In this document: positions 1-64,000 of the stretch, piece after piece
How positions within the stretch are numbered: the first letter of the stretch is position 1
How the letters are laid out: each line of letters opens with the position of its first letter
DNA from: Candidatus Heimdallarchaeota archaeon
GTDB lineage: Archaea; Asgardarchaeota; Heimdallarchaeia; Heimdallarchaeales; Heimdallarchaeaceae
NCBI GenBank assembly: GCA_021399345.1
Contig: JAAFKI010000112.1
Location: 45,753 to 109,752, forward strand
Direction of reading: 5' to 3'
DNA: 64,000 nucleotides
Position numbers and translations under genes: made by a program
Notes under the pieces: model-generated
The model's database searches: none
The model's input: the letters and a program-made list of their open reading frames with translations, nothing else
What the model was told of the DNA's origin: nothing

Positions 1-28
1 CACAGATGATTTCAGTAAAACTAAGAAG

Positions 29-595
29 ATGCTTAAGCTACAAATGATAGATTTTGAAAAGAAGAAAAAGAATCTGAGTAAAGAAACACAGATAGAATTT
101 TTCAAACTTAAAAAAACACAGCGGAAGTTGGATGCTAGAACAAAGAAATTCAAGCTAGATGAAAAAAGAAACAAGACAATAACAAGGGAAGAGAAAGAAG
201 CATTAATCAACGATGTTAGAAAGTTCCAGAAGAAGAAAGCAGAAATACAAAAGGAAATAGATCATGCAAAGAAGATAGATGAAACGTTGAAGGAATGGAT
301 AGAAATTCTAACTAGCTTGGGACTGGAAGAAGCAAATGCAAAGTTTTTGGAAGCTTTCTCAGAAGATTTTTCAAAAAACATCTTAGAGCTGCTAGAGCAT
401 GAAAATTTAGAAGAGTTTCTTGAAAAAGCATTTATTGAAAGTGCAGATTTCTCGAATATTACTCTTCATGTCTTATATATTCCAACACTAATTTATTCTT
501 TTAAAGCAAAGCAAGGGAGTCAAAAAATAGAAGGAAAAATACTCTATCTTGCTCCAGCACAAGAAACAATTTTTCTCAAGCCCCCAGTAGCTTAA
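29..595 (+). CDS. Hypothetical Lys/Glu-rich coiled-coil protein
   Basis: A 188-aa ORF with a strongly charged (K/E) heptad-like N-terminal half and no recognisable catalytic motif. The sequence is codon-plausible. Confidence 0.45.
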   Translation: MLKLQMIDFEKKKKNLSKETQIEFFKLKKTQRKLDARTKKFKLDEKRNKTITREEKEALINDVRKFQKKKAEIQKEIDHAKKIDETLKEWIEILTSLGLEEANAKFLEAFSEDFSKNILELLEHENLEEFLEKAFIESADFSNITLHVLYIPTLIYSFKAKQGSQKIEGKILYLAPAQETIFLKPPVA

Positions 596-664
596 AACAA
601 GACTGTTTTTTATTAAATAAAATAATATTTCTTTGAACAAGTTTATTAGTGCTTAATTGTCTGA

Positions 665-1384
665 ATGAGACAGATGACTGAAGAGATTGTTGTTTGTGAG
701 AATTTATCAAAACGGTTTATAGTAGGAGATAGTGTTGTAAAAGCTGTAAACGGAGTGGATTTAACTTTTCATAGAAAAGAATTTACTTCAGTTGTTGGAC
801 CAAGCGGAAGTGGAAAAACAACTCTGTTAAATCTGATTGGAACACTGGAAATTCCAACTACTGGAAGGATAATAGTGAATGGTACAGATTTAAGTCATTT
901 TTCTCCAGCAGATTTGACAGAATTTAGAAGAAAGAATCTAGGATTTGTTTTTCAATTTTTTAATCTGGTTGAAGGGTTAACAGGAAGGGAAAATGTTGAA
1001 TTGCCATTGATTTTTGATGGAGTTCCATATGAAGTGAGACAAAAAAGAGTAGAAGACATTTTCAAGGAATTTGAAATAGAACATCTGTATAATAAGTTCC
1101 CAGAAGAATTAAGTTCAGGAGAAAGACAAAGAGTAGCTATTATGCGGGCGTTAATCAACGAGCCTATTTTACTTCTAGCAGACGAGCCGACAGGAAATCT
1201 AGACACAAATACAGGACAAACAGTACTGGATTTGTTCAAGCAACTCAATGATGAGAGAGGGACATCAATAGCACTAGTAACACATGATCTATCAGCAGCA
1301 AAAAGAGCAAAAAGAATTTTACATATGCATGATGGAAAAATAACTTTTGACCAACAAAACTTGGATGAAGAACCAAAAGGATAG
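665..1384 (+). CDS. ABC transporter ATP-binding protein (MacB/LolD/FtsE-like)
   Basis: It has a Walker A motif (GPSGSGKTT), an ABC signature (LSSGERQRVAIMRAL) and a Walker B motif (LLLADEPTGNLD). No partner permease lies in the window. Confidence 0.85.
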   Translation: MRQMTEEIVVCENLSKRFIVGDSVVKAVNGVDLTFHRKEFTSVVGPSGSGKTTLLNLIGTLEIPTTGRIIVNGTDLSHFSPADLTEFRRKNLGFVFQFFNLVEGLTGRENVELPLIFDGVPYEVRQKRVEDIFKEFEIEHLYNKFPEELSSGERQRVAIMRALINEPILLLADEPTGNLDTNTGQTVLDLFKQLNDERGTSIALVTHDLSAAKRAKRILHMHDGKITFDQQNLDEEPKG

Positions 1385-1589
1385 AAGAATAGGCAAAATG
1401 AAGTAGAAGCCAAAAAGAGAGGGCAAGAGAGCAGAAAAGACCAATTTTGAGAAGTAACCCGAGACTTTTCTTACTTATATATATTTCCCCTAGTTTCTTC
1501 ATAAGACTTAAAAATGCATAAACTGGCCATAAATATAATTAGTGACTCACTAATACTCTTATGAGTATAAACTTCGCGGAGAAAAATAT

Positions 1590-2597
1590 ATGTCATTAAA
1601 AGGATTCATAATTAGAAGAACCATATATATTGTCCCAGTTATGCTTGGAATTACTTTGATGAATTTCACGCTTATCAATGTCAGTCCCGGTGATCCCGTA
1701 GTCGTCAGACTTGGGTTAATTCATTGTGATAATGACGACTGTTATAATGCAGCATACAATGGCGAAGCAATCGAAATGGGGCTTTTAGATAGCGATTTTT
1801 ACACCGTTCCATGGTTTAATCGATATGTAGATTTTGTTAATGATTTGCTTCATTTTGACCTAGGGAATTCGTGGTACTATACGCAGGCGGGTGAAGGTGT
1901 ACCTATATCGCAGATTATATCAGAACGAGCTATATATACAGTTGTACTAAATGTGCTCTCGTTCTTCTTCTCGTTATTACTCGCAACAGCAATAGGTGTA
2001 GTATCAGCAACACGTCAAAACTCTTTCTGGGATAGGTCGTTAACGGTCGCAATGCTACTAGGGTATTCAATGCCTCTGTTCTGGCTAGCTAAGCTCCTGA
2101 TGTTACTATCATTTCAATTATTCAATTTTACAGGAGTAGCCAATAAGGATGCATTCAGGAAACCACTGTTTTTGAATCCAAACTTCTATAAATATCTAAT
2201 ATTGCCAACTATAGCGTTAACACTAGGTGGACTGGTATTTATGGCAAGATTGGTAAGATCACAATTACTAGAGATTCTAAGACAAGATTATATAACAACA
2301 GCGAAAGCAAAAGGACTGGATAACAGAGCAGTAATTTACAAGCACGCATTCAGAAATGGATTGCTACCAATCGTTACAATAATTGGTAACTCCCTACCAG
2401 GATTACTAGCAGGGTCAGTAATGATTGAAGCAGTATTTGGATGGCCAGGACTTGGTACAGTCTTCCTAGAAGGAGCTCTATTTAGAGATTATCCGATGAT
2501 GATGGCTACGAACACGATCTTTCCGTTGCTCTTCTTAGTGGCGCGTTTACTTACGGATATCACGTACGTTTTCATCGACCCGAGGATTAGATACTAA
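1590..2597 (+). CDS. Oligopeptide/dipeptide ABC transporter permease (OppB/DppB-like)
   Basis: It is a multi-TM protein with the BPD_transp_1 family EAA-like loop (ITTAKAKGLDNRAVIYKHAFRN). It is followed on the same strand by a second permease and two peptide-type ATPases. Confidence 0.85.
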   Translation: MSLKGFIIRRTIYIVPVMLGITLMNFTLINVSPGDPVVVRLGLIHCDNDDCYNAAYNGEAIEMGLLDSDFYTVPWFNRYVDFVNDLLHFDLGNSWYYTQAGEGVPISQIISERAIYTVVLNVLSFFFSLLLATAIGVVSATRQNSFWDRSLTVAMLLGYSMPLFWLAKLLMLLSFQLFNFTGVANKDAFRKPLFLNPNFYKYLILPTIALTLGGLVFMARLVRSQLLEILRQDYITTAKAKGLDNRAVIYKHAFRNGLLPIVTIIGNSLPGLLAGSVMIEAVFGWPGLGTVFLEGALFRDYPMMMATNTIFPLLFLVARLLTDITYVFIDPRIRY

Positions 2598-2611
2598 GGT
2601 GTGATTTACAT

Positions 2612-3673
2612 ATGGCAACAGCAGAACACGAACAATCTACTGAATTTCTGTTAGATGAAAAAACTCTTCGAGAAATCGAAACCATGAAAGGAGCTGGTCA
2701 ATGGTCTATTGTCTGGCGACGTATTAAGAAAGACAAGATGGGTATGCTTGGTCTTTACATCGTCATTTTCCTTATCTTAATGGCTTTCGCATCTTGGATT
2801 TTACTCGGGTTTGACAACTGGCTTACTAGTCAAGGTGCTCTCCTTGGAGATCCCTCTAATCCAGCCAGTCTGAATAACCTCTATATTGAACTATGGTTAC
2901 CGGGAATGCCGGCGGAGAGTCCTCTTGTATTATTCCAACACCCCCGATACCATTTCCCTGAATTAGCTAAGCTTCCCCCATCATTTGCACATCCTTTTGG
3001 TACTGATGGAATTGGTCACGATATGGTATCACGTATTTTCTTTGGAGCAACTGTCTCCTTAGCTCTTGGTTTCATTGGTCAAATGACCACAGTTATCATT
3101 GGTACATTTTTAGGATCAATTGCGGGATTCTATGGTGGATTTATTGATGAAGTCCTACAAAGGATTATCGAAATTCTTTACTCAATGCCAGGCTTCATAC
3201 TGATGATATTCATTATAGTGCTCTTTGAGGATGTGAATATACCGGGAGGTAGGTACGCGGTAGTGGTAATATTCTTTTCACTCATCGGGTGGGGCGGAAC
3301 AGCTCTCATCGTAAGGTCAAACTTCTTCTCGTTGAAGCAACAAGACTTCGTTGAAGCGGAACGTGCGCTCGGTGCGAGTGATATGAGAATTATTTTCAAG
3401 CATATCCTACCGAACTCGTTGGCACCACTAATCATCATCGTAACGCTAGGGATTGCAAACACAATATTCCTATTTGCAGCTTTAGCATTCTTCGGTTTCG
3501 GAGACCCTAACGCTGTTTCGTGGGGTGATGATTTAAATAAATGGCAGAACGATTTACTCGATTATCCATGGATGCCGATGTTTCCAGCGCTATTTATTTT
3601 CTTCACGGTACTGGGTTTCAACCTCTTAGGTGACGCTTTAAGGGATGCTCTCGATCCAAGACTGAAGGATTAA
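2612..3673 (+). CDS. Oligopeptide/dipeptide ABC transporter permease (OppC/DppC-like)
   Basis: It is a multi-TM protein with a C-terminal permease motif (EAERALGASDMRIIFKHILPN). It lies 15 bp after the oppB-like gene. Confidence 0.85.
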   Translation: MATAEHEQSTEFLLDEKTLREIETMKGAGQWSIVWRRIKKDKMGMLGLYIVIFLILMAFASWILLGFDNWLTSQGALLGDPSNPASLNNLYIELWLPGMPAESPLVLFQHPRYHFPELAKLPPSFAHPFGTDGIGHDMVSRIFFGATVSLALGFIGQMTTVIIGTFLGSIAGFYGGFIDEVLQRIIEILYSMPGFILMIFIIVLFEDVNIPGGRYAVVVIFFSLIGWGGTALIVRSNFFSLKQQDFVEAERALGASDMRIIFKHILPNSLAPLIIIVTLGIANTIFLFAALAFFGFGDPNAVSWGDDLNKWQNDLLDYPWMPMFPALFIFFTVLGFNLLGDALRDALDPRLKD

Positions 3674-3720
3674 TACCTTCTTTCAATTCTTTTTTATTTT
3701 TCTTTGTTTTTCAGATTACC
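3674..3720 (+). terminator. Oligo-T tract after oppC-like gene (possible archaeal intrinsic terminator)
   Basis: The sequence tcttttttatttttctttgtttttc lies immediately 3' of the stop codon. Archaeal RNA polymerase terminates at oligo-T runs. Confidence 0.3.
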
Positions 3721-3770
3721 TTTTGATAGTAGGTTCATTGATTTTCAGAGAAATTTTAATTATCAAGGAA

Positions 3771-3850
3771 TTTCTTGGGGTGATGATTTGAATAAGCGAC
3801 ACAATATTAATTTAGACGCCCTCCGGGTTCTGTTCTCAGTTTAAAACACG
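3771..3850 (+). repeat. Degraded duplicate of the oppC 3' end (relic fragment)
   Basis: Positions 3771-3795 (tttcttggggtgatgatttgaataa) match 3516-3540 inside oppC at 23 of 25 bases. In frame the relic reads ISWGDDLNKRHNINLDALRVLFSV*, against oppC ...VSWGDDLNKWQN...NLLGDALRDALDPRLKD. Confidence 0.5.
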
Positions 3851-4036
3851 TGCTTTCAAAGTCTTTTTTTATTTATTTTCATGCAAATAAACGGCAATTT
3901 TTTTTTTCATCCTTTATTAATCAAAGTTGTCATTATCTTTTTGATGTGCCTTGTCTGTTGCACGTCAGAGTCAAAAATCTTGTAGATTGGGTGAAGATGG
4001 GAGGGAGACTCACCATCTATTGCAAGATGAAGAACT

Positions 4037-4064
4037 AGTTCTTCCTCTCCAGTTCTTCCTCTCC
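4037..4064 (+). repeat. Tandem direct repeat (14 bp x 2)
   Basis: The unit agttcttcctctcc occurs twice in perfect tandem, in the intergenic region upstream of the 4137 ORF. Confidence 0.7.
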
Positions 4065-4136
4065 AGCTGTAACCTAGCTGCACAAAAATTCTATTGAGTA
4101 TTTAAATCAAATTCTATATATATTATCGAGGAAAAA

Positions 4137-4925
4137 ATGACTACTATCGTCGACTCAGTGCACTTACAACCCCTTGAAAAGACTATCCGTGAATTGCAAA
4201 CCCCACTCTTTCTAATTAATGGTAAAATGGAGCGCATAGATTGGAGCCAAGACCTACGCCATATCTTCAGATTTATTGAAATTATTTCTGATTTAGCCAA
4301 AAGATCTATACCTGAAACTATCTTTGCGGAAGCATTCATCCAATTCCAATATCTAAGTGATTTATTGCTTGAAAGTCACTCTGGTGACAATAGCTTCAAC
4401 AACGATGATATGTTAGCTTATTTTCTTGCTCTTCTTGATAATACCTTAGCTTATTATGGTAGAGAATTACAACAGAAATTGTTGCACAGAATCTTACGAT
4501 TTTGGGGTGTTGACAGAGACATAGGTGTTTACACTAGAAAAGTCACACAAGCAAAAAAAATTCTAGAAAATGCCAAATTATTGCGCAATGATAGCGAAAA
4601 CGTTACTGATGAGCTGCATGCAAAAGTCAATCTCCTAGCAAAATACTTGAAACAGATTCTCCCGCAAGCTACTGAGGAGCTAGATGTAGTGTTGGAAGAA
4701 ATCACTGGACTTATCCGAAAGAAAATTATTCCATTTGCAAGTATAAGTAATGCTGCACTAACGATGATAGTAGCTTTTTTCCCGTTCTATTTAAACTATC
4801 CAGCAGTGAAACTTTATATCATGCTTCACCTGCAAAAGGAATTAAATGTACACCTCCCAACATTAAGAAAAGATGTAATAAGATTTAGAAAAAAACTACA
4901 AAAAGCTGGTATTCCAAAAAAATGA
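4137..4925 (+). CDS. Hypothetical protein inserted between the Opp permease and ATPase genes
   Basis: A 262-aa ORF with no recognisable motifs, mostly alpha-helical in character. Its position splits an otherwise canonical oppBC-oppDF arrangement. Confidence 0.5.
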   Translation: MTTIVDSVHLQPLEKTIRELQTPLFLINGKMERIDWSQDLRHIFRFIEIISDLAKRSIPETIFAEAFIQFQYLSDLLLESHSGDNSFNNDDMLAYFLALLDNTLAYYGRELQQKLLHRILRFWGVDRDIGVYTRKVTQAKKILENAKLLRNDSENVTDELHAKVNLLAKYLKQILPQATEELDVVLEEITGLIRKKIIPFASISNAALTMIVAFFPFYLNYPAVKLYIMLHLQKELNVHLPTLRKDVIRFRKKLQKAGIPKK

Positions 4926-5128
4926 ACAATTCTTGACATTCTTTTTGTTTTCATCATCTAGTAGAAACTTCTTCTAAACACATTTCTGGATGTTTTTACT
5001 CAGCTAGTGGATATATTTTAATAGGCTCCCGAAATCTTGAGTAAAAATAGGCAAACTTATAAAAGTTAGAATAACAAAATCAACCAAGTAATTTAAGATT
5101 ATTAGCTAATAATATAAAAAGTGATTTT

Positions 5129-6199
5129 ATGAGTAGACCATCAGAAGATGTATTGTTGGAGATAAACGGGCTCAAAACATATTTCTTCACTGAAGAGGGT
5201 GTAGTTAAAGCAATAGAATCAGTTGATCTTGAGGTATATAAGTCAGAAACTCTTGGACTAGTAGGTGAGTCAGGATCAGGCAAATCAGTTACAGCTTTAT
5301 CTATATTAGGTATTGTCCCAGATCCGCCAGGTAAGATACTTGGTGGAGAGGTAATTTTCCACGGACAAGATCTTCGCAAACTTAGTGATTCAGATATGCG
5401 TAAAATAAGAGGGAACCAGATAGCAATGATTTTCCAGGACCCAATGACATCTCTAAATCCCGTCTTCACAGTAGGAGACCAAATTAGCGAAGCTATTATG
5501 CTACACCAAAAAGTTACAAAGAAAGAAGCAAAAGAGAAGGCAATTAAAATCATGTCTCTTGTAGGTATTCCAAGTGCAGATGAACGTGTAGACAACTATC
5601 CCTTTGAGTTCTCAGGCGGAATGCGTCAACGTGTAATGATTGCGATGAGTTTAAGTTGTAATCCTGAACTCTTGATTGCTGACGAACCTTCAACTAGTTT
5701 AGATGTTACCATTCAAGCTCAAATCCTTGAATTGCTCAAAGCTACAAGTGAAGAGTTCGACATGAGTATCATACTTATCACACACGATATGGGTGTTATT
5801 GCCGAGATGTGCGATAGAGTTGCTGTCATGTATGCCGGGTTTATTTGTGAAATTGGTGATATCATGATTATCTTCAAATCCCCTTATCATCCTTATACTC
5901 GTGGTTTATTAGGTGCGATTCCTCGTCCTGATGCAGCTCGTGATGATTTACAGATTATTCGCGGAGCTATCCCCAATCTTATCAATCCTCCATCTGCTTG
6001 TCGATTCCACCCACGTTGTGATTATCACATGTTGGGTCTTTGTGAAAGTGTCGTACCAGAATTAGTTGAAATAGAACCTGGACATTCAGTTCGATGCCAT
6101 CTTTATTCTAACGAAGGTAAAGCTTGGATGGCTGAAAAAGGAGATAAACGCGTTATTGGTACTGTACCAAAAAGTATTGTAGATGAGGTGACAAAATGA
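5129..6199 (+). CDS. Oligopeptide ABC transporter ATP-binding protein (OppD/DppD-like)
   Basis: It has a Walker A motif (GESGSGKS), a signature (FSGGMRQRVMIAMSL), a Walker B motif (LLIADEPSTSLD) and the C-terminal oligopeptide-ABC extension carrying a Cys/His cluster (CRFHPRCDYHMLGLC). Confidence 0.9.
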   Translation: MSRPSEDVLLEINGLKTYFFTEEGVVKAIESVDLEVYKSETLGLVGESGSGKSVTALSILGIVPDPPGKILGGEVIFHGQDLRKLSDSDMRKIRGNQIAMIFQDPMTSLNPVFTVGDQISEAIMLHQKVTKKEAKEKAIKIMSLVGIPSADERVDNYPFEFSGGMRQRVMIAMSLSCNPELLIADEPSTSLDVTIQAQILELLKATSEEFDMSIILITHDMGVIAEMCDRVAVMYAGFICEIGDIMIIFKSPYHPYTRGLLGAIPRPDAARDDLQIIRGAIPNLINPPSACRFHPRCDYHMLGLCESVVPELVEIEPGHSVRCHLYSNEGKAWMAEKGDKRVIGTVPKSIVDEVTK

Positions 6200-7419
6200 G
6201 TAGTGCAGATTCTTTTATTGATAAACTTCAAGAAAAACAACAGAAAAGGGGTTTACTTGCAGATCGTATTCGAACTAAGGAAATGGGAGAAGACGTCATT
6301 CTGGAAATAGAAAATCTAAAGAAATTCTTCGATATTCCAGTTCCCTTTGAAACTACATGGTTTATGATAGCTTTCGTAGCAGCAATCGTAGTATTTGCTT
6401 TTGAACAAATAATTGGACTCAGTATTATTGGAGCTATTATTGTTCTCTACTTTGCTTTACCATATATTCCTCCTTTCAATAAGCGACCTCGAGTAGCGCA
6501 TCTGAAAGCTGTTGATGGTATTTCCATTCAGATTAAAAAAGGAAAGATTGTTGGTTTAGTTGGTGAATCTGGTTGCGGAAAAAGTACAGCCGCAAAAACA
6601 ATCATAAGATTACACGAACCTACTGAAGGGGCGGTTTATTTCAAAGGTATTGACATCAATCGTCTAACTTCCGATGAAATGAAGGAGATTCGAAGACATT
6701 TACAGATAGTATTTCAAGATCCTTATGCTTCATTGAATCCAAGAGCTACAGCACATGATATTATTATCGAACCATTTGACATACATGGAGTTGCATCTGG
6801 TGATGAAGCTAGTTATAGAGTTTTAACTCTTCTAAAGGATGTAGGTCTTGCCCCTCACCATGCATACCGTTATCCTCACGAATTCAGTGGCGGACAACGT
6901 CAAAGACTAGGTATTGCTAGAGCTTTAGCATTGGAGCCTGATTTTATCGTCATGGATGAACCTGTATCTAACCTTGATGTATCAGTCCGTGCAGCTATTA
7001 TCCAGCTGATTTTACATTTGCAGAAAAAAATGGGATTAACCTATCTCTTTATTGCTCACGATCTTTCACTCGTTAAGATTCTTTGTGATGAAGTAAACGT
7101 CATGTATCTCGGTAAAATCATGGAAGCAGGAACCAGTGATGAAATCTTTGAAGCAATGATGCATCCTTATACTAAAGCCTTGATTTCAGCAGTACCAATA
7201 GCTGATCCTACAAAACGCTCAAAGAAAATCTTCTTGACTGGAGATATTCCAACTCCTATTAATCCTCCTCCAGGTTGCAAATTCCAAACACGCTGTCCTC
7301 TAGTATCGGATGTTTGCCGTGTTGAAGATCCACCAGCCAAATGGTATACTGCCTCTCATGTTGCATATTGCCACAATATTGAAGGTGGAGAAGATAGCCC
7401 TGATTCATATATTCAGTGA
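6196..7419 (+). CDS. Oligopeptide ABC transporter ATP-binding protein (OppF/DppF-like) with an N-terminal hydrophobic hairpin insertion
   Basis: It has a Walker A motif (GESGCGKST), a signature (FSGGQRQRLGIARAL), a Walker B motif (FIVMDEPVSNLD) and the oligopeptide C-terminal motif (CKFQTRCP). It overlaps oppD by 4 bp. About 50 extra residues with two hydrophobic helices (WFMIAFVAAIVVFAFEQIIGLSIIGAIIVLYFALPYIPPF) sit between the first beta-strand and the Walker A motif. Confidence 0.85.
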   Translation: MSSADSFIDKLQEKQQKRGLLADRIRTKEMGEDVILEIENLKKFFDIPVPFETTWFMIAFVAAIVVFAFEQIIGLSIIGAIIVLYFALPYIPPFNKRPRVAHLKAVDGISIQIKKGKIVGLVGESGCGKSTAAKTIIRLHEPTEGAVYFKGIDINRLTSDEMKEIRRHLQIVFQDPYASLNPRATAHDIIIEPFDIHGVASGDEASYRVLTLLKDVGLAPHHAYRYPHEFSGGQRQRLGIARALALEPDFIVMDEPVSNLDVSVRAAIIQLILHLQKKMGLTYLFIAHDLSLVKILCDEVNVMYLGKIMEAGTSDEIFEAMMHPYTKALISAVPIADPTKRSKKIFLTGDIPTPINPPPGCKFQTRCPLVSDVCRVEDPPAKWYTASHVAYCHNIEGGEDSPDSYIQ

Positions 7420-7535
7420 GCTTTTTCCTTTCTCTCTTTTTCTTTTGTCATTTAAACTTTAACAAGATTTATTTAGCTAGGTAATGGTGTATTATTTGTT
7501 ATTGTTTACACAGATTAGTAATGTGAGGAAATAAA

Positions 7536-8288
7536 ATGAGTAGAGTAAATCTTGAATCAGCTAAAAACAATATTGAAAGGCTAGCTGCAAACCTCGACGA
7601 ATTACAACAGGTTTTAACTAGCAAAAAAGAAGAGATTAACGGGAAGATTAGAGAAATTATGGAAGTACTTTCCTCCTTCTTTAAAGAAGCTGATGATATC
7701 AATCAAACTATTAATTCAGGAGAAGAAAAGAAAAATCAAAGCTCGAATCAATTGGATCAACTCAATAATGAATTACAGGAGCTAAATCATAGAAAAGATA
7801 TTCTTCAGTCTGAAATCACCAGCAAACAAAGAGATATTGAACAGCTTTCAGCTTTAATTCTGGAAAGAGAAAAAACTAGTACGGAAGTTATTCTTCAAGT
7901 TGATTCCTTAAAAGAAAGAGTTGCGGACTTAAAACGCAAAATCGAAGAATTTGATGTTTTAACAGATGCATTAAATGAAGAAACCAAAGAACAAACAAGA
8001 ACTAGAGAAATTAAAAACGTCGACCTTGAAAATAATTTTAATCGAATACTTTCCCGTTCTAAATCTTTACAATATTTAGTGAAAAATGATATTGTTACTT
8101 TGCCAGAAATACAGGTTTTACGTAGTTTGAATACACCTGGGGTAGATAATGCTGAAAATCTTAAGAAAACCTCTGGTGTTTCTGATGACATTATTCGTAA
8201 AATTCTGCAAGACTTAGCTCGAAGAGAAATTATTGAATACGATCCTACCTCTGGAAAGTTCAAAGTGCTCTCAAGGATTGATATTTAG
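7536..8288 (+). CDS. Coiled-coil protein with C-terminal winged-helix-like domain
   Basis: It has a long heptad-rich region (EELQELNHRKDILQSEITSKQRDIEQL...). The C-terminal roughly 70 aa (DIIRKILQDLARREIIEYDPTSGKFKVL) resembles a MarR/TrmB-type winged HTH. Confidence 0.5.
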   Translation: MSRVNLESAKNNIERLAANLDELQQVLTSKKEEINGKIREIMEVLSSFFKEADDINQTINSGEEKKNQSSNQLDQLNNELQELNHRKDILQSEITSKQRDIEQLSALILEREKTSTEVILQVDSLKERVADLKRKIEEFDVLTDALNEETKEQTRTREIKNVDLENNFNRILSRSKSLQYLVKNDIVTLPEIQVLRSLNTPGVDNAENLKKTSGVSDDIIRKILQDLARREIIEYDPTSGKFKVLSRIDI

Positions 8289-9050
8289 GTGATTATGATG
8301 TCAGAAGAAAAATTAACAAACTTACTTGAAGAGATTAAGAGAGATGTTGAGGAATTATCCTCTCGTGTTTCAGCTACTATTTCAACATCTAAAGTGACAA
8401 TAGATTCTACAAAAGATGATGTTAGAGTCATCCCAGACTATATTGATTCATTAAAAAATTCTTTGCTTGGATTGAAGGAGAACAACGAACAACTAGAAGA
8501 GAAGGATATGCATACGCAACAATCAATTGAGACTACCACAACTGAAATAGAAATCAATGTTGTTAAGAAAAGTGAACTGGAATCTACAGAAAATAGTAAA
8601 AGACAATACAAAGAAGAAATTGAGCACAAAATTATTGATTTTCAACAGAAGATTAGTCAACTGGAATCAGAACATAACCAATTAAGTTCTGATGTCAAAG
8701 GTAAAGAACTGATTTATACTCAACTTCAAACTCAATCTAAGGAAACTATTGAAACATTGGATCAAAAAATAGCTGAAGCAACTGCTAGGTTGGCACAAGT
8801 AGAAGATGAAAATAAACTGATTGTGTATCTGATGGATGCTGGTCTAATGGATGTTCCTGAAGCAGAGGTTGTTGCAACAATCGCATCTCGTCCTGAAGGT
8901 CTTAAGCTAGCTGAGATTAAGGAAAAAGTCAATATGCCACCTGTTAGAGTTCAACCTACAATCAATAATTTGTTGGAATCTGTTATAGAATATGACACAA
9001 TGAGTGATTCTTACAAAATACTTGATATTATAAAGAAAGAACTAGAATAA
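8289..9050 (+). CDS. Coiled-coil protein with C-terminal winged-helix-like domain (paralog of preceding gene)
   Basis: It has the same architecture as the preceding gene. The C-terminus (LAEIKEKVNMPPVRVQPTINNLLESVIEYDTMSDSYKIL) is winged-HTH-like. It begins at a GTG or ATG directly after the upstream stop. Confidence 0.5.
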   Translation: MIMMSEEKLTNLLEEIKRDVEELSSRVSATISTSKVTIDSTKDDVRVIPDYIDSLKNSLLGLKENNEQLEEKDMHTQQSIETTTTEIEINVVKKSELESTENSKRQYKEEIEHKIIDFQQKISQLESEHNQLSSDVKGKELIYTQLQTQSKETIETLDQKIAEATARLAQVEDENKLIVYLMDAGLMDVPEAEVVATIASRPEGLKLAEIKEKVNMPPVRVQPTINNLLESVIEYDTMSDSYKILDIIKKELE

Positions 9051-9200
9051 GAATAAGTTTTTTAATCTATTTTTTTCTTTAATTTTTTTAAGCCTCTAGT
9101 TAAACATGTACTCAACTTCCCGTATTCTTGTGAATTTATAATACGTAATTTTACAGTTATATCACAATGGTTTTAAATAAAATTTAGATTAGCAAATTAA

Positions 9201-10574
<1,374 letters not shown>

Positions 10575-10584
10575 TAATTATTTT

Positions 10585-10603
10585 TCGATGGATTATCCAT
10601 CGA
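10585..10603. terminator. Perfect palindromic hairpin flanked by T-runs between convergent genes
   Basis: The sequence tcgatggat-t-atccatcga forms a 9-bp stem with a 1-nt loop. It is preceded by ttttt and followed by taatttttcttattttt, and sits between the gdhA stop (10574) and the stop of the convergent 988-aa gene (10613). Confidence 0.5.
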
Positions 10604-10612
10604 TAATTTTTC

Positions 10613-13579
10613 TTATTTTTCAGGTTTTAAAATTATTCCTTCTCGTTTTTGAGCATCTATTCTAACTGTTAAAGAGTTTTTCAGCTCAATGTGTCTTACA
10701 AATTTCAAATCAGTTTTAGATTTTTGTTTGTTTAACCAATCCCAATCTATCTTATGATGCTCAGAATTGTGCTTAATATGGAAATACCCAATATTAGCTG
10801 ATACAATATTATGGAAGAAATGAGTGCCTTGAGAAAAATCAATTGAGAAACCTTCTAGAGTTGTCTCAATTATAGTTTTCGCTCCATTAATATTACTCCA
10901 TTTAGCAGGTATTCCTAAAAATCTATCAGCTGTCCCCCACCTACCAAAACCTATTAACAAGTAGGGGCGATTCTTCTTAGTTAATTGGGAATTTAGTAAA
11001 TCTATTTCTTCAACAATTTCTAGAGTTTTTGTCTTATCAAACATCTCTGCTTTAGCATAAACAATATCCTTGATATCCGAGTGGAGAAGGTTTCCCGACA
11101 CATGCGAAGAAAATGCTAAGATTTGATTAACATCTACAACCTCAAAATCATCTAACAAAAGAGCTTCTTGTTGTAAAAATGGTCTTATTTGTAATATAGA
11201 GAATTGATCCTTTTCGCTCTTCGAATTACTGAAGTTTCCAGCAAACTCAACTTCTATGGAAGAACCTAGAGCTCTTTCGCCAACAGATAAAATTCTGGTT
11301 ACCAATCTTGCTAAAGGTGTAGTTTCAAATTTTAATTGCTGATTGAATGTTATAACGGGGGATCCTTCACCAAAGAAACCGTCTTCTAAAGATTCTGTAT
11401 TGAAGTTATAATTATCTGCGATTTTAGATAAGGTTCCCTCTTTGATTGCATCTCCAAGGTGTAAGCGTTTAATATATGGATCATCATCTAGGATATCAAA
11501 TTCAGTTTTTGTTAAATCAACACAGTAGTAATATTTTTGGCTTTGGTCTAATAATAAATCAGGTGTTGAGTGGTAATTCAATTTAGGATATTTAGGACAA
11601 AACCGCACAGCAGATTCTCCTTCGACAATTGTTTTACCAAGTCCTAGAGCTAGATGCGCAATCCTATCTTCAGGTTTCATATAGTCTCCAAAGGGGTAAT
11701 AATTATATGAAGCAGCAGTTCCAGAGAAATCTGGATAATGATGATTGTGTCTCTCTTTCCCTACTACTCTTTGTATAACAACGGCCATTTTCGATTCTTC
11801 AACAGTCTGTTGAATGGTTTCTACATATGATTTTGCAAGTTTTAAGAATTGAGAGGCATAAACAAGTTTTATAGCTGTACATAGTTGCTCAAGCTTTTCC
11901 TTCTTACTTCCATGATTATTAGGAATCATATAAGTATCGAAAATTCCGGCGAATGGTTGGTACGCAGAATCTTCTAGAAGACTTGATGAACGAATAGCTA
12001 AAGGACCATCTAAATCTTTGAGTAAGAACGCTAAGTCATTTCTTAGACTCCTTGAAAGTTTGCTATTAACGAAGCTCTTCTTTATTTCAGAATCTGGAGC
12101 ATCTGATAAAGCGAATTCATATAGATTATTTTCTTCCATGAACTTATCATATTCATCAGTACCAATAACAATGGTTTTTGGAATTTCTATATTTACTGTA
12201 GGAAAATCATCTTTAATCATTAACGAGTTAAGGAGAAACATCAAGAAAGCAATCCCCCTTCCTTTTCCTCCTAATGAACCTGGTCGTAATCTTAGATATA
12301 GAGTCTCAGGATGATAATTATCTCGAGAGAAATCATTAATAACACCTCTTGTTTTTTCTATTACAATATTATCTATTGTTTTAATTAGAAAGTCTCTAAG
12401 CTCAATTTCAGTAAATTCAGAAACTTTCCGAGGTTTTAATGTTTCAGCAATATCGAATTCTCCTCTTGCATGTAACCAGTTGGAGAAATGATCACTTTTC
12501 CCATGATAAACTAAGGAATTTAAAGGTACTTCAGAAAGTTGCTTGTAAAAGGTAATGACATCAGTAGCATGACCATAAATATTGCCATCCTGATCTTTAA
12601 ATATGAACTCTCCAAATCCAACATATTCTAGAAGCCATTTCCGAAGATCCCACAGCATACCATGTGACCGTTTATGAATGAAATAACAGTGCATCTCTTC
12701 GGCTTGTTCTCGATAAGAATCTTTACTTGATTGTAGAACAATAGGTAAGTTGGGAAAATCTTTTTTTATTTTCTCTGCAAAGAGAAATCCAGCTTTTTTG
12801 TTGAGTTCGCCATCAAGTGGAAACTCGATATCTGAGATAACGCCCATTACGTATTCTTTATAACGTTCATAATATGACACAGCTTCTTCATAATTCTCTG
12901 CAAGCAAAATTTTTGGTCTTACTCGCATCTTGAGTAAATCCTGAAAATCATTTGTACCTTCAGTAATTAACCGATGAGTTTGCCTCATAATTTCTCCATA
13001 AACTTCTGGAAGCATTAGAGAATAGGACCTAATTGAATCATCAACAAAGATAAAAACTCTTACATTGCCAGCTTCTGTATCGAAATCCGCATTAAATCTA
13101 TCCTCAAGATGTTTGATAATAGCAATGAAAATCTTACTGTCTCCATTCCAAACAAAGACTCTATCTATACCTTCTCGTTTACTAAATTCTGGAAGATACT
13201 TGATTTCTACAACACTATTTAATAGAAGAATTACAGGAATATCTTGGATTTCCTTAACATTTGTCCCAAAAGAAAAAGCATCCATATCTCCTAATCGTCT
13301 CATGGTGATAACTAAATCAAACTTTTTCTCTTCTAGCATATCCAAGGCTTCATTTGCAGAAGATACCCGAGTAATTCTTGGTAGAGTTCGAAGATTGAGA
13401 TTTTGAAATTCTTCATAAATTTGATCAGATAATCGACCATCCTCTTCTAACATAAAACTATCATAAATACTAGAAACAAGAAGGACGTTTCTCATTCTTC
13501 TATTCATAAGTTCATGAAAGATTTTGTATTTTGGTTTATATTCTAGAAAGAAGCTAACTGCTTCTTGATCAGTAGTCAA
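10613..13579 (-). CDS. Large multidomain protein with receiver-like N-terminal modules and a PPDK_N (PEP/pyruvate-binding, ATP-grasp) domain
   Basis: The central region matches the N-terminal nucleotide-binding domain of PEP synthase and pyruvate phosphate dikinase (RLRPGSLGGKGRGIAFL ... LAIRSSSLLEDSAYQPFAGIFDTY). The N-terminal roughly 300 aa contains two CheY-like alpha/beta modules (RNVLLVSSIYD..., VRVFIFVDDS...). I found no phosphohistidine (GGRTSHAAI) domain and no PEP-utilising TIM-barrel domain. Confidence 0.7.
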   Translation of the reverse strand: MTTDQEAVSFFLEYKPKYKIFHELMNRRMRNVLLVSSIYDSFMLEEDGRLSDQIYEEFQNLNLRTLPRITRVSSANEALDMLEEKKFDLVITMRRLGDMDAFSFGTNVKEIQDIPVILLLNSVVEIKYLPEFSKREGIDRVFVWNGDSKIFIAIIKHLEDRFNADFDTEAGNVRVFIFVDDSIRSYSLMLPEVYGEIMRQTHRLITEGTNDFQDLLKMRVRPKILLAENYEEAVSYYERYKEYVMGVISDIEFPLDGELNKKAGFLFAEKIKKDFPNLPIVLQSSKDSYREQAEEMHCYFIHKRSHGMLWDLRKWLLEYVGFGEFIFKDQDGNIYGHATDVITFYKQLSEVPLNSLVYHGKSDHFSNWLHARGEFDIAETLKPRKVSEFTEIELRDFLIKTIDNIVIEKTRGVINDFSRDNYHPETLYLRLRPGSLGGKGRGIAFLMFLLNSLMIKDDFPTVNIEIPKTIVIGTDEYDKFMEENNLYEFALSDAPDSEIKKSFVNSKLSRSLRNDLAFLLKDLDGPLAIRSSSLLEDSAYQPFAGIFDTYMIPNNHGSKKEKLEQLCTAIKLVYASQFLKLAKSYVETIQQTVEESKMAVVIQRVVGKERHNHHYPDFSGTAASYNYYPFGDYMKPEDRIAHLALGLGKTIVEGESAVRFCPKYPKLNYHSTPDLLLDQSQKYYYCVDLTKTEFDILDDDPYIKRLHLGDAIKEGTLSKIADNYNFNTESLEDGFFGEGSPVITFNQQLKFETTPLARLVTRILSVGERALGSSIEVEFAGNFSNSKSEKDQFSILQIRPFLQQEALLLDDFEVVDVNQILAFSSHVSGNLLHSDIKDIVYAKAEMFDKTKTLEIVEEIDLLNSQLTKKNRPYLLIGFGRWGTADRFLGIPAKWSNINGAKTIIETTLEGFSIDFSQGTHFFHNIVSANIGYFHIKHNSEHHKIDWDWLNKQKSKTDLKFVRHIELKNSLTVRIDAQKREGIILKPEK

Positions 13580-13958
13580 TTTATCACATCCTAAGAACTT
13601 CTTGACAGACAGTTAGACATAACATCATATGACATTTAAATATGTTGAAGTTCAATCCTTAAAAAAGGAAAAAAATGAAAGAATAGTAATTTTCTTTATT
13701 TTGCTGCTATTTATTTAATATTTTATTAGTGAAAATACTGGAATAATAACCATAGAAATATCTTCTTCATACAGTTTATATGGAAAAAATCAATTGGACG
13801 CATATTATAATCACAAGGTGTGAAACATCTATTTTCTCCATTTTAGCAAAATCATTCCAATGATTAGAAGTAAGTAATAATATTTTTATTACCATGTTTC
13901 AATATAATACTACATACAAAGCTATATTGATATAGCTCTTTAGTGGGAAATTTCAGAG
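13580..13958. promoter_or_regulatory. Divergent AT-rich intergenic region (probable shared promoter region)
   Basis: A 379-bp non-coding stretch of more than 75% AT lies between the start of the minus-strand 988-aa gene and the plus-strand HTH-repeat gene. Several TATA-like TTTATA/TTTAAATA elements are present. Confidence 0.35.
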
Positions 13959-14840
13959 TTGATGAAAATGGAACCTAACAATCAAGGAGATGAAGCTCTA
14001 TTTGAGGAAAATATTCCAGCTATGTTAGAGAATGTTCCATTAAATGAAAGAGACGCACTAATAGTAGAAATGTATGAGGATGGCCTCTCTACATATGAGA
14101 TTGCCATAGAACTTGAACTGAACAGACACACAGTTTCAAGAGTTCTCAAAGAAAATAGAATTGAAACTCGTACAATTGCAGATTATCATAAATTCAAGCA
14201 TGAAGATATTGAAAATCTTTTTAATCGAGGTAAATCAAAACACGAGATAGCTAAAGAGCTTGGATTGACATATTATACAGTTAGAAAAGTTCTAGAAGAT
14301 AGAGGTTTCATTAGAAATAGGAAGGATAAAGAAACATTACGTATTGCCAACTATGTCCAAATGAAGAATAGAGGTTATGATAATGAGGCTATATCAATCT
14401 ATCTTGGATTAAATGATGTGAAGCAACTTAACAAACTAATTCGTAATTCAACTGTAAATATAACAGCTGTCAGACAGAAGACAAAGAAAATTGAGAGTCT
14501 TCCAGACATTGTTAGAGATAGATTAGAGGGTAAATCCATTCATGATATTTCCATGAAATATAACCTTTACATTCTAGATGTTATTGACATCTTATACGAA
14601 TTTGGTTTAACGATTGCTAAATACAAAGAAATTTACGTTTATCACAAACAAGGAAAAACAATAGAGGAAATTTCGGAAAAACTAGAGCTCTCTGTTTTTA
14701 CTGTTAGGAGAGTAATAAATAAATTGAAGGAAATTGAAAAATCTGTTAAACTGGCATTTACACCCAAGCAAATAGCGGAAAAGTTGAATATTACTACTCT
14801 AGCTGTAAAAAGAACAATAGAAACTCTTCAGCTAATATGA
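13959..14840 (+). CDS. DNA-binding protein composed of 5-6 tandem helix-turn-helix repeats
   Basis: It contains a repeated module of about 45 aa, each ending in a sigma-70 region 4/resolvase-type HTH. Examples are LSTYEIAIELELNRHTVSRVLKE, SKHEIAKELGLTYYTVRKVLED, KSIHDISMKYNLYILDVIDIL, KTIEEISEKLELSVFTVRRVINKL and TPKQIAEKLNITTLAVKRTIETL. Confidence 0.6.
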   Translation: MMKMEPNNQGDEALFEENIPAMLENVPLNERDALIVEMYEDGLSTYEIAIELELNRHTVSRVLKENRIETRTIADYHKFKHEDIENLFNRGKSKHEIAKELGLTYYTVRKVLEDRGFIRNRKDKETLRIANYVQMKNRGYDNEAISIYLGLNDVKQLNKLIRNSTVNITAVRQKTKKIESLPDIVRDRLEGKSIHDISMKYNLYILDVIDILYEFGLTIAKYKEIYVYHKQGKTIEEISEKLELSVFTVRRVINKLKEIEKSVKLAFTPKQIAEKLNITTLAVKRTIETLQLI

Positions 14841-14988
14841 ATTAGTTCTAATATTTACACGTATTTAAAATTATATTTCTATTTTTAAGGAGAATTTGAT
14901 GGCTTAAATTTTATATACAACTTTTCTCATTTCGAAGAAAGATATCTTAATTCTGTGATGATTGAAATAGAATATTATATGAAATTGA

Positions 14989-15165
14989 ATAGCGGAAATA
15001 TTCGCTCCAAAGTCAAATTTCAACAGATTTGCAGTAATTCAAACATGTGTTGATCACACTTTCATCAGTGACAAAGCTGAACGTGATTTTGGTTATAAAC
15101 CAATAGTATCTAAAGAAGAAGCTTTTGAAAGAACTGTTCAATGGTTCAAAGAAAATCCTGTTTAG
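14989..15165 (+). pseudogene. Relic 3' fragment of an NAD-dependent sugar epimerase/dehydratase gene
   Basis: The frame is open but has no start codon. It translates to ...DHTFISDKAERDFGYKPIVSKEEAFERTVQWFKENPV*, the characteristic C-terminus of the extended-SDR epimerase/dehydratase family (D-x-SKA-x-R-x-LG-[YW]-x-P...T-[IV]-x-W-[FY]-KEN). No upstream catalytic part exists. Confidence 0.5.
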
Positions 15166-15291
15166 GAAGAGAAAAGTTGTTTTTTTCAGCTTGCAGAGAC
15201 AGTTTATGTAAAAAATTTTGTTTATGTAAAAAATTTATATAATTCAGTTTGATATTCGTATTACCAATAAAAAAATTAAAACGGTGTTTAT

Positions 15292-15687
15292 ATGGGAAAA
15301 ATTGGAAAAATGATATCTAGGCTTATTATCTTAGGTCTATTCGGTTCATGGTTTACTTTTACCATTTGGGGAATAGTTCAATGGGCTAATCCTGCAAGTT
15401 TTATATCAAATAAAACAACAATATCTCTTCTCTATGTGCCATTGTTCATAGGAATGTTTATTCTATTCGTAATATTTGGCATTCTTGGTTCATTAGGCGG
15501 GAAGAAGAAGAAAAAAGATGAAGAAAAAGCAGACTTCATTCCAAAAGATATTAAGGAAAAATTCGGCAAATTCTTTGAGAAGAAAACTGGGGATGCTGCA
15601 GAAGGCGAAGATATAGCAGACAAAATTCCTAAAGAAATTAAGGATAAATTCGAAGAATTCTTTAAGAAGATAGCTGAAGAGAGTTAA
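15292..15687 (+). CDS. Small membrane protein with charged C-terminal tail containing an internal repeat
   Basis: It has two predicted TM helices followed by a K/E-rich tail with the duplicated motif IPKDIKEKFGKFFEKK / IPKEIKDKFEEFFKKI. Confidence 0.45.
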   Translation: MGKIGKMISRLIILGLFGSWFTFTIWGIVQWANPASFISNKTTISLLYVPLFIGMFILFVIFGILGSLGGKKKKKDEEKADFIPKDIKEKFGKFFEKKTGDAAEGEDIADKIPKEIKDKFEEFFKKIAEES

Positions 15688-15729
15688 CGAGGTTTTAGAA
15701 ATTCTTTAAAATGGTCAAGTTCATCTATC

Positions 15730-17340
15730 TTGAATAGAATGAACTTACCTGCTGAGTTTGAAGAAAAACTAAACGACTTAACTATTGAGAAAAGAGATTA
15801 TCAGCTGTCTGCAGTTAGTGAGATAATTGAAGTCCTTCCAGATAGGTCAATTCTGTTAAATTATCCCTATGGAACAGGTAAAACAATTATCACCCTCTTA
15901 TCATTTTTAGCAATAAAGATGCAAAAAGAAAATGCTAAATTTATCTTTACATCAGCTCGTGAGGCCGCAGGTTTACGTTGTCGTCAAGCTTTAGAAATGG
16001 GTAAAAAATTTGGTTATATTGAAAGTTTAGGTTATCTCTATGACCCTACTGGTAAGGGATTGAGTCTCAGACAGAAGAGTAAAATGTATGAAGCTTCAAC
16101 TGTTATATTTTCACCAATTACATCCCTTATGAACGATTATTTTGAGATTAAAACTAAGTTGAAGATAAACATTCTAGAGAATATTGACATCTGTGTAATT
16201 GATGAAGCTACAGATGTCCTAGCTAGAGATATGTCCGGATTCAGATTGAGTAAGTATTTTGAGATGTTATTCAAAGTAAGAGAAAAGGGTAATAAGTTCC
16301 CTATACTTGGACTAACAGGTACAAGAGACAAACACAAGGCAAATGCCATTTTACGTCTATTAGGAAAAGAAACTTTGATGATGCAAAGACTCGATCTTTC
16401 ACCCTATGAGACAGTTACTAAAATTCACAATATTAGAAGGGAAGATTATATCAAGATTGATAAAGAAATTTCAACTCAGCTTACCAAACCAATTGAAACA
16501 ATACAGAAGATTCTTGATCCAAAGCTTTCTCGTTTGGAAATCATCAAACTATCTTATAGTGGAGTTTTAGAAAGATTAGAAAGATTGAATCAATTTCCAG
16601 CAAAGCTTGGAAAATATGAAGTCAAAGATACAGAAGCTAAAAGTAGTCTAGCAATTGCCTTTAGAAGGCTTTTCAAACTGAGTCATTCCAGGTTATTGCT
16701 TTTAGAATCAACACCAGGGGAATTTCTGAAGTATATTGAAATGGATGAAAACAAAGATATTTTCAAGAATATTCTAGAACCCAGTAAAGAACTGATTACA
16801 TATAGAGTAGATTTACCAAAATATGAAAATCCAGAAGAAAAGGTAACAAGAGCTTTAGTGCAGCCCAAAATTTATACAGCAATTGATATTATCCACGAAC
16901 ATCTTTTCAGAGGAGCGCATGTTCTAGTCTTTACAAGATATCTTGCTCTAGGGAATTATCTTGCAAGATTGTTAAACAACCTAGGATTTCCAGAAGTAAA
17001 GTATCTCTCTGGGCAGAGTACAGAAGATACTCGTAGAATTGTTCTCAAGAATTTTGATGAAGGAAATGTAAATGTACTTATCTTTACACCTTTAGGAGGA
17101 AGAGGTCTCAATCTTGAAGCTGCAGATGTAGTCATTCATTTGGATATTACAACAAATATCGATGACATGATACAAAGAAGAGAAAGGGCAAGAGGATGTA
17201 TAGAATATGTTCTTGTTTTAGAGGAAACTAGTGAAGAAGGAAAAATTAAGGATTATAAGAAATTAATTGGGCAGGATAAGGAAGATGAGGAAGGGGAAAA
17301 ATCAACTGAAGAAACAACTGAAGAAATAACTGAAGAATGA
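15730..17340 (+). CDS. SF2 helicase, Hef/FANCM/RIG-I-like helicase core without a nuclease domain
   Basis: It has an RDYQ motif, a Walker A motif (YPYGTGKT), motif II (VIDEATDV), a motif III-like LGLTGTRDK, a helicase C-terminal domain (VLVFTRYLALGNYLARLL...IFTPLGGRGLNLEAADVVIHLD) and an acidic C-terminal tail. Confidence 0.7.
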   Translation: MNRMNLPAEFEEKLNDLTIEKRDYQLSAVSEIIEVLPDRSILLNYPYGTGKTIITLLSFLAIKMQKENAKFIFTSAREAAGLRCRQALEMGKKFGYIESLGYLYDPTGKGLSLRQKSKMYEASTVIFSPITSLMNDYFEIKTKLKINILENIDICVIDEATDVLARDMSGFRLSKYFEMLFKVREKGNKFPILGLTGTRDKHKANAILRLLGKETLMMQRLDLSPYETVTKIHNIRREDYIKIDKEISTQLTKPIETIQKILDPKLSRLEIIKLSYSGVLERLERLNQFPAKLGKYEVKDTEAKSSLAIAFRRLFKLSHSRLLLLESTPGEFLKYIEMDENKDIFKNILEPSKELITYRVDLPKYENPEEKVTRALVQPKIYTAIDIIHEHLFRGAHVLVFTRYLALGNYLARLLNNLGFPEVKYLSGQSTEDTRRIVLKNFDEGNVNVLIFTPLGGRGLNLEAADVVIHLDITTNIDDMIQRRERARGCIEYVLVLEETSEEGKIKDYKKLIGQDKEDEEGEKSTEETTEEITEE

Positions 17341-17516
17341 TTATTTGTACCTTGTTTCTAATTAATAAAAAGGAAGAAGGGAACAGACCCCCTCCTGGGT
17401 TATCTCCAATTGAGAGAGGGTTTGCTTTTATGAGTAATTCAAAACAATAATTTTTTACAAACAGGATTTTTCAATTCACCCTTAATGAGATAACAAAAGA
17501 AAAGAACTAGAAGGGA

Positions 17517-18017
17517 TTGGTTATCATAATGATTGACAAACTGGTTAAGGAGATAAGTAGATACTCTCGCATATACAATTTTACTCTATCTACTGCAGAA
17601 TCTTGCACAGGAGGGTATATATCACATAAAATAACAAATATCGAAGGAAGTTCAGATTACTTTTCAGGAGGTTATGTTACATACAGTAGAAACTCTAAAA
17701 TTCGGGATCTCAAAATCAATTCAGAATATTTAGATCGTTATGGAATTTACTCTATAGAAACTGCAAAAGCAATGGCTGAAGCAATTAGAGAAATCTTCGA
17801 TACAGATTTTGGATTGTCAACAACTGGAATTGCACCGCCAGGAGATAGTAAATCAGCAGAAAAAGCAGGTAAAATTTGCATAGGGATATCTTCCAAAGGA
17901 GGTACTATTAGTAAAGAACTACACATAAAGGCAACTAACAGACTAGACTTCAAAGAAAGAGCAACAGAAGCTGCATTGATTCTTTTAAATAAGGAAATAG
18001 AAAAAGAAGAAGTGTGA
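17517..18017 (+). CDS. CinA C-terminal domain protein (nicotinamide-nucleotide amidohydrolase PncC-like)
   Basis: It has the CinA_C signature (TLSTAESCTGGYISHKITNIEGSSDYFSGGYVTYS). The start may be the internal Met at 17529. Confidence 0.8.
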   Translation: MVIIMIDKLVKEISRYSRIYNFTLSTAESCTGGYISHKITNIEGSSDYFSGGYVTYSRNSKIRDLKINSEYLDRYGIYSIETAKAMAEAIREIFDTDFGLSTTGIAPPGDSKSAEKAGKICIGISSKGGTISKELHIKATNRLDFKERATEAALILLNKEIEKEEV

Positions 18018-18036
18018 AGGAAGATTGAAAATTTCC

Positions 18037-19713
18037 TTATTTAACGAACATGTTACCTTTATTGAATAGATTTTGAGGATCCAAGACGTTTTTAACATCA
18101 CGCATTTGATTAACTCCATCTTCACCATACATTACTATCAAATATTCAGCTTTGATTTTACCAATACCATGTTCAGCAGAAACTGATCCACCAAACTCTA
18201 CTGCTTTCTTAGCGAATTTTTTATAGAGTTTCTTACCTAATTCAAGCTCCTCAATATTTCTAGGTAGTATATTCACATGAACGTGAGAATCACCTATATG
18301 TCCCCATGTAGCACTTTCAAGGTTGTGTTCTTCTAGAGATTCTCTATAGATATTCATCATTTCTCTGAAATGCTCATGCTCAACGGACATATCAGTTCCC
18401 AGTTTGTGAATCGCAGGATACTCGCTTTTTCTCTTAGCTATTATAGCATTGACAGTTTCAGGAACTGCATGTCGCATAACTTTAAGATTTTCTCGTTCAA
18501 CTTCATCAAATGCTGACCAGCATGAATCAATTGAAGAATTACATTCACTAGCAATTTCATCTAGTTTTACAATTATGTCCTCAAGAGTTTCTTCACTATA
18601 AACAACTTCAAAGAAAATTGCAGTTTTAATTTCAGGAGGGATTGTTTGAAGATTAGCTAATGCGGGATTTGTGTCTTTTTTACTTTTCAGGAGATTAAAT
18701 GAGTGTTCATCGAAGTATTCCATATATTCAACAATTAGCTCATCATCAGTTCTAAGTTTTTCAACAAAAGAAATCGCATCGTCTTCTGAAGTGAAGAACA
18801 TTACATTTGGCAATCCTTCTACTGTTGGAACTATCCAAAGATCAACTTCTGTTATAAAACCTAGCATTCCTTCTGTACCTATGAAAAGCTCAATTACATC
18901 CATACCAGGTTTTGAATAGAAACCTGCAGCATTTTTTGCTTTTGGCATTTGATAAGTTGGAATGGTGACTTCTAGTTTTTGATCACTTGTCGCTATAATG
19001 AATTTACCATTTTCGGCATTGCATTGTCCTCTAGTCATATCAAGAACATCACCATTTGCTAAAATAACCCTCATACGCTTTACCCAAGGTCTCATTGAGC
19101 CGTATTTGAATGATCTTGCACCTGATGCATTAGCTGCAATGGCACCCCCAACAGCTGCTGACATTTCGGTTGGGTCTACTGCAAACATGAATGTTTCCGA
19201 ATCATGTTTGAATTTGTCAACCCAGTTTGTATCACCAATATTCTGCTGTTCAGTGAACTCTTTGTGTTTAATAACATCTTCAAGAGCGTCAAGAGTAATA
19301 CCTGGTTGAACTCTTACGAAGTATTTCTGGTTAGTTTCATCAAACCCAAAACCAAGCACTTTTGCCATATCATCTGTTGATACAACAGCTCCACCAAAAG
19401 GAACAGCACTCCCAACAATCCCTGTTCTACCTCCAGAAATTGTTATTGGTATTCCTCTGTCTTTCATCTTCTTTATGATAGTAATAACTTCAGATTCATT
19501 CTTAGGAAAGAATAATAGTTCAGCAGATCCTCCTGCTAACTTCGATTCGTCGATTATATAATCAGGATGTTTTGAAGAAATTGTTTCTGAGCCCTCAACC
19601 TTATTAATGGTGTCATAAGGACTTCCTTCTTTTTTCTTAGCAGTAATTGCGCTTGTACCCAAATGTGTCACATCCGTTCGCACTGTTTTTGTCCAGTTCA
19701 ACAGAAAAAGCAT
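18037..19713 (-). CDS. FAD-linked oxidase (GlcD / D-lactate dehydrogenase family)
   Basis: It has an FAD-binding PCMH domain (ISGGRTGIVGSAVPFGGAVVSTDDM) and an FAD-oxidase C-terminal domain (HIGDSHVHVNI...SVSAEHGIGKIKAEYL). The ORF-track start at 19983 gives a Pro/Ser-rich extension that overlaps the divergent gene. I trimmed the start to the Met at 19713 (MLFLLNWTKTV...). Confidence 0.8.
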   Translation of the reverse strand: MLFLLNWTKTVRTDVTHLGTSAITAKKKEGSPYDTINKVEGSETISSKHPDYIIDESKLAGGSAELLFFPKNESEVITIIKKMKDRGIPITISGGRTGIVGSAVPFGGAVVSTDDMAKVLGFGFDETNQKYFVRVQPGITLDALEDVIKHKEFTEQQNIGDTNWVDKFKHDSETFMFAVDPTEMSAAVGGAIAANASGARSFKYGSMRPWVKRMRVILANGDVLDMTRGQCNAENGKFIIATSDQKLEVTIPTYQMPKAKNAAGFYSKPGMDVIELFIGTEGMLGFITEVDLWIVPTVEGLPNVMFFTSEDDAISFVEKLRTDDELIVEYMEYFDEHSFNLLKSKKDTNPALANLQTIPPEIKTAIFFEVVYSEETLEDIIVKLDEIASECNSSIDSCWSAFDEVERENLKVMRHAVPETVNAIIAKRKSEYPAIHKLGTDMSVEHEHFREMMNIYRESLEEHNLESATWGHIGDSHVHVNILPRNIEELELGKKLYKKFAKKAVEFGGSVSAEHGIGKIKAEYLIVMYGEDGVNQMRDVKNVLDPQNLFNKGNMFVK

Positions 19714-19747
19714 AAAAACCTTCACATTCTTATAAAAAACAGAGAAC

Positions 19748-20863
19748 ATGACTATAAAAAAATTAACAAAACAAGAATCAATAGATCTTGTAATAGGAGC
19801 AAAAATTTTAGCTTGTGGAGGAGGAGGAAGTGAAATTAGTGCTTTGGCAAATATCAATAGAATATATGAAAGTGGCTTGAATTTTACAATTGCAGATTTA
19901 GACGATTTCAAACAGGATGAATATATTGGCATAATTGGGATGGTGGGAGGCGGTATTACAGAGGAGGACAAACTACTAGTCAAAAATCGGGAAATTGTTC
20001 AGAAAAAGCCAATGATTACAGCTATCAGAGAATTGGAAAATTTTTTAGATATAGAATTCAGTGCATTTGTTGCAACTGAACTTGGACCGAATAATAGCGT
20101 TATTCCAATGATGGTAGCAGCAGAAATGGGAAAAGTAGCAATTAATGGAGATTGTTGTGGAAGAAGTAAACCAAAAATCTCAATTAGTACAACAAGAGTT
20201 GCGGGTATTCCTATAGCACCATTTACAATAGTGAATCAATACGGAGATATTCAAATCGTAAAAGAGACCATTGATGATGTAAGAGGAGAGTTGATTGCCA
20301 GAAATGCATCTAGGTTATCAGGTGGTTCAGTAAGTGTGGCTAGATGTCCCATGAGAATAGAGGAAGCTCAAAAAGCTGTTATTCCAAAAACCTACTCATT
20401 AGCTGTTGAACTAGGAAAGAATGTTAGGGAAGCTAACGAAGAAGGATTTAACCCAATTGAATCAATTAAAAATACATTACCAAATGCAGAACATGTTTTC
20501 TCCGGAAGAGTAAAGCTGTTCTCCAGAGTTGAAGAGGGAGGTTTCACAGCAGGTGAAATAATAGTAAAATCATCAATGAATACAGGAGTTAATCTAAAAA
20601 TCTGGTATCAGAATGAATATCTTCTTTCATGGATTAACAACAAACCATATGTAACTTGTCCGGATGGGTTCTATGTAGTAGACACAAAAACAGGTCTAGG
20701 TCTTTCACCTTGGGAAGAGGATTTCAAGCAAGACAGAAAAATATCAGTTTTTGTTCAAGATGCCCCAGAGATCTGGAAATCGAAAATAGGATTGAGTGTT
20801 TTTGGTCCCAAAGTATTTAATGAAAATTGGAAAAAATACAAAGAGTCCAGTTCCTTCTCTTGA
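19748..20863 (+). CDS. Conserved hypothetical protein (possibly DUF917-like)
   Basis: A 371-aa ORF with an N-terminal GGGGSE glycine loop (AKILACGGGGSEISALANI) and no clear catalytic motif. The family assignment is uncertain. Confidence 0.45.
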   Translation: MTIKKLTKQESIDLVIGAKILACGGGGSEISALANINRIYESGLNFTIADLDDFKQDEYIGIIGMVGGGITEEDKLLVKNREIVQKKPMITAIRELENFLDIEFSAFVATELGPNNSVIPMMVAAEMGKVAINGDCCGRSKPKISISTTRVAGIPIAPFTIVNQYGDIQIVKETIDDVRGELIARNASRLSGGSVSVARCPMRIEEAQKAVIPKTYSLAVELGKNVREANEEGFNPIESIKNTLPNAEHVFSGRVKLFSRVEEGGFTAGEIIVKSSMNTGVNLKIWYQNEYLLSWINNKPYVTCPDGFYVVDTKTGLGLSPWEEDFKQDRKISVFVQDAPEIWKSKIGLSVFGPKVFNENWKKYKESSSFS

Positions 20864-20876
20864 AATCTTACCAGAT

Positions 20877-24014
<3,138 letters not shown>

Positions 24015-24040
24015 TCAAAACTTTTCTGATAGAAAACGTT

Positions 24041-24788
24041 CTAGAGAATTTCTATCCAAATCGGACCTACTGCAGAAACTCTCCCCATACTATAAAGAAT
24101 CCTTACAAAATAGAAATCAGCACCATTTGTATTAAGATTTGCAGGATTGATTGGAGTTTCAGATTCTTCATTGACATAATACCCTCCATTAATTTCTATA
24201 CTTCCATCATATGAAGCTCCAGTAATGTTTGTGTTGTCAAAGAAACTCAATTCAGTAACTGGTACATCAATAGATTGTTCTCTCCATAAATATCCGTTTT
24301 TAAAAATTTGAACAGTTGTACCCCAATCAGGGTCACTCAACCAGGGACTAGCTGCTTGTAAAAGTGCAGATTGCGGAGCACCATCTTGAGCCAAAAGTAG
24401 TTTTATTTCCCTAGTGCTTGTTGCATTAGCAACATAAACAGTTGAGTCGTCTTGACCAGCAATCACATCATTAATGCTAAAACGTATATAAGGGCGACCA
24501 AAATCCGAATTGGAAATGACTCGACGGTTGTAAAGTGCATTAAAAATACCGTCTCGAGTAAGTTCACTAACATAGGCACCTGTTATTCCACTGGGGTATA
24601 AATGTGATACTCTCGAAAGAAGGTATGTGTAAGGATACTGGTGCCCTGATGAAATAAAGCCAAGTCGCTGAACTTGCAATCATTATCATGCAAAGAGGAA
24701 TACAAATAGCAGTTACAAGTGCAACAAAGAAGAAACCTATACTTACTTTTCTTGCTGAAACATCATATTTGGAAAAATTAAAAGCCAC
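24041..24788 (-). pseudogene. Secreted hypothetical protein, apparently frameshifted (signal-peptide ORF plus body ORF in different frames)
   Basis: ORF 24567..24788 encodes only a signal/TM peptide (KVSIGFFFVALVTAICIPLCMIMIAS). ORF 24041..24679 continues in another frame without a signal peptide. The two overlap by 113 bp. The local GC content is slightly raised. Confidence 0.35.
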
Positions 24789-24930
24789 TTGTTATATTCA
24801 CCTGGATTTCTTAGATATAGCAATATTAAATGAAAGTTATAAAACTTCTCCACATTCAGATTCTTTGATAATTTTACAAGTGAAACAATTACAACTTCTT
24901 TAAAATTCAATTATATCAATAATAAATACA

Positions 24931-25317
24931 TTGGTTTTATATATTAGAGTTATACAAAAAATGGTTTTAGTTGCAAACCCAGCAGCTATTATATCTCTAC
25001 AATGGGGATACTTCCTCATATTAGGTGCAGCGGTTCTAGCAATAGTTAATTTTGGTGCGGCATTTCCATTTACAGCTTCAAAAAATGACAGAATTGCTAA
25101 ACCATTAAGCATAATTAAGGCATTAATTACAGCTTGGGCAATTCTATTCCAATTTGCTATAATAATAGCAGTCTTCGTTGGTCTTTACTTTGGATTAACC
25201 TACTTAGGAGTAGCAATAGTAAACACTATACTACTTGCAGTAGCAGGAGCTATAGCGGGCATATCTATCCTTGGAATGATATTTAGAATTGTAGACTATT
25301 TACTAGAATTAGAATAG
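24931..25317 (+). CDS. Small integral membrane protein (3-4 TM)
   Basis: A 128-aa hydrophobic ORF with no motifs. Confidence 0.45.
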   Translation: MVLYIRVIQKMVLVANPAAIISLQWGYFLILGAAVLAIVNFGAAFPFTASKNDRIAKPLSIIKALITAWAILFQFAIIIAVFVGLYFGLTYLGVAIVNTILLAVAGAIAGISILGMIFRIVDYLLELE

Positions 25318-25373
25318 TAAAATAACCTACTCTCATTTCTATCTTTTTTCATCAAAAATAAAAACAATATTAT

Positions 25374-25949
25374 CTATTGATTGTCTTTTTCGATAAAAGT
25401 AATTTTCTCTATTTTCTTATCACAATTAGGACAATTATGGTTATCAACAGTCCAGCTTGCTAAGTGAGAACGATGAAACTCGTGCATACAGGGTTCCACA
25501 ATTGCTTTTTCTTGTTTATCTAAAATTGCTTCATTACATATGGAACAGATAAGCTTAGAATCTGCTTCAACACCCTCTATTTCTTCATGTTGAATTCTAT
25601 CAGGAGGATTAACCTTATCTTCTCGCCTATATTTGTAACCTAGAAACGAAATAATGAAACCAGGTAAAGGACCAAAAACTATAGCAACAATAACTGGGAT
25701 GTGTATTACTGGTCTAATTCCCAAAACAGCAAACACTATCATTAAACCTGCAAAAAGTGCTCCAAAAATTACAGAGAGAAGTAAAAGAATGCCAGCAGAA
25801 CTTGTAGCATAACACCTAAAAGAACAATATGCTGTAGTTTTGAATGTCCAATAAACATTAACTGGACTTTTTCCACAAAAGGAACATTTTCTGCTCTTCA
25901 AATCCATATGCATAAGAAAATCATGTGTATATAAGTTTTTTATTAGCAT
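25374..25949 (-). CDS. Membrane-anchored zinc-finger protein with C-terminal RING-H2-like finger
   Basis: It has an N-terminal zinc ribbon (C-x2-C ... C-x3-C: CSFCG...CSFRC), two TM helices, and a C-terminal CSIC-x15-C-M-H-EF-H-RSH-x10-CPNC, which has the spacing of a RING-H2 finger (C3H2/3C3). Confidence 0.55.
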   Translation of the reverse strand: MLIKNLYTHDFLMHMDLKSRKCSFCGKSPVNVYWTFKTTAYCSFRCYATSSAGILLLLSVIFGALFAGLMIVFAVLGIRPVIHIPVIVAIVFGPLPGFIISFLGYKYRREDKVNPPDRIQHEEIEGVEADSKLICSICNEAILDKQEKAIVEPCMHEFHRSHLASWTVDNHNCPNCDKKIEKITFIEKDNQ

Positions 25950-26117
25950 TATAGAAACATTGGTCTAGGAAAAAAATAGCACAAACTTACACTAATAATC
26001 TTCTATAAAAACAATTGTAAATGTATTTTTTCTTCTTTCTGCAAAACTAATTAAATTGGTTTAAATCATTGAATTGTTGATAAAATCACAACTTTTCTAC
26101 CGAAGATTTATTATTTC

Positions 26118-28193
26118 TTGAATAAAGATAACCATGTGATTTCTGAGGAAGAAGTAGAACTTAAAGTCGATTCTTTGCTAAAAGAATTATCGTTAGAAGA
26201 AAAATTTAAGCTTATGGTTGGCTATTTCAGATTTCAAACTAATACAATACCTAGATTGGGTATAAAAACATTCAAGATGACTGATGGACCTTTAGGTATT
26301 TCACGACATTCAAGTTTTCTTAGAAAGAACACCTATTTTCCAGGTGGAATTAATCTTGCTGCTTCATGGAATCGGAAGTTAGCACACGAATGTGGAGAAG
26401 CAATAGGAAGGGAGGCTAGAGCCATTAACAGACTTTGTGTTCTTGGTCCAGGAATCAATATTAATCGAACACCCTTTAATGGTCGTACTTTTGAGTATTA
26501 CAGTGAAGATCCGTACCTGAATAAGGAGATAGCTATCCCATTCGTTAAAGGAATACAAAGTCAAAGGATAGCTGCATGTCCTAAACACTATGTTGCTAAC
26601 AACCAAGAAACAAACAGACGTACAGTCAATTCAGAGATCGATGAAAGAACATTACATGAAATTTACTTGAAGGCATTTAAGGAAATTGTAGAAGAAGCTG
26701 ATCCCTGGACAATTATGACAGCTTATAACCGTGTGAACTCTGAATATGTAAATGGAAGTTCTAAACTTCTAAAATCTACTCTTTTTGAGAAGTGGGGTTT
26801 TACTGGATTTGTAATGACTGATTGGTGGGCAACTAGAGAAAGAGGTATTGCACAACCTTCAACAAAAGAAGCTGTTAAAGCTGGTTTATCAATTGAAATG
26901 CCTATTCCAATTCTGTATGAAAAAACAAAATTATACAAAGCATTTACTGAAGAAAAAATTACTCTAGAAGATATTAATCATCTGATTAGACGAATACTAA
27001 GAGTCTATATAAGAGTTGGAATGTTTGAAGATGAAGAAAATCTTCCAAAAGGAGAAAGAAACACTAAAAAACATCAACAATTAGCAAGAAAAATGTCAGA
27101 AGAAGGGATTGTACTACTAAAGAATGAAAATAATGTACTTCCACTAGATATAACGAAAATACAAAAGATCGCAGTTTTAGGCCCCAATTTGAAAAAGAAA
27201 TTTGGAAAATTTTTATGCGGCGGTGCTGCGGCTGTTACCCCTCCTTATGAAATTACACCACTTCAAGGATTAAAGGAAAAATGTAAAGGAAGAGTAAAAA
27301 TCATCAAAGATCCTTCTAAAGCTGATGTTGTTCTTTTGTTTATGGGGTTGAATCATGATTCCCATTCAAGTCTATTTAGTGATAAGACAACTAAAAGCAA
27401 AGAAGAATATGGATATGAAACAGAAGGAATGGATAGAAGAGAACTAGGTTTAAATGCCTACCAGATACAACTAATCAATGAAACTGTTAAAATCAATCCC
27501 AATACAGTAGTAATATTAATCAACGCTAATCCTGTTTCCATGGATGAATGGTTTGACAATATTCCTGCAATCTTAGAAGCTTGGTATCCAGGAATGGAGG
27601 GGGGAAGAGCTATAGCTAATATTCTCTTTGGTGATGTAAATCCATCAGGAAAAATCCCTCTAACTTTTCCAAAAAGAATAGAAGATTCACCTGCTCATAA
27701 ATCTTCGAAATCTTTCCCTGGGGAAAATCTTGAACTTCACTATGAAGAGAGAATATATGTTGGGTATAGATATTTTGAGAAAAATGAAATTGAACCTTTG
27801 TTCCCATTTGGTTTTGGTTTATCTTATACAACATTCAGACTCGAGGAAGTTAATTCAGATAAAAATATCTTGAAATCAATGGATGATTATTTGGAACTAA
27901 ACGTCTCAGTTACTAACACAGGAGACAGAGCAGGAAGTGAGGTTATACAAATTTATTCAGAAGATGTAAAAACTACTGTAGACAGACCAATCAAAGAACT
28001 AGTAGGATTTGAGAAGATATATTTAGAGAAAGGGGAAACAAAATCTGTAGAAGTAATTGTAAGAGCCAAAGATTTAGCGTTTTATGATATGGAGATAAAA
28101 GATTGGAAAGTAGAATCAGGTGATTTCACACTTCACATTGGAAACTCATCAGACTCAATACAACTTCAGAAAAAAATCACCTACAAATCTTGA
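26118..28193 (+). CDS. Beta-glucosidase, glycoside hydrolase family 3 (BglX-like)
   Basis: It has a GH3 N-terminal domain (KHYVANNQETNRRTVNSEIDERTLHEIYLKAF, MTAYN), a GH3 C-terminal domain and a fibronectin type III-like end. It starts at a TTG or GTG, so the exact start is uncertain. Confidence 0.88.
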   Translation: MNKDNHVISEEEVELKVDSLLKELSLEEKFKLMVGYFRFQTNTIPRLGIKTFKMTDGPLGISRHSSFLRKNTYFPGGINLAASWNRKLAHECGEAIGREARAINRLCVLGPGININRTPFNGRTFEYYSEDPYLNKEIAIPFVKGIQSQRIAACPKHYVANNQETNRRTVNSEIDERTLHEIYLKAFKEIVEEADPWTIMTAYNRVNSEYVNGSSKLLKSTLFEKWGFTGFVMTDWWATRERGIAQPSTKEAVKAGLSIEMPIPILYEKTKLYKAFTEEKITLEDINHLIRRILRVYIRVGMFEDEENLPKGERNTKKHQQLARKMSEEGIVLLKNENNVLPLDITKIQKIAVLGPNLKKKFGKFLCGGAAAVTPPYEITPLQGLKEKCKGRVKIIKDPSKADVVLLFMGLNHDSHSSLFSDKTTKSKEEYGYETEGMDRRELGLNAYQIQLINETVKINPNTVVILINANPVSMDEWFDNIPAILEAWYPGMEGGRAIANILFGDVNPSGKIPLTFPKRIEDSPAHKSSKSFPGENLELHYEERIYVGYRYFEKNEIEPLFPFGFGLSYTTFRLEEVNSDKNILKSMDDYLELNVSVTNTGDRAGSEVIQIYSEDVKTTVDRPIKELVGFEKIYLEKGETKSVEVIVRAKDLAFYDMEIKDWKVESGDFTLHIGNSSDSIQLQKKITYKS

Positions 28194-28283
28194 TAATTTC
28201 GCGTTTAAGAAAGAATAAATAGAGAATTTTGAAAATGGGGGAATGGATAGTCTTTTTAAAAGGATGAAGTTATTCCATCAACG

Positions 28284-29015
28284 ATGAAGTCATTTCAGGT
28301 TATTGACACGCTGTTCTTCGATTTAGATGGTACTCTAACCGATCTTGGTAAAAGATGGTGGGAACCTTTCTTTAGGGCAATGGATAAACTAAAACCTGAC
28401 CATGATAGAGAGAAAAGGCAGAAAGTTTTCGAAAAAGTACTTGGAAGAGTTATGAATACTCAGATGGAACGTTCAAGGCTTCTAAAATTTAATATTTTTC
28501 GCAATGCAATTAAAGATGCAGACTTATCTTTACGAGACGCTTACAAAGCAATGAAATTAGTAAGGGCAGATCCTCTAGCATTCAAAGAGCTTGTACCCTT
28601 AGAAGGAGTTGAAGAAGTGTTAAACACATTACAATCTAGAGGATATAAGATGGCATTAGTTACAAATGCAGGAGATAAGACCGTTGCTCGAGCTAAGAAA
28701 AAGCTCTCTATTCTGAATTCATTTGATGTTCTAGTTACTAGAAATACTGTGAAGAGGATAAAACCTGATCCTGAACCCCTTCTTTATGCTTGCAAAGTAT
28801 TGAATAAGCATCCAGAAACATGTGTTATGATTGGGGATTTTCCTCAAGACATTCAAGCAGGGAAAGCAACCGGAACCAAAACTGTAGCTATTCTTGGAGT
28901 TAATGGTAAATATACTAAGGAAAGTATTAGAAAACTTGAACCCGATGTAACATTAAATTCCATTGGAGAACTCTTACCACTATTTCTAGGACCAACGGAA
29001 TTTTCTAAGACTTAA
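28284..29015 (+). CDS. HAD-superfamily hydrolase (phosphatase-like)
   Basis: It has HAD motif I (FFDLDGTLTD), a later motif with VTNAGDK, and a motif IV region (GDFPQDIQAGKATG). Confidence 0.8.
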   Translation: MKSFQVIDTLFFDLDGTLTDLGKRWWEPFFRAMDKLKPDHDREKRQKVFEKVLGRVMNTQMERSRLLKFNIFRNAIKDADLSLRDAYKAMKLVRADPLAFKELVPLEGVEEVLNTLQSRGYKMALVTNAGDKTVARAKKKLSILNSFDVLVTRNTVKRIKPDPEPLLYACKVLNKHPETCVMIGDFPQDIQAGKATGTKTVAILGVNGKYTKESIRKLEPDVTLNSIGELLPLFLGPTEFSKT

Positions 29016-29602
29016 GTATTAGAGGTTTTTTCTAAATCCCTATTTTCTAAATATTTTATGTCAGCTTCTATAGCTTCTCTTGAATATCTTATCTTTCCAG
29101 CTTTGTATAGTTTGTCGAGATCTTTGTTGTTTCTAATAATCTCGCTTACAAGATTAAAATCTGTTTTAATATTTCTGAAATCCCTCCACCCTAGCGTTTC
29201 TTTGAATATCGGTTTATTCCTAATATTGAATACAAATGCGAGAATAATATACATTAACACTATACCCATGTTGAATTCAATTAAAGTATTAATTGCCATC
29301 AGCTGAAAACCCCATGATTCTTGTTCAAGACGAATTCCAGAAACAGTTAAAGTAAATTCAAGACAGAATTCCACCAAAGTACCAACTATAAATAGATACA
29401 AGATATCCTGAAGACGGATCTTTTTGAAATAACAAAGTATGAACGCAATTATAAGATTACCAAGTGTCATTAAGCCAAATGTTAGTCTTTGTCTTGCTTC
29501 ATTCATATTCCTTGCTACTTCTATAACTCTGTCATCCCACGGAATTAATTGAGAACCAACACTCACAAATGTCCATCCAACATAGAACATAAGAGTCCAC
29601 AA
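29012..29602 (-). CDS. Membrane protein (possibly C-terminal part of a frameshifted gene)
   Basis: A multi-TM ORF that overlaps the next minus-strand ORF by 40 bp in a different frame. Confidence 0.4.
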   Translation of the reverse strand: MWTLMFYVGWTFVSVGSQLIPWDDRVIEVARNMNEARQRLTFGLMTLGNLIIAFILCYFKKIRLQDILYLFIVGTLVEFCLEFTLTVSGIRLEQESWGFQLMAINTLIEFNMGIVLMYIILAFVFNIRNKPIFKETLGWRDFRNIKTDFNLVSEIIRNNKDLDKLYKAGKIRYSREAIEADIKYLENRDLEKTSNT

Positions 29603-29895
29603 CCAGATGTCCCTTCATTTTCTTTTTCAAGCATCAAAGCTACATAAGAGAATTGAGCAAATCCAGGAGATAGACAGAACCATAGGAAGAATAAAGTTGA
29701 GTTAATGGGGCCATCGTAGGTTCTACTTCCCATTACTATATACCAGATATAGAAATCAGTTAATAGATAAACTAACCAACCTAGTATTCCCCAAACAATA
29801 GGTTTAGGGATAGTTGTCATATGTTTTTCAGTTTCTTTGCTTTTTGAAACAACTAGAGATGATTTATATGGGGGAGAAGTTGGATGTTTTGGCAT
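29563..29895 (-). CDS. Membrane protein (possibly N-terminal part of a frameshifted gene)
   Basis: It has two TM helices. It overlaps the 5' end of the 29012..29602 ORF, so it is either a real overlapping gene pair or a frameshift near 29590-29600 in a homopolymeric context. Confidence 0.4.
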   Translation of the reverse strand: MPKHPTSPPYKSSLVVSKSKETEKHMTTIPKPIVWGILGWLVYLLTDFYIWYIVMGSRTYDGPINSTLFFLWFCLSPGFAQFSYVALMLEKENEGTSGCGLLCSMLDGHL

Positions 29896-29939
29896 CTAAT
29901 TCACAAGATATTGGTAACAATAAAATAAAAAAGAAGAAG

Positions 29940-31691
29940 TTAGATAGTAGGTTTGAAAATTCTACTTTCCCAATAGAGGAATCCTGTGTTTGGATCTCTA
30001 ACAATTGTTTCGCCTTCAAAAGCTCCACTTTGAATAATCAATTCAGTCTGACTTAGGGGGAGGAGAACGAAGTTAGTCATATTAAATCGAAGAACCCCAT
30101 CTTCACAATACAATATCATAGTAAAGGGCACTTCTTCCGTATTATAGATTGAAAAATGTCGATACCACACCTCATAATCGTCTAGATAAGAAGACCAATG
30201 ATTCATCAACTCTGCATCAGGTGAATATTTAAGACATATAGGATTATGAACACCTTCTAATGAGAGTATAAAAAAGTCCTCAAAAAACCTTAGTTTGATA
30301 TTTCCTATATTGATTAACCAATGATCTGCATAAAAGGTTGTATCGTTTATTGGTTTAAGCACAACATTGTAACCCATATAATTCATTTTGAGTTTATTTC
30401 GTACCAAATAGATTTCTGCCACATCACCTTCAACTGCATATATTCCAGTATAGTTTTTCAGAATTTCAATATCAACTTCTTGTTTATCATAACACTCTTT
30501 CTGTTTTTTCAACCCTGTTCTTGTTTCGTGCATAATCTCAAGTATTTCCAATGCTAAAGCTTTTGAATCATCCTCAAATTCTGCTGAATTTGAGACAAGT
30601 ATCACGGCTAGCTGTTGTTCGGGAGCAAAAGCAATTATTGATTTGGTTCCTTGATTGGTTCCTGCATGGAATGCTGCAAGTTCATGGTTGGGCAAATAAG
30701 ATCGATCCAAGAAGAACCCCATACCTACTTTTTGTGGATCTGAAGGATTGGAATAATAAGATTCATACATCATTGAAAGTGTAGTTTCATTGATAATCTG
30801 AATACCATCTACTTCCCCATTGTTAAGGACGAATTTTGCGAATTTATTCAAATCACCCAATGTAGAGTGCAACCCTCCGGAAGCCATGCCGATAAGATCA
30901 TATTGATTATAAGGTACATTATTTCTACCTTCTTTGAAATAACCCATAGCAATTTTTTGAGGTGTTGGAATTAAGGATGATACAAAACCACTTGATTCCA
31001 TCCCTATAGGGTGCAATAGAGAATCTCTCATACGAAAAGCAAACCATTCTCCTGTAACAACTTCAATAATTCTAGCAAGGATATTGAAGGCGATGTTTGA
31101 GTACTTGAACTGCTGTTCAGCAGGATATGCCATATAAGATTCTTCTAATGAAACAATCATATCTCTGAAGATATATGTATTATTATCCCATGCCCATTGA
31201 GGTAAATTATGAGTTCTGGGCAATCCAGAACGATGGGCCAATATATTACGAATTGTTATATTAGCTGAACTGTTAAAACGACTCTTTATTTTGAAATCTG
31301 GAAGATAAGTTGTAATTGAAACATCCAAATCAACTAGACCTTCTTCATATAATTTCATAATCTCAATGGCAGTAAACAATTTAGATATTGAACCTACTTT
31401 GAAAACGGTGCTCAAATCTGCTTGCATATCTGTTTCAATATTAGCCATACCAGTTACTTTCTGATAGATTGTTTCATTATCAACGATAAGACTGACTGCA
31501 GTACATGGTAGTTTCTCTTTTCTCATAAGCCTATCTAGTTCATACTTGGTAAAATTGATAGCATAAGAGTAATCATCAATAGGTATGGTTCTAGGCCTTA
31601 TGGGAGGATGTGGAATAACTGCCAAAGTGACTGTAGTAATAACTAAAATAACGGCAATAGCAATAAATTTCTTACTTTTGAAAAAACTCAA
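29940..31691 (-). CDS. Serine hydrolase of the beta-lactamase / penicillin-binding fold (class C-like), N-terminally anchored
   Basis: It has an N-terminal TM helix, the S-x-x-K motif (GSISKLF), a Y-S-N motif (KYSNIAFNIL) and an HAG/KTG-like motif (FHAGTNQG), plus a C-terminal domain of about 200 aa. Confidence 0.8.
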   Translation of the reverse strand: MSFFKSKKFIAIAVILVITTVTLAVIPHPPIRPRTIPIDDYSYAINFTKYELDRLMRKEKLPCTAVSLIVDNETIYQKVTGMANIETDMQADLSTVFKVGSISKLFTAIEIMKLYEEGLVDLDVSITTYLPDFKIKSRFNSSANITIRNILAHRSGLPRTHNLPQWAWDNNTYIFRDMIVSLEESYMAYPAEQQFKYSNIAFNILARIIEVVTGEWFAFRMRDSLLHPIGMESSGFVSSLIPTPQKIAMGYFKEGRNNVPYNQYDLIGMASGGLHSTLGDLNKFAKFVLNNGEVDGIQIINETTLSMMYESYYSNPSDPQKVGMGFFLDRSYLPNHELAAFHAGTNQGTKSIIAFAPEQQLAVILVSNSAEFEDDSKALALEILEIMHETRTGLKKQKECYDKQEVDIEILKNYTGIYAVEGDVAEIYLVRNKLKMNYMGYNVVLKPINDTTFYADHWLINIGNIKLRFFEDFFILSLEGVHNPICLKYSPDAELMNHWSSYLDDYEVWYRHFSIYNTEEVPFTMILYCEDGVLRFNMTNFVLLPLSQTELIIQSGAFEGETIVRDPNTGFLYWESRIFKPTI

Positions 31692-31873
31692 TTTTGTGTG
31701 ACCTTCTAACTTTCGTTACCAGTTGGAGACTATAGACCCTTATATAGCCATGTAAATAGAACTTGTCGGAGAATTATTGTAATTTAAAGAATTAATACAA
31801 AATGATAAAGAAGGTATTTTGAAAGACTATCATAAAGGTTAAGAAGAAAAAAAAGACCCTAATTCTGTAGAAA

Positions 31874-33577
31874 ATGATTAACATAAAAAAACATAAACTA
31901 ACAATAAAAGTTTGCTTAACTGTTCTTCTTATTGCACTTTTATTAATTCCACTTTTGAGTGATGGAAATATTGGAAGTATAGTTGAAGATGAACAGATAT
32001 CTGAAATAAAGCTATTTACAACAGTTGGAATCGTAATTAATGATACTAACATAGCATCCTATAGCTCCTCAGGAACAGGTGCAACTGGTGACCCTTATAT
32101 CATTGACAATCTAATGATCAATACAACAGATTCATTAGCAGTTGATTTTAAAGGTGTATCATCAACAACCTACTATGTTCTTCGTGACTCTCATCTGATA
32201 GGTTCAACTTATGGGGCTTACTTTCATGATTCTATGACAGGAAAAGCTTCTGTTATCAACTGTACAGTTGAGGGTGCATTGTCAATCGGAGGACCTAACG
32301 CTTTGTATCTAACTATTCACAACAATACGCTTAAAGCAAGACAGAGCTCTAACTTTAGAGAAGGTGTGAAATTTACAAACAACGTAGTTTATTTAACAAG
32401 TGATTACTCTAGCTCCATCTTTCGAATAACAGATGAAAACAATATTGTAGAGAATAATATTTTTTATGGAAATTCTTCAGCGATTAGAATAAATCGTGTT
32501 ACAAATACCACTTTTAGAGATAACATCCTTCACAGTTCAGGATTCTATTTCTCTGATGATGAAATTGAATATATTTTGAATAATACATTTGAAAACAATA
32601 TTATCAATGGTAAACCTTTTGGATTTTTATATAATCAAAATGATGAAATTGTAACTGACGACCAATATGGACAAATATATCTAGTTAACTCAACCAACGT
32701 ACTAATAGAAGACCATTCTTTTGTTGATGTATATTCCGGAATTCAAATCTATAATTGTACTGATATTTCTGTAAGAAATGTGGAAGTGAAAGCTAACACA
32801 GGAATTTATGCAGAAAATGTTGAAGAAATATTGATAGAAGATTCTAGCTTTGAAGGGTACCGTGATGCAATGCAATTTGAAGGTGTAAATAATAGTATTA
32901 TTCAAAACAACTACATAACTGATTTTGAATATGGTTTGGAATTTGAATATATGAATAATGTCCAGATAAATAATAATACTATAGTAAATATGCTTGAATA
33001 TGGACTTACCTTAGACGAGGTAAGTAATGTAGATATAAACTTCAATATCATAACTTGCTTAATGCAAGACGAAGGGAGTGAAATACCCATAGTAATATGG
33101 TCATCAGAAAATATAACCGTATTTTATAATGTCTTTATTAGCACAGGAAATCAAACAGCTCATATGGCAGAAGAGTGGTCAACGACAAATATAATGTGGT
33201 ATGATGCAACTTCAGAAATTGGAAACTTTTGGTCAAACTGGAATGAAACAGGAACTTATGCAATAGAGGGTGATGGAGGAAGCATTGACCTATATCCATT
33301 CTTAGACATAGATGGAGACAATCTTACTGAAATTGAGGAAGTATTAATTTACTTTACAGATCCTTTCACTGCCGACAGTGATGGGGATGGGTTCTCAGAT
33401 TATGAGGAAATACAAACTGGTACTGACCCATTGGACAGTAAGGATTACCCTGGAAGAGGTAGAGTCTTAGGAATTGTCTTAGGCTTAGTATTTGGACTAG
33501 GTATAGCTGCAGGTGTAGCTGTCTTCTTCCTGTCAAAGAAAGGTATAATTAAACTACCCAACTTAAGAGGAAAATAG
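31874..33577 (+). CDS. Secreted right-handed parallel beta-helix (NosD/pectate-lyase-like) protein with Ca-binding D-x-D-G-D-G repeats and C-terminal membrane anchor
   Basis: It has a signal/TM N-terminus, many N-x-S/T sequons, repeated beta-helix rungs (NNIINGKP..., NVEVKANTGIY...), DSDGDGFSDYEEIQTGTDPLDS (TSP3/dockerin-like) and a C-terminal GIVLGLVFGLGIAAGVAVFFLSKKG. Confidence 0.65.
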   Translation: MINIKKHKLTIKVCLTVLLIALLLIPLLSDGNIGSIVEDEQISEIKLFTTVGIVINDTNIASYSSSGTGATGDPYIIDNLMINTTDSLAVDFKGVSSTTYYVLRDSHLIGSTYGAYFHDSMTGKASVINCTVEGALSIGGPNALYLTIHNNTLKARQSSNFREGVKFTNNVVYLTSDYSSSIFRITDENNIVENNIFYGNSSAIRINRVTNTTFRDNILHSSGFYFSDDEIEYILNNTFENNIINGKPFGFLYNQNDEIVTDDQYGQIYLVNSTNVLIEDHSFVDVYSGIQIYNCTDISVRNVEVKANTGIYAENVEEILIEDSSFEGYRDAMQFEGVNNSIIQNNYITDFEYGLEFEYMNNVQINNNTIVNMLEYGLTLDEVSNVDINFNIITCLMQDEGSEIPIVIWSSENITVFYNVFISTGNQTAHMAEEWSTTNIMWYDATSEIGNFWSNWNETGTYAIEGDGGSIDLYPFLDIDGDNLTEIEEVLIYFTDPFTADSDGDGFSDYEEIQTGTDPLDSKDYPGRGRVLGIVLGLVFGLGIAAGVAVFFLSKKGIIKLPNLRGK

Positions 33578-33696
33578 TATTTTACCTCTCTCTTCTCTTT
33601 TTCATCTATTTTTGAATAGAATGTCCATTCTAAAATTTTGTATTTTAAGCATCTTTTTAACATCAAGAGCAAAATTTCTTGTAGGAGATAATTAAA

Positions 33697-34623
33697 ATGA
33701 GTGAAAAATGGACACCCAAGAATGTACCTAATCTTTCTGAAAAGGTTTTCATCGTTACAGGTGCAAACAGTGGTATAGGTTTTGAAGCTGCTAAAGAATT
33801 TGCACGCAAGGGTGCGAAGACCATTCTGGCTAGTCGCAACTTAGAAAAGGCAAAGAAAGCTTTATCTAAAATTCAAAAAGAAATCCCTGATTCTTCTGTT
33901 GAAATTATGCAACTTGATTTAGCAAATTTGGAGTCTGTGAATAAATTTGCTTCTGAATTCAAGGAAAAATATTATCGTTTAGATGTGCTTGTGAATAATG
34001 CTGGAATAATGATGGTACCTTATCAAAAAACAGTAGAAGGATTCGAGAGTCAAATAGGTACAAACCATTTTGGCCACTTTGCTTTAACTGGACTATTATA
34101 TGATTTACTTATGAAAACAGAAGACTCACGAGTAGTGAACGTAAGTAGTAATGGTCACAGATTTGGAGAGATGGATTTTAATGATTTCATGTTTGAGGAT
34201 AGCAAGGAATATTCAAGAGTGAAAGCTTATGGAAATTCGAAGCTAGCTAATCTTTTGTTTACTTATGAATTGAATAGGAGATTCAAAGAAGCAAATGTTA
34301 ATGCAATTTCTGTTGCAGCACATCCTGGTATGTCAAATACAAATTTAGCTGACCATATGATGGGGTGGCTTGCACCAATATTGAAGGGATTATTTGGTTT
34401 CTTTATGCAAAGTGCAGCTAAAGGAGCACTTCCCACCATTCGTGCATCTGTTGATCCAGAAGTTAAAGGCAGCGATTACTACGGTCCTAGAGGACGTAAT
34501 GAACATAGAGGTTTTCCTATCAAAGTAGAATCTAACGAAGCTTCTCATAATGAAGAAGATGCGAAGAAATTATGGGAGCTGTCTGAAAAACTAACTGGTA
34601 TTAAATTTGGATTTGAGCAATAA
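33697..34623 (+). CDS. Short-chain dehydrogenase/reductase (retinol dehydrogenase / WWOX-like classical SDR)
   Basis: It has the TGANSGIG cofactor motif, NNAG, and the catalytic Y-x3-K (YGNSKLANL). Confidence 0.88.
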   Translation: MSEKWTPKNVPNLSEKVFIVTGANSGIGFEAAKEFARKGAKTILASRNLEKAKKALSKIQKEIPDSSVEIMQLDLANLESVNKFASEFKEKYYRLDVLVNNAGIMMVPYQKTVEGFESQIGTNHFGHFALTGLLYDLLMKTEDSRVVNVSSNGHRFGEMDFNDFMFEDSKEYSRVKAYGNSKLANLLFTYELNRRFKEANVNAISVAAHPGMSNTNLADHMMGWLAPILKGLFGFFMQSAAKGALPTIRASVDPEVKGSDYYGPRGRNEHRGFPIKVESNEASHNEEDAKKLWELSEKLTGIKFGFEQ

Positions 34624-34664
34624 AGTAGAATAAGAAAAAAAGAAGCAAAGAAGAATGGAAAAAA

Positions 34665-35504
34665 TCATTTCTTCTTTTTAATAGTTACAAGACCCATAAT
34701 TAGAAGAGCAAACAATCCATATAGCCACTCATAAGGAACAGCAATTTCATCTATACCAGTTTCTAAAACAACTCTAGTCTCTATAGTGGAACTTTTTTCT
34801 ATCAATTCAAGGTAAACTCCAACACCCCATTCGACATTATAGGTAAGTTTAGAATAGTAAGTATAGCTTAGTTTTGCAGCTCCACCACTAAAAATTACTA
34901 CAGGTGGGGCTTTATATTCTTCTTCAATAGTAAACGTTTTGTCAGTTTTCTTAACCTTTAAAGAACCATCCTCGTCATAATCAAGTTCCGAATAGTAATC
35001 ATAGAGATAGTCAAAATAGTTCACTTCTCCACTAGCAAATGTAATTGTTGTAGGTACTATATATCCCGCATAGAGTCTTTCATCCCTTTTCCATACTCTC
35101 CAATCAACATTTGATATATTATCTGTGATAAAGACATCATTGAGATAAAAATCACTCCAGGATTCACTTCCAGTATACAGAATAGCTGGATGTGTTAAAC
35201 CCATCTCATCTGGATCTTTAGTAACATTAAGATTAAACACATCACCAACAGTTAAATTATGACCAGGATAAATTTCCCAATTTTCAGCAGCTGGATCAGT
35301 AGTTTCGAAAGTTGTAAGCTCCCAACTAATTTCTGTACCAGGTACTATTTTATCAGAATAACCTAATCCGATAATTTCACTCCATTCAGGAGGTTGAGCT
35401 GTAAGTGTAAAGGATGAGAAGGTAAGTAAGAAAAGAGCTAAAATAGCAAGTACATTTTTTTTCATATTTTTCACCATTTTGTTTTTTTTTGAGATTATTA
35501 TCAA
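34665..35504 (-). CDS. Secreted hypothetical protein with C-terminal TM anchor and basic tail
   Basis: It has a signal peptide, N-x-S/T sequons and a C-terminal LFALLIMGLVTIKKKK. Confidence 0.45.
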   Translation of the reverse strand: MIIISKKNKMVKNMKKNVLAILALFLLTFSSFTLTAQPPEWSEIIGLGYSDKIVPGTEISWELTTFETTDPAAENWEIYPGHNLTVGDVFNLNVTKDPDEMGLTHPAILYTGSESWSDFYLNDVFITDNISNVDWRVWKRDERLYAGYIVPTTITFASGEVNYFDYLYDYYSELDYDEDGSLKVKKTDKTFTIEEEYKAPPVVIFSGGAAKLSYTYYSKLTYNVEWGVGVYLELIEKSSTIETRVVLETGIDEIAVPYEWLYGLFALLIMGLVTIKKKK

Positions 35505-35751
35505 GCTAGAAGCTTTGTCGTTTAAACTAATATAGTTTTCCTAGATATTTATTAAAGAGCTAAATTAAACTGTTCTAAAGATAGAGCTTTAGTTTTTTTA
35601 TTCTTTAAAAATCATCTAAAATACTTCTCAAAGAAAGATTCTGGACCGTCAATCCAACACCAACGAAAGATAATCCAATGAATAAATGAAGACATACCCA
35701 CGCTTAAACAAGAGAAACAGGCGTAAAGATATGTTATTTAAGCGCATAAAA

Positions 35752-36036
35752 CTAGTCTTTCTCCGATCTTGTTTCTAAATCTTTAATTTCTTTACCCTTA
35801 AGAATATTATAGGTGCTTCTACGAGTACTTGAGGTTTCTTGTCCTGTTTTCTTCAGAAAATTGAATAAAGCTATAACACCTAGAATAACGAAGAAAAGGA
35901 TTACTCCGAATAATATATAGAATACAATCATTCCAGTAACAATTCCTAACACCAATAATGTTATTAAAACTAAAATGAATACAGTTATTCCACCATTTAT
36001 TGAACGACGACTTCTCATACTACACTTAGATAACAA
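35752..36036 (-). CDS. Small membrane protein
   Basis: A 94-aa ORF with two TM helices. The evidence is weak. Confidence 0.35.
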   Translation of the reverse strand: MLSKCSMRSRRSINGGITVFILVLITLLVLGIVTGMIVFYILFGVILFFVILGVIALFNFLKKTGQETSSTRRSTYNILKGKEIKDLETRSEKD

Positions 36037-36167
36037 TTAACCATTATAAGTTTATTTTATCTAATACCCTCCTTTCCTTTGCTAGAAAAGCAATGCAAAA
36101 ATAGTATGGTACCACTAATCCACAAATAAATGACTGTGAGAGTATAAGTTTCTAAATCTTATACTCG

Positions 36168-37832
36168 TCACTTCATTTCCGATATGTGCTTTGCTGCAAC
36201 ATACCCAAAAGTCATTGTAGGCCCTACAGTTGCACCAGGACCGGGATAACTGTTTCCCATAACAGATGATGAACTATTACCAACAGCATATAATCCCTCA
36301 ATTATTGATCCATCTTTTCGCAAAACTTGAGCATGTTCGTTAGTAACAAGACCTCCTTTGGTTCCTAAATCTCCAGGAACAAATTCTACTGCATAAAATG
36401 GCGATTGCTCTATAGGATATAGATTTGGATTGGGTTTAACTTTTGGATCTCCATAATAATGGTCATATGCGCTGTCGCCCCTACCAAAATCTTGATCCTT
36501 TCCTTCTCTAGCAAAGTCGTTAAAGCGTTTAACGGTCTCACTTAAATTTTGTGTATTAACATTGATTTTCTTAGCTAACTCTTCCAATGTTTCAGCAGTT
36601 TTAATATATCCACTCTCAAAATATTTTTCAGGAAACTTCATCCCTGGGAAAACTAATCCAAACATATATTTCGATTTGAAACGTTGATCAAAAATGAAAT
36701 AACATGGGACATGAGCTATTTCTTCTGAATGTTTTTCATACATATCATGTACAACTACAACATAACTTGCAGATTCATTAGTAAAACGCTTACCTGCTTT
36801 GTTAACCATAATTCCTCCAGGGTAACCTCTTTCACCAACATGGAAGAAAGGTGGTTCTTCATGTGGAGCAGATGAGGGACCCCACCAAGCATCATCCATA
36901 AGATCGACAGCAGCACCATGTTTCATTCCTGATAAAATCGCGTCTCCAGTATTTCCAAAATGTGCTGATGTCCATTCAGTTGTTATAGGTTGGGGGTGAT
37001 ATTTTTCTCTCATTTCTAGGTTATGTGGAAAACCTCCAGCTGCAAAAATTACACCATGTTCAGCTTTTATTCTTATTTCAGAACCTTCTTTCTTAGCAAT
37101 TACACCAACTACTTTGTCTTTTTCCAATATTAAATCTTCAAAGGGTGAGTTAAGCCAGAGAGGAATGTTATCATCTTGCATAGACTTTCTCAACCTACCA
37201 ATTAGAGCATTCCCTAAAGTAAGGTGTCTATAGCGAATCAATAAACCAAAGATAGCTCGCATCCCTGCTTTAAGAGCTGTCCATTTTCCAGCCCAAGTTG
37301 ACATAATCATTCCTAAATTATGATACTCTGAGATAGAAAAACTAATTCCAAGAGGAACATCATATGGTAATGCATTAATATGTTTCAAATCTTTCTTGAG
37401 TTTTCTTCCGTTGAACGGTTTACCTTCTAGAGCTCGACCTTTAGCTATTCCACCAGGTCTTTCTGGATGATAATCCGAGTAGTTTGGAACAAAAAGAAAT
37501 TTGACTTTGGTATTTTCCCTCAACCAATCTATCATTTTAGGAGCATTATCTAGATAAGCATCTTTGAATTCTGAAGGAACACGATCACCTACAGTATTAT
37601 CCATGTAAATTCTAGCTTTTTCTATTGAATCTTCAACACCATATTTCTTCAGAAGATAATTATTTGGTATCCAAACTCCTCCTCCAGAAAGAGCAGTAGA
37701 ACCACCATAATATTGTGACTTTTCTAAAACTATAACATCTAAACCAGCTTTCTTCGTCACAAGAGCTGCTGTCATTCCCCCTCCACCTGAACCGACAATT
37801 AAAACATCAGTTGTATAATCCCACTTTGTCAT
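36168..37832 (-). CDS. FAD-dependent oxidoreductase, 3-ketosteroid-delta1-dehydrogenase / fumarate-reductase-flavoprotein-like
   Basis: It has an N-terminal FAD dinucleotide-binding motif (VIVGSGGGGMTAALVTKKAGLDVIVLEK), GGSTALSGGGVW, and a C-terminal GNSYPGPG...TFGYVAA typical of the FAD_binding_2 family. Confidence 0.8.
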   Translation of the reverse strand: MTKWDYTTDVLIVGSGGGGMTAALVTKKAGLDVIVLEKSQYYGGSTALSGGGVWIPNNYLLKKYGVEDSIEKARIYMDNTVGDRVPSEFKDAYLDNAPKMIDWLRENTKVKFLFVPNYSDYHPERPGGIAKGRALEGKPFNGRKLKKDLKHINALPYDVPLGISFSISEYHNLGMIMSTWAGKWTALKAGMRAIFGLLIRYRHLTLGNALIGRLRKSMQDDNIPLWLNSPFEDLILEKDKVVGVIAKKEGSEIRIKAEHGVIFAAGGFPHNLEMREKYHPQPITTEWTSAHFGNTGDAILSGMKHGAAVDLMDDAWWGPSSAPHEEPPFFHVGERGYPGGIMVNKAGKRFTNESASYVVVVHDMYEKHSEEIAHVPCYFIFDQRFKSKYMFGLVFPGMKFPEKYFESGYIKTAETLEELAKKINVNTQNLSETVKRFNDFAREGKDQDFGRGDSAYDHYYGDPKVKPNPNLYPIEQSPFYAVEFVPGDLGTKGGLVTNEHAQVLRKDGSIIEGLYAVGNSSSSVMGNSYPGPGATVGPTMTFGYVAAKHISEMK

Positions 37833-38010
37833 AAAAAATTAACAATTCTAACCTTATTAAGTGTTTATGGAAATCAATTAATTATCAATATCAATTCTTT
37901 TTGTTTCTTTTAAGATGTAAAGAGAGTCAATTGTTACCCACTCATTCATCCTTAGATCATCAAATCGAAGAAATATAAAAAAACTATGGAGATGATTGGC
38001 TTTTTTTGTG

Positions 38011-38835
38011 TTACTTCGACTTCTCGTGTTTGAGATGTTTAACCATCAATCTGCTTGCTGATAACATCCATGCAGTTAAGCTAATCATTAATAACCATTC
38101 CCAAATTGGTGCCCATTGCCATGTCGGTAAAAAGGTCCAGAATTCATCTGTATACCATAAATAAGGCACCGTATAGAAAAATGCAAAGCATACCGGCGTA
38201 ATAATCCATGAGTTAATGATATAGAATATTCTTACCCTTCGAATTTTCGATTTGTCTAACCCTAACTTGTCCCTAAGGATATCGGGAAAAATTATAAATT
38301 GCGAGGCGACCAAAATTCCACTGCCCATGAAAAGATAAAATGCAATATCAGCAGTCAGATCATGCCACGGGTAGCCGATCGGAAAGAGCAGATCCCATAC
38401 TTCGCCAACATCCTCTGAAATTACTCCTGTAAAAAATAAGCCCAGCATGCCGATCAGCATACTGATGGAAGTCAAGTACGCCAATATTTTTCTGATTAAT
38501 TTCGAACCATCCCCTTGAAGGAGAATTATCAAATAGAGAGCGGGTGATATCATGAGCAAGGCAGTGGTCATCATGGCCCAATTCATGATGATCGGCATCG
38601 GGGTAAGATCTTGATTTCCAAGATCACTGATGTAGTTTATGAGGGGATTAAATCCCGCAAGGTCAGTTGTAGGTCCAATGGGATCTAATTGGGCAATCAG
38701 AAGTGCAACGATGGTGCCCCCAATCCACGTGATAACAATTCCAATCCAACTCAGTTTCACAACCTTAGGGGAGGTTAGAAATCGATAACACATTTGTGAT
38801 TTTTCTTTAATCTTCATCAGATGGTTTTCCATCAA
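38011..38835 (-). CDS. Integral membrane protein (about 7 TM), hypothetical
   Basis: A hydrophobic 274-aa ORF with no motifs. Confidence 0.45.
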   Translation of the reverse strand: MMENHLMKIKEKSQMCYRFLTSPKVVKLSWIGIVITWIGGTIVALLIAQLDPIGPTTDLAGFNPLINYISDLGNQDLTPMPIIMNWAMMTTALLMISPALYLIILLQGDGSKLIRKILAYLTSISMLIGMLGLFFTGVISEDVGEVWDLLFPIGYPWHDLTADIAFYLFMGSGILVASQFIIFPDILRDKLGLDKSKIRRVRIFYIINSWIITPVCFAFFYTVPYLWYTDEFWTFLPTWQWAPIWEWLLMISLTAWMLSASRLMVKHLKHEKSK

Positions 38836-39072
38836 AGTACTATAAAAGGATTTAATGAGGGGAGCAATGAATAAAAATCGAAAAAAACAAATATCTTGCT
38901 TCTTTGCCTTGCTTATTGAATTATTTATTATTTTTCATTTTGCTGCAAAGACATTCATCTTCCAGTAAGGTCGTTCATACAAGAAGGCACCTTATTAGAT
39001 GATGGTTACTAGTGTAATTAAGTATCCAAAACTATATTATTTCATTCACATTTGATTCATTAGATAGAAATC

Positions 39073-39852
39073 TTGGTGATTAGAACGAAAGTTACTGTAT
39101 TTGTTGGTAGTGCAAGAAAGAAGCATACTTATAATAATTCTGAAAGATTTTTGCAAAATTTACAATCATTTGGGGATTTAGAATATGAGATAGTTCAGCT
39201 AAATGATTATGACTTAGAAATATGTATTGGTTGCAAATTATGCTTAGACAAGGGTGAAGAATTATGTCCATTGAAAGATGATAGAGATATACTGATCGAA
39301 AAAATGATGGAATCAGACGGAGTAATTTTCGCAACGCCTAATTACTCTTTTCAAGTATCTGGAATGATGAAAGTGTTCCTCGATCGACTTGGTTTTATTT
39401 TTCATCGTCCAAGATTTTTCGGGAAAACATTCACCAGTATAGTTGCACAGGGAGTATATAGAGGTAAAAAAATTGTAAAGTATTTCAATTTCATTGGAAG
39501 TGGATTAGGCTTTAATGTTGTCAAAGGTAGTTGTATAACAACACTTGAACCAATGACAGAAAAAGGTCAGAAAAAAATTGACAAGATAATTGACAAACAT
39601 AGTAAAAGATTCTATTCAAAATTAGTAAAACAAGAATACCCAACTCCTGGCATGTTTAAGCTAATGATTTTTAGAATGGCACGGTCAAGCATAAAACAAA
39701 TGCTTAATGAGAATTTTCGAGATTATACTTATTATATGGAAAATGGATGGTTTGATTCTGATTACTATTATCCTGTAAGATTAAATCCACTAAAAAAAAT
39801 GGTTGGTAAATTCTTCGATATGGTGTTTAACAAGATTTATTCTAGACCCTGA
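39073..39852 (+). CDS. Iron-sulfur flavoprotein (NADPH-dependent FMN reductase family with compact Cys motif)
   Basis: It has a flavodoxin-like N-terminus (VTVFVGSARKK) and C-x2-C-x2-C-x7-C (CIGCKLCLDKGEELC), as in methanogen ISF proteins. The start codon is TTG or GTG. Confidence 0.68.
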   Translation: MVIRTKVTVFVGSARKKHTYNNSERFLQNLQSFGDLEYEIVQLNDYDLEICIGCKLCLDKGEELCPLKDDRDILIEKMMESDGVIFATPNYSFQVSGMMKVFLDRLGFIFHRPRFFGKTFTSIVAQGVYRGKKIVKYFNFIGSGLGFNVVKGSCITTLEPMTEKGQKKIDKIIDKHSKRFYSKLVKQEYPTPGMFKLMIFRMARSSIKQMLNENFRDYTYYMENGWFDSDYYYPVRLNPLKKMVGKFFDMVFNKIYSRP

Positions 39853-39883
39853 AAATTATTAACAGCTACATAACCTTTTGAAT

Positions 39884-40366
39884 CTAGGATAAGAAGGATA
39901 AGAAAGCTAAGGTGAAGCTACTTGCCTCTTCTTTCCAATTGTTCTGTAACATTACCTTATTCCAATTTTCTCCAGTTCCATCACCAGTACGGATTGGGAG
40001 AGTTTTTTCGAGTATTTCAATTTTGGGAAGAGCAGTGGAAATCTGGTTCTGGATAGTTATGGAAACATCATCACCAGTGTAGCAATTAAAGACAGCTGCT
40101 TTTTGCATAGTTGATGCTTGTCTAAGTTTCCCTAATTTCTCTATATATTTTCTAAGAGTGCGAGCAGGTTGACCAAAATGTGTTGGACCACCTACCAATA
40201 TTGCTACTGGTTGGAACGCAAGTAAATTTGCTGGTTTAGTCTTTTTAGTTCTGAATAGTTGAACCTCATGACCACCATCTTTTGCTTTTTCTCCTAAGAA
40301 TTCTGCTAATTGTTCCGTGTTACCGTACCTACTATCATATAAAATTGCGATTTTCATTTCATTCAC
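39884..40366 (-). CDS. Flavodoxin-like protein
   Basis: It has MKIAILYDSRYGNTEQLAEFL (the flavodoxin FMN-binding loop) and a length of 160 aa. Confidence 0.72.
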   Translation of the reverse strand: MNEMKIAILYDSRYGNTEQLAEFLGEKAKDGGHEVQLFRTKKTKPANLLAFQPVAILVGGPTHFGQPARTLRKYIEKLGKLRQASTMQKAAVFNCYTGDDVSITIQNQISTALPKIEILEKTLPIRTGDGTGENWNKVMLQNNWKEEASSFTLAFLSFLS

Positions 40367-40523
40367 CTCTTTTTTTCATCATTTCTTACTTTTTTAAAAC
40401 CTCTTGTGAATTTGAAAGCCTTCGAGAGTGTTGCAGATTAAAAGTCCTTAAGTATGTTCATGCGAATGTCATTAAATATATGCAAGTATCTCATTAAAAA
40501 AAGAAAAGTTATGTTTCTAACCG

Positions 40524-40934
40524 TTATTTAAATTTATCGTATTTGAAAAAGAATTCTAGAAACATTGAACCTTGAATCAGGTCAGGTACTAAAATTAGAA
40601 CCATTGCCCAGCTACATCCACTTATAGGAGTTGTAAGGGCTAGTATAAAGTATATTACAGCTGTTAGAAAGAATAGGATTTTAGATATTCCACCAACTAG
40701 CGCTAGGCTTCGTGCCTTTGGAAGATCCTTCATTGCTAAGAAGTATGCTATTGCAAGTCCAAAGACAAGAACTATAACTAGGTGTAGGAAAATCAGGCTT
40801 GGAGGATTCTCAATTCCAAAGGCAGGTAGAAAACCTGCAATGAAAATAGGTAGCAATCCAAAAAGCAATCCTGCGCCAAGGTTATAGAGAACTCCTGAAA
40901 GGAACATATACTTATAGTATTTCTCTTTGTCCAT
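40524..40934 (-). CDS. Small membrane protein
   Basis: A 136-aa ORF with 3-4 TM helices. Confidence 0.4.
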   Translation of the reverse strand: MDKEKYYKYMFLSGVLYNLGAGLLFGLLPIFIAGFLPAFGIENPPSLIFLHLVIVLVFGLAIAYFLAMKDLPKARSLALVGGISKILFFLTAVIYFILALTTPISGCSWAMVLILVPDLIQGSMFLEFFFKYDKFK

Positions 40935-41113
40935 TTAGTTTCAAATCCTGTGTTTATAAGTTAAACACAAAAAATAGGTAATGAGTTGAAAAATTTAAAG
41001 TTTTCGTGATTCAGAAGAGATATATATTACAAAGGAATTTTTCGCTCTTTTTTAAGAAATATGAATCCTAAAAAGTATGAGGGGAGGGGTATGATTATGT
41101 CATAACCTTCAAT

Positions 41114-42358
41114 TTAATCACTTGCGGGCATAGTAATTGGAATCTTCTTTTTATTTTGGTTAAAGCTTGTAGCTTGATTTGATTTGGATTGTTTGCTTCT
41201 ATCAGTTCTTACTTTGTCGAAACTTAGCCTTTGTATTGGTTTCCTCATGAAGTCTTCTATTTTGTTAAGCACTTCCATTTGTTCATTAGTAACTAGTGAA
41301 ATTGCTTTTCCTTCATTTTCCATTCTTGAAGTCCTTCCTATTCGATGAACATATATTTCAGGTCCTTCCCTTGGCAAATCAAAGTTGAAAATATGAGTTA
41401 CATGTGGAATGTCTAGTCCTCTTGCGGCTACATTTGTGGCTATTAAGCAATCAATTTTCTTTTCTCTGAAACTTCTCAAGACATACTCTCTTTGACCTTG
41501 TGTTTTATCACCATGCAAAGTGTTGAATCTTAAACGCAATCCTCTTTCTTGAGATAAGCGTTTTTTTAGTTTATCTGCCCATCTCCTTGTATTAACAAAG
41601 ATAATTGCGGATTTAGGACGTTCCTTTCTGAGTATAGAAACAAATGTGGAATATTTCTTGTCAGGTTTGACTCTGTAATAATACTGTTGACAGTTTTCTA
41701 CTGTTAGATCATCCTTGCTAACATTTATCTCAACCAAACTCTCACCATTACTAAACTGATGAGCAATTTTTCTTATCTGTTTAAGCATGGTAGCTGAAAA
41801 AAGTAATAAGCGAGGATAAACACCTCTCATTGCATCAAAAAGAATGTATTGGATATCTGGAAGGAATCCCATATCAAGCATTCTATCAGCCTCGTCAAGT
41901 ACTACAAACCTTACATCCCTAAAGGAAATAGCTTTTCTTCTGTATAGATCCATAAGTCTTCCTGGAGTAGCTATAACAATCTGTGCTCCAGCCTTAATCT
42001 CTTTTCTTTGTTTCTCGAGAGAGACTCCACCATATATTTCAACGGCTTTCAATTTTCTATATTTATTCAATTTAGTAAACACACTGTACACTTGTTTACA
42101 TAATTCTCTAGTAGGTACTAATACAACAGCTTGAATATATCTATGTTTAGGATTAATCTGGTTTGTTATTGGAATCGCGAAAGCTAATGTTTTTCCAGTT
42201 CCAGTTTTAGCTTGACCAAGGATATGTGTTTTTCCCCTATCAAGAAGTCTAGGAATCGCTTTACTCTGAATTTTGGTTGGATCATAAATCCCCATATCGT
42301 TTAAAGCGAGTTTAATTTGATTATTTAAATCGTAATCTTGAAATTTCATTGATACCAC
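41114..42358 (-). CDS. DEAD-box ATP-dependent RNA helicase (paralog 1)
   Basis: It has a Q-motif region, a Walker A motif (AKTGTGKTLAF), PTRELC, the DEAD motif (VLDEADRMLDMGF), SAT, and HRIGRTSR. Confidence 0.9.
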   Translation of the reverse strand: MVSMKFQDYDLNNQIKLALNDMGIYDPTKIQSKAIPRLLDRGKTHILGQAKTGTGKTLAFAIPITNQINPKHRYIQAVVLVPTRELCKQVYSVFTKLNKYRKLKAVEIYGGVSLEKQRKEIKAGAQIVIATPGRLMDLYRRKAISFRDVRFVVLDEADRMLDMGFLPDIQYILFDAMRGVYPRLLLFSATMLKQIRKIAHQFSNGESLVEINVSKDDLTVENCQQYYYRVKPDKKYSTFVSILRKERPKSAIIFVNTRRWADKLKKRLSQERGLRLRFNTLHGDKTQGQREYVLRSFREKKIDCLIATNVAARGLDIPHVTHIFNFDLPREGPEIYVHRIGRTSRMENEGKAISLVTNEQMEVLNKIEDFMRKPIQRLSFDKVRTDRSKQSKSNQATSFNQNKKKIPITMPASD

Positions 42359-42634
42359 TTTTTTGGTTTAACCTAAAATCAAGTATCAATTCCTTGAGGC
42401 ATGATTTTAAGTAATTATTTGGACGTTGAAAAAAACTTAAGCAAATAATCACTTATTTCTAATCTTCCTCAACTACAAGAGTTCTTGTTGGCAGTGCTTT
42501 AAAAGACTTCGATTGAACAGATTTAAGGGGTGCCTTCTTTTTTTTCTTCAGTCTTGAAAATTAATTTTCTAGATTAACGAGATGTTGGATAAAATTGATA
42601 AAGAAGACTAAGAATGTGTTGAGAAGGTAAAGAA

Positions 42635-44029
42635 ATGAGCAGTGAGGAATTAGACGACTTCAGTAATTCAGTGAATAGTGACCAAAGTGTGTCTTCTCGC
42701 CAAAAAATCTACATCGGTCTTACTAAATCTGGCTCTGATATGTTTAGTGTTTTCTTTGCTGGGGCTTTGTTTGGTTTTTATGTTGATATATTACATATGA
42801 ATCCTCAAAGCTATGGGATTGTTATGATTATTTTTGCCGTTTGGAATGCAATAAATGACCCTATATTTGGCTATATGTCAGATAAAAAAAGACTGGATAA
42901 AAGAGGAAAAAGAACTTTTTTCATCCGTTTATCTACACCAATCTACTTTATTGGCTATACCATGTTCTGGTTTGCATTTCCTTCATGGTCACAAACTTGG
43001 CTTTTCATTTTCCTTCTTATTTCTCTATTTATTTTTGATACTGGGTTAACTATAGCTGGTTTGAATATAAGTGCGCTTCAAACCGATCAAACTACAAGTA
43101 CTAATGAACGAACTAGAATAATGCTAATCTCTATGCTGGTTAGCTTGCTACCTGTAGGAATAGCTTCACTTGCGCCTAATCTAGTACTAACTTCAACTAA
43201 GCTTAGTAATATCGATATGTCATTGATATTTATTGCAGGAGGTATAGTTGCTGCCTTATTCATGGGTTTTGGGGCATACAAACTAAAAGAACATTCACTT
43301 GAAAAAGAAGGTACAGAACCTTTACCTATATTTGCAGCAATTAAAGAAACCTTGAAATCAAAATCATTTATTTTCTTCGTTATTTTTTCTTTTATGATGA
43401 ATGCAGTTACCCTGAATTTAGTTGCTATTATACCTCTGCACTTCAAATATGTATTTATGTTAAATGGAATTGAGGTACTAATCATTAGTGTTGTAACGGG
43501 TGTAGTTTATATTCCTTTATTATTTGTTTACGAGAGATTACAGAAGAAATATGGACTAAGAAATAGTTTTTTCATAGCTATAATTCTAATGATAATAGGG
43601 TGTTTAGGCCTATTTTTCGCTAATTCTATAGTCCTCATGGCTATCTCATATGGACTATGTTTATGGATGTCAGCACTTTGGTGGCTTTTAGTAAATCCTA
43701 TGGTTGGTGACATTGCAGATGAAGATGAACTTAAAACCAATAATAGAAGAGAGGGAATGTTTTTTGGAACAAATGCACTTATCACAAAACCAGCTTCATC
43801 ACTCATAATATTCGTTTTTACTGCAATAATCAAGTTTTACGGCTATGATTCCCATTTAGATATACAATCTTCTGAAGCTCTATTTGGAATCCGTTTAGGA
43901 TTAGGTATTCTTCCTCTTGCATTTTTAGTACTTGCTTTCATAGCTCTGTACTTCTATCCATTGCATGGAAAGAAATTGAAACAAGTTAAATTGAATTTGA
44001 ATAATCTTCATAGTAAAAGGAAGGTTTAG
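42635..44029 (+). CDS. MFS transporter, glycoside-pentoside-hexuronide (GPH) cation symporter family
   Basis: It has 12 TM helices and the GPH signature after TM2 (DKKRLDKRGKRTFFI). Confidence 0.78.
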   Translation: MSSEELDDFSNSVNSDQSVSSRQKIYIGLTKSGSDMFSVFFAGALFGFYVDILHMNPQSYGIVMIIFAVWNAINDPIFGYMSDKKRLDKRGKRTFFIRLSTPIYFIGYTMFWFAFPSWSQTWLFIFLLISLFIFDTGLTIAGLNISALQTDQTTSTNERTRIMLISMLVSLLPVGIASLAPNLVLTSTKLSNIDMSLIFIAGGIVAALFMGFGAYKLKEHSLEKEGTEPLPIFAAIKETLKSKSFIFFVIFSFMMNAVTLNLVAIIPLHFKYVFMLNGIEVLIISVVTGVVYIPLLFVYERLQKKYGLRNSFFIAIILMIIGCLGLFFANSIVLMAISYGLCLWMSALWWLLVNPMVGDIADEDELKTNNRREGMFFGTNALITKPASSLIIFVFTAIIKFYGYDSHLDIQSSEALFGIRLGLGILPLAFLVLAFIALYFYPLHGKKLKQVKLNLNNLHSKRKV

Positions 44030-44043
44030 ATCTAATTACTACT

Positions 44044-44382
44044 TCATGCTTCTAAATTTGAATTTCTCTCTTTCAAAATTTCCAAAGATATCTCTAAAAG
44101 AAAGAAATCTTCAAGTTTTATCCAAGAAGTCTTAACAAGAATAGGGAACTCGTAAGATGTAAGGGATGTACATTTGTGGTTAGAATATGAGAAAATCTCA
44201 GGATGTCCTATTTCTCCACAGAGAAGACAAATTCGCCATCTTGCTGATGACATAGAAAGTTTTTGATAAGATTCAGAATAAAGTAATATTCCCTCTTCAA
44301 AAGGAATCTTTGACAAAATAGAACAGTATTTTTTAGCGATGGATCTTATTAGTTCTTTTTTCCTATCGGTAATGTCCGGCAT
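44044..44382 (-). CDS. Small conserved protein of novel 'MPDI' zinc-ribbon-like family (paralog 1)
   Basis: It has MPDITDRKKELIRSIAKKY, ARWRICLLCG-x12-HKC, and PILVKTSWIKLEDFF. It shares the family signature with four other copies in this window. Confidence 0.6.
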   Translation of the reverse strand: MPDITDRKKELIRSIAKKYCSILSKIPFEEGILLYSESYQKLSMSSARWRICLLCGEIGHPEIFSYSNHKCTSLTSYEFPILVKTSWIKLEDFFLLEISLEILKERNSNLEA

Positions 44383-44437
44383 ATTCCATCTCTCTGCATA
44401 AGGTGAAAAAAATGAAAGAAGATTCCGGATAGATTAA

Positions 44438-44716
44438 CTATTGTCTGAAATCTTCAGCTTGAAAAATTCCTAAGGGATAAATACCTTCAGTAGGTAAATT
44501 AGGTATCTTATCTATGATTGCTTTAATAGCATCAATATTTTTTGCATCCCATTGACAGAGAATCTTCATAATGTGACCTTTTTCATTTAAGATTGCCCAA
44601 CTTTTAACCCAGTAAGCATCAGCAGTACAGAAAGCTTTAACTCCTTGACCTATAGGAGTTGCAGCTTCAACAGGAGCTGGTTCTGGGAAAGGGTGTATTG
44701 CTAGAAATTTTGGCAT
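44438..44716 (-). CDS. Small hypothetical protein
   Basis: A 92-aa ORF beginning MPKFLAIHPF. It lies between a secreted-protein gene and MPDI paralog 1 on the same strand. Confidence 0.4.
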   Translation of the reverse strand: MPKFLAIHPFPEPAPVEAATPIGQGVKAFCTADAYWVKSWAILNEKGHIMKILCQWDAKNIDAIKAIIDKIPNLPTEGIYPLGIFQAEDFRQ

Positions 44717-44804
44717 GTTTTTTAACCTCCTAATTTTATGTTTCGATCAAATTTTCGTTTTGTTCTTTGGTGAAAAAAAAATGAAAAGGTGATTTTGCAT
44801 TCTA

Positions 44805-45464
44805 TCATAGTATAGTGAACCAAATGTCGTCAGGTGGTGTTATGAAATTGGGAATTGGCCCAGGGAATATACCCATAGGGTTCATCCAATAATATGTAAC
44901 TAAGTGATATGTACCAGGTTCTAGTGCTCCAGGCTTGAACAAAGCTCCTACATTAAACCACCATAATATTGGGTCACCATGGATATCAACACCAATACCT
45001 TTCTTAAGTGGTGTATATGTCATTTCCAGTGGTTCTCCGTTTAAGGTAGCAGTGGTAGTAAACCAAGAGAGATACTCCATACATCCTTTGTTGATATTAT
45101 CATATGTGAAAATAACTCCAAAATAATACCACATAATGAATTGAGCTAATTGAAGAACATTTTCAGTTACGTAAATTGCTCCATAAATACCATGAGCATC
45201 TTCATAGTTGTAAGTCAATCCATCGTACCATGGAACAATTCTTCCTCCATTAAATCTACCATCAAGAATTGCAGGTAATGTTTCTCTTTCAATAACATCG
45301 AACTCAGCGTTGAATGTCAAAGAATTTCCACCGTTTAGCATTGCATTGAAACTAGCTACAACGTCTCCATAAGTAACATAGTCATTTGCAGCAGCAACAG
45401 GCAGTAATCCAAAAAGTAGAATGCAAAATCCACTCAGCAAGATTACAGTTTTTTTCTTATTCAT
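44805..45464 (-). CDS. Secreted hypothetical protein
   Basis: It has a signal peptide (MNKKKTVILLSGFCILLFGLLPVAAA) and is Trp/Tyr-rich. Confidence 0.5.
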   Translation of the reverse strand: MNKKKTVILLSGFCILLFGLLPVAAANDYVTYGDVVASFNAMLNGGNSLTFNAEFDVIERETLPAILDGRFNGGRIVPWYDGLTYNYEDAHGIYGAIYVTENVLQLAQFIMWYYFGVIFTYDNINKGCMEYLSWFTTTATLNGEPLEMTYTPLKKGIGVDIHGDPILWWFNVGALFKPGALEPGTYHLVTYYWMNPMGIFPGPIPNFITPPDDIWFTIL

Positions 45465-45607
45465 TTTTTAACCTCCAAATGAATATGCAACATAACAGGA
45501 CACACATATGTATCTTGTTTTGCCACATACATATGTGACAAGAATAGACGCATATAAAAAGTTTTCTCAAAAAAATTGCGATTCTATAAAAATAAAAGAA
45601 AGAAAAA

Positions 45608-46048
45608 TTATACTCGTTCTTTTTCAGTTGCAGGAATCTTCGTTTGTTCTGATTCCTTTGTTTCCTTTGATATTTTAGTAACCAAGGTCAGTGAGGGGAG
45701 TCTATCGATACCTGCTTCCTTCATGAAGTCCTTGTAAGTATCTGTTAAGAAGAATTCCTTTAGTTTATACCAAGAGGTTTTAATGAGAACCGGAAAATCA
45801 TGCACGTCTAATAAACATTTGTGCTTTTCTAACTCTTCTCCTTCCTTTAGATCTTTCTGGGTTTTGGATTTCAGTATATCTCCACATTTTAAGCAGAATT
45901 TCCACCTTGCGGGATGTATATTTAACTTTTCATTTGTTTTCACATAGAGAATCAATCCTTCGTTAAAAGGTATCCTCCAAATAGAGACAGCATATTGTTT
46001 TGCTATCTCCCTAATCTGTGATTTTTCAGCATCAGTTATATCTGGCAA
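45608..46048 (-). CDS. Small conserved protein of 'MPDI' family (paralog 2, probable TTG start)
   Basis: The ORF-track start at 46087 adds 13 residues. The family-conserved N-terminus (L)PDITDAEKSQIREIAKQYA begins at a TTG codon at 46048. It has ARWKFCLKCG-x19-HKC and PVLIKTSWYKLKEFF. Confidence 0.6.
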   Translation of the reverse strand: MPDITDAEKSQIREIAKQYAVSIWRIPFNEGLILYVKTNEKLNIHPARWKFCLKCGDILKSKTQKDLKEGEELEKHKCLLDVHDFPVLIKTSWYKLKEFFLTDTYKDFMKEAGIDRLPSLTLVTKISKETKESEQTKIPATEKERV

Positions 46049-46207
46049 TGAAAATCCTACTCCTACGTGTACTAGAATCTGACACATATAATAAATCTTC
46101 TGTATAACTTAGGTTTAATGATCTAGTAAGTAAATTATCTCAAATTATTGGAAAGTATTATAAAACCTGGTGAGTTAATATTGTGATTAAACAGTTGATA
46201 GAGCAAG

Positions 46208-48130
46208 ATGAAAGGAATTTTCGTTAAAGAGTTAGAAGAGATAGAATCGCTCATAGATAAGGGAAAGTATAACGTGGCTTTAGAGCATATTGATTCAACA
46301 TCATCTCAGGAAGCAATTTCTGCAGTGGAGAAGACAAAATGTACTATTTTTAGATATCGGGTATATTCTGAATTAGCTAAGTATGCTGAAGCTATAAAGC
46401 TTGGTGAAAAAGCCTTTGAGGAAAGCCAAAAACTAAATAATAAACACCTAATGTTTGATTCACTCGTATATTTTCCTTACATTTACTTTATTGCTGGAGA
46501 ATATGAATTGAGAAAGGAAAAAGTTAAACTTGCAGGTCAAATACTTGAATCAATTGAAGATAAAGATTCTTCAGATTATTTTCTCAGAAAAGCTATATTT
46601 CTAACTATGAAAAGTGATAGTTTTGAACAAGCTATAGAAAATCTTGAAGAAAGTATTGAAATCTCTAAGAAATTTGGATTTGATAGAATATTAGTTGATT
46701 CATACCATACGCAAGCTTGTACTTATCTTTGGTCTGGAGGAATCACAAAATCTCTTAAACTAAATCAACAAGCATTAGGTCTTGCTGAAGAAATAGATTA
46801 CTACTGGGGAATCACCAGTGCTATGTTTTCTTTAGCCGTTACCTATTTGCATAAAGGGGAATTAGAACAAGCCCTGGATTATTTCTTGCAAACAAAAACG
46901 CTAATTGAAGAAGGTGATGACTTATATTTTATAGCCTGCTTGTATTTGGATCTAGGTTATTTATATTGGTTAAAAAGAGATCTTAAATCCTCACTTGATT
47001 ATTATAAGAAATCTGTTTCCACTTTTAAAGAAGCTAAAGTTGTAAGTACACGTCATTTACCATGGACTCTATTCCGAATGAATTTAGTTCTTATTGAAAT
47101 GGAACATTATGATGAAGCACTCAAGAATATTGAACAGATTGAGCTCTTATTCCTAATGAAAGATACTCCTGTTTTCAAACTATTCTACCATCTTGCAAAA
47201 GCTGTTTTTCTTAAAACAAAAACAGATGATGATTGTTGGAATGAAGCTACACTTCTTCTCGAGGAAGTTGCTGATGAAGAACTTGTTTATCTTGAGTTAA
47301 ATGGTTTAGTAATCTTCCATCTATGTGATGTATATCTAAAGAAAATACAAACTTCAAATGATTTGGATGCATTTGGGAAACTAAAAAATAGGATACAAGA
47401 GTTAGCAGAAATGGCTAGAGAGCAAAAATCTGTCATTCTGCTTGTTCAATCTCTCTTGTTGCAATCAAAGCTAGAACTAATTGATTTAGACATTGAAAAA
47501 AGCCAATCGCTATTAGGAAAAGCACAATCTATTGCAGAGGAAAAAGGACTTACTAAACTTGCTAAGGTTGTTTCAAATGAATTTGATATTCTCTTAGATC
47601 AATTGAGTACTTGGGAAGATATGTCAACGTATTTACCAAGCTTAGAAGAAAGGTTTGAATTTACTCATATTGAAAATTATCTAAACAAAATGATGAGAGA
47701 CTATATTATACATGAAAGCATTGTTGATGAAGAAGAAGCACCAGTATTTTTCTTACTGCTGAATAAGGAAGGAGTCATTCTGTTTTCTGAGAAATTCAAT
47801 GAAGTATCTCTGGAAGGTGAATTACTTGGAGAAATATTATCATTTATCAATAGACTCAATTCAAGATCAATGTTTCCGTCTGAAACAACCAAGAGGATAA
47901 AACATAAAAATTATACAGTTGCGATTAATGCTCAAGAAGACATATTTCTAGTATATGCTTTCATTGGAAAATCTTATCATGCTTTGCAGAGAATAAATTC
48001 CCTCATCAAGGAATTTCGCACTTTTACAAGTGGGTGGCAGGAGTTTTTTGGTAAACTAAAGAACAAGGAAGAGTTGTCTTATTCTGATAGAAAACAATTA
48101 TCTGAATACCTAGAAGGTGTTTTTTTCTAA
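46208..48130 (+). CDS. TPR-repeat protein with conserved C-terminal alpha/beta domain (family member A)
   Basis: It has about 450 aa of TPR-like helical repeats and a conserved linker (LSTWEDMSTYLPSLEERFEFTHIENYLNKMM). Its C-terminal domain of about 130 aa (PVFFLLLNKEGVILFSE...IFLVYAFIGKSY) is shared with 48164..50302 and 56944..58890. Confidence 0.72.
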   Translation: MKGIFVKELEEIESLIDKGKYNVALEHIDSTSSQEAISAVEKTKCTIFRYRVYSELAKYAEAIKLGEKAFEESQKLNNKHLMFDSLVYFPYIYFIAGEYELRKEKVKLAGQILESIEDKDSSDYFLRKAIFLTMKSDSFEQAIENLEESIEISKKFGFDRILVDSYHTQACTYLWSGGITKSLKLNQQALGLAEEIDYYWGITSAMFSLAVTYLHKGELEQALDYFLQTKTLIEEGDDLYFIACLYLDLGYLYWLKRDLKSSLDYYKKSVSTFKEAKVVSTRHLPWTLFRMNLVLIEMEHYDEALKNIEQIELLFLMKDTPVFKLFYHLAKAVFLKTKTDDDCWNEATLLLEEVADEELVYLELNGLVIFHLCDVYLKKIQTSNDLDAFGKLKNRIQELAEMAREQKSVILLVQSLLLQSKLELIDLDIEKSQSLLGKAQSIAEEKGLTKLAKVVSNEFDILLDQLSTWEDMSTYLPSLEERFEFTHIENYLNKMMRDYIIHESIVDEEEAPVFFLLLNKEGVILFSEKFNEVSLEGELLGEILSFINRLNSRSMFPSETTKRIKHKNYTVAINAQEDIFLVYAFIGKSYHALQRINSLIKEFRTFTSGWQEFFGKLKNKEELSYSDRKQLSEYLEGVFF

Positions 48131-48163
48131 ATATAAAAATAATCAAAACGTTATTCCAAGAAA

Positions 48164-50302
48164 TTAAATAAGATATTGTTTAACAAGTGATGATAATTGA
48201 ATCCTAGTTTCTAAATCGATGTTTTTCTTATTTAGCACAAAATCATTCAGAGTATTTGTGATGTCAGAATCTGAGAAATAATCCACGAATCGGGTAAATT
48301 TCTGTTTAGCTAAAAATGATTTGCCAACAAAAACATAACAGAGGAATAATCCTTGAGATTTCGATAAAATACACATAAATTCACGAAATTTAATTCGAAT
48401 TATAGAAACATCAGTTTCTAATAGTTCTCTTCTTTCTAGAATCTTAGGATATAAATCTGAAAATTTGGTTTCCTCTAAAGTTCTAGATGAGAATGAATCT
48501 GAAAATTCTATTCTCCCCTCATTATTAAAAATTATAAAGAAAATAGGTTGTTCTTTTTCGATTATAACATCCGTGTAGTTAACCCATCTAGTCATCACTT
48601 TACTCAGAATCTCCTCAATGTGAGTTGTTTCAAAACGTTCTTCCAAAGAAGGCAAACGATCGGAAAGGTCATCCCAGACATCTAATTGTTCCAGAAGAAC
48701 ATCATATTCGTTAGAAATAAGTATCTCTAGTCTCTTCAATCCTTTTTCATTTGCTAGTTTTTGAGCTTCTTCAAGTACATTTAACGAATCTTCAACATTG
48801 AACTCTAATATAAATAATTTAGATTGTAAGAAATATAATTCTATTAATAATAAGAAGTTTTGATTACTTTCCGCTATATAGGAAAGATTCTTGATATTTT
48901 GTTTTAATTCTCCAATTAGTTTCATGTCCTTAGTATCTTTAAATTGTTCAAGTAAAATATCACAAAGATAAAGGTAGGATTTCTCTGTTGCTTTAAAGAA
49001 CGAAATTTGATCTTCAATCACTTTTTCAAAAATCTCTTTAGCTTTTGGTTGATTCTCTTTATTATATCTTAGAAAGATAGCCTGACTAACTTGATAATAA
49101 ATGGATATCCTCTTATTTGGATTTGACTCATTAAGTTTAGCTAGCTCAAACAAGTATTCTTCTGCTTTTACAAAATTTCTTTGTTCAGCATAAAATGTAA
49201 TTAGGTTGAAATAAGCCATCGCAACATGAATAGTACATTCATATTTTTGTCTAAATTCTAAGCTTTTCTTACTATATTCTATTGCTTGATCCAATTCTCC
49301 TTTTTGATAAAAAGTTTCTCCGAGATAGCCGTAAGCATCTCCCAAAGTAAGAAATTGTTTTGAATCGTGAAAAGCTTCCAGAACAAACTGATAGTTTTCT
49401 AGAGCTTCTGAAAGATTTCCATGGTAATAGTTTTTACACCCTCTGAGCAATTGTCTCCACCCCACATAAGAATCGCTACTTAATCCTTTCTCATAAAGAA
49501 TAGCCAACTCTTCATATTTTGAGCTATTAATCATGTCTCCACTATGAACATAAGCAAAACTCAAATGTATCATTGAATGCCATTTTCTATATTGAGAGGT
49601 AGATTCTTTTGCGTATTCTAAGTATTGAAGACCATAATCTATTGCTATTTTAAAGAATCCCTTTTCAGTATAAGCATACCTAAAGCAAGCTAAAGATCTC
49701 ATTATTAGCTCTTTATAATTGAGTTTTTTAGCAAGTAAATGCAATTCTTGAGATTTCTCTATAGATTTATCAGAATCACCCACATACATCAATGACCAAC
49801 ATAAATCATTCAAAAATTCTGAATAATAGAACTCTTCATTGAAATCTCTTATTATATTCAGAATTGTTTCTAAATAGTGGTTAAAAAGAGAGAATTGGAT
49901 ATTATACTTATATTGAAATTTTGTTTTTGCTTTTAACAAGATAATACATTTATGTCTTACTTCTTTTGATTGCTTTTTTAGCAAGTTTCTTGTTTTTAGT
50001 TGTAAAGTTTCAGGAATTTTGGAACTAGAATCCATTAATTCAATAATTTCTAATTCCATTGGTGGAGCAATATCTTCTAGAAGTTTATTTGTCTCAGCTG
50101 TTAATTCATCTCTGTCTCCAAAAAAATCAACTCTATCGATTAGAAGCATTCGCAAGATTAATGTTTCAAGCCTTTGAAAAGGGGTTATTCTGTCATTCTC
50201 TTCAATTTCTTTTATTAAGATTGAAAAGCTCCTGTGTTTTTCACTAATCAAGAACTTCTTAGCTAATTGTAAATTAGATTGTAGAGACGGCATTTGAAAC
50301 AT
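48164..50302 (-). CDS. TPR-repeat protein with conserved C-terminal alpha/beta domain (family member B)
   Basis: It has TPR repeats, a linker (LDVWDDLSDRLPSLEERFETTHIEEILSKVM) and the C-terminal domain (PIFFIIFNNEGRIEFSD...LFLCYVFVGKSF). Confidence 0.72.
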   Translation of the reverse strand: MFQMPSLQSNLQLAKKFLISEKHRSFSILIKEIEENDRITPFQRLETLILRMLLIDRVDFFGDRDELTAETNKLLEDIAPPMELEIIELMDSSSKIPETLQLKTRNLLKKQSKEVRHKCIILLKAKTKFQYKYNIQFSLFNHYLETILNIIRDFNEEFYYSEFLNDLCWSLMYVGDSDKSIEKSQELHLLAKKLNYKELIMRSLACFRYAYTEKGFFKIAIDYGLQYLEYAKESTSQYRKWHSMIHLSFAYVHSGDMINSSKYEELAILYEKGLSSDSYVGWRQLLRGCKNYYHGNLSEALENYQFVLEAFHDSKQFLTLGDAYGYLGETFYQKGELDQAIEYSKKSLEFRQKYECTIHVAMAYFNLITFYAEQRNFVKAEEYLFELAKLNESNPNKRISIYYQVSQAIFLRYNKENQPKAKEIFEKVIEDQISFFKATEKSYLYLCDILLEQFKDTKDMKLIGELKQNIKNLSYIAESNQNFLLLIELYFLQSKLFILEFNVEDSLNVLEEAQKLANEKGLKRLEILISNEYDVLLEQLDVWDDLSDRLPSLEERFETTHIEEILSKVMTRWVNYTDVIIEKEQPIFFIIFNNEGRIEFSDSFSSRTLEETKFSDLYPKILERRELLETDVSIIRIKFREFMCILSKSQGLFLCYVFVGKSFLAKQKFTRFVDYFSDSDITNTLNDFVLNKKNIDLETRIQLSSLVKQYLI

Positions 50303-50434
50303 CCAAATTAGAGATTTAACACGTTAAATACATTTTTGCATATAAATTTCTTATGCTTAAGAATCAGTACTTACATGAATCAAAACTAAATCTTCAGAAA
50401 TATAAACAAAAAAAGGAAAAATGAAGGTATTGGA

Positions 50435-51778
50435 CTATTTCTTCCTACTTCTTCTAATTACTAGAATTATTATAGAAATTGAGGTTAGGAAAAATACTAA
50501 ACCAATCTTTTGTGAAAGCTCAGGGACTATAAGGGGGGTTCCTAGAGGATAAGGGTCAACAGAACTGGCTGTTCCAGCAATGACATAATCTCCGCCGTAC
50601 CAGTTATTCCACCAGTTTCCTTCGTTGGTAGTAGTATCAAACCAAATGTTGTTAGCTCCAGAATCACTTGCTTGAGAATTTCCAATATTATTATCTATGA
50701 AATGATTATGGTGGATAATTATATTAGAAACAGCAACATCAAGAACTATACCAAAGCTTGGGTGCTGTTGAATAGTATTGTAGGTTATATTGGTGTTAAT
50801 TGTACTTTGCAATTCTAATCCAAAGACCTCACTTCCAATAAAGGAATTATTTGAGATTTGAAGATTTTCAGAATTAATAACAAGAAGGTTATTTTTTTCA
50901 TTTGCTTCAAAGGTATTGTTAATTATATCTGCATAGGAGACAATATTCATAAATATACCCGCAATTTCCCAATGTTCGAAATCAGGAAGTCCATCCATTG
51001 CTATGTTCTTCACTATGTTTTCTTTAACCAAAATTCTATCAGAATTTGTTATATAAATCCCTGCGAAGAGAGTACTTTCTTCAAGATTCATATAGTTCTC
51101 TGTAATGTTAGTGTCTGAGCAATCATAAACAAATATTACTGAATAATCTTCGGGGTCATCGCTATATTTAAGATAATTTCCAGGTTCTTCTGGGTTTGAT
51201 CGAAGTTCGTTTTCAAAGTTGTTTTTGAATGTCAAGCTTGGAGGAACTAGTTTGTAAATATCATTGTTTTTTATTCTTGAATTAGTACAATTTTTCAGAA
51301 TGATACCCTTAACATATACGAGAGTATTATCCTCAATTACTGTACCTTTAGAATCTTCAACATAAATGCCGTTTCCTAATAGCATTAAATTGTTGTTAAT
51401 TATCTTAGCCGTGTTACTTTTAACATTTTCAATTAATATTCCAGATAATGTTGAACTAACTCCTAATCGGGAAATCTCGTTGTTTCTAATTTCAAAGTAT
51501 TTTGTTGTATTTGCAACAGTAATTCCAGATTCACCTTCCCCCACCTCAATATCTTTACCTTGTATGATGTATGGATGTGTTTCATTTCCATATCCAGGAT
51601 AGCTAGCAAAATCTGAATCATCGTCAATCAATATAATAGGATCAGCCTTTATAGAGGGCAAAAGATCATTTTGAGAAAAAGCATTAGTGGTGGTAATCAT
51701 ATTACTAGGGAGAAGAAATAACAGAAGTAGTATAGAAAAAATTGTTATTGATAGTATTTTTTTATTTTTCATTTTCAC
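50435..51778 (-). CDS. Secreted parallel beta-helix protein with C-terminal TM anchor (paralog of 31874..33577)
   Basis: It has a signal peptide and beta-helix rungs (NNNLMLLGNGIYVEDSKGTVIEDNTLVYVKG...). Its C-terminal GDYVIAGTASSVDPYPLG parallels IEGDGGSIDLYPFL of the 31874 protein, and it ends with a TM helix plus RRSRKK. Confidence 0.65.
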   Translation of the reverse strand: MKMKNKKILSITIFSILLLLFLLPSNMITTTNAFSQNDLLPSIKADPIILIDDDSDFASYPGYGNETHPYIIQGKDIEVGEGESGITVANTTKYFEIRNNEISRLGVSSTLSGILIENVKSNTAKIINNNLMLLGNGIYVEDSKGTVIEDNTLVYVKGIILKNCTNSRIKNNDIYKLVPPSLTFKNNFENELRSNPEEPGNYLKYSDDPEDYSVIFVYDCSDTNITENYMNLEESTLFAGIYITNSDRILVKENIVKNIAMDGLPDFEHWEIAGIFMNIVSYADIINNTFEANEKNNLLVINSENLQISNNSFIGSEVFGLELQSTINTNITYNTIQQHPSFGIVLDVAVSNIIIHHNHFIDNNIGNSQASDSGANNIWFDTTTNEGNWWNNWYGGDYVIAGTASSVDPYPLGTPLIVPELSQKIGLVFFLTSISIIILVIRRSRKK

Positions 51779-51880
51779 ACCTTAGTTTTGTAACTTTTTT
51801 GTCACACCCTATGTAATGTATTTGCTACATATAAGTATTTTGTAGAATAGGTAAACGAAAAGTAAATATAAAAGATTCGT

Positions 51881-52321
51881 TCATTTAGATTCTTCGGATA
51901 TTGCTTCAGAAACTTCTGTTTTGATCGCTTCGGCTTTAACTTGTTTAACAACAATTTTAAGTTTAGGTATCTCAGATAATCCAATCTCTTTTAGAATCTT
52001 ATTGTGTTGCTTTTGGATTAGGAAGAATTTTCGTAGTTGAAACCATGAGGTTTTTACTAATAAAGGGACATCTTCAAATTCCAAAATGCAAGAATGATTG
52101 ATTGTTTCATCCTTAGTTTTTGTATCTCTACCTAGAGTAGTTTTGAGAATCAAACCACATTTAAAACAATATCTCCATCTTGCGGGATGAATAAACAGTT
52201 CGTTGTTTGTTTTAACATATGCTACAATACCTTTATCAAAAGGGATAGTCCAAAGCTCTTGAGCATATTTTTTCGCTATTTCCCGAATTTCAGATTTATC
52301 TGAAGCAAGTATATCTGGCAT
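51881..52321 (-). CDS. Small conserved protein of 'MPDI' family (paralog 3)
   Basis: Starting at the internal Met (52321) gives MPDILASDKSEIREIAKKYA. It has ARWRYCFKCG-x19-HSC and PLLVKTSWFQLRKFF. Confidence 0.6.
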   Translation of the reverse strand: MPDILASDKSEIREIAKKYAQELWTIPFDKGIVAYVKTNNELFIHPARWRYCFKCGLILKTTLGRDTKTKDETINHSCILEFEDVPLLVKTSWFQLRKFFLIQKQHNKILKEIGLSEIPKLKIVVKQVKAEAIKTEVSEAISEESK

Positions 52322-52444
52322 GAGAATCACTCTTCTGTTGAGGGTGTACTAGAACAAGTTACATATAAGTTTTCTTTTATCTGAAAAAACCTCTTTTTGA
52401 ATCCATTGGAGTAGATTTAAGAAATAATATGCAATAACTGTTAT

Positions 52445-52990
52445 TTGGTAAAAATGTCACTTCATGATAGAGTAGAATTTTGGTTTATTTCCTTTATTCA
52501 CGATAAATTATATAGTCTTTCTATGAACCCAAAAAAACTCTTGTTGCCTGCAGGTTTAAAAGAAGGAGATAATGTTCTTGAAGTAGGGTGTGGTCCAGGA
52601 TTTTTCACATTACCATCTGCAGAAATTGTTGGTGACAAAGGGTTCATTTATGCTATAGATATCAATCCTTTTGCTATTAGAAAGGTTAAGAAAAAAATCG
52701 CTAAAGCTGGTGTTAAGAATGTTAAAGCTATGATTGTTGATGTAACTGAAACAACTTTGAAGGATTCCAGTATAGATATAGCTTTCTTCTTTGGTGTTAT
52801 TCATTCATTATATAGTATCATTGATAGGGTCATATTAGAAATGCATAGAATCTTGAAGGACGAAGGGATAATTGCTATCCAGAAGTCAGGAAAGTCTAAG
52901 GATTGTTTGGTAGACATCATAACACAGAATAATAAGTTCAAGTTCATAGAGGAAAAAAAGAGCGTGTTAGTATTTCAAAAAATAGAATAG
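52445..52990 (+). CDS. Class I SAM-dependent methyltransferase
   Basis: It has motif I (VLEVGCGPGFFTL), a post-I acidic residue (YAIDIN) and a Rossmann-like layout. Confidence 0.7.
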   Translation: MVKMSLHDRVEFWFISFIHDKLYSLSMNPKKLLLPAGLKEGDNVLEVGCGPGFFTLPSAEIVGDKGFIYAIDINPFAIRKVKKKIAKAGVKNVKAMIVDVTETTLKDSSIDIAFFFGVIHSLYSIIDRVILEMHRILKDEGIIAIQKSGKSKDCLVDIITQNNKFKFIEEKKSVLVFQKIE

Positions 52991-53050
52991 AAAAAGAGAG
53001 TAAATTAGCTCAGTTTATTCTGGAATTATTTAAAAAAAAAGATAGAAGAA

Positions 53051-54091
53051 TTACTTCTTCACAATTTTTCTACTTAACAATGTTATTGCTAAAACTGATA
53101 CTGAAGTAATTGTCACTATTTCGATTACTCCAAAACCTGCTTTATCAATTACAGGATCTTCTAATGTTCCAACTGAAGGGTCATATGTTACTTCATCATC
53201 AAAGTGCTCAAAGCTCAAGTATGTTTGGACAGAACCATCGCCTAAGGAAGAGACTGAACAATTAACTGTCTTGTATTCATAAGAATTGTTAATCAAGTAT
53301 TGGGCTTGATTTGCATAAGCGAAGAATGCTTGGTATTGTTCTTCACCAATAGAGATCTGCTCTTTTACTGCGTCTCCATGGTTGAGTACTTTGTATTCAT
53401 AGCCGGTTGTGTTTTCATTTGCGTTTATAGGATTACCATTAGTATCGTTGAGTCTATAATTGTATGCTGTATTCATTGGTATGAAATCGAATCGTAATGC
53501 AAGGTTTGAATCTTCTCTTTGCCATGGCCAATTATCCATGATAATATCAAATTTCATCTCTTGACCACCCTTTAATTCATATCCATCGATTACTTGATCA
53601 GCTAGATATAGATGAACAACAATTGTGATCTCAAAATCACCATAATTAGGTGCATTGATTGTTTCAGAAGTATAGTTGAAATGAACAGCAGATAGTTCTT
53701 CAGTTCCTTCAGTATATTCAACATCAAAACCACTGAAAATGAATCTTACACTTGATAATGGGAGTGTGTTTGAGAATACTGGACCTGGTGGAGCTTCTTC
53801 CTTCCATAAACCTGTTTCATTAAACTGGAATACTCCATCTTCATTATAATCTAGATATTCAGTAAGTGAATGGAACATAACATTGTATTCAAATCCTGCA
53901 TCTGTCATAAATTGGAATTTAGGAACTTGCCCTCCAGCTTTGGCAATAAAGTGCATGTCATAATAAGAAAATGTCACTTGGTTGTTATCTTCTATCCATA
54001 AGAAGTCTTGATCATCTGCACTTACTTGAGTAACTACAAGTAATGCTAGAAACGCTAAACCGATTGTTATTTTGATTGCTTTGTGTTTCAT
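53051..54091 (-). CDS. Secreted surface (glyco)protein with C-terminal TM anchor
   Basis: It has a signal peptide, at least six N-x-S/T sequons, and a C-terminal VIEIVTITSVSVLAITLLSRKIVKK. Confidence 0.5.
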   Translation of the reverse strand: MKHKAIKITIGLAFLALLVVTQVSADDQDFLWIEDNNQVTFSYYDMHFIAKAGGQVPKFQFMTDAGFEYNVMFHSLTEYLDYNEDGVFQFNETGLWKEEAPPGPVFSNTLPLSSVRFIFSGFDVEYTEGTEELSAVHFNYTSETINAPNYGDFEITIVVHLYLADQVIDGYELKGGQEMKFDIIMDNWPWQREDSNLALRFDFIPMNTAYNYRLNDTNGNPINANENTTGYEYKVLNHGDAVKEQISIGEEQYQAFFAYANQAQYLINNSYEYKTVNCSVSSLGDGSVQTYLSFEHFDDEVTYDPSVGTLEDPVIDKAGFGVIEIVTITSVSVLAITLLSRKIVKK

Positions 54092-54214
54092 TTTTGCTCA
54101 GCATTTCTTATTCTTCCCTTTTTGAATAGGTTCTCATTTATACAACCAAAGTTTGATTACTTTAGAAAACTAAAGTTAGTGAAAATAAGAAAAAAAGAAG
54201 AAAATAACATAACA

Positions 54215-55582
54215 TTATGTTATGCTCATATCTAAAGTTAGAAAGGCATGAGAATCTGAGATAGACCAGTAAACAGGAGGAAGTGGATAGCCATATAGTG
54301 GAAACATCCAATAATTTGTCCCTACTATAGCCATAGTTCCATAACCTGCCACATTTAGATAGAGAAGGTCATCTTCTAGTGGTGGGAATTCAGATTTCGC
54401 AATTTTGAACTCAAACATCCTATGATCTTCTGCACAATTTTCACTAGAACCATAAGAATAACCAATATCATAGTTTCCAGAAGCAATGGTGTTACCAACT
54501 ATCGATGCTATGTCACCCCCTGTGATTCTAAGTGAAAGTTTATCGATTTGGAGTTCATATGCAGTTGGAACTACATCTTCATCATTCCAGCAGTGAATTG
54601 TGAAATAAAACATTCCATTTGAAGCATTGATATTATTATGATTGAGGTCTACTGAACCGCTTACTATTGTATCTGCAGCGAAACTTATTTCGTTAACATC
54701 ATTTAGAAATGTACCTTCACTCATGTTTCCTGGTATTCCACCGTGTTCTGCAAAAGAGCAATAAAACTCATCAGGTACTCCAAAGTGTCCTACTGGATTT
54801 GAGGTTAAATTAGCTTTTAGTCTATATTCTAAATCCATATCAGTTACACTTGCCATGAACAATCCAATTATTTCATCTGGGATCTTTTCAGTGATATTGA
54901 CTCCAAATTGGATATCTAAGAAGTCTCCTGCCAACCAAAATCCACCACTCTCATAATTATAAGAACTTCCTGTATAGTTGCTGTTATCATATTCTGTCCA
55001 GAAATCATAAAAATCTCCAGTTGTATTTCCTCTAAGTACTTCTAATGTATCCATTTCTGGTACAATCGGGATATCTGGGTAAACATGTGTGCTAGGAATT
55101 GGATTTAATTCAAAATCGAACACATTATCACCACTTACATTATAGAATAAATACTCATATCCATAATCTTCTAATGAAAACAAAGCGAGTTTCGAATCCC
55201 AAGTATCAGGTAAACGATTTGCTAAGTGAAAAGCAAGCCATTCACCGTCTTCATTATTCGTTCTGTCAGAACATAAGTCTAATGCAATATAGTAGAAATC
55301 ATCATCTTCCGCTACCGAAAGGTAATTCCATCCATCTACATTGGCCAAGTCTACGACTGGATCAATTTCATTATCTATATCTAAGTAAAATGGTATATTA
55401 TAGTACGAACTTTGTAACCATTCACGTTTCTCAATTACACCATCAATTGTTGGAGTAATTTTAGCTGGGTCACTATTAAACTGCCAATCATTCCCCATTA
55501 GCCATCCTACAAAGAAAGCACCCCCACCAATAGCTAAAACAAGGACAATTGCAGTTACTTTAATACTTGAACTTTTTGACAT
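54215..55582 (-). CDS. Secreted/anchored hypothetical protein
   Basis: It has an N-terminal signal anchor (VTAIVLVLAIGGGAFFVGWLMG) and many N-x-S/T sequons. Confidence 0.5.
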   Translation of the reverse strand: MSKSSSIKVTAIVLVLAIGGGAFFVGWLMGNDWQFNSDPAKITPTIDGVIEKREWLQSSYYNIPFYLDIDNEIDPVVDLANVDGWNYLSVAEDDDFYYIALDLCSDRTNNEDGEWLAFHLANRLPDTWDSKLALFSLEDYGYEYLFYNVSGDNVFDFELNPIPSTHVYPDIPIVPEMDTLEVLRGNTTGDFYDFWTEYDNSNYTGSSYNYESGGFWLAGDFLDIQFGVNITEKIPDEIIGLFMASVTDMDLEYRLKANLTSNPVGHFGVPDEFYCSFAEHGGIPGNMSEGTFLNDVNEISFAADTIVSGSVDLNHNNINASNGMFYFTIHCWNDEDVVPTAYELQIDKLSLRITGGDIASIVGNTIASGNYDIGYSYGSSENCAEDHRMFEFKIAKSEFPPLEDDLLYLNVAGYGTMAIVGTNYWMFPLYGYPLPPVYWSISDSHAFLTLDMSIT

Positions 55583-55716
55583 ATTTTTGACCTTTTTTAT
55601 TTTTTAACCTTTTTAATTTGTAAAAAGATAGATACAATTATAGCGAGAGATGATATATACTTTTCCCAAAATTTTAAGCCTAGATAATGCGAAAGTCATA
55701 AAAGAGGGGAAAGGAA

Positions 55717-56415
55717 ATGAAATTGATGAAGAAAATAGGTATAATAGGTGGACTGAGTGCTGAATCTACTATTGAGTATTATAAGATACTAATCAAGGAA
55801 TATAACAAACGAAAAGGGGGAAAGTCTTCACCTCTACTCATAATAGATAGTCTAGATTTAGAAGAAGCTGTAAATTTAATGAGTAATAACGATTGGGATG
55901 GAGTTTTTAATATCATTTTCCAATCTGCTAAAAATCTAGAACATGCAGGTGCAGAAGTTATCATCATTGCAACCAATACCATTCACAAAGTCTTTGAAAG
56001 ATTACAAAAGAAAATCAAGACCCCGATGATTAGTATATTGGATGTAACTGCAGAAGCTGCTAAATCCAAAAATCTGAAGAAAATAGGTCTTTTGGGGACA
56101 ATTTTCACAATGCAATCAGATTTCTTTCAAAAAGCATTCCAAAGATATAATCTAGAAATTATTGTACCTAACCAAGAAGATCAAGAATTTATTAATGAAA
56201 TCATTTTCAACGAACTGACGTTTAATATAATAAAGTCTGAATCTAAAAGAGGATATCTAGAAGTAATTGAAAGATTACAACAAGAGGGAGCTGAAGGAGT
56301 TATCCTAGGATGTACTGAAATCCCCTTATTAATTAAGCAGAAAGACAGTCCCATACCTGTATTTGACACAACCACCCTTCATGCAATGGCTGCTCTAGAA
56401 TATGCAATGAAGTAA
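55717..56415 (+). CDS. Aspartate/glutamate racemase family protein
   Basis: It has MKKIGIIGGLSAESTIEYY, an N-terminal Cys region (IIIATNTIH) and a C-terminal GCTEIPLL with the second catalytic Cys. Confidence 0.78.
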   Translation: MKLMKKIGIIGGLSAESTIEYYKILIKEYNKRKGGKSSPLLIIDSLDLEEAVNLMSNNDWDGVFNIIFQSAKNLEHAGAEVIIIATNTIHKVFERLQKKIKTPMISILDVTAEAAKSKNLKKIGLLGTIFTMQSDFFQKAFQRYNLEIIVPNQEDQEFINEIIFNELTFNIIKSESKRGYLEVIERLQQEGAEGVILGCTEIPLLIKQKDSPIPVFDTTTLHAMAALEYAMK

Positions 56416-56524
56416 GATTCTCTTTCAAATACATTTATCCGGCATTACTCATATTTTACTACTAAAACAAGATATAAATACATTTCAACTCTCTGTAGCT
56501 TACTTATAGTGAAATCTCTACATA

Positions 56525-56947
56525 GTGATAACTCAAAATGACATGGTGAACATAATGACTGCTGAAACTGTGGAGTTGAAATTCGATCAAGAAGAGATAG
56601 ATAAAGCTGAGGAAGAATACAAGAAGCTTCATCTAGATCCTGCTCAACAAGACATGGTTGACTCCATAACAAAAATCATGAATGAACTGGTGCCAATACC
56701 TGAAGCAGCTATTAAGGGATTCACATGGAAAGTCATGAGTAATTGGCAGAGGATGCGTAGAATTACAATAGCCGAGTTAAATAATAGACCTCTAAGAGAT
56801 AGAATAGAGGTAACTAAAGAGATGATTAAGCAAGCAAAGAAATTTTTTGTTAGTCTTCTTTCAGAATCTACACCTGAGCAGAGAGAGATACTGGAAAGAA
56901 AGTTTGATACGGTTTTAAAACAAAGCTCAGAGTTATTGAAAAATTAG
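56525..56947 (+). CDS. Hypothetical protein
   Basis: A 140-aa helical ORF with no motifs. Confidence 0.35.
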   Translation: MITQNDMVNIMTAETVELKFDQEEIDKAEEEYKKLHLDPAQQDMVDSITKIMNELVPIPEAAIKGFTWKVMSNWQRMRRITIAELNNRPLRDRIEVTKEMIKQAKKFFVSLLSESTPEQREILERKFDTVLKQSSELLKN

Positions 56948-58890
56948 ACAAAGATTGATTCTAAATAATCAGATAATCTTGTTCTGTCAGACAAACTCAG
57001 TTCTTGATTGGAGTTTATTTTTGTGCTTAAATCACCCCAGATTTCTGAAAATGTGCTAAAATCAGTGATAAGTTTCTTTATTTTCTGTACAGCAGAATAA
57101 GATTTACCAACAAAGACATAACTAAGTAGCATATTTTCACTGTGATAAAGAACTATGCCAAAATTCCTAAATTGAAGACGATAAGAAGTGTTTTTATCAG
57201 GTTCTTTTTCTTCTAGAAAGTCATGTATTGTAGTTATTATCCCCTCAACTAAATCATTTTCTAGAGGAATATCTTCAAAATTATCTGAAAAGACAACATG
57301 ACCAGTTTTATCCATAATCAGGAAAATACTTGGATCTTCAATTTCATGAGAAACATCTGCAAAGCTTATTCTATTCTTAATTAGCTTATTCATCATATCC
57401 TCTAAATGAGTTAACTCCATACGATCAGCAATATTTGGAAGTTTAGTAGTGAAACTTTCCCAGCTGCTAATTTGTTCTAGAAGATGATCGTATTCATTAG
57501 AAATTAGTGTCGCTAAGCGAGTTATACCTTTTTCATCTGCAATATTTTGGGCTTTTTCTAACATTATTTTTGCTTCTTCAATTTTAAGTTCTATTAGTGC
57601 TAAATGAGATTTGAGCATATAGGTTTCAGCAAGTAAAACCGATGATTTCTGCTTTTTTGCAAGTTCATCTAGTTGATTTATAGTTTGTTTAAGAGGTAAA
57701 AGCAATTCTAAATCGTTGGTCTGTTTCAATCTTCGAAGATAAAAATCACATAAATGAAATAAAGCCATCCTGTTCATTTCTATATAAATCAACTTCTCTT
57801 GAACAATCTCCTTCAACATTTTTTCTATTTTATCTTGATTATCATCAAAAGAACGCGCTTTAAGATAGATAGATTGAGCTAGATTGTAAATATGCACTAA
57901 GGGATAGCTTTCAACACTTGCATCTTGCAAACTTCTAATAGTAGCGACTATTTCCATTTTTTCTAAGTTTTGTTTTATATCTTCGTATTTTCCTTGTTCA
58001 AGATAAACTAAATTTGTTCTGAAAAGTACAGCAAGATAATGTCTATTTCCAAAAAGCTTCCCTCTTTTTATTTGCCCTAACGATTTCTTATAATATTGTA
58101 ATGAAGTTTCCAATTCCCCTTTTTGCCAATAATAGAACCCTAAATCAGCATATATTGCACCCAAGCTGTAAGAAGAATCAATCTCTTCCGCATATGATAG
58201 TGCCTTCAATGAGTATCTAAGATATTCGTCTAGTTCTCCTTTTTGAATAAAAACTGCTGCAATATTAGTTGTACATGCAATAATTCCCACAATATTACCT
58301 AGTTCTGTAAAAATCTTCAAACTTTGATTATAATAATTCCCACTCTTAGAATAATCCCCCTGTTCAAAAAAAGCATAAGCTTTGCCAAATAGATGCCAAG
58401 CTTTCTGATACTCGTCTCCTACTTGTTCAAATATATCTATAGCTTGATCTATTTTATCCATGTATTTTTCTGATCTACTACTAATCCCAAATGTAAGAAT
58501 TCTTGCTTTCCTTTTGAGATATTCTGGTGATTCTTTATCCTTGTATTTTTCAAGAACTTCTATTGCATGCTTCATTTTTTCGCTAGCTGATTCGCCTATG
58601 CCTAAGTAGCTAGAGGATCGAGCATAAGCCATAGCTGAATCGAAAATTAAGAATGTATCACCGATTTTGACACTTTTTTCATAAGCTTGTTTAGCATTTT
58701 CTAATGCCTCAGAGAATGGTTGAATATCGAGAAATATTTTTGCTTTGAGGATTTTTGCTTGAATAATTTCTTCTTCAAGAAGTTCCTTTCTTTTCAGAAG
58801 ATTATTCAATTGTTTTAGAGATTCTTGATACTTACTGCTAATAATTAATTGTTCTATTTCTTTTAGTTCAGTAGAAAATACCCCTTTCAT
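56944..58890 (-). CDS. TPR-repeat protein with conserved C-terminal alpha/beta domain (family member C)
   Basis: Its N-terminus MKGVFSTELKEIEQLI parallels MKGIFVKELEEIESLI of member A. It has the linker ISSWESFTTKLPNIADRMELTHLEDMMNKLI and the C-terminal PSIFLIMDKTGHVVFSD...LLSYVFVGKSY. Confidence 0.72.
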   Translation of the reverse strand: MKGVFSTELKEIEQLIISSKYQESLKQLNNLLKRKELLEEEIIQAKILKAKIFLDIQPFSEALENAKQAYEKSVKIGDTFLIFDSAMAYARSSSYLGIGESASEKMKHAIEVLEKYKDKESPEYLKRKARILTFGISSRSEKYMDKIDQAIDIFEQVGDEYQKAWHLFGKAYAFFEQGDYSKSGNYYNQSLKIFTELGNIVGIIACTTNIAAVFIQKGELDEYLRYSLKALSYAEEIDSSYSLGAIYADLGFYYWQKGELETSLQYYKKSLGQIKRGKLFGNRHYLAVLFRTNLVYLEQGKYEDIKQNLEKMEIVATIRSLQDASVESYPLVHIYNLAQSIYLKARSFDDNQDKIEKMLKEIVQEKLIYIEMNRMALFHLCDFYLRRLKQTNDLELLLPLKQTINQLDELAKKQKSSVLLAETYMLKSHLALIELKIEEAKIMLEKAQNIADEKGITRLATLISNEYDHLLEQISSWESFTTKLPNIADRMELTHLEDMMNKLIKNRISFADVSHEIEDPSIFLIMDKTGHVVFSDNFEDIPLENDLVEGIITTIHDFLEEKEPDKNTSYRLQFRNFGIVLYHSENMLLSYVFVGKSYSAVQKIKKLITDFSTFSEIWGDLSTKINSNQELSLSDRTRLSDYLESIFV

Positions 58891-59031
58891 GTTCTCACTT
58901 CATAATCTCAAATTGCTTATAGTAATTCTTCACTTCTTATTAGTTTTTTGTAAAAATCTAGAATCTTAAGGATGTGTTCATGAAAAAGATTAAAACTAAG
59001 CCAATAGACTTCTCTTCATAAGGTATTTACA

Positions 59032-60492
59032 ATGACTAATTCCTCCGACATAATTCACTGGATTGATGCTAATCAACAAAGATTCATAGATATTTCTGAT
59101 AAAATCTGGGAATATGCAGAAATTCGCTTTGAAGAAATCAAATCTGCTAAGCTGCAAATCAAGGTTTTGGAAGAGGAAGGTTTTGAAGTTACTAAAGGTG
59201 TAGCAGATATGCCTACAGCTTTTGTTGCTTCTTATGGAGAAGAAGGACCTATTATAGCTGTTTTAGGTGAATACGACGCCTTATCAGGTTTAAGTCAAAA
59301 ATCAGGAGTATTTGAAAAAACTCCTGTGGAAGAAGGAGCTAGTGGTCATGGCTGTGGTCATAATCTACTTGGAGCAGGGAGTCTAGCAGCTGCGATCGCT
59401 GTTAAACACTATCTTGAATCTCATAAAATTCCAGGTATCATTCAATATTATGGATGTCCTGGGGAGGAAGGTGGATCTGGCAAAACATACATGGTTAGAG
59501 AAGGATTATTCGATGCTGTTGATATTGCTTTGTGTTGGCATCCCTTTAGTACAAACTTCATATTCAACTTATCTAGTTTATCCAATATTCAAGTATACTT
59601 CCGTTTTAAGGGTATAAGTGCCCATGCAGCAGCAGCACCTCATATGGGTCGATCGGCTTTGGATGCAGTTGAACTCATGAATATAGGTGCGAACTACTTA
59701 CGAGAGCATATTATAACTCAGGCTAGATTGCATTACGCTATCACAAATACAGGAGGAAATGCGCCTAATGTAGTCCAAGCAGATGCCGAAGTATTGTATT
59801 TAATTCGTGCTCCGACTTCTTCACAAACAAAAGAAATTTACGAAAGGGTGAAAAAAATAGCTAAAGGAGCAGCATTAATGACAGAAACTGAAGTTGAGAT
59901 AATCTTCGATAAAGCTGCATCTAATCTTATACCAAATAATGTTGTAGGGGAAGTACTATTTGAGAAATTCAAAGAAGTGGGAGCCCCCCAATATACAGAA
60001 GAAGAAATAGAATTCGGTAAGAAACTTCGTCAAACCTTCAATGAAGGAGAACTTCCTGAACTAAACACATTTGGAGCATTTAAAGAAGAACTGGGAGAAG
60101 ATATGATTGAAAAGATCAAAACTAAAATTATCTTTGATGCTATCCTCCCAAATACTTTACCAGAGTTTACTCTTCCTGGTTCAACTGATGTAGGGGATGT
60201 AAGCTGGGTAGTACCGACTTCACAAATAGGAACATCTTGTGTCATTTTAGGCACTCCCGGTCATTCTTGGCAAGAGGTAACTCAATGTACAACTAGTATA
60301 AGCCACAAAGGAATGATAGCAGCTGCAAAAGTGATGTCTTTAACAGCATTGGAGTTTATGGAAAATGTTGAACTTGTTAATGAGGCCAAAGCTGAATTGA
60401 AAAAGAGACTAGGTTCAACAAAATATGAGTCTCCAATTGCATCTGAAGTAAAACCAAATGTCCCTGAATGGGTTTATGAAGCAATGAAATAG
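59032..60492 (+). CDS. M20-family amidohydrolase (AbgB / aminoacylase-like)
   Basis: It has a metal-binding region (SGHGCGHNLLGAGSLAAAIAV) and a size and layout matching M20D peptidases. Confidence 0.82.
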   Translation: MTNSSDIIHWIDANQQRFIDISDKIWEYAEIRFEEIKSAKLQIKVLEEEGFEVTKGVADMPTAFVASYGEEGPIIAVLGEYDALSGLSQKSGVFEKTPVEEGASGHGCGHNLLGAGSLAAAIAVKHYLESHKIPGIIQYYGCPGEEGGSGKTYMVREGLFDAVDIALCWHPFSTNFIFNLSSLSNIQVYFRFKGISAHAAAAPHMGRSALDAVELMNIGANYLREHIITQARLHYAITNTGGNAPNVVQADAEVLYLIRAPTSSQTKEIYERVKKIAKGAALMTETEVEIIFDKAASNLIPNNVVGEVLFEKFKEVGAPQYTEEEIEFGKKLRQTFNEGELPELNTFGAFKEELGEDMIEKIKTKIIFDAILPNTLPEFTLPGSTDVGDVSWVVPTSQIGTSCVILGTPGHSWQEVTQCTTSISHKGMIAAAKVMSLTALEFMENVELVNEAKAELKKRLGSTKYESPIASEVKPNVPEWVYEAMK

Positions 60493-60547
60493 TACATAGA
60501 ACCCAATAGACGATAGAAAACGAGATCTACATCTAGGTACTTGAATC

Positions 60548-60835
60548 TTAGTTGGAAAGTTGTTTAATTACATCAAAAATTCTAACTTCTGGCAATCCTA
60601 CTAAATCATAAACTTCCTTAATGCTTTTTACTAATTCGGAAGTTCGAAAATTATTCAAATTGGTCTCATTGTCAAAGAACATAATACTTCCATATTGATT
60701 TATTCGTTCATCTTTCATATAGACAATCTGTGTTAATCCTGGTACATCCTTGTATTGACTTTCCCTAGACTCTGCTAATTTCATTATCTCGTCAAATGAC
60801 ATATTACTTCTAAAGTGATAAGTAAGCACTTTCAT
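60548..60835 (-). CDS. Small alpha/beta hypothetical protein (possibly Dabb/ABM-like)
   Basis: A 95-aa ORF with an alternating beta/alpha hydrophobic pattern. The fold assignment is speculative. Confidence 0.35.
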   Translation of the reverse strand: MKVLTYHFRSNMSFDEIMKLAESRESQYKDVPGLTQIVYMKDERINQYGSIMFFDNETNLNNFRTSELVKSIKEVYDLVGLPEVRIFDVIKQLSN

Positions 60836-60918
60836 AAAGAGACTTAGTTCGTTTTTTCTTTTTAATGTAGTTATTTACCAAAAAATAGATTTTTGTTAAT
60901 CCACAACACTCATAATTT

Positions 60919-61134
60919 GTGATTGGGAGAATTATCAATATGAGTGAACAGACTAAATTACTAAAAACATGCTGTGGGGGAGAACTTCCTGCAAAAGAAG
61001 TCACAACGATCTATAAAGGTAAGAAATTGTTTTTTTGCGATACACCTTGCTTAGATCTTTTCATAAAAAATCCTGAAAGGTTTTTGGCTTCGACTCATTT
61101 TCGTCTTAATTTTGAAGAACTAGAAGATGAGTAA
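60919..61134 (+). CDS. YHS/TRASH-like small metal-binding domain protein
   Basis: It has CCGGE...IYKGKKLFFCDTPCLDLFIKNPERF, matching the y-x-G-x-x-Y-F-C-x-x-x-C-x-x-x-F pattern of YHS domains. Confidence 0.45.
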   Translation: MIGRIINMSEQTKLLKTCCGGELPAKEVTTIYKGKKLFFCDTPCLDLFIKNPERFLASTHFRLNFEELEDE

Positions 61135-61184
61135 AGCAAGTTTACTAACTGAAGAAATTTTATCAATATAAAAAGAAAAAAAGA

Positions 61185-62483
61185 TCATCCATAAATTGAT
61201 GTATCTGCGAATGTTTCAGGAAAGTCTTCGTCTTCGAAATCTTCTGGTTTCTGACTTGGTGAAGATTTTTTATCTTGTGAAGGTTTAGTCTTAGGAAATC
61301 GACCATGTCTTTCACGATCTTGTTCTCTTTCTTGTTTGTATAAGTAATATCTTCGGATGTCTTTCTTCATAAACATCTCAATACGTCTAATCATATTCCT
61401 TTCTTCGCCATCTATTAGAGAGATTGCGACACCTGCTCTTTCCATCCTTGAAGTTCTTCCTATTCTATGAATATAATTTTCAGGATTTCCGATAGGTAGA
61501 TCATAATTGAAGATATGAGAAACGTGAGGGATGTCTAATCCTCTTGCTGCGACATCTGTAGCAATAAGACATGTGATTTTATCTTTTCTAAACTCTCGCA
61601 TAGAAATTTCTCTTTGTCTTTGTGACATATCTCCCTGAAGCGCACCTACCCTCATATGGATTCTTTTATCGTTGGTCAGTTTTCGCTCCAGGTTTGCACC
61701 CCATCTTTTAGTATTAACAAAAACAATACTTGATTTTGGTTTTTCTCTTAATAGAATATTAACAAAGGAGTTGTATTTTTTCTTAGGATCCGGTACTTCA
61801 TAGTAATATTGTTTGCAAGAACCTACAGTCAAATCATCTCTACTAACATCTATCTCTACGATGTTCTCTTCTAAACTATAATCAAGCATTATGTCTTTTA
61901 CTTCAGGTAGCATAGTAGCTGAGAACAGAAGAAATCTAGGGTAGACATCTTTCATTGCTTCAAATAGAATATAATTAACATCTGGGAGAAATCCCATATC
62001 GAGCATGCGATCAGCCTCGTCAAGTACTACAAAACTCACTTCTCTGAAAGAAATTGCTTTTCTATTGAATAAATCTATTAGTCTTCCAGGAGTGGCTACA
62101 ACAATCTGAGCTCCTGAGCGGATATTTTCTATTTGTCTGTTGATGGAAACTCCTCCATAAACCTCAACAGCTTTTAATCTTCTATGTGTATTCAGTTTGG
62201 TAATTACTGTATAAACTTGTTTACATAACTCTCTTGTAGGAACTAAAATTACTGCTTGAACTTTTCTTAGTGTGGGGTCGAGTTCTTCGGTAATTGGTAT
62301 AGCGAAAGCTAATGTCTTTCCTGTACCTGTTTTAGCTTGCGATAAAATATGTGTTTTTTCTCCCTTTAGTATCTCGGGAATAGCTTTTTCTTGAATATCT
62401 GTGGGTGTATGAATTCCCATTTCTTGTAAAGCTTGCTTTATTTGGTCATTAATCTTGTAATCTTTAAATTTCATTAGTATCAT
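61185..62483 (-). CDS. DEAD-box ATP-dependent RNA helicase (paralog 2)
   Basis: It has the same motif set as 41114..42358 (AKTGTGKTLAFAIPI, VLDEADRMLDMGF, SAT, HRIGRTSR). The two N-termini are nearly identical (MKFKDYKINDQIKQAL versus MKFQDYDLNNQIKLAL). Confidence 0.9.
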   Translation of the reverse strand: MILMKFKDYKINDQIKQALQEMGIHTPTDIQEKAIPEILKGEKTHILSQAKTGTGKTLAFAIPITEELDPTLRKVQAVILVPTRELCKQVYTVITKLNTHRRLKAVEVYGGVSINRQIENIRSGAQIVVATPGRLIDLFNRKAISFREVSFVVLDEADRMLDMGFLPDVNYILFEAMKDVYPRFLLFSATMLPEVKDIMLDYSLEENIVEIDVSRDDLTVGSCKQYYYEVPDPKKKYNSFVNILLREKPKSSIVFVNTKRWGANLERKLTNDKRIHMRVGALQGDMSQRQREISMREFRKDKITCLIATDVAARGLDIPHVSHIFNYDLPIGNPENYIHRIGRTSRMERAGVAISLIDGEERNMIRRIEMFMKKDIRRYYLYKQEREQDRERHGRFPKTKPSQDKKSSPSQKPEDFEDEDFPETFADTSIYG

Positions 62484-62774
62484 TCGTGTATCTTTTTAAT
62501 CAAACTAAGTATCATTATGACGAATGTTTTCGCTTCAAATTTTTTCATAGTTTTAATTTTTGAACAAGATAGAAATTCTATTTTTCTTATCTTCTTCAAC
62601 TCTAAGCTACTTAATTTTTCTAGCTTTAAAAGACTTTGTTATTGCAACTTTAAGAGCTAAACCTTCTAATACTGAAATTCATCAGAATGGAAAAATTTAG
62701 GAGAAAGAAAGAGGTCACTACATAATACTTATAATTTGTACAGTATTCCAAGTACAAAAAGTTGAATGAAGAAT

Positions 62775-63134
62775 GCCAGATATACCAAATAAAGAAAAAC
62801 AAGAGATCAGAATATTGGCAGAGGATTTCAGTTGTTTAATTGCAACCCTTTCATTCAAAAAGGCTCTTATATCTTCTATGAAGTTTTCAAGTCTCTCTAT
62901 AGTAGATCAGCTAGATGGAGATATTGTTTGATTTGTGGTAATATAGATTTACCTACGGATTTTATCCATAAGGATCCAAACTACCCCCAAGTATCTTGTC
63001 ACAAAATCCAGTCACTAATACCAACTTCTTGGATGAAACTAAGAGATTTCTTCATTAAAAGTAATTATAAGAAACTCCTCAAAGCAATGGGGGTTCAAAA
63101 TGTAGAAAAAAAGACAACCAGTGCCTCTAATTAA
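62775..63134 (+). pseudogene. 'MPDI' family paralog 4, frameshifted
   Basis: An ATG at 62775 gives MPDIPNKEKQEIRILAEDF... and then a stop at about 62928. The conserved remainder (ARWRYCLICG...SCHK...IPTSWMKLRDFF) continues in ORF 62832..63134 in another frame. Confidence 0.45.
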
Positions 63135-63161
63135 ATAAAATGTAAGAATAATCCTTTAGAT

Positions 63162-63638
63162 TTAGGATGTCTCCCCAATTTTTATTGCTTCAGGCAATTT
63201 GTTTTCTTCTGCAACTGCAAATATTTCGCGTATTATTGGTATCTGATCCGGTTTGTCTGTTACTCCTGCATTTTCTAGAGCTCTTATATGCTTCTTTGAC
63301 ATGAAGAAGTCTCTCAGTTTATACCATGATGTAGTAATTAAAACAGGAAAACGATTCGTACCTAAAGTGCATTCATGGATTCTCTCTTTTAATTCAGATT
63401 TCTTCTCTTCTGAATACTTATCACCACCAAGCTCTCCATCATCAATCATCAACTCGGTGGGTTCAATAATCCCACACTTAAGACAGAATTTCCACCTGGC
63501 AGATCTAATATACAGTGCTTCAAAAGTTTCTGAATAAACTAATAGCCCTTCATTGAAGGGAGATACCCATAATCCCATTGCATAGCGTCTTGCAATTGAT
63601 TTTATAAATGATTTTTCAGCATTTGATATTTTTGGCAT
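63162..63638 (-). CDS. Small conserved protein of 'MPDI' family (paralog 5)
   Basis: Starting at the internal Met (63638) gives MPKISNAEKSFIKSIARRYA. It has ARWKFCLKCG-x31-HEC and PVLITTSWYKLRDFF. The upstream 55 codons of the ORF-track model are not conserved in the family. Confidence 0.55.
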   Translation of the reverse strand: MPKISNAEKSFIKSIARRYAMGLWVSPFNEGLLVYSETFEALYIRSARWKFCLKCGIIEPTELMIDDGELGGDKYSEEKKSELKERIHECTLGTNRFPVLITTSWYKLRDFFMSKKHIRALENAGVTDKPDQIPIIREIFAVAEENKLPEAIKIGETS

Positions 63639-64000
63639 ACTACACCCCTTGCCATTATGATTGAATCCATACCGACATATTAAGGTATCTCTATAACCTC
63701 TGCATAGATATCCGAAGATATAATAGTGAATCTGAAAGCACTCTTCCAAAATAGGTAAATATGAGGTATATATTATGTAAAAAATAATTGATTCTCGTTT
63801 CAAGATTCAAAAAAAAAAATGAATTAAGGACTAATATTCAACATGATACTTAAAATGACTGAGATAAAGCAGATAAGGAGAGCAATCCAATTACTATTAA
63901 AACACATATGGAGATAGCATAAACTAGAAACATACCAAAATAGGATCTTGCTTTTTCCATTCTAGCTTTTCTTTTTATCTGATTAATATTTGACATCATT

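Follow-up and report, generated by a model that had tools for sequence, protein, structure and literature searches.

The gene at 10613..13579 (reverse strand) of the window, the 64,000-nt stretch of DNA analyzed here, encodes a 988-aa protein which, judging by its sequence, is a member of a large response-regulator family with a PPDK-type ATP-binding module as output. Across archaea and bacteria, the dominant neighbor and conserved genomic partner of this PPDK_N family is a gene for glutamate dehydrogenase (GDH). The open reading frame, which starts with TTG and had been proposed in an earlier note on this DNA, is a real gene with full-length orthologues at 54-94% identity and full-length relatives reaching down to 31% identity; the N-terminus is kept among the orthologues. 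A search for the family gave 991 cluster representatives at E<=1e-30; the best 150 of these 991 are all relatives and most of them span approximately residues 15-987. The full-length layout is retained in at least 150 clusters (at 50% identity), which come from Asgard archaea and, among the bacteria, from Anaerolineales, Bacteroidales, Myxococcota and Caldisericia.

This layout is neither rare nor new, having already been recorded as “REC-PPDK” in a census of response regulators (Galperin et al., 2018; J Bacteriol 200:e00681-17, PMC5847659). There, the term, described as a “Bacteroides-like combination,” is listed for the AB_125 orthologue HeimAB125_05440 (OLS32769), which is 87% identical to the window protein, and likewise for HeimC2_11830. 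The window protein belongs to the same family as these regulators. The census passages concerned give the domain combination alone and mention neither the split into pseudo-receiver and receiver, the DUF5752-like and C-terminal domains, the missing His and TIM domains, nor the linkage to GDH.

Receiver modules and middle domain

From the N- to the C-terminus, the protein consists of a pseudo-receiver, a receiver, a DUF5752-like domain, the PPDK_N ATP-grasp and a conserved C-terminal domain. The full-length structure model is of moderate confidence (pLDDT 77, pTM 0.54), and residue conservation was counted over 76 diverse relatives with 32-55% identity to the window protein.

Two CheY-like modules had been proposed for the N-terminus, and both are present, as indicated by Foldseek matches to PleD and by Pfam Response_reg, but an acceptor pocket exists only in the second. 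REC1 (residues ~28-150; 13130..13498, reverse strand, as for all domains of this protein) matches Response_reg over residues 62-119 (31.5 bits) and shows a (beta-alpha)5-like pattern in the model. Its acceptor position is occupied by M93 (codon 13301-13303), and the commonest residues of this column in the relatives include M, T, S, F, V and L, none of them Asp. In REC2 (residues ~172-306; 12662..13066), the pocket is formed by D180/D181, D250 (codon 12830-12832), S284 and K303, so that a phospho-acceptor Asp is kept here while REC1 carries Met instead. These residues are conserved in most of the 76 relatives (E/D180 in 76, D181 in 65, D250 in 69, S284 in 71 and K303 in 73).

The top Foldseek match of the N-terminal modules is the tandem-receiver protein PleD (E 2e-8), in which one phosphorylatable and one degenerate receiver likewise precede an enzymatic output. 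However, the order of the receivers is reversed, with the pseudo-receiver coming first in the window protein, and the output is an ATP-grasp rather than a GGDEF domain. The receiver closest to the REC2 sequence profile is that of RssB/Hnr, with D250 aligned to “MICD,” the RssB acceptor Asp. Both PleD-type tandem receivers and RssB differ from REC2 in that the latter carries a long alpha1 insertion (residues 183-218).

The second receiver is separated from the ATP-grasp by a middle domain of ~130 aa (residues 307-434; 12278..12661) that the earlier note had overlooked. The model predicts a beta-hairpin and helices, and GFG (321-323) and W368 are invariant. Of 46 relatives, 17 match PF19027 (DUF5752) in this domain, with E values down to 1.1e-8, whereas a search of the window copy gave no match. 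A weak similarity of the domain to HisF was also observed.

ATP-grasp and C-terminal domain

The PPDK_N domain, which had been recognized from the motifs GGKG (437-440) and AIRSSSLLEDSAYQPFAGIFDTY (528-550), was confirmed by a match to PF01326 (E 5.8e-33) over residues 435-803 (11171..12277) and profile positions 3-311 of 328. All nucleotide-binding residues of PPDK_N are present in the window protein: G437, G438, K439, R530, S531, S532, E536, D537, Q603, E776, E778, Q797 and R799 are invariant or near-invariant, and K439, R530, E536, D537, Q603 and Q797 occur in 76/76 relatives. Foldseek matches also include HpeI (9goj) and the PPDK structures 1kbl and 1dik. The best NCBIfam similarities of the protein are to PigC, PEP synthase, RedH and RPH, all far under the cut-offs.

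Since PPDK_N extends to residue 803, the C-terminal region comprises ~185 aa (residues 804-988; 10616..11170) and not the ~350 aa suggested earlier. It forms an alpha/beta fold in a confident model (pLDDT 86, pTM 0.85) and is marked by the motifs GxGRWG[ST] (877-883), E905 and S916-x-G918-[ST]-H920-F-F. R880, E905 and G918 are found in 76/76 relatives and H920 (codon 10820-10822) in 74/76. The domain matched no PDB fold in Foldseek at E<0.001 and no Pfam family in 50 family members, and hhalign assigned it a probability of 1.7% against the PEP-utilizers profile.

The ATP-grasp is homologous to that of PEP synthase and PPDK, with a common conserved set of Lys, Arg, Glu and Gln. The presence of PF01326 and the weak NCBIfam likeness to PEP synthase models could suggest a PEP synthase or PPDK of the ordinary kind, with its downstream domains overlooked. 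This reading has a negligible probability. Neither PF00391 nor PF02896 was matched in the window protein (E<=0.1) or in 46 relatives, TIGR01418 (PEP_synth) yields 32.8 bits where the cut-off is 739.75, and the C-terminal domain of just 185 aa is unrelated to the PEP-utilizers profile in hhalign. In addition, the window protein has ~435 extra N-terminal residues of signaling domains. The earlier statement that the phosphohistidine and PEP-utilizing domains are missing therefore stands according to Pfam, hhalign and Foldseek alike. The domain scans rule out the ordinary enzyme, and the conclusion that the protein is neither PEP synthase nor PPDK is supported.

Glutamate dehydrogenase and possible modes of action

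A bacterial-type NADP-specific GDH gene lies at 9234..10574 (forward strand), convergent with the PPDK_N gene. It was identified by NF006929 (756 bits, cut-off 536) and by its best PDB matches 5gud and 5ijz. Owing to their convergent orientation, the two genes are not co-transcribed in the window. The 38-bp spacer between their stop codons (10575..10612) contains a hairpin (RNA fold -10.9 kcal/mol, z -2.9) whose 8-bp stem (TCGATGGA/TCCATCGA) is bordered by a run of T on either strand, and it looks like a bidirectional terminator.

A GDH gene adjoins a family member in 38/80 genome loci (by clade, 23/35, 13/17 and 2/28) and in 54/88 loci of the metagenomic or distant set, or 34/50 where both flanks of the latter span at least 2 kb. 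The arrangement varies: in Heimdallarchaeaceae, GDH lies downstream in convergent orientation, in Hodarchaeales-type loci it lies upstream in divergent orientation, and in the metagenomic or distant set it is mainly found directly upstream on the same strand. Bacteroidales possess a GDH and REC-PPDK_N operon, and in Caldisericia the order GDH, REC-PPDK_N, PPDK_N paralogue, GDH is found on one strand. Most Anaerolineales loci lack GDH, as do some others (L087, L089, L091). Some clusters also hold histidine kinase and response regulator genes; a DNA-binding regulator and a histidine kinase are part of the cluster in some bacteria, and Anaerolineales loci show a histidine kinase and OmpR-type regulator pair upstream. 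A scan of 20 large ORFs in the window revealed no histidine kinase gene. Amino-acid catabolic genes occur near family members in L084 and L090.

We tentatively propose, with somewhat less than even confidence, an atypical response regulator whose dikinase-type, ATP-utilizing output acts on or with the adjacent NADP-GDH. In this model, a histidine kinase would phosphorylate D250 of REC2, thereby releasing or re-orienting the ATP-grasp, while REC1 might serve as a PleD-like adaptor or dimerization module. In the manner of PPDK, PEP synthase and RPH, the ATP-grasp would then use ATP for the phosphorylation of a carrier residue. The best candidate for this putative phospho-carrier is the near-invariant H920 of the C-terminal domain, singled out by two features, its conservation and its local beta-loop-helix context. 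The target that the phosphorylated or ATP-bound protein may subsequently modify or bind would be GDH or some metabolite from the glutamate/2-oxoglutarate node, and nitrogen and carbon flux would be tuned as a result. The tie to GDH is suggested by gene neighborhood. Counted against this proposal is the lack of detectable homology between the C-terminal domain and the phosphohistidine domain; the kinase-free ORF scan, the loci without GDH, the convergent orientation of the two genes in the window and the moderate confidence of the full-length model have been set against it as well.

A parallel is found in Mycobacterium tuberculosis, where VadK (Rv1127c), a regulatory kinase derived from PPDK, autophosphorylates on His and regulates interacting enzymes of the methylcitrate cycle rather than making PEP (PMC13400623). 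Like the window protein, VadK is a truncated PPDK relative that has kept the ATP-binding domain, which is active in VadK, and lost the PEP/pyruvate barrel. However, VadK has a phospho-transfer histidine domain, with the catalytic His422 placed by overlay on PPDK structures, and is described with no receiver domains (PMC13400623), whereas the window protein contains two receiver-type modules, shows no detectable homology to the His domain in its C-terminal domain, and has GDH as its putative partner. Together with the HpeI match, this precedent makes the earlier comparison to truncated dikinases and regulatory kinases an apt one.

VadK aside, all characterized PPDK_N-only or truncated relatives act on small molecules. 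A less likely reading is a small-molecule dikinase, alone or with a separate carrier or substrate subunit, modeled on RPH, HpeHI, phenylphosphate synthase and PigC. It would phosphorylate a small compound of amino-acid or 2-oxoglutarate metabolism, with receiver phosphorylation as the on-switch and GDH as a pathway neighbor instead of a target. This would agree with the top NCBIfam similarities (PigC, PEP synthase, RedH, RPH), with the structural match to HpeI, part of the split dikinase HpeHI (PMC12167813), and with the amino-acid catabolic genes nearby in two loci. In Caldisericia and other loci, the gene is followed by a PPDK_N paralogue that lacks REC, an arrangement that would suit a multi-subunit enzyme. 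RPH, HpeHI and phenylphosphate synthase indeed share a PPDK_N-type ATP-grasp working outside PEP metabolism, but none of them is fused to receivers, and in RPH and the split dikinases the swivel His and substrate-binding domains are recognizable, either in cis or on a partner subunit. The window protein has no domain like the rifampin-binding or swivel domains of RPH, and the NCBIfam scores are all far under cut-off (22 bits versus 999 for the RPH model NF041857). GDH aside, no second pathway gene is consistently present. Moreover, enzymatic outputs of response regulators are usually signaling or protein-modifying, not catabolic.

It is more doubtful still that the protein is a regulator without phosphotransfer, in which the ATP-grasp senses ATP/AMP or serves as a switch by autophosphorylation, while GDH or another partner is controlled purely by binding. 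The working model for VadK involves (competitive) binding, no substrate-binding TIM barrel or swivel domain is detectable in the window protein, the pseudo-receiver and the DUF5752-like domain are possible interaction surfaces, and GDH is adjacent. However, strict conservation extends to the complete catalytic set of the ATP-grasp, which favors turnover over mere binding, and the near-invariant polar residues R880, E905, S916 and H920 resemble an active site.

The divergent HTH-repeat gene

On its other side, the PPDK_N gene is flanked by a divergent gene (13959..14840, forward strand) for a 293-aa protein of six HTH units, in line with the five to six modules counted earlier. The 379-bp region between the two genes (13580..13958) is AT-rich as claimed (25% GC versus 34% for the window). 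From this arrangement, the earlier note had derived a sensory and transcriptional regulatory pair with one common promoter region, and had overlooked GDH as the conserved partner on the other side.

Besides the divergent layout and the AT-rich spacer, synteny of the two genes in 17/35 loci of the closest clade (at least 64% identity) is compatible with such dedicated regulation. Nevertheless, the pair is very unlikely and already largely refuted by its distribution. None of the 45 other genome loci (Asgard and Anaerolineales), nor any of the 88 metagenomic or distant ones, carries the HTH gene next to the PPDK_N gene; co-conservation is thus limited to the closest Heimdallarchaeaceae, with 0/133 more distant loci overall, and a regulatory pair is unsupported for this reason. 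Nor is the promoter region constant among near-identical genomes: spacing ranges from 0.4 to 1.7 kb, the latter in a 95%-identical relative (L002), and in 13 loci, including L002 and 95-96% identical relatives, the PPDK_N gene has an MFS-transporter-like gene ~100 bp upstream of it. The helicase and TM-protein genes that also flank the locus are equally syntenic, which suggests local synteny and nothing more. The gene for the HTH-repeat protein is a neighbor specific to this clade and lies outside the conserved module.

The designation as a rare architecture, which does not apply to the PPDK_N protein, is appropriate for the HTH-repeat protein, whose 42 homologues are all from a single archaeal family, Heimdallarchaeaceae, and mostly 218-220 aa long. 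BLASTP against one of them (P0128) covered query residues 4-218, i.e., four units. The protein matches many HTH Pfam families, and its best NCBIfam match is Cbp1, a CRISPR repeat-binding protein of Sulfolobales that also consists of tandem HTH units. However, the match (68 bits in three stretches) lies under the curated cut-off of 140, and the window protein differs in its six units and in the confinement of its homologues to Heimdallarchaeaceae. The sole repeat in the divergent region is a 13-nt imperfect palindrome at 13915-13942.

Domain architecture of the REC-PPDK_N protein

The ORF at 10613-13579 on the reverse strand encodes a protein of 988 aa with a TTG start. Its first 25 residues are kept in orthologues, which argues that this upstream TTG is the real start. 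The nearest proteins occur in Heimdallarchaeota MAGs, with 87% identity for HeimAB125_05440 and 94-96% for CSMAG-type MAGs; the GC content of the window is ~34%. Conserved residues were defined from two alignments, one of 24 Asgard orthologues and one of 76 relatives sharing 32-55% identity. In the AlphaFold model of the entire protein (pLDDT 77, pTM 0.54), two (beta-alpha)5-type modules are visible, and a Foldseek search with this model ranked the tandem-receiver protein PleD first (E 2e-8), followed by HpeI and PPDK.

The PPDK_N nucleotide-binding domain described in an earlier note was recovered by Pfam (PF01326) at residues 435-803, with an E value of 5.8e-33 and coverage of profile positions 3-311 of 328. 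Residues G437-G438-K439, R530, E536-D537, Q603, E776/E778, Q797 and R799 are present, mostly in 76/76 relatives, and the ATP-grasp retains all residues expected for nucleotide and metal binding. Neither the phosphohistidine domain (PF00391) nor the PEP/pyruvate TIM barrel (PF02896) gave a Pfam match in the protein at E<=0.1; PF02896 was likewise absent from 46 relatives, and only 185 residues follow the ATP-grasp. Pfam, profile-profile and Foldseek tests agree that both downstream domains are undetectable. The view that they are missing and that the protein is not an ordinary PEP synthase or PPDK therefore holds. For PigC, RedH, PEP synthase and rifampin phosphotransferase (RPH), the NCBIfam equivalogs match nothing beyond the front half of the ATP-grasp, with scores lying 10-50 times under their cut-offs. 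The RPH model NF041857 reached 22.3 bits against a cut-off of 999 and covered residues 501-607 only, which places the protein outside the rifampin phosphotransferases. A genuine PEP synthase was sought in the fetched loci and the window as an internal control, and the sole matches were the ATP-grasps of the family members.

Two CheY-like modules had been proposed for the N-terminus, and both are present. Pfam Response_reg gave a partial match at residues 62-119 (31.5 bits, just over the gathering score). REC1 (residues ~28-150) follows the receiver pattern, but its acceptor column is occupied by M93 within ‘FDLVITM’; across the family, this column most often holds Met, Thr, Ser, Phe, Val or Leu, with no Asp among its commonest residues. 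REC1 is a pseudo-receiver. REC2 (~172-306), whose alpha1 contains a long insertion, carries the complete phospho-acceptor pocket of a response-regulator receiver, consisting of the acidic pair (E/D180 in 76/76 and D181 in 65/76 relatives), Asp (D250, 69/76), Ser (S284, 71/76) and Lys (K303, 73/76). When a REC2 profile was searched against PDB sequences, the RssB/Hnr receiver was found (E 0.007) and D250 was aligned to the Asp of ‘MICD’, the phosphorylation site of RssB. The description in the earlier note was thus largely accurate, except that the acceptor Asp exists in REC2 and not in REC1, that the length of the C-terminal region was overestimated and that a middle domain was missed.

This middle domain, a hairpin-plus-helices unit, occupies residues 307-434 between the receivers and the ATP-grasp. 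DUF5752 (PF19027) was recognised there in 17/46 aligned relatives (best E 1.1e-8) and gave no match in the window copy; a literature search for DUF5752 or PF19027 returned nothing. A phmmer search of PDB sequences with residues 286-400 (window positions 12380-12722), which span the end of REC2 and part of the middle domain, matched designed two-fold-symmetric HisF half-barrels with an E value of 2e-8 and natural HisF with about 2e-3 only. The secondary structure predicted for this stretch is a hairpin plus helices and not a (beta-alpha)4 half-barrel. Chance, or the known relationship between flavodoxin-like folds and HisF, may account for the similarity.

The uncharacterised C-terminal region had been estimated at ~350 aa; with PPDK_N reaching residue 803, it comprises ~185 aa (804-988). 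Modelled alone, these residues give a confident mixed alpha/beta domain (pLDDT 86, pTM 0.85). R880, E905 and G918 are invariant in the 76 relatives, while S916 and H920 are found in 74/76, within the motif ‘S-x-G-[ST]-H-F-F’ at a helix start. The likeness of this motif to the phosphohistidine motif ‘G-G-x-T-S-H’ (‘SQGTHFF’ versus ‘GGxTSHAA’), along with a beta/beta/alpha-like secondary-structure pattern, suggested a divergent phosphohistidine swivel domain, and homology was therefore tested directly. All tests were negative. A profile of the domain found nothing among PDB sequences, and Foldseek against the PDB gave no match at E<0.001 (best TM 0.38), with PPDK, EI and RPH absent among the top matches. 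A Pfam scan of 50 C-terminal domains yielded no match, PF00391 giving none even at E<=10, and hhalign against a PEP-utilizers profile of 48 sequences (E. coli PpsA, PtsI and PtsP plus 45 database homologues) returned a probability of 1.7%. In view of these results, H920 is treated as a conserved candidate catalytic residue only. A domain with no match to a Pfam family or PDB fold and yet with a conserved Arg/Glu/His set invites structural and mechanistic study. One Hodarchaeales orthologue (P0097) bears the precomputed Pfam accession PF27715, which may represent a newly built family over one of the domains otherwise without a family.

Size and prior record of the family

The domain combination had been catalogued before, in the 2018 census of Galperin and co-workers, where HeimAB125_05440 and HeimC2_11830 are listed as ‘REC-PPDK’ (PMC5847659). 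The first of these aligns with the window protein over 100% of its length, which places the latter in the same group; the name given by NCBI to these proteins is ‘PEP/pyruvate-binding domain-containing protein’. When 1.84 billion cluster representatives were searched exhaustively with HMMER, 4501 matched at E<=1e-3, and 991 of them reached E<=1e-30. The best 150 matches, down to 31% identity, are all relatives, and most of these are ~960-1050 aa long and align in one stretch over ~residues 15-987, the remainder being fragments or carrying extensions. A few members are extended at the N-terminus or carry the ATP-grasp twice in tandem. Those of named origin belong to Heimdallarchaeota LC_3, Bacteroidales, Myxococcota, Caldisericia and Anaerolineales. 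REC-PPDK_N therefore constitutes a large, conserved and already catalogued family and not a rare fusion. Literature searches for REC-PPDK, or for ‘pyruvate-binding domain-containing protein’ together with glutamate dehydrogenase, returned nothing. Neither the coupling to glutamate dehydrogenase (GDH) nor the His-bearing C-terminal domain was found described in the literature searched, and both merit follow-up.

In many bacterial loci, a second family paralogue is located beside the first (fetched loci L084, 9930-12233; L094, 54-2792; L100, 6300-9281; L088, 2475-5429), and some adjoining paralogues are without the receiver region (767 aa in Caldisericia). This pairing hints at hetero-oligomers or opposing activities.

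Genomic neighbourhood

The gene at 9234-10574 on the forward strand, convergent with the REC-PPDK_N gene, encodes a bacterial-type NADP-specific GDH. It scores 756 bits with NF006929 (cut-off 536) and only 224 bits with the archaeal GdhA model (cut-off 750). Of the PDB entries, it is most closely related to the glutamate dehydrogenases 5gud/5ijz and 4fcc/3sbo. In the genome set, where only neighbours >50% identical to the window GDH were counted, GDH lies beside the REC-PPDK_N gene in 23/35 loci of the closest clade, convergent as in the window. Among Hodarchaeales-type loci, 13/17 carry it divergently, ~440 bp upstream, so that the arrangement differs and the adjacency is kept; Anaerolineales or Thor-type loci possess it in 2/28 cases. 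An independent sample of 88 loci (80 metagenomic loci at 39-51% identity and eight distant-representative loci) contained a GDH homologue within a few kb in 54/88 cases and in 34/50 where both flanks extend at least 2 kb. Here, GDH is mostly located directly upstream on the same strand, at a distance of 160-400 bp. It forms by far the largest neighbour cluster (50/85 loci), followed by a response regulator (10 loci). These adjacency counts are per locus, irrespective of phylogenetic redundancy.

In Caldisericia, the order on one strand is GDH, REC-PPDK_N, a REC-less PPDK_N paralogue, GDH, aminotransferase and 2-hydroxyacid dehydrogenase. A Bacteroidales contig shows an operon of GDH and REC-PPDK_N opposite a 1557-aa paralogue. 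Several metagenomic contigs (L094, L104, L112, L117, L127 and L100) combine 2-3 GDH-family genes and 1-2 family paralogues with a histidine kinase and a DNA-binding response regulator. The Anaerolineales loci, without GDH, exhibit a histidine kinase and OmpR-type pair divergently upstream; no histidine kinase was detected among the 20 large window ORFs scanned. The occurrence of three separate arrangements in several phyla argues against a single inherited accident, and by gene neighbourhood GDH is a conserved genomic partner of the REC-PPDK_N family.

In the window, the stop codons of the two convergent genes are 38 bp apart (10575-10612). The spacer contains a palindrome with an 8-bp stem (TCGATGGA..TCCATCGA), bordered on each strand by T runs, with a predicted RNA fold of -10.9 kcal/mol (z -2.9), and looks like a shared bidirectional terminator. 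As the genes are convergent with a terminator-like hairpin between them, any coupling in the window would be functional and not transcriptional. The window GDH is 57-68% identical to GDHs on metagenomic contigs carrying family members, and the window REC-PPDK_N is ~50% identical to Anaerolineales copies over its full length. The bacterial type of both proteins suggests inter-domain transfer, possibly as a pair. For Asgard biology, such a pair would illustrate the acquisition of a regulatory-metabolic module.

On the other side of the REC-PPDK_N gene, the divergent gene at 13959-14840 on the forward strand had been proposed as the partner in a sensory and transcriptional regulatory pair. The encoded protein (293 aa) is matched by dozens of HTH families, and six HTH units were resolved where five to six had been claimed; the AT-rich divergent spacer of 379 bp was also confirmed (25% GC). 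A search of this spacer for repeats or operator-like elements revealed a single 13-nt imperfect palindrome and nothing else. Only 42 homologues of the HTH-repeat protein were detectable, all in Heimdallarchaeaceae and most of 218-220 aa. BLASTP against one fetched protein (P0128) aligned query residues 4-218, corresponding to the first four units, and in the window copy two additional units related to unit 2 follow at the C-terminus. Among curated models, that of the tandem-HTH protein Cbp1 (NF040595) matches best, at 68.2 bits (cut-off 140), which leaves the HTH-repeat protein outside that family. The gene occurs near the REC-PPDK_N gene in 17/80 genome loci, all of them in the closest clade (at least 64% identity), in 0/45 Hodarchaeales, Thor and Anaerolineales loci and in 0/88 metagenomic or distant loci. 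The spacing varies from 0.4 to 1.7 kb, and in 13 loci, including the 95-96% identical L001 and L002, an MFS-transporter-like gene is located ~100 bp upstream of the REC-PPDK_N gene. A helicase gene and a small membrane protein gene beyond the HTH-repeat gene are syntenic to a similar degree. Restriction to the closest clade, variable spacing and similar synteny of the other flanking genes identify this adjacency as ordinary, incidental local synteny and not as co-conservation, and the proposed regulatory pair is unsupported.

A possible switch of glutamate dehydrogenase

Carbon and nitrogen metabolism meet at glutamate dehydrogenase, whose reversible inactivation in vivo has long been reported in anaerobes such as Bacteroides. 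For the Bacteroides thetaiotaomicron gdhA, Baggio and Morrison reportedly described ‘trans-acting genes downstream’ in 1996; the locus BT1971, considered in this connection, encodes a catalase and was discarded. To our knowledge, the switching of GDH activity is poorly understood in most anaerobic bacteria and archaea. A response regulator of ~1000 residues with a dikinase-type ATP module, whose gene is linked to that of GDH in lineages such as Asgard archaea, Caldisericia and Bacteroidales, offers a concrete and testable candidate for such a switch.

Based on the gene neighbourhood, the reading we tentatively prefer, with less than even confidence, is that the protein acts as a two-component-controlled regulator of GDH. 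A histidine kinase would phosphorylate D250 of REC2, and the receiver pair, with REC1 as an adaptor as in PleD, would relieve or re-orient the ATP-grasp. The latter would consume ATP, as dikinases do, to charge a carrier residue, with H920 as the leading candidate. Once activated, the protein might modify or bind GDH, or act on a metabolite at the glutamate/2-oxoglutarate node. Two precedents render this mechanism plausible. VadK of M. tuberculosis, a truncated PPDK, undergoes autophosphorylation at His422, retrieves methylcitrate synthase and dehydratase in pull-downs and adjusts methylcitrate-cycle flux (PMC13400623). HpeHI demonstrates that a PPDK_N-type ATP-grasp can function as a polypeptide of its own, the carrier being located elsewhere (PMC12167813). 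The main rival, a small-molecule dikinase in amino-acid metabolism, is in our view unlikely. The second rival, a regulator that only binds its partner, appears quite improbable to us, more so than the small-molecule dikinase. The remaining probability is shared by the pairing with the HTH-repeat gene, an ordinary dikinase and something not considered.

Regulation of GDH by this family, if true, would extend the VadK idea of PPDK-derived proteins recruited as regulatory kinases of metabolic enzymes and would give two-component signalling a new class of enzymatic output. In its most specific form, which we regard as a rather doubtful proposal, REC-PPDK_N and the adjacent NADP-GDH would constitute a widespread, undescribed post-translational control module shared horizontally between bacteria and Asgard archaea. 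Upon a two-component signal, the ATP-grasp would load phosphate onto a new carrier domain (at H920, unrelated to the swivel domain), which would phosphorylate or otherwise switch GDH. Such switching could be the mechanism behind the reversible inactivation of GDH in anaerobes.

Several other genes surround this locus. Upstream of the GDH region, an oligopeptide-type ABC transporter (1590-7419) comprises two permeases (1590-3673) and two ATPases (5129-7419), the first ATPase with an oligo_HPY C-terminal region and the second syntenic in 28 loci; these neighbours are consistent with a peptide/amino-acid catabolic context. Two adjacent proteins of ~250 aa (7536-8288 and 8289-9050) contain long coiled coils, the first with a weak MksE-/TrmB-like match towards its C-terminus; their position upstream of GDH is kept in loci of the closest Heimdallarchaeaceae (19-21 of 80). 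A FAD-linked oxidase of 648 aa (18037-19983) shows GlcD/D-2-hydroxyglutarate-dehydrogenase-like matches at residues ~357-644; the initial ~100 residues resemble low-complexity read-through, so that translation probably begins further downstream. Close to GDH, a D-2-hydroxyacid dehydrogenase could have a metabolic connection with 2-oxoglutarate. Three large TPR/MalT-like-TPR proteins (640, 712 and 648 aa; 46208-50302 and 56944-58890) and two NosD/beta-helix proteins (31874-33577 and 50435-51778) are grouped in the latter half of the window and are unrelated to the REC-PPDK_N finding.

Follow-up and report, generated by a model that had tools for sequence, protein, structure and literature searches.

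A predicted membrane-tethered RING-H2 protein of Heimdallarchaeota, a candidate ubiquitin ligase

The DNA analyzed here, a 64-kb stretch from Candidatus Heimdallarchaeota (the window), encodes a small protein in which a C-terminal RING-H2 finger is joined to two predicted transmembrane helices and an N-terminal zinc finger. The gene is real, conserved and belongs to the Heimdallarchaeota (Asgard), and its C-terminal domain falls within the RING family, as judged from sequence profiles and structural models. On the same grounds, the protein probably functions as a membrane-tethered, single-subunit RING-H2 ubiquitin ligase (E3).

Among the accepted eukaryotic signatures found in Asgard archaea are RING E3s; those studied so far are soluble and encoded in ubiquitin/ESCRT clusters. 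Both the RING domain and Asgard RING E3s are already known, and relatives of this protein have already been annotated automatically in public MAGs, several of them under the NCBI label "RING finger domain-containing protein". As far as we searched, the Asgard-restricted architecture and the C3H3C2 ligand set are undescribed, and our full-text literature search turned up no description of a transmembrane RING protein from an Asgard archaeon. In eukaryotes, membrane RING ligases control quality control and trafficking. If the E3 reading is true, it extends the archaeal ubiquitin toolkit to the membrane. The protein, of 177 amino acids, would make a tractable test of Asgard E2 recruitment to membranes; the practical gain is modest, and nothing beyond the standard RING model is implied mechanistically.

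A conserved Heimdallarchaeota gene

The ORF of 191 amino acids claimed by the sequence-only reading (25374..25949, minus strand) is present in the window with all the motifs described for it, and its residue numbering is used throughout. Its length probably does not stand, the 5' end being about 14 codons too long. In an alignment of the upstream regions from eight orthologous loci (protein identity 46-98%), L001, L002, L003 and L006 have AAG, ATA or ACA in place of the upstream ATG, and AAG in place of Met13. Because the upstream ATG and Met13 are missing in several orthologous loci, we placed the start at codon 15. The ATG at 25907 is probably the true start, making the most likely coding sequence 25374..25907 (minus strand), 177 amino acids followed by a TAG stop. 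All orthologue translations start at the position equivalent to Met15; L008 has GTG in place of the ATG at 25907. The 191-aa ORF itself found no exact match on any contig; gene callers start the protein later, and P0001, P0003, P0006 and P0068 were used in its place for look-up.

Codons 1-14 of the ORF (25908..25949, minus strand) are probably untranslated and overlap the promoter. The TAATAAAAAACTTATATACAC block is invariant across the eight loci, including the locus with only 46% protein identity, and the invariant, BRE/TATA-like AAAAAACTTATATACAC block, when translated, gives the conserved 'LIKNLYT' segment. This promoter-like element (25928..25941, minus strand) is composed of a BRE-like A-rich run at 25935-25941 and a TATA box, TTATATA, at 25928-25934, which sits 27 nt upstream of the ATG at 25907. 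A rule for the distance from TATA box to start is established for archaeal promoters, and our reading of the spacing is based on it. Read in this way, the block is a putative BRE/TATA promoter, which implies a leaderless or near-leaderless mRNA. At the other end of the gene, the sequence contains a T-tract, TTTTTATTTTT, 10-20 nt past the stop (25354..25364, minus strand), which resembles an archaeal terminator and may act as one. Rfam and tRNA scans of the 64-kb window detected no RNA gene.

A word-index search returned six homologues with 46-98% identity to the window protein. Across these seven sequences the 12 metal ligands (eight in the RING and four N-terminal cysteines) are invariant, and so are W166, P174, the IEKI-F strand and many intramembrane residues. 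We estimated dN/dS pairwise among nine orthologues. Of the 35 pairs that yielded a value, 34 fall within 0.12-0.35; the window and L011, which are almost identical, stand apart at 0.53, a figure based on very few substitutions. Purifying selection acts on the gene.

The Asgard-like origin proposed for the contig is correct. In a species-representative genome collection, each of the six hits is a Candidatus Heimdallarchaeota MAG; amino-acid identity is 87-91% for five of them and 66% for the sixth. The DNA surrounding the gene is 88-95% identical in nucleotide sequence to Heimdallarchaeota MAGs over kilobases. The G+C content of the window is 33.7%. When 1.84 billion representatives were searched exhaustively with a profile, 1,695 matches reached E<=1e-3; most are RING-only, and the best named one of these is a plant E3 ligase. 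Full-length relatives form about ten clusters of 178-203 amino acids, and those with a named source are all Asgard (Heimdallarchaeaceae, Heimdallarchaeota, "Asgard group archaeon" and Thorarchaeota). A second word-index search, with a 15-sequence profile, gave at least nine proteins; the exhaustive search of representatives was far more informative.

Orthologous loci share the gene order GH3 (divergent), ABC ATPase, ABC-2 permease, RING, a variable segment, GH2, S-Me-THD and FAD oxidase, and the synteny from GH3 through RING to GH2 recurs in more than 10 independent Heimdallarchaeota assemblies. The sequences closest to the RING are eukaryotic RING-H2 domains, as would be expected if the ORF were eukaryotic contamination in an archaeal bin, or else spurious. 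Such an artefact is refuted by the synteny, by the archaeal BRE/TATA-like promoter, by dN/dS values well under 1 and by the Asgard origin of every source-named full-length relative.

The neighbours of the gene vary. The 1.69-kb pair of ABC ATPase and ABC-2 permease genes occurs in all nine orthologous loci with upstream sequence and, by tblastn, is missing from the window, where blastn breakpoints located the junction at 25957..25985. The convergent neighbour (24931..25317, plus strand) is the 3' two-thirds of a gene for a 176-aa multi-pass membrane protein, aligned with its counterparts in L007, L008 and L009; tblastn of this protein against the window recovered residues 57-171 only, and the copy is truncated. 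Mean column identity of the 176-aa protein is 82% where it is present, and it is wholly missing from several close relatives, being absent from L001, L011 and L012. The RING paralogues in L010 (Heimdallarchaeaceae) lie in an unrelated gene context. Since the RING gene has its own promoter and stays intact while its neighbours vary, it would work independently of them. A functional link to the ABC-2 pair or to the 176-aa protein was considered and downgraded, as the pair is missing and the 176-aa gene truncated in the window, and the RING gene has its own promoter.

The RING-H2 finger

The C-terminal finger (25422..25547, minus strand) follows the pattern C135-x2-C138-x15-C154-x-H156-x2-H159-x2-H162-x10-C173-x2-C176. 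Its spacing of x2, x15, x1, x2, x2, x10 and x2 fits the RING consensus C-x2-C-x(9-39)-C-x(1-3)-H-x(2-3)-H-x2-C-x(4-48)-C-x2-C with Cys or His at all eight positions, and shuffling the protein 200,000 times never produced the ligand pattern. Both profiles named as a check by the sequence-only reading scored above cut-off: Pfam zf-RING_2 (PF13639) with 30.0 bits against 27.3 (E=6.4e-7, residues 135-176), and zf-C3HC4 with 21.7 against 21. Together with zf-RING_11 these models head the Pfam ranking, and zinc-ribbon models come far behind (E>0.05). The cross-brace RING-H2 spacing that had been claimed for the protein was thereby borne out.

Comparison with solved structures gave the same picture. 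In a phmmer search against all PDB sequences the top ranks went exclusively to RING E3 ligases (ZNRF3, 9e-8; Arkadia, 3e-7), with further matches to RNF165, RNF24, RLIM, HRD1, gp78, RNF38, EL5 and RNF13. Three RING-H2 E3s, namely ZNRF3, Arkadia and RNF165, are its nearest relatives of solved structure (E about 1e-7), and every ligand is in register in the PDB residue alignments.

The domain had been assigned to the C3H2C3 type, with a His possibly replacing one Cys. The replacement is found, ligand 6 being His162, and the assignment holds for RING-H2 and not for strict C3H2C3, the ligand set being C3H3C2. Across the family ligand 6 is His (this clade, P0023 and P0121), Cys (P0008, P0039 and P0068) or Glu (P0011, P0017, P0025, P0041 and P0079). 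The presence of His in place of Cys, and of Glu in some distant relatives, was counted against E3 activity.

From sequence and model, the RING should bind two zinc ions in a cross-brace, site 1 being predicted to comprise C135, C138, H159 and H162, and site 2 C154, H156, C173 and C176. The residues I137, W166 and P174 align to the E2-contact positions of ZNRF3 and Arkadia and are conserved in the family, with Trp166 aligned to the E2-binding Trp of these two ligases. The linchpin position is occupied by neither Arg nor Lys: Asp177 stands where ZNRF3 and Arkadia have Arg, and relatives carry Asp, Asn, Gly or Lys. The linchpin residue is absent from some active RINGs. Asp at this position may make for weak intrinsic activation of E2~Ub. 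The C-terminal tail (25377..25421, minus strand), which includes Asp177, contains the invariant I-E-K-I-x-F segment (residues 180-185), a predicted beta-strand.

We modelled the protein with AlphaFold at full length and as the RING alone. The RING-only model (residues 128-191) reached pLDDT 84.4 and pTM 0.65, and Foldseek matched it to RNF8, RING1B, Cbl-b, TRAF6, LNX1, RNF38, gp78, RNF13 and Arkadia with TM 0.6-0.7 and rmsd of about 2 Å. It superposes on the RINGs of RNF8, RING1B, Cbl and RNF13 with TM of about 0.69 and rmsd of 1.9-2.2 Å over about 55 residues. Almost all of the best 50 Foldseek matches are RING or U-box E3 domains, and no non-RING treble clef is found among the top matches; neither the profiles nor the structural comparison preferred a non-RING treble clef or ribbon, the outcome that the sequence-only reading had set against its own proposal. 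An AlphaFold model had also been proposed as a test of cross-brace zinc coordination; at the level of the overall fold, the model is a predicted cross-brace RING. The full-length model shows two long helices, broken at residue 93, and a C-terminus that resembles a RING, and Foldseek related it to RNF8, Cbl and RING1B/BMI1. Its pLDDT is low, 58.8, and was counted against the E3 reading.

The membrane hairpin and the N-terminal finger

The two transmembrane helices claimed earlier correspond to hydrophobic stretches at residues 54-76 and 82-105 by Kyte-Doolittle hydropathy. Helix 1 (25722..25790, minus strand) is helical in the AlphaFold model, and L55, L56, L58, S59, F62 and F66 are invariant in the seven-sequence alignment. 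Helix 2 (25635..25706, minus strand) contains an invariant FGPxPG kink at residues 92-97 (25659-25676), F92-G93-P94-x-P96-G97, at which the model helix breaks (residue 93). Lys and Arg number six before helix 1, one in the five-residue loop and six in the 29 residues after helix 2, and because of this 6/1/6 distribution the positive-inside rule predicts a hairpin with both termini inside. The same topology is also required by two zinc-thiolate domains. The finger and the RING are thus predicted both to face the cytoplasm, with the two-helix hairpin anchoring the protein in the cytoplasmic membrane.

The N-terminal C-x2-C...C-x3-C ribbon noted from the sequence is present as C22-x2-C25-x16-C42-x3-C46 (25812..25886, minus strand; motif CxxCG...W...[YF]CSxRC), four invariant cysteines predicted to lie in the cytoplasm. 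Pfam gave sub-threshold matches only, all falling into a single class (Arc_trans_TRASH, zf-FCS, zf-FLZ, TRASH_ZMYM4, Ribosomal_L24e, HIT and VATC). A profile built from 22 fingers of the family aligned over its full length with archaeal and eukaryotic eL24/L24e fingers (E=4.7e-4 to 8e-3) and matched the FCS finger of PHC1 at E=0.015, in both cases across the entire finger; its numerous C2H2 matches cover just the first CxxCGK knuckle. We tentatively assign the finger to the TRASH/FCS/eL24 type, with which it has in common C-x2-C ... [FY]-C-S-x2-C. It differs from that type in its 16-residue spacer, against C-x2-C-x(19-22)-C-x3-C in TRASH/FCS, in Pfam matches that stay below cut-off and in its direct fusion to the transmembrane hairpin.

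A metal-sensing role has been proposed for TRASH domains. This background, the resemblance of the finger to the TRASH/FCS/eL24 class and the variability of ligand 6 (His, Cys or Glu) would accord with a membrane Zn/Cu sensor or chaperone in which the TRASH-like finger and the His-rich RING form exchangeable sites. We regard this as very improbable: the finger fits the structural eL24 and PHC1 fingers no worse than it fits any metal-trafficking family, the Pfam TRASH/YHS thresholds are not reached, the adjacent genes include no metal transporter or metallochaperone, and the zinc sites of a RING fold are fixed and structural.

The finger and the hairpin also occur as a module of their own. Genes for the finger and two helices with no RING, also as tandem duplicates, are present in Thorarchaeota and other Asgard MAGs, and RING-bearing and RING-less paralogues are sometimes adjacent. 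Because the module is also found in the absence of any RING, it would have its own role. In distant RING-bearing members, a second CxxC...CxxC ribbon is often inserted between helix 2 and the RING.

These RING-less proteins bear on a second alternative, in which the RING is a non-catalytic, zinc-stabilized interaction module and the protein, based on the Asgard-specific module of finger and two helices, serves as a scaffold or adaptor at the membrane, unrelated to ubiquitin transfer. We judge this unlikely and still a serious rival, because the linchpin is missing, ligand 6 is odd, ubiquitin genes are not co-located and the module is autonomous. The transmembrane residues, moreover, are conserved as strongly as the RING. 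Against a scaffold, three E2-contact residues are kept family-wide (Ile between the first two ligands, Trp following ligand 6 and Pro following ligand 7), the closest sequences are active RING-H2 E3s, and those Asgard RING proteins assayed to date have E3 activity (10.1101/2023.07.25.550441).

Ubiquitin genes and comparison with known ligases

We searched for ubiquitin machinery around the gene. The 64-kb window and the flanks of 13 related loci (about 170 kb) contain no ubiquitin, E1, E2 or deubiquitinase gene. Pfam analysis of the RING protein and 40 other ORFs of the window identified no ubiquitin, UQ_con, ThiF or JAB domain; those of the remaining large ORFs that were checked were recognized by inspection or through the Pfam annotation precomputed for their orthologues in related loci. 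That annotation, for five related loci, likewise lists no ubiquitin-system gene, with the sole exception of ThiS in L010. A tblastn search of the window and the 13 loci with human ubiquitin, UBE2D2, UBE2N and E. coli MoeB gave chance-level matches only; the best of them (L006, E=0.15), inside a 248-aa membrane or secreted protein, was discarded.

Elsewhere in Asgard genomes the machinery is documented. E1, E2 and RING E3 are all encoded there, and in vitro reconstitution of a Helarchaeial cascade has been reported (10.1101/2023.07.25.550441). Heimdallarchaeota encode the ubiquitin cascade, and Heimdallarchaeote AB125 has E2 homologues with the catalytic Cys (PMC9192718). Several ubiquitin-like systems, including UFM1 homologues, occur in Asgard archaea (PMC12962969). 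The last observation would leave room for an E3-like factor serving another modifier, such as a UFM1 homologue, a SAMP/Urm1-type protein or a different Asgard beta-grasp protein, and a ThiS-family beta-grasp gene does lie 2.4 kb from the tandem RING paralogues of L010. This gene adjoins TPP-enzyme genes, which suggests a sulfur-carrier role and counts against a modifier. The E2s with which RING domains pair for ubiquitin, SUMO and NEDD8 have the UBC fold, and the UFM1 and SAMP pathways are not known to use RING E3s. Both points make a dedicated partner of another modifier improbable.

The preferred reading, a membrane-tethered RING-H2 E3, can be put as follows. The protein would be a small (~177 aa) integral membrane protein with a hairpin anchor and a cytoplasmic finger and RING-H2, the latter recruiting an E2 charged with ubiquitin (or a ubiquitin-like protein) through a surface formed by Ile137, Trp166 and Pro174. 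It would modify membrane or membrane-proximal proteins, and the FGPxPG-kinked hairpin and the N-terminal finger might select the substrate or partner. Because the window and flanks hold no ubiquitin genes and the linchpin Arg is replaced by Asp, E3 activity is something that we only infer. The sequence-only reading had taken the motif as the hallmark of E3 ligases; of this the RING-H2 identity stands, and the function is deduced from sequence and model. A bolder proposal, possible and rather doubtful, is that the protein founds an Asgard-specific family of membrane RING-H2 ligases that ubiquitylate membrane proteins for removal by ESCRT or Cdc48/proteasome. In that case, ubiquitin-dependent membrane-protein turnover, with the logic of eukaryotic ERAD, MARCH and ATL, would already have been present in the archaeal relatives of eukaryotes.

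Compared with the eukaryotic E3s ZNRF3, Arkadia (RNF111), RNF165, RNF24, RNF13 and ATL-EL5, the protein has the same ligand spacing and the same modelled fold (alignments at E=1e-7 to 1e-2). It shares with ZNRF3/Arkadia-type ligases the 'PC.H.FH' core, a Trp four residues past ligand 6 and the 'CP.C' end, and many of these E3s are likewise membrane-anchored with a cytosolic RING. Unlike them, the Heimdallarchaeota protein has His as ligand 6, Asp at the linchpin position and an archaeal host, and its two-helix hairpin follows a cytoplasmic TRASH/FCS-like finger, with no large ectodomain. The plant ATL GLD motif is absent between helix 2 and the RING, and the Pfam scan found no luminal PA domain of the PA-TM-RING kind.

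Prokaryotic RING-type fingers are likewise described for Caldiarchaeum subterraneum (PMC5654768) and for the ubiquitin-ESCRT cluster of Asgard archaea (10.1101/2023.07.25.550441), and PMC11354881, citing PMC5654768, refers to an operon-encoded RING-H2 E3 in Caldiarchaeum. The hosts carry eukaryote-like E1 and E2, and the mechanism of E2 recruitment is presumably the same as here. The operon-encoded E3s, compared by their published description, are soluble and lie beside ubiquitin, E1, E2, deubiquitinase or ESCRT genes, whereas this protein is predicted to be embedded in the membrane by two helices and its gene lies among GH3, GH2, ABC transporter and membrane-protein genes.

The protein had also been likened to RNF/MARCH proteins. 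The resemblance holds for the architecture, MARCH and RNF5/RNF185 having the same layout of a cytosolic RING and a two-helix hairpin, and fails for the features that define those families, none of which was found; the listed phmmer matches in the PDB include neither MARCH nor RNF5/RNF185. In MARCH the hairpin selects membrane-protein substrates. The RING of MARCH and RNF5 is N-terminal and of the C4HC3 (MARCH) or C3HC4 (RNF5) type, whereas here it is C-terminal and of the H2 type.

Gene content on either side of the RING gene

In all nine of the orthologous Heimdallarchaeota loci, a 1.69-kb gene pair encoding an ABC ATPase and an ABC-2 permease is located between the GH3 glycoside hydrolase gene and the RING gene. 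The pair is absent in the window genome, and positions 25957..25985 form a clean junction where it is missing.

The segment between the GH2 glycoside hydrolase gene and the RING gene (24041..25317) differs among strains. It holds the 3' two-thirds of the gene for a very conserved 176-aa membrane protein (24931..25317, plus strand), as well as a stretch (24041..24679, minus strand) that aligns with related loci in which a 160-aa gene, a DUF3604 gene (586 aa) and a 372-aa gene lie between GH2 and RING; the window lacks all three. By appearance, the contents of 24041..25317 look like gene remnants.

Relatives of the RING protein

Adjacent paralogues of the family were found in other Asgard MAGs. 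Two RING copies are neighbours in a Heimdallarchaeaceae locus (L010, 10001..11184), and in an 'Asgard group' MAG a RING-less copy adjoins a RING-bearing one (NPD90318.1/NPD90319.1). The profile search of sequence representatives also detected distant relatives in which the sixth metal-binding residue of the RING is Glu (P0011, P0017, P0025, P0041 and P0079). These five proteins carry an additional CxxC...CxxC ribbon between the second transmembrane helix and the RING, reminiscent of the flanking zinc fingers of LNX1/2, which are required for LNX1/2 RING activity. Several proteins matched by the RING only (P0012, P0022, P0027, P0031 and P0090) contain 5-8 separate RING matches per polypeptide; the sole named one among them is a Nymphaea 'E3 ubiquitin-protein ligase'.

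Paralogous families and other ORFs in the window

We noticed five small paralogous ORFs of 100-213 aa, at 44044..44382, 45608..46087, 51881..52330 and 63162..63803 on the minus strand and 62832..63134 on the plus strand. The other four are 33-45% identical to 44044..44382, all five share the motif PF.EG...ARW[RK].C[LF].CG...TSW.KL..FF, and none has a Pfam match. They may belong to an uncharacterised family of zinc ribbons that is specific to this lineage and has expanded in the present genome.

Three further paralogues (46208..48130, plus; 48164..50302 and 56944..58890, minus) encode proteins of 640-712 aa with TPR/MalT-like repeats. Judged by eye only, they have in common a C-terminal domain of ~130 aa, unrecognised by Pfam; one of the three shows a weak RPN7-like match.

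A small ORF at 60919..61134 (plus) has a YHS (TRASH-clan) domain scoring slightly below the Pfam cut-off (27.9 versus 30.3 bits). The 988-aa protein encoded at 10613..13579 (minus) joins a response-regulator receiver domain to PPDK_N (PEP-utilising, ATP-grasp), an unusual fusion.

Follow-up and report, generated by a model that had tools for sequence, protein, structure and literature searches.

A lineage-specific island of MPDI, TPR–longin and surface-protein genes in Heimdallarchaeota

Gene content of the island

The stretch of DNA analysed here (the window, 64,000 nt) belongs to a Heimdallarchaeota MAG whose lineage includes AB_125. Five MPDI genes, one of them frameshifted, and three paralogous TPR genes lie between 44 and 64 kb, so that every copy of either family in the window (5/5 and 3/3) is packed into 20 kb. 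This region forms a gene island specific to the lineage of AB_125-like Heimdallarchaeia and is composed of three expanded families: MPDI, TPR–longin and variable surface proteins. The MPDI, secreted-protein, 92-aa and TPR genes of the original prediction are all present in the ORF list at the same coordinates, although the fourth MPDI gene, the frameshifted fifth and the third TPR paralogue had been overlooked.

MPDI proteins are small and cytoplasmic (110–160 aa), with a helical core around a single predicted zinc site and, frequently, an acidic disordered tail; a hydrophobic N-terminus or signal peptide is absent. MPDI-1 (44044..44382, minus strand; 112 aa; ORF, paralogy and tree) belongs to a short subfamily without the C-terminal tail, and is joined by MPDI-2 (45608..46048, minus; 146 aa; ORF, alignment and AF2 model) and MPDI-3 (51881..52321, minus; 146 aa; ORF, paralogy and alignment). 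These three are true paralogues (41–48% identity, BLASTP E 1e-20 to 1e-45), and identities among MPDI paralogues overall are 35–48%. MPDI-2 has a TTG start; the in-frame ATG upstream at 46087 falls inside the TATA box, and the start position is occupied by ATG in two orthologues (L009 and L010) with TTG retained in the others. The frameshifted gene (62773..63134, plus), placed by paralogy and tree in the short MPDIPNKEK subfamily, has an intact 120-aa counterpart in a close relative (L025), and the remaining gene (63162..63641, minus; 158–159 aa), a member of the MPKIS subfamily by paralogy, alignment and tree, carries a long insertion in its zinc loop.

Clustered at 50% identity, the family amounts to 23 clusters in a set of 1.84 billion proteins, and at 90% clustering there are 31 matches, every named one of them Heimdall or Asgard. 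Searches of Pfam, NCBIfam, PHROG, PDB and BFVD gave no match, making MPDI an orphan family. A CxxC…HxC site is invariant across the alignment, with its ligands spaced C-x2-C-x20-45-H-x-C; in MPDI-2 the putative CCHC site is C52/C55/H76/C78 and the disordered tail ends ..PATEKERV. Two invariant Trp residues adjoin the ligands (ARW[KR].C..CG and TSW), Arg/Lys residues are conserved, the core is mildly basic (pI 7.6–9.5, compared with 4.5–6.0 for the seven neighbour products computed), and the tail ends are kept within subfamilies (..EKE[RG][VI] and ..EES.). The earlier label of zinc ribbon is not established: a zinc ribbon is defined by two zinc knuckles (usually CxxC plus CxxC) on two beta-hairpins that form a three-stranded sheet, together with a profile match, whereas MPDI has one CxxC…HxC site, Pfam matches below threshold and a fold that matches nothing in PDB. 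We also note that Pro2 is invariant in MPDI alignment A1. An N-terminal-proline enzyme (tautomerase superfamily, Fpg/Nei), a type whose strictly conserved Pro1 is catalytic, was considered and rejected, as whole subfamilies begin MADM or MTDM, the AF2 model is helical from residue 6, and there is no match to those families.

TPR-A (46208..48130, plus; 640 aa), identified by Pfam and domain layout, is a cytoplasmic protein in which a TPR_12/MalT-like array is followed by a conserved helical linker (SNEFD..LPSLEERFE.THIE) and then by a eukaryote-like longin domain at approximately residues 510–640 (DNA 47735–48127). It lies divergent from MPDI-2, as predicted, with a spacing of 159 bp rather than 160 bp. 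Two paralogues complete the set: TPR-B (48164..50302, minus; 712 aa; paralogy and Pfam), located 3′ of the beta-helix gene and 29% identical to TPR-A over 468 aa, and TPR-C (56944..58890, minus; 648 aa; paralogy), which is 35% identical to TPR-A; the pI of all three is 5.0–5.5. The TPR assignment comes from Pfam (TPR-A, TPR_12 at 61.1 bits with a cut-off of 30.1; TPR-B, TPR_MalT at 51 bits with a cut-off of 45), and the longin assignment is made at the fold level, from a beta-beta-alpha-beta-beta-beta-alpha(-alpha) topology and structural similarity to known longin domains; the C-terminus of TPR-B aligns with A2. What had been described as a sensor-like domain at the TPR C-terminus is this longin domain. 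The longin, Sedlin, Sybindin and Clat_adaptor_s profiles of Pfam and NCBIfam give nothing at E <= 0.1 for the C-terminus, and there is a weak profile match of the longin domain to AP-4 sigma1 (E 0.055).

The surface proteins are more diverse. The secreted protein sec219 (44805..45464, minus; 219 aa) has an N-terminal signal-like hydrophobic segment, lacks a C-terminal anchor, and matches no known family. The gene at 50435..51778 (minus) encodes a surface-anchored right-handed beta-helix (NosD-like) protein, a member by Pfam of Beta_helix (3e-17, 63 bits) and NosD (1.5e-16, 60.9 bits), with an N-terminal signal-like segment, a C-terminal TM helix and a polybasic RRSRKK tail. Two more, s346 and s455 (53051..55582, minus), were recognised by signal and TM features, s346 having a signal peptide and C-terminal TM anchor and s455 an N-terminal anchor; neither has a known family, and both accompany the island in other genomes. 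The island's surface proteins are variable; they carry a signal peptide and, in most cases, a TM anchor at the C-terminus with a polybasic tail. A PE[FLY] motif immediately precedes the TM helix in beta-helix proteins. No archaeosortase-type CTERM sorting domain (NCBIfam) was matched among the window's own proteins, and matches elsewhere are sub-threshold: Heimdall-CTERM for a surface protein of locus L014 (17.9 bits, cut-off 24) and Loki-CTERM for a beta-helix orthologue (13.7 bits, cut-off 19.9). A small cytoplasmic protein, p92 (44438..44716, minus), has a sub-threshold match to Pfam PF14026 (SCO4226-like, dimeric alpha/beta-barrel type; E 2.6e-4, 21.5 bits, cut-off 28.5) and is found inside the module of other genomes at 81–100% identity.

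Gene order and its statistics

One gene order was proposed to occur twice on the minus strand; both arrays are there, but their two secreted proteins are non-homologous to each other by BLASTP. The suggested check, whether related genomes conserve the neighbourhood, proved positive: the orders are kept in more than 15 Heimdallarchaeota MAGs with the surrounding genes reshuffled, about 35 related loci keep them, and all 31 genome loci with MPDI belong to Heimdallarchaeota-type MAGs. The divergent TPR-A and MPDI2 pair is present in 10 loci, the order MPDI2, sec219, p92, MPDI1 in 8–10, MPDI3 followed by the beta-helix gene in seven (sometimes with TPR-B next), and the beta-helix gene followed by TPR-B in at least eight. 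Orthologues of sec219 lie 3′ of MPDI2 in nine further loci (L004–L010, L036, and L029, which carries the module's 3′ part), counting that of L008, which is slightly under the signal-peptide threshold. Gene orders persist down to about 55–60% MPDI identity, and the deepest MPDI branch (L033, 33–38% identity) still adjoins a TPR–longin gene divergently. In L014 alone, MPDI is followed by Ig-like or beta-propeller surface proteins, non-homologous ones, and then by TPR–longin. Breakpoints fall between gene pairs and not inside them. The compared genomes are fairly close relatives (their DEAD-box helicases are 68–95% identical), and part of the synteny may therefore be plain inheritance.

In the window a same-strand surface-protein gene follows two of the five MPDI genes, which is marginal by within-island permutation (P = 0.054). 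In related genomes it follows 16 of 68 MPDI genes (24%) versus 28 of 415 other genes (6.7%), with an uncorrected Fisher p of 8e-5 that is inflated by shared ancestry; collapsing that ancestry to distinct subfamily/neighbour combinations leaves 6 of 36 (binomial p = 0.03). The enrichment of surface-protein genes after MPDI has moderate statistical support, modest once shared ancestry is removed, and the claim that the neighbourhood is not random holds at this level across genomes but only marginally for the window alone. The inclusion of TPR genes in the unit is not upheld by proximity in these loci, a TPR–longin gene lying within three genes of 25% of MPDI genes versus 29% of other island genes. 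The MPKIS, M[AT]DM and short MPDIPNKEK subfamilies are usually without a surface-protein neighbour. A second recurrent neighbour is a DEAD-box helicase, of which the window has two copies, paralogue a (41114..42358, minus; ORF and locus comparison) and another 60% identical to it (61185–62483, minus), each positioned 3′ of an MPDI array; an MPDI gene followed by a DEAD-box gene is about as recurrent as one followed by a surface-protein gene.

Promoters and transcription units

The MPDI-2 promoter (46067..46098, minus) contains the putative TATA element TTATTATATGTG and then TTCTAGTACAC, an element common to the upstream region of MPDI-3, where it follows CTTATATGT (52344..52375, minus). Some 10 nt past the TATA element is CTAGTACA, specific to the MPDI2 and MPDI3 clades; it occurs 28 times in 519 kb of loci, and 15 of these are in promoters of those clades (13 assigned automatically and two by context). 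In the sec219 promoter and leader (45498..45560, minus) a TATA-like TTTTTATATG is followed by the palindromes GTCACATATGTATGTGGC (at 45539–45522; pattern match 45522–45539) and GATACATATGTGTGTC, and tandem palindromes between TATA element and start are kept in eight orthologous promoters; the palindrome pattern shows no window-wide enrichment. The beta-helix gene has its own TATA element (~51835–51827) with TTACAT/TGTGAC repeats, and TTACAT/TGTRAC elements recur in beta-helix promoters.

Intergenic gaps measure 102, 132, 143 and 88 bp, with T-runs after the preceding stop codon in all four and a TATA-like TTATATG[TC] in three, before the beta-helix, TPR-B and sec219 genes. To judge from these gene-by-gene TATA-like elements and T-runs, the individual genes appear to have their own promoters and a single operon is unlikely; we have rejected a single transcription unit, which the internal TATA-like elements, T-runs and gaps of up to 143 bp make improbable. 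The sole pair that looks co-transcribed is p92 and MPDI-1, probably so because the gap between them is 55 bp and has no TATA element for MPDI-1.

Regulation, inheritance or trafficking

We infer that regulation of surface proteins is the most likely function of the cluster. The specific form that we put forward, tentatively and as a possibility rather than a probability, is a separately transcribed, co-regulated local module in which MPDI proteins regulate adjoining surface-protein genes with TPR–longin as a partner. Its ancestral unit would be a divergent TPR–longin and MPDI pair with an adjoining surface-protein gene, which may have been multiplied by segmental duplication with the surface gene swapped. 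The MPDI proteins would be local, paralogue-specific regulators, either nucleic-acid-binding or adaptor, and the TPR–longin protein a cytoplasmic sensor or scaffold partner whose TPR groove possibly binds the MPDI tail; the genes would be transcribed separately and co-regulated, not as one operon. Consistent with this are the narrow distribution common to MPDI and TPR–longin, an adjacency kept despite rearrangement and the enrichment of surface-protein genes immediately 3′ of MPDI, and there are hints in the gene-own TATA-like elements, the sec219 palindromes, the beta-helix-promoter repeats, CTAGTACA, the basic MPDI core, the position of the longin domain and the tail ends kept per subfamily. 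Against it are the modest statistics, TPR–longin genes that are not closer to MPDI, the equally recurrent DEAD-box adjacency, several MPDI subfamilies usually lacking a surface-protein neighbour, the fairly close relationship of the genomes, and palindromes tied no more to MPDI than to another factor.

Possible, if somewhat unlikely, is that the synteny was inherited without functional coupling, an old block of MPDI, surface-protein and DEAD-box genes having been segmentally duplicated so that the order is a by-product; tandem expansion of lineage-specific families would have followed within a plastic island, the arrangement not being under selection. The 60%-identical DEAD-box paralogues 3′ of MPDI arrays, the crowding of five MPDI and three TPR–longin copies into 20 kb, the marginal permutation and ancestry-collapsed values, the lack of TPR–longin enrichment, the close relatedness of the genomes and the promoter belonging to each gene all fit this explanation, as does the close relative L005, which lacks the beta-helix and TPR-B pair between MPDI3 and TPR-A, suggesting that units are dispensable. 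However, old paralogues (MPDI 35–48%, TPR–longin 29–35% identical) are still linked, breakpoints spare the pairs, the order is retained with non-homologous surface proteins, and the most divergent MPDI retains its divergent TPR pair.

The TPR–longin proteins themselves can be compared with several known systems. In signalling proteins of bacteria, arrays of the MalT/TPR_12 type come fused with kinases, cyclases and phosphatases. The N-terminal array of TPR–longin resembles these in matching TPR_MalT and TPR_12, but the host is an archaeon and the C-terminus is longin instead of a kinase, cyclase, NTPase or HTH output domain, none of which was found in the TPR proteins by Pfam. Full-length relatives are restricted to this Heimdall lineage, and weaker TPR-A matches outside it span the TPR array alone of bacterial TPR-histidine kinases, cyclases and PP2C phosphatases, so that the longin domain occupies the place of the output domain. 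Lineage-restricted fusions to promiscuous repeat domains are typical of Asgard multidomain longin/Roadblock proteins, which count as eukaryotic signature proteins, TPR is among the longin companions, and published longin+TPR proteins are tied to Vps28-C plus adaptin-appendage or two-component domains (10.1101/2020.10.19.343400; PMC10936438). The window's proteins share the longin topology (beta-beta-alpha-beta-beta-beta-alpha-alpha) fused to a repeat domain but have no Vps28-C, adaptin-appendage or two-component domains by Pfam, and an association of longin with the MPDI family and surface-protein genes finds no mention in the literature that could be searched.

A small GTPase is the usual longin partner. 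None was found by Pfam in window ORFs of at least 90 aa other than the short one at 35752–36036 and those nested antisense in larger genes, or among the called genes of homologous loci. We therefore rejected a GTPase–Roadblock/longin regulatory pair, there being no adjacent Ras/Arf/MglA-like GTPase gene in either; the genes differ in this from Asgard longin/Roadblock systems, from MglA/MglB-type GTPase–Roadblock pairs and from the eukaryotic longin GEF/GAP complexes TRAPP, Mon1–Ccz1, FLCN and GATOR1; a single longin domain also stands in place of heterodimeric or tri-longin arrangements. Rap–Phr/RNPP cassettes offer a looser analogy, with multiple paralogous TPR and small-gene pairs per genome and secreted products encoded nearby, but MPDI appears to be a folded zinc protein without a signal peptide, not a pro-peptide, and sec219 is a 219-aa protein; a quorum-sensing cassette of this type was rejected, since MPDI has no hydrophobic N-terminus and neither an HTH nor a response-regulator-binding domain is present in the TPR proteins.

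It is improbable that the cluster is a trafficking or biogenesis module in which TPR–longin, with MPDI as accessory, acts on adjoining surface proteins in targeting, sorting or anchoring. By analogy with the longin-fold subunits of the eukaryotic adaptor (AP sigma/mu), SRP-receptor (SRX) and TRAPP complexes and with TPR co-chaperone receptors, TPR–longin would recognise, for example, nascent chains or the short polybasic tails on the cytoplasmic side. The weak AP-4 sigma1 match, the type-I anchors and polybasic tails of the neighbouring surface proteins with their sub-threshold CTERM matches, and the same-strand order of surface-protein and TPR–longin genes in at least eight loci would suit such a role. 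Yet a like C-terminal anchor is present on surface proteins at 31874–33577 and 34665–35504 that have no MPDI or TPR neighbour, sec219 has none, the 64-kb window yielded no small GTPase, and the longin fold by itself is no proof of trafficking; general secretion must serve hundreds of proteins, which would make an adaptor dedicated to each surface protein unusual. It is also improbable that MPDI proteins serve the adjacent DEAD-box RNA helicases as RNA-binding cofactors of the CCHC zinc-knuckle type, with surface and TPR proximity incidental: MPDI followed on the same strand by a DEAD-box gene in four subfamily/paralogue combinations and at many loci, the basic core, the conserved Arg/Lys and the two Trp by the zinc ligands are in keeping with it, but the CCHC spacing and fold are unlike known zinc knuckles, other genes intervene in several genomes, and the helicases seem, Pfam DEAD/Helicase_C being ubiquitous, to be housekeeping-type and widespread beyond the MPDI lineage.

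The clustering of MPDI, surface-protein and TPR–longin genes is a real, lineage-specific and previously undescribed gene association. There is a small chance that TPR–longin, with MPDI as a zinc-binding accessory, provides dedicated cytoplasmic adaptors for the neighbouring C-terminally anchored surface proteins. If so, this would be prokaryotic, GTPase-independent cargo recognition by longin, encoded beside the cargo in an archaeon closely related to eukaryotes, and would offer a tractable model for adaptor-like or SRX-like longin functions arising before endomembranes.

Gene organization around the MPDI genes

All of the open reading frames named in the original prediction were found exactly where it had placed them, including those for three small proteins of the orphan CxxC…HxC family MPDI (MPDI-1, 44044-44382; MPDI-2, 45608-46048, with a TTG start at 46048; and MPDI-3, 51881-52321), which are paralogues as proposed (41-48% identity, E 1e-20 to 1e-45), and for two large proteins with TPR_12 and TPR_MalT repeats, TPR-A (46208-48130) and TPR-B (48164-50302). 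The count of such genes was too low, however, and the window has five MPDI genes and three TPR paralogues. A further MPDI gene lies at 63162-63641, and another, of the short MPDIPNKEK subfamily, is frameshifted at 62773-63134 (plus strand) into ORFs 62773-62931 and 62832-63134; the corresponding gene in L025, a locus of a close relative, is intact (120 aa), and the split marks either a pseudogene or an error of assembly. The third TPR paralogue, TPR-C (56944-58890, minus strand), is converged upon by the gene for p140, a 140-residue protein of no known family (56525-56947, plus strand), with their 3′ ends overlapping by 4 bp. This pairing is kept in most related loci; at L017 and L023 the p140 gene is instead divergent from an adjoining MPDI gene.

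We compared gene order using the six-frame ORFs of all loci, classified against the families of the window, and find that the predicted neighborhood is conserved in related genomes, with MPDI-linked orders recurring across loci. The divergent pair of TPR-A and the MPDI2 clade is present at 10 loci, and the order MPDI2, sec219 (a secreted protein), p92 (a small cytoplasmic protein), MPDI1 at 8-10. MPDI3 is followed by a beta-helix surface protein gene (Pfam Beta_helix and NosD domains) at seven loci, the next gene encoding either TPR-B or a DEAD-box helicase; three genomes have the order MPDI, p92, beta-helix (335 aa), TPR-B, and in two to three genomes an MPKIS-type or MPxxKD-type MPDI precedes a beta-helix protein of ∼325 aa. 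At L014 the same order is seen but with different surface proteins, as MPDI, a 4-TM protein, an anchored Ig-like (Big_13/PKD) protein, MPDI, an anchored beta-propeller (SBBP) protein and TPR–longin. The proteins encoded after MPDI-2 and MPDI-3, both described as secreted in the original prediction, are unrelated to each other. Even the most divergent MPDI gene, at L033, forms a divergent pair with a TPR–longin gene. The flanking racemase, MFS transporter, M20 peptidase and methyltransferase genes are reshuffled among genomes, with the breakpoints falling between conserved pairs. At L005 (7213-9849; 93-97% identity) the beta-helix and TPR-B pair (window 48164-51778) is missing between MPDI3 and TPR-A, and this two-gene unit is therefore an indel, present or absent within the island at ∼44-64 kb.

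Several other genes adjoin members of the family. A small multi-TM protein (∼130-140 aa) is encoded at 40524-40934 (minus strand), near the helicase gene at 41114-42358, with a homologue between MPDI and surface-protein genes at L014 (4073-4462), and a second, unrelated 4-TM family adjoins MPDI genes at four loci (L024, L025, L009 and L029). The MPDITNTEK-type MPDI genes of L041 and L032 have no surface-protein neighbors and are divergent from an FAD-linked oxidase gene flanked by ETF genes (L041, 5769-7406), which has homologues in L032, L025 and L040; at L025 the oxidase homologue follows an MPxxKD-type MPDI gene of the same strand. Elsewhere in the window, a 191-residue protein (25374-25949, minus strand) has a RING finger at its C-terminus (zf-RING_2, E 6e-7), which belongs to the eukaryote-type ubiquitin system and is expected in an Asgard genome, and a 988-residue protein (10613-13579, minus strand) joins a response-regulator receiver (31.5 bits, cut-off 30.2) to PPDK_N, the pyruvate phosphate dikinase ATP-binding domain, an unusual fusion.

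The MPDI, TPR–longin and surface proteins

Database annotations assign the homologues of MPDI-2 and TPR-A to Candidatus Heimdallarchaeota or Asgard group, and TPR-A is 100% identical to an NCBI MAG protein annotated 'tetratricopeptide repeat protein'. A GTDB scan with one genome per species places MPDI genes at 31 loci, all in Heimdallarchaeota-type MAGs, including AB_125, whose lineage we take to be Kariarchaeaceae. AB_125 represents a separate lineage according to Liu et al. (10.1101/2020.10.19.343400). When 1.84 billion cluster representatives were searched exhaustively with a HMMER profile, only 23 MPDI clusters were recovered, all single-domain proteins of 57-156 aa, and searches of Pfam, NCBIfam, PHROGs and PDB sequences gave no match. 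In the 23-member alignment the invariant residues are P2, I4, K9, I12, F28, G31 and A47-R48-W49 in the N-terminal part, followed by C52, C55, G56, H76, C78, P86, T91-S92-W93, L96 and F100, with a single predicted CxxC…HxC metal site and a variable loop of 20-45 residues. The AlphaFold2 model (mean pLDDT 74; 82-93 at residues 1-60 and 89-93 at 91-110) predicts two N-terminal helices, a CxxC-bearing hairpin, a third strand, a pair of short helices and a disordered tail. With a pI of 7.6-9.5 the core is mildly basic; computed values for seven neighboring gene products are 4.5-6.0. Neighbor-joining resolves about eight subfamilies, two of which have conserved extreme C-termini (..EKE[RG][VI] and ..EES.). 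A catalytic N-terminal proline of the tautomerase or Fpg-like kind was rejected, since some whole subfamilies start with MADM or MTDM in place of MPDI and the fold also differs. A viral or mobile-element origin was rejected, there being no PHROG or BFVD match and no integrase nearby.

In the TPR proteins a MalT/TPR_12-type array is joined through a strongly conserved helical linker (SNE[YF]D..LL.QL..W……LP.[LI]E[ED]R[FM]E.TH[IL]E) to an alpha/beta domain at the C-terminus, which has a faint sequence-profile match to AP-4 sigma1 (E 0.055). Thus what the original prediction called a sensor-like domain is a longin domain. Relatives of TPR–longin that match over the full length are confined to the same lineage as MPDI, and a metagenome scan for more distant loci yielded only five, all from that lineage; beyond these, TPR-A matches only through its TPR array, to bacterial sensor kinases, cyclases and PP2C phosphatases.

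N-terminal hydrophobic signals are present in four of the window's surface or secreted proteins, sec219, s346, s455 and the beta-helix protein; two of them, s346 and the beta-helix protein, have a C-terminal TM helix followed by a polybasic tail. In the beta-helix protein (window segment 50435-50560, minus strand) and its orthologues a PE[FLY] motif directly precedes the C-terminal TM helix, and surface-protein orthologues give sub-threshold NCBIfam matches to Heimdall-CTERM and Loki-CTERM sorting domains. No homology was detected between p92 and p95, both small and alpha/beta-barrel-like.

Transcription signals and candidate operators

A TATA-like element, TTATATG[TC], is found in each of the intergenic gaps preceding sec219, TPR-B and the beta-helix gene, together with T-runs after the upstream stop codons, and a single operon thus appears unlikely from the sequence. 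The gap before p92 has a T-run and GGAGG and no clear TATA element, and that between p92 and MPDI-1 is the only one without any signals of its own. Upstream of MPDI-2, an in-frame ATG 13 codons before the start falls within the TATA box, and the codon at the MPDI position is ATG in two orthologues (L009 and L010) and TTG in the others. The upstream peptide MCQILVH, present in many database gene calls, is not a true N-terminal extension; it is the translated TATA box and conserved CTAGTACA promoter element.

The element CTAGTACA(C) is common to MPDI2-clade and MPDI3-clade promoters, ∼10 nt past the TATA element, and these promoters account for 15 of its 28 occurrences in 519 kb (13 assigned automatically). 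In the window MPDI-2 and MPDI-3 have the identical 11-mer TTCTAGTACAC ∼10 nt past their TATA boxes (46067-46077 and 52344-52354, minus strand), and orthologous promoters conserve it. The sec219 gene has two tandem palindromes, GTCACATATGTATGTGGC and GATACATATGTGTGTC (45498-45540, minus strand), between its TATA box and start, kept in eight orthologous loci, and beta-helix promoters retain TTACAT/TGTRAC/GTTACA repeats (51801-51835 in the window). Both sets look like candidate operators, those of sec219 for a dimeric factor. They are not a window-wide regulon, and we found no link between them and MPDI specifically. We rejected a regulon motif common to MPDI, TPR and surface-protein genes: CTAGTACA is restricted to MPDI2/MPDI3-clade promoters, the palindrome GTNACA-N5/6-TGTNAC is not enriched in the window, and ATATGTGTC occurs only once.

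Regulation, descent or sorting

A surface-protein gene on the same strand comes next after MPDI in 16 of 68 cases, against 28 of 415 for other genes of the same loci (odds ratio 4.3, Fisher p = 8e-5, with orthologues counted that are not independent). When the cases are collapsed to distinct subfamily/neighbor combinations, 6 of 36 have such a neighbor, compared with a baseline of 6.7% (p = 0.03), and a permutation test on the window alone gives p = 0.054. TPR–longin genes are not enriched, lying within three genes of 25% of MPDI genes and 29% of other island genes. We tentatively favor a lineage-specific module with an MPDI/TPR–longin partner pair as its core, in which MPDI, small and basic, would serve as a local regulator or adaptor, TPR–longin would provide a signaling scaffold, and the pair would control the adjoining surface-protein genes.

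It is also possible, and only slightly less likely, that the arrangement is inherited synteny with no coupling. Two DEAD-box helicase paralogues with 60% identity (41114-42358 and 61185-62483, both minus strand) are each found immediately 3′ of an MPDI array, the pattern expected from an old segmental duplication. Taken with the statistics, this indicates that the association of MPDI genes is real and conserved, and that descent can account for part of it. It is doubtful that TPR–longin targets or sorts the anchored proteins: the same C-terminal anchor is present on surface proteins far from any MPDI gene, and so is not specific to the module, and no small GTPase, the usual partner of longin domains, is encoded in the window or the homologous loci examined. 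That MPDI is a zinc-knuckle cofactor of DEAD-box helicases seems quite improbable, even though MPDI followed by a helicase gene recurs at many related loci in four combinations, about as often as MPDI followed by a surface-protein gene.

The case for membrane-trafficking precursors in Asgard archaea draws on eukaryotic signature protein domains that include longin, and to our knowledge almost nothing is known of the roles of longin domains in archaeal cells. Lineage-specific fusions of longin with signaling or repeat domains have already been described in Asgard genomes (10.1101/2020.10.19.343400), and proteins containing Vps28-C have been noted to carry TPR alongside longin (PMC10936438). The TPR–longin proteins here are without ESCRT, two-component or GTPase parts and are linked to an orphan zinc-protein family and surface-protein genes, a combination that we did not find in the searchable literature. 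Because both families are confined to one uncultured Heimdallarchaeial lineage, the significance may be local rather than general. The locus nonetheless supplies concrete, genetically linked candidate partners for one archaeal longin family, namely an orphan zinc protein for which no relatives and no known fold are detectable, a variable set of surface proteins and conserved candidate operators, and turns a vague domain annotation into specific, testable questions of binding, localization and expression. If the link is regulatory, a eukaryote-type domain would be wired into a prokaryote-style local control circuit; if it is one of protein sorting, it would bear directly on the origin of cargo adaptors.

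Follow-up and report, generated by a model that had tools for sequence, protein, structure and literature searches.

A predicted longin-fold domain at the C-terminus of three paralogous TPR proteins from a Heimdallarchaeota archaeon

Introduction

Longin domains that have been characterised serve as dimerising platforms for protein interaction (GTPase GEFs or GAPs, adaptor small subunits, SNARE regulators) and not as small-molecule sensors. For Lokiarchaeum, 41 longin-like domains are cited in PMC4917890, 130 roadblock/longin asCOGs were reported from Asgard archaea (bioRxiv 10.1101/2020.10.19.343400), and an AF2 model of a longin from MK-D1 has been described (PMC10933270). Longins of the GAP type are marked by a GP motif at the end of the β1-β2 loop or the start of β2 (PMC12290439); a catalytic arginine finger next to this motif is a further mark of the class.

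The proteins described here are encoded in a 64,000-nucleotide stretch of DNA from Candidatus Heimdallarchaeota archaeon, referred to below as the window. They have in common with the published Asgard roadblock/longin proteins the phylum, the fold class, a lineage-specific expansion with domain shuffling, and the absence of an operon link to GTPases (PMC10933270). They differ from them in architecture: the published longins stand alone or are fused to GTPases, TRAPPC3, DENN, NPRL2-type tails or two-component domains, whereas here the domain follows a TPR solenoid. This fusion is not mentioned in the texts on Asgard roadblock/longin proteins that were searched; supplementary asCOG tables may list the family without comment.

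Genes and domain architecture

Three intact ORFs encode the proteins P1, P2 and P3 (Table 1). Their coordinates and lengths (640, 712 and 648 aa) were all correct in the initial annotation, which lacked the strands (+, - and -, respectively). P2 and P1 are convergent, with a gap of 33 bp between them. The paralogy that had been proposed is borne out: full-length identity to P1 is 26% and 35% for the two other window proteins, and the C-terminal 181 aa of P1 align by BLASTP with P2 at E 1e-33 and with P3 at E 1e-46. The P2 domain matches family profile A3 at E 3.8e-52. P1, P2 and P3 are old paralogs within one large Asgard-specific family and have a fixed three-part architecture, consisting of a TPR/MalT-like superhelix, a conserved helical junction and a C-terminal domain of predicted longin fold.

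Table 1. Coordinates of the three TPR-longin genes, their parts and neighboring genes in the window
Feature	Residues	Coordinates	Strand	Remarks
Gene P1		46208..48130	+	640 aa TPR-longin protein; intact ORF
P1 TPR-like solenoid	1-455	46208..47572	+	AF2 helices, Foldseek
P1 conserved helical linker	456-507	47573..47728	+	Family alignments A1-A4, AF2
P1 predicted longin-fold domain	508-640	47729..48127	+	AF2, Foldseek
Gene P2		48164..50302	-	712 aa TPR-longin paralog; intact ORF
P2 linker	530-581	48560..48715	-	Mapped by BLASTP alignment to P1
P2 predicted longin-fold domain	582-712	48167..48559	-	Mapped by BLASTP alignment to P1
Gene P3		56944..58890	-	648 aa TPR-longin paralog; intact ORF
P3 linker	464-515	57346..57501	-	Mapped by gap-free BLASTP alignment to P1
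P3 predicted longin-fold domain	516-648	56947..57345	-	Mapped by BLASTP alignment to P1
Small CxxC..HxC protein		45608..46087	-	Divergent, upstream of P1
NosD-like beta-helix protein		50435-51778	-	Co-directional, upstream of P2; Pfam Beta_helix, NosD
Small CxxC..HxC protein		51881-52330	-	Co-directional, upstream of P2

Pfam assigned TPR_12 (1.2e-16) and TPR_MalT to P1, TPR_MalT (1.7e-13, above the family cutoff) to P2 and TPR_12 (2.5e-15) to P3. A weak Pfam 'SNAP' match of P2 refers to the NSF-attachment protein family. Membership among the TPR repeat proteins, whose mark is a superhelix of tandem 34-residue helix-turn-helix repeats, was borne out by Pfam, AF2 and Foldseek alike; residues 6-496 of P1 comprise 27 AF2 helices, about 24 of which lie in the solenoid. 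With the full-length P1 model as query, the solenoid matched LGN/Pins, Tom70, Rap, MalT domain III and consensus TPR in Foldseek, and the best target-normalised TM-scores for the TPR part among the matches listed were those of Rap (0.67-0.71) and MalT domain III (0.63). In overall shape the TPR part does resemble peptide- or ligand-binding TPR superhelices (LGN, Rap, MalT domain III), as had been supposed.

The conserved helical junction is made up of the final solenoid helices and the linker, with AF2 helices at 449-464, 466-475, 479-486 and 488-496 of P1. Across the family alignments D460 and W469 do not vary, and conservation of R482 is 85-90%. The linker motif occurs in all three proteins, as LSTWEDMSTYLPSLEERFEFTHIE, LDVWDDLSDRLPSLEERFETTHIE and ISSWESFTTKLPNIADRMELTHLE, the third of which begins with I and not L. 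Along P1, conservation peaks at 401-480, the most conserved stretch of the protein, and at 561-600; it is low at 601-640 and at 1-320, the least conserved part of the solenoid. Family-wide, the N-terminal part before the domain is approximately 440 to 630 aa long.

Predicted structure of the C-terminal domain

The AF2 model of full-length P1 reached a pLDDT of 88.8 and a pTM of 0.83, and the model of the C-terminal 181 aa alone a pLDDT of 68.9. Both give the order β-β-α-β-β-β-α-α-α in place of the β-α-β-β-α read from the sequence in the initial annotation. The elements in P1 are strands 511-519 and 524-529, helix 537-552, strands 561-566, 569-576 and 579-586, and helices 589-604, 608-618 and 625-639; the pLDDT of the five strands is mostly 85-91 in the full-length model. 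The P1 domain thus has the longin order β1-β2-α1-β3-β4-β5-α2-α3 within approximately 120-140 aa. Its size, about 133 aa (508-640), agrees with the earlier estimate of about 130 aa. That annotation had asked beforehand whether the region was a separate conserved α/β domain or more TPR helices or a disordered tail, and both models show the separate domain.

The query for the Foldseek search against the PDB was the model of the C-terminal 181 aa, the less confident of the two (pLDDT 68.9); 15 matches were returned at E<=1e-3. These include the VAMP7 longin (6e-5, top), AP2/AP1 sigma, zeta-COP and the SYBL1 longin; MglC, at rank 15, is the single roadblock-type match at this threshold. TRAPP Bet5/Trs23, Ykt6 and Fuzzy follow at E just above 1e-3, interspersed with roadblock proteins. 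Longins therefore stand ahead of roadblock proteins among the closest solved structures, with TM-scores of the longin-class matches that are moderate (0.41-0.64, target-normalised, from the lower-confidence model). Of the three folds that had been named as candidates, the longin fits best: it fills the top of the list, the roadblock fold ranks below it, and the 50 matches listed include no protein named as a profilin.

The only recurrent Pfam family for the domain was PF19036 (Fuz_longin_1), which matched 11 of 41 family members, always below threshold (best E 0.0028). The best such match in the window is that of P3, which spans residues 63-151 of its C-terminal segment and scores 16 bits where the cutoff is 26.1 (E 0.015). 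Profile A2 found AP-4 sigma at E 0.13, hhalign placed AP2 sigma in register from β1 through α2 (E 0.011, probability 4%), and one UniRef family fragment carries the name 'FUZ/MON1/HPS1 first Longin...'. Neither Pfam nor a deep profile run against the PDB reached significance with a curated longin family or PDB sequence, so that the case for homology to eukaryotic longins is mainly one of predicted structure. Judged by these models, the C-terminal domain of P1-P3 very probably has the longin fold.

Near-invariant residues of the domain are G522 (97% conserved), R563 (99%), Y583, G587, S589, Y590 and K595 in P1 numbering, and the residues invariant across the family sit in strands. The family signature consists of E-x-P before β1 (P1 residues 510-512, starting just past the linker), G in the β1-β2 turn, [DE]-R-[IV]-[KR] in β3 and C-Y-x-F-x-G-x-S-Y-x-A-x-x-K at the β5/α2 junction. 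The string by which the initial annotation had represented the domain, FFLLLNKEGVILFSE...YAFIGKSYHALQRI, corresponds to residues 514-596 of P1. The end that the same annotation described as conserved, S(Y/L)SDR..LS(E/D)YLE, is shared by the 640- and 648-aa proteins but not by the 712-aa protein, which terminates in DLETRIQLSSLVKQYLI.

Family distribution and gene neighborhood

At E<=1e-3 the family comprises 780 clusters at 50% identity, with a typical protein length of 600-830 aa; the domain lies at the extreme C-terminus in approximately 110 of the 122 matches that reach its end. Public records name these proteins only 'TPR protein' or 'hypothetical'. The family is restricted to Asgard: all organism-named members found are Asgard archaea, apart from a few records named just 'archaeon', and the 26 loci from species-representative genomes were, without exception, Asgard or had no name more specific than 'archaeon'. 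Adjacent or near-adjacent full-length paralog pairs number 13 among 111 loci. Many tandem pairs are 40-70% identical; these are recent duplicates, not co-evolved partners. The pair of a 712-type and a 640-type protein, with 29-30% identity, recurs in loci L002, L009 and L010, and this conserved pairing agrees with heterodimer formation, a frequent feature of longin proteins. In two members, P0109 and P0148, the longin domain is followed by a TIR domain (PADLOC TIR models, 3e-8 to 3e-7); Pfam TIR_2 was found in P0109, and the gene adjoining P0109 encodes TPR_MalT plus TIR_2.

The gene order small CxxC..HxC protein, beta-helix protein, TPR-longin protein is found in the window and in loci L009, L010, L016 and L021, and a small CxxC..HxC protein divergently upstream, as at P1, recurs in L003-L007. 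The small protein has no Pfam match and no recognised DNA-binding domain. This Zn-ribbon-like family has five copies in the window, is a recurrent neighbor in 12 related loci and is restricted to the Heimdall group, with 99 clusters. Genes for aldehyde:ferredoxin oxidoreductase occur near family genes in nine loci, and no neighbor is conserved across the whole TPR-longin family. Small GTPases make up 5 of the 178 ORFs adjacent to family genes (2.8%, compared to 1.4-3.7% at most greater distances), which is no enrichment, and none is encoded in the window; in L028 one lies directly downstream, and in L027 three lie within 10 kb. In several Heimdall genomes the genes of the window have stable orthologs whose synteny is conserved.

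Possible function

Searches of Pfam and NCBIfam found only TPR families in P1-P3, with no match to NTPase, DNA-binding (HTH) or enzyme families, in agreement with the initial annotation as to the lack of a DNA-binding domain. A Walker A motif is absent from all three, and inspection by eye gives no sign of a signal peptide or membrane segment. We propose that the TPR-longin protein would act as a modular scaffold. Its variable TPR groove would bind a paralog-specific peptide or protein partner, like the arrays of LGN, Rap and the MalT type, and the invariant linker-longin module would provide the common output. On the analogy of longin and roadblock domains that have been characterised, the module would form homo- or heterodimers and thereby a docking platform for a regulator; candidate interface residues are the invariant Arg563 at the start of β3 and Y-x-F-x-G-x-S-Y at the β5/α2 junction. 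Recognition of partners is probably the role of the TPR array, and dimerisation or the docking of a regulator probably that of the linker-longin module; the complete reading, a scaffold with a dimerising longin output, is put forward tentatively. The docked regulator would most plausibly be a Ras-superfamily small GTPase, a partner that the same analogy suggests and that we regard as rather doubtful; the lack of GTPase enrichment beside family genes and the missing GP motif speak against it.

Ligand or peptide sensing, as in the initial annotation, would have the TPR superhelix sense a peptide or metabolite and the C-terminal domain serve as second sensor or output, with DNA bound in trans, for example by the nearby small CxxC..HxC proteins. 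The Rap and MalT domain III matches that lead the TPR TM-scores among those listed are all ligand-sensing TPRs, and the small Zn-ribbon-like neighbor, which together with the 712-type gene forms part of a conserved co-directional trio, and the oxidoreductase genes close by would suit such a role. The small-protein family is, however, Heimdall-only and far narrower than the TPR-longin family (99 versus 780 clusters), it lacks a recognised DNA-binding domain, and the TPR-longin family as a whole has no conserved neighbor. The label of a small sensor domain finds no support either: the 50 Foldseek matches listed name no fold of the small-molecule sensor type, GAF and PAS included. This reading is considered unlikely. 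A sensor of the conflict or innate-immunity type, in which a diversifying TPR array serves to detect a protein that is foreign or linked to stress and the longin module oligomerises and recruits or activates an effector, fused as TIR in rare members, would explain the large family with its tandem duplications (pairs and one triple at 40-70% identity), the variable N-terminal TPR region before a conserved C-terminal module, and the TIR domains in and beside P0109 and in P0148. It is quite unlikely, given that TIR occurs in just 2 of the approximately 150 members listed, that P1-P3 match no PADLOC model beyond generic TPR, that an NTPase, nuclease or other effector is neither present nor conserved nearby, and that conserved synteny with stable orthologs is atypical for defence islands.

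In a coat- or adaptor-like unit, the solenoid with its packed longin would be a fused analogue, or even a relative, of the large- and small-subunit halves of an AP/COPI F-subcomplex or of the solenoid-plus-longin parts of TRAPP. Three observations would suit it: AP1/AP2 sigma and zeta-COP rank with the best structural matches of the domain, sequence profiles picked up no solved longins other than AP-4 sigma and AP2 sigma, and the full-length pTM suggests a fixed solenoid-longin arrangement. Such a unit is very improbable: the solenoid is of the TPR/MalT and not the HEAT/ARM type, the top 50 Foldseek matches of the full-length model contain neither an adaptin nor a coatomer large subunit, the top match of the domain is the VAMP7 longin and not sigma, and neither an appendage nor a mu-homology or membrane-binding element turned up. 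That the C-terminal region is no independent domain, consisting of more TPR helices or a disordered tail, is almost certainly wrong and is refuted as far as predicted structure allows, by the confidently modelled five strands that recur in the isolated model, by invariant residues within strands and by best structural matches to α/β longin/roadblock domains.

Comparison with known systems

Among TPR receptors, LGN/Pins, Rap/RRNPP and MalT domain III are similar in shape to the N-terminal 450-500 aa of the TPR-longins, which differ from them in lacking HTH, the phosphatase-binding three-helix bundle, the NB-ARC ATPase and GoLoco, and in having a longin as output module. An RRNPP or MalT-STAND regulator, with a fused HTH or NB-ARC/STAND ATPase, was rejected on the finding of TPR families only and no Walker A. 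LGN, which joins its TPR array with a G-protein-binding module (GoLoco), is an architectural analogy.

Roadblock/LC7 proteins (MglB, LAMTOR, dynein km23, Prometheoarchaeum Rbl2 9jq8) have a related α/β sandwich and appear in Foldseek from rank 15 onward. Their order is α-β-β-α-β-β-β, as opposed to β-β-α-β-β-β plus two or three C-terminal helices in the TPR-longins. An MglB-like roadblock/LC7 domain, in which a helix at the N-terminus packs on the sheet and no more than one helix lies at the C-terminus, was rejected, because two to three helices follow β5, some 14 residues between the last linker helix and β1 are non-helical, and longins outrank roadblock proteins in Foldseek. The GAP-type longins (FLCN, SMCR8/C9orf72, NPRL2) and their Heimdall look-alikes (PMC12290439) share the longin fold; the TPR-longins have the near-invariant R563 and differ in having no DENN or NPRL2 C-terminal domain and no GP motif, G522 being followed by V/I/T/L/A, with P occurring solely at +2, in 12% of 293 sequences.

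A longin SNARE (N-terminal longin, SNARE motif, membrane anchor) does not fit, with the domain C-terminal and no SNARE Pfam match listed at E<=1, nor does a tri-longin Rab GEF with three consecutive longins (Mon1-Ccz1, Fuzzy-Inturned, HPS1-HPS4), with one α/β domain and the remainder helical. Compared to eukaryotic longins, the TPR-longin proteins have no SNARE motif, membrane anchor, tri-longin or DENN context, their sequence similarity is under every curated threshold, they have their own family signature, and the domain forms the C-terminal end of a TPR protein of 640-830 aa and does not stand alone like sigma and zeta. The trafficking longins of eukaryotes (VAMP7/Ykt6, AP sigma, zeta-COP, TRAPP Bet5/Trs23, the first longin of Fuzzy/Mon1/HPS1) have the same size of approximately 130 aa and the same order β-β-α-β-β-β-α-α. 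The fold of eukaryotic adaptor, SNARE and small-GTPase-regulator proteins is here predicted to cap putative TPR scaffolds in an Asgard archaeon.

Genes and protein family

The three genes proposed in the initial annotation, P1, P2 and P3 (640-, 712- and 648-aa types), are real, intact open reading frames. P1 and P2 are convergent and separated by 33 bp. Identity to P1 in end-to-end alignment is 26% (P2) and 35% (P3), and the C-terminal 181 aa of P1 match both in BLASTP far beyond chance (E 1e-33 for P2, 1e-46 for P3). The linker motif quoted earlier for the three proteins is present in all of them, with I instead of L at its start in P3; the end described as conserved was found in P1 and P3 and is absent from P2. 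Beyond these genes the window contains no further family copies and no small GTPases. Orthologs of each paralog with conserved synteny occur in related Heimdall genomes, which makes P1-P3 old paralogs rather than products of recent duplication. Inspection by eye revealed neither a signal peptide nor a membrane segment in P1-P3.

An exhaustive search with a profile, run on 1.84 billion representative proteins, yielded 780 clusters at E<=1e-3 and 520 at E<=1e-10. Scanning prokaryotic genomes, one for each species, gave 26 loci, nearly all in Heimdallarchaeota MAGs (AB_125, and CSMAG_2184 at 97% identity) and a few in Thor- or Promethearchaeota. Heimdall genomes have several family copies each, and the family keeps a fixed order of TPR, linker and longin. 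The named metagenomic matches are likewise Asgard (Loki, Thor, Hermod, Hod and Heimdall). Among the best 150 matches and the genome loci, 440-630 aa precede the C-terminal domain, and the tail after it is shorter than 10 residues in about 110 of the 122 matches that reach the domain end; shorter entries look like contig-end fragments.

The family signature (P1 numbering; strands b1-b5, helices a1-a3) comprises D460 and W469 (~100%) and R482 (85-90%) in the linker, E510-x-P512, G522 (97%), F526 and F530 before and around b1-b2, [DE]-R563-[IV]-[KR] in b3 (R563 at 99%), and C-Y583-x-F-x-G587-x-S589-Y590-x-A-x-x-K595 in b5/a2. Conservation is highest at residues 401-480 (last solenoid helices and start of the linker) and again at 561-600 (b3-b5 and the beginning of a2); residues 1-320 are weakly conserved and the last 40 residues least of all.

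Entries of 120-160 aa that appeared to be stand-alone longins were rejected as free-standing relatives, as the two checked adjoin the 3' end of a TPR ORF. In three loci (L028, L029, L030) such proteins lie directly downstream of the TPR ORF, overlapping it in L028, and the family proteins P0250 and P0254 start within strand b1. This points to 3' pieces of TPR-longin genes, separated by a frameshift or gene-calling break; the short longins thus do not argue for a separate family of longin genes.

Coordinates of family genes and associated features
Feature	Region	Coordinates (strand)	Description
P1	window	46208-48130 (+)	ORF, 640 aa
P2	window	48164-50302 (-)	ORF, 712 aa
P3	window	56944-58890 (-)	ORF, 648 aa
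140-aa ORF	window	56525-56947 (+)	beside P3
Small CxxC..HxC protein	window	44044-44382 (-)	
Small CxxC..HxC protein	window	45608-46087 (-)	
Small CxxC..HxC protein	window	51881-52330 (-)	
Small CxxC..HxC protein	window	62832-63134 (+)	
Small CxxC..HxC protein	window	63162-63803 (-)	
DEAD-box helicase	window	41114-42358 (-)	flanks region
DEAD-box helicase	window	61185-62483 (-)	flanks region
Predicted secreted/anchored protein	window	44805-45464 (-)	between TPR-longin genes
Predicted secreted/anchored protein	window	50435-51778 (-)	between TPR-longin genes; C-terminal hydrophobic anchor
Predicted secreted/anchored protein	window	53051-54091 (-)	between TPR-longin genes; C-terminal hydrophobic anchor
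Predicted secreted/anchored protein	window	54215-55582 (-)	between TPR-longin genes
P0109	L111	8001-10388	JGI Ga0115863_1000308
Gene after P0109	L111	10590-12971	JGI Ga0115863_1000308
Split TPR-longin gene	L028	4437-6462	
Split TPR-longin gene	L029	2049-3853	
Split TPR-longin gene	L030	1277-3081	
575-654 aa neighbor proteins	L019, L022, L026, L029, L030, L032, L037, L038, L062		

Domain structure

Pfam matches over residues ~120-520 are to TPR families only (TPR_12, TPR_MalT), and the last 180 aa gave nothing significant. An AF2 model of the C-terminal 181 aa of P1 from a 7-sequence alignment (pLDDT 68.9) has two linker helices followed by the order b-b-a-b-b-b-a-a-a. The model of full-length P1 from a 47-sequence alignment (pLDDT 88.8, pTM 0.83) has 27 helices in residues 6-496, then strands at 511-519, 524-529, 561-566, 569-576 and 579-586 and C-terminal-domain helices at 537-552, 589-604, 608-618 and 625-639. 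With five modeled strands the region is more than additional helices or a disordered tail, and the initial proposal of a separate domain stands. The predicted order of elements is that of a longin and not of a roadblock domain, which opens with a helix.

In Foldseek the C-terminal model had 15 PDB matches at E<=1e-3, of which 14 were VAMP7/SYBL1 longin, AP1/AP2 sigma or zeta-COP and one was MglC; the next ranks held TRAPP Bet5/Trs23, Ykt6 and Fuzzy mixed with the roadblock proteins LAMTOR, MglB, km23 and Prometheoarchaeum Rbl2. Support for the longin assignment at the sequence level is weak but consistent. PF19036 (first longin of FUZ/MON1/HPS1) was matched by 11 of 41 diverse family members (best E 0.0028), among which no other Pfam family recurred, and one family fragment, a piece of a split gene, bears the UniRef name 'FUZ/MON1/HPS1 first Longin...'. 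A small family profile reached AP-4 sigma at E 0.13, and hhalign aligned AP2 sigma (query identical to chain 2jkr_I) at E 0.011 with the elements from b1 through a2 in register. Against PDB sequences the deep family profile (A3) gave only noise, and hhalign gave no alignment with a VAMP7 longin sequence that may be approximate. GAP-longin identity was tested through the GP motif; the motif is absent, so this subtype is unlikely (motif definition in PMC12290439).

Genomic neighborhood

The neighborhood analysis covered 931 ORFs at 111 loci (26 from genomes, 80 from metagenomes, four from contig look-ups, and the window region); the metagenome scan used A5, a sub-alignment of A3. No neighbor is conserved family-wide in this set. 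Linkage with small GTPases in operons was rejected, as these are not enriched at the adjacent position (2.8% of adjacent ORFs vs 1.9% of all ORFs); an Arf/Ras-type GTPase lies immediately downstream of the family gene in one Promethearchaeota locus. Side-by-side paralogs form 13 adjacent or near-adjacent full-length pairs, a tandem triple included, with 29-70% identity, and the 712/640 pair was found in four genomes.

In related Heimdall genomes the 640-type gene is divergent from an adjoining small CxxC..HxC protein gene. The 712-type gene is preceded co-directionally by genes for such a small protein and a NosD-like beta-helix protein, and the 648-type gene is flanked by a 134-140 aa ORF and an Asp/Glu racemase on one side and an M20 peptidase on the other. 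The corresponding 140-aa ORF of the window runs convergently to P3, with a 4-bp overlap at the P3 stop codon; eight related loci have it conserved beside the 648-type gene, and it matched no known family.

Small CxxC..HxC protein genes are recurrent neighbors of TPR-longin genes. The five window paralogs (100-213 aa) share the motif ARW[KR]xC[LF]xCG ... HxC ... P.L[IV]KTSW.KL..FF, which looks Zn-ribbon-like; no match was found in Pfam (four of five copies searched), NCBIfam (two of five) or PADLOC (two of five). The family has 99 clusters, every one 'hypothetical' and almost all from Heimdallarchaeota. The two DEAD-box helicases of the window are 60% identical, and each has a TPR-longin gene and small CxxC protein copies at a distance of a few kb, an arrangement that suggests an old segmental duplication. 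All four predicted secreted or membrane-anchored proteins have hydrophobic N-termini; a NosD-like parallel beta-helix protein is among them, and the other three have no family match.

Associations with AOR/ferredoxin and small CxxC proteins are lineage-limited. At nine loci, three of them at different positions in the same Heimdall MAG, a 575-654 aa protein is encoded no more than a few genes away from a family member, in most cases together with a partner gene of 158-178 aa. At L029 and L030 Pfam matches identify these neighbors as aldehyde:ferredoxin oxidoreductase (AFOR_N/AFOR_C) and a 4Fe-4S ferredoxin. The association may be coincidence, since the enzymes could simply be abundant.

Significance and proposed function

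The longin fold itself is expected in the Asgard phylum and already well documented there, with about 41 longin-like domains in Lokiarchaeum (PMC4917890), 130 roadblock/longin asCOGs including many Asgard-only architectures (bioRxiv 10.1101/2020.10.19.343400), and structural work that found GTPase-longin operons lacking (PMC10933270). The TPR-longin fusion had no mention in the texts searched. The family forms a large class of Asgard longin proteins whose architecture is unannotated, although it may already be listed, for example in the supplementary asCOG tables or in Klinger et al. 2016; sequence-based longin counts miss it because public labels say only 'tetratricopeptide repeat protein' or 'hypothetical protein'. 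Among the 'eukaryotic signature' parts common to Asgard archaea and the eukaryotic trafficking and nutrient-signaling machinery are longin and roadblock domains. Recognition of the family enlarges the Asgard longin inventory, defines a conserved, testable module with the invariant residues W469, R563, Y583, G587 and S589, and offers candidate scaffolds for many orphan Asgard small GTPases. It is useful to the Asgard and eukaryogenesis field; the family alone is no proof of trafficking or of a specific function.

In the preferred reading the variable TPR array would hold paralog-specific partners in its groove, and the invariant junction and longin domain would form a common output. By analogy with characterized longins and roadblocks, this output would dimerize and serve as a platform on which a second protein docks; a small GTPase would be the most plausible partner, and the invariant R563 is a candidate interface or catalytic residue. 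By Foldseek the full-length model matches LGN/Pins, TSK, Tom70/71, Ctr9, APC subunits, Rap proteins and MalT domain III, all of them TPR superhelices of a generic kind that bind peptides or ligands. P1-P3 have no matches to catalytic, DNA-binding or NTPase families. A ligand-sensing regulator with its DNA-binding partner encoded by a separate gene is unlikely. Expansion in tandem, the variability of the TPRs and the rare TIR fusions would suit an immune-type sensor family, which is nevertheless improbable, as the window proteins match only generic TPR in PADLOC. A defence-system identity of the window proteins was rejected on the same search, in which defence models match just the TIR-fused relatives. 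These relatives (P0109 and P0148) have the order TPR-longin-TIR, and the gene directly after P0109 encodes a 793-aa protein also with TPR_MalT and TIR_2.

Eukaryotes use a solenoid-plus-longin building block in AP/COPI adaptor cores and in TRAPP or GAP complexes. An adaptor-like structural unit of this kind is very improbable for the family. Solenoid and longin in one chain are not described for any of the 50 solved chains best matching the full-length model. As much a long shot as the adaptor-like unit is that the family is an Asgard invention in which solenoid and longin act as one unit under small-GTPase regulation; if true, this fused prokaryotic counterpart of the eukaryotic building block would give a direct handle on the pre-eukaryote assembly of trafficking-type machinery.
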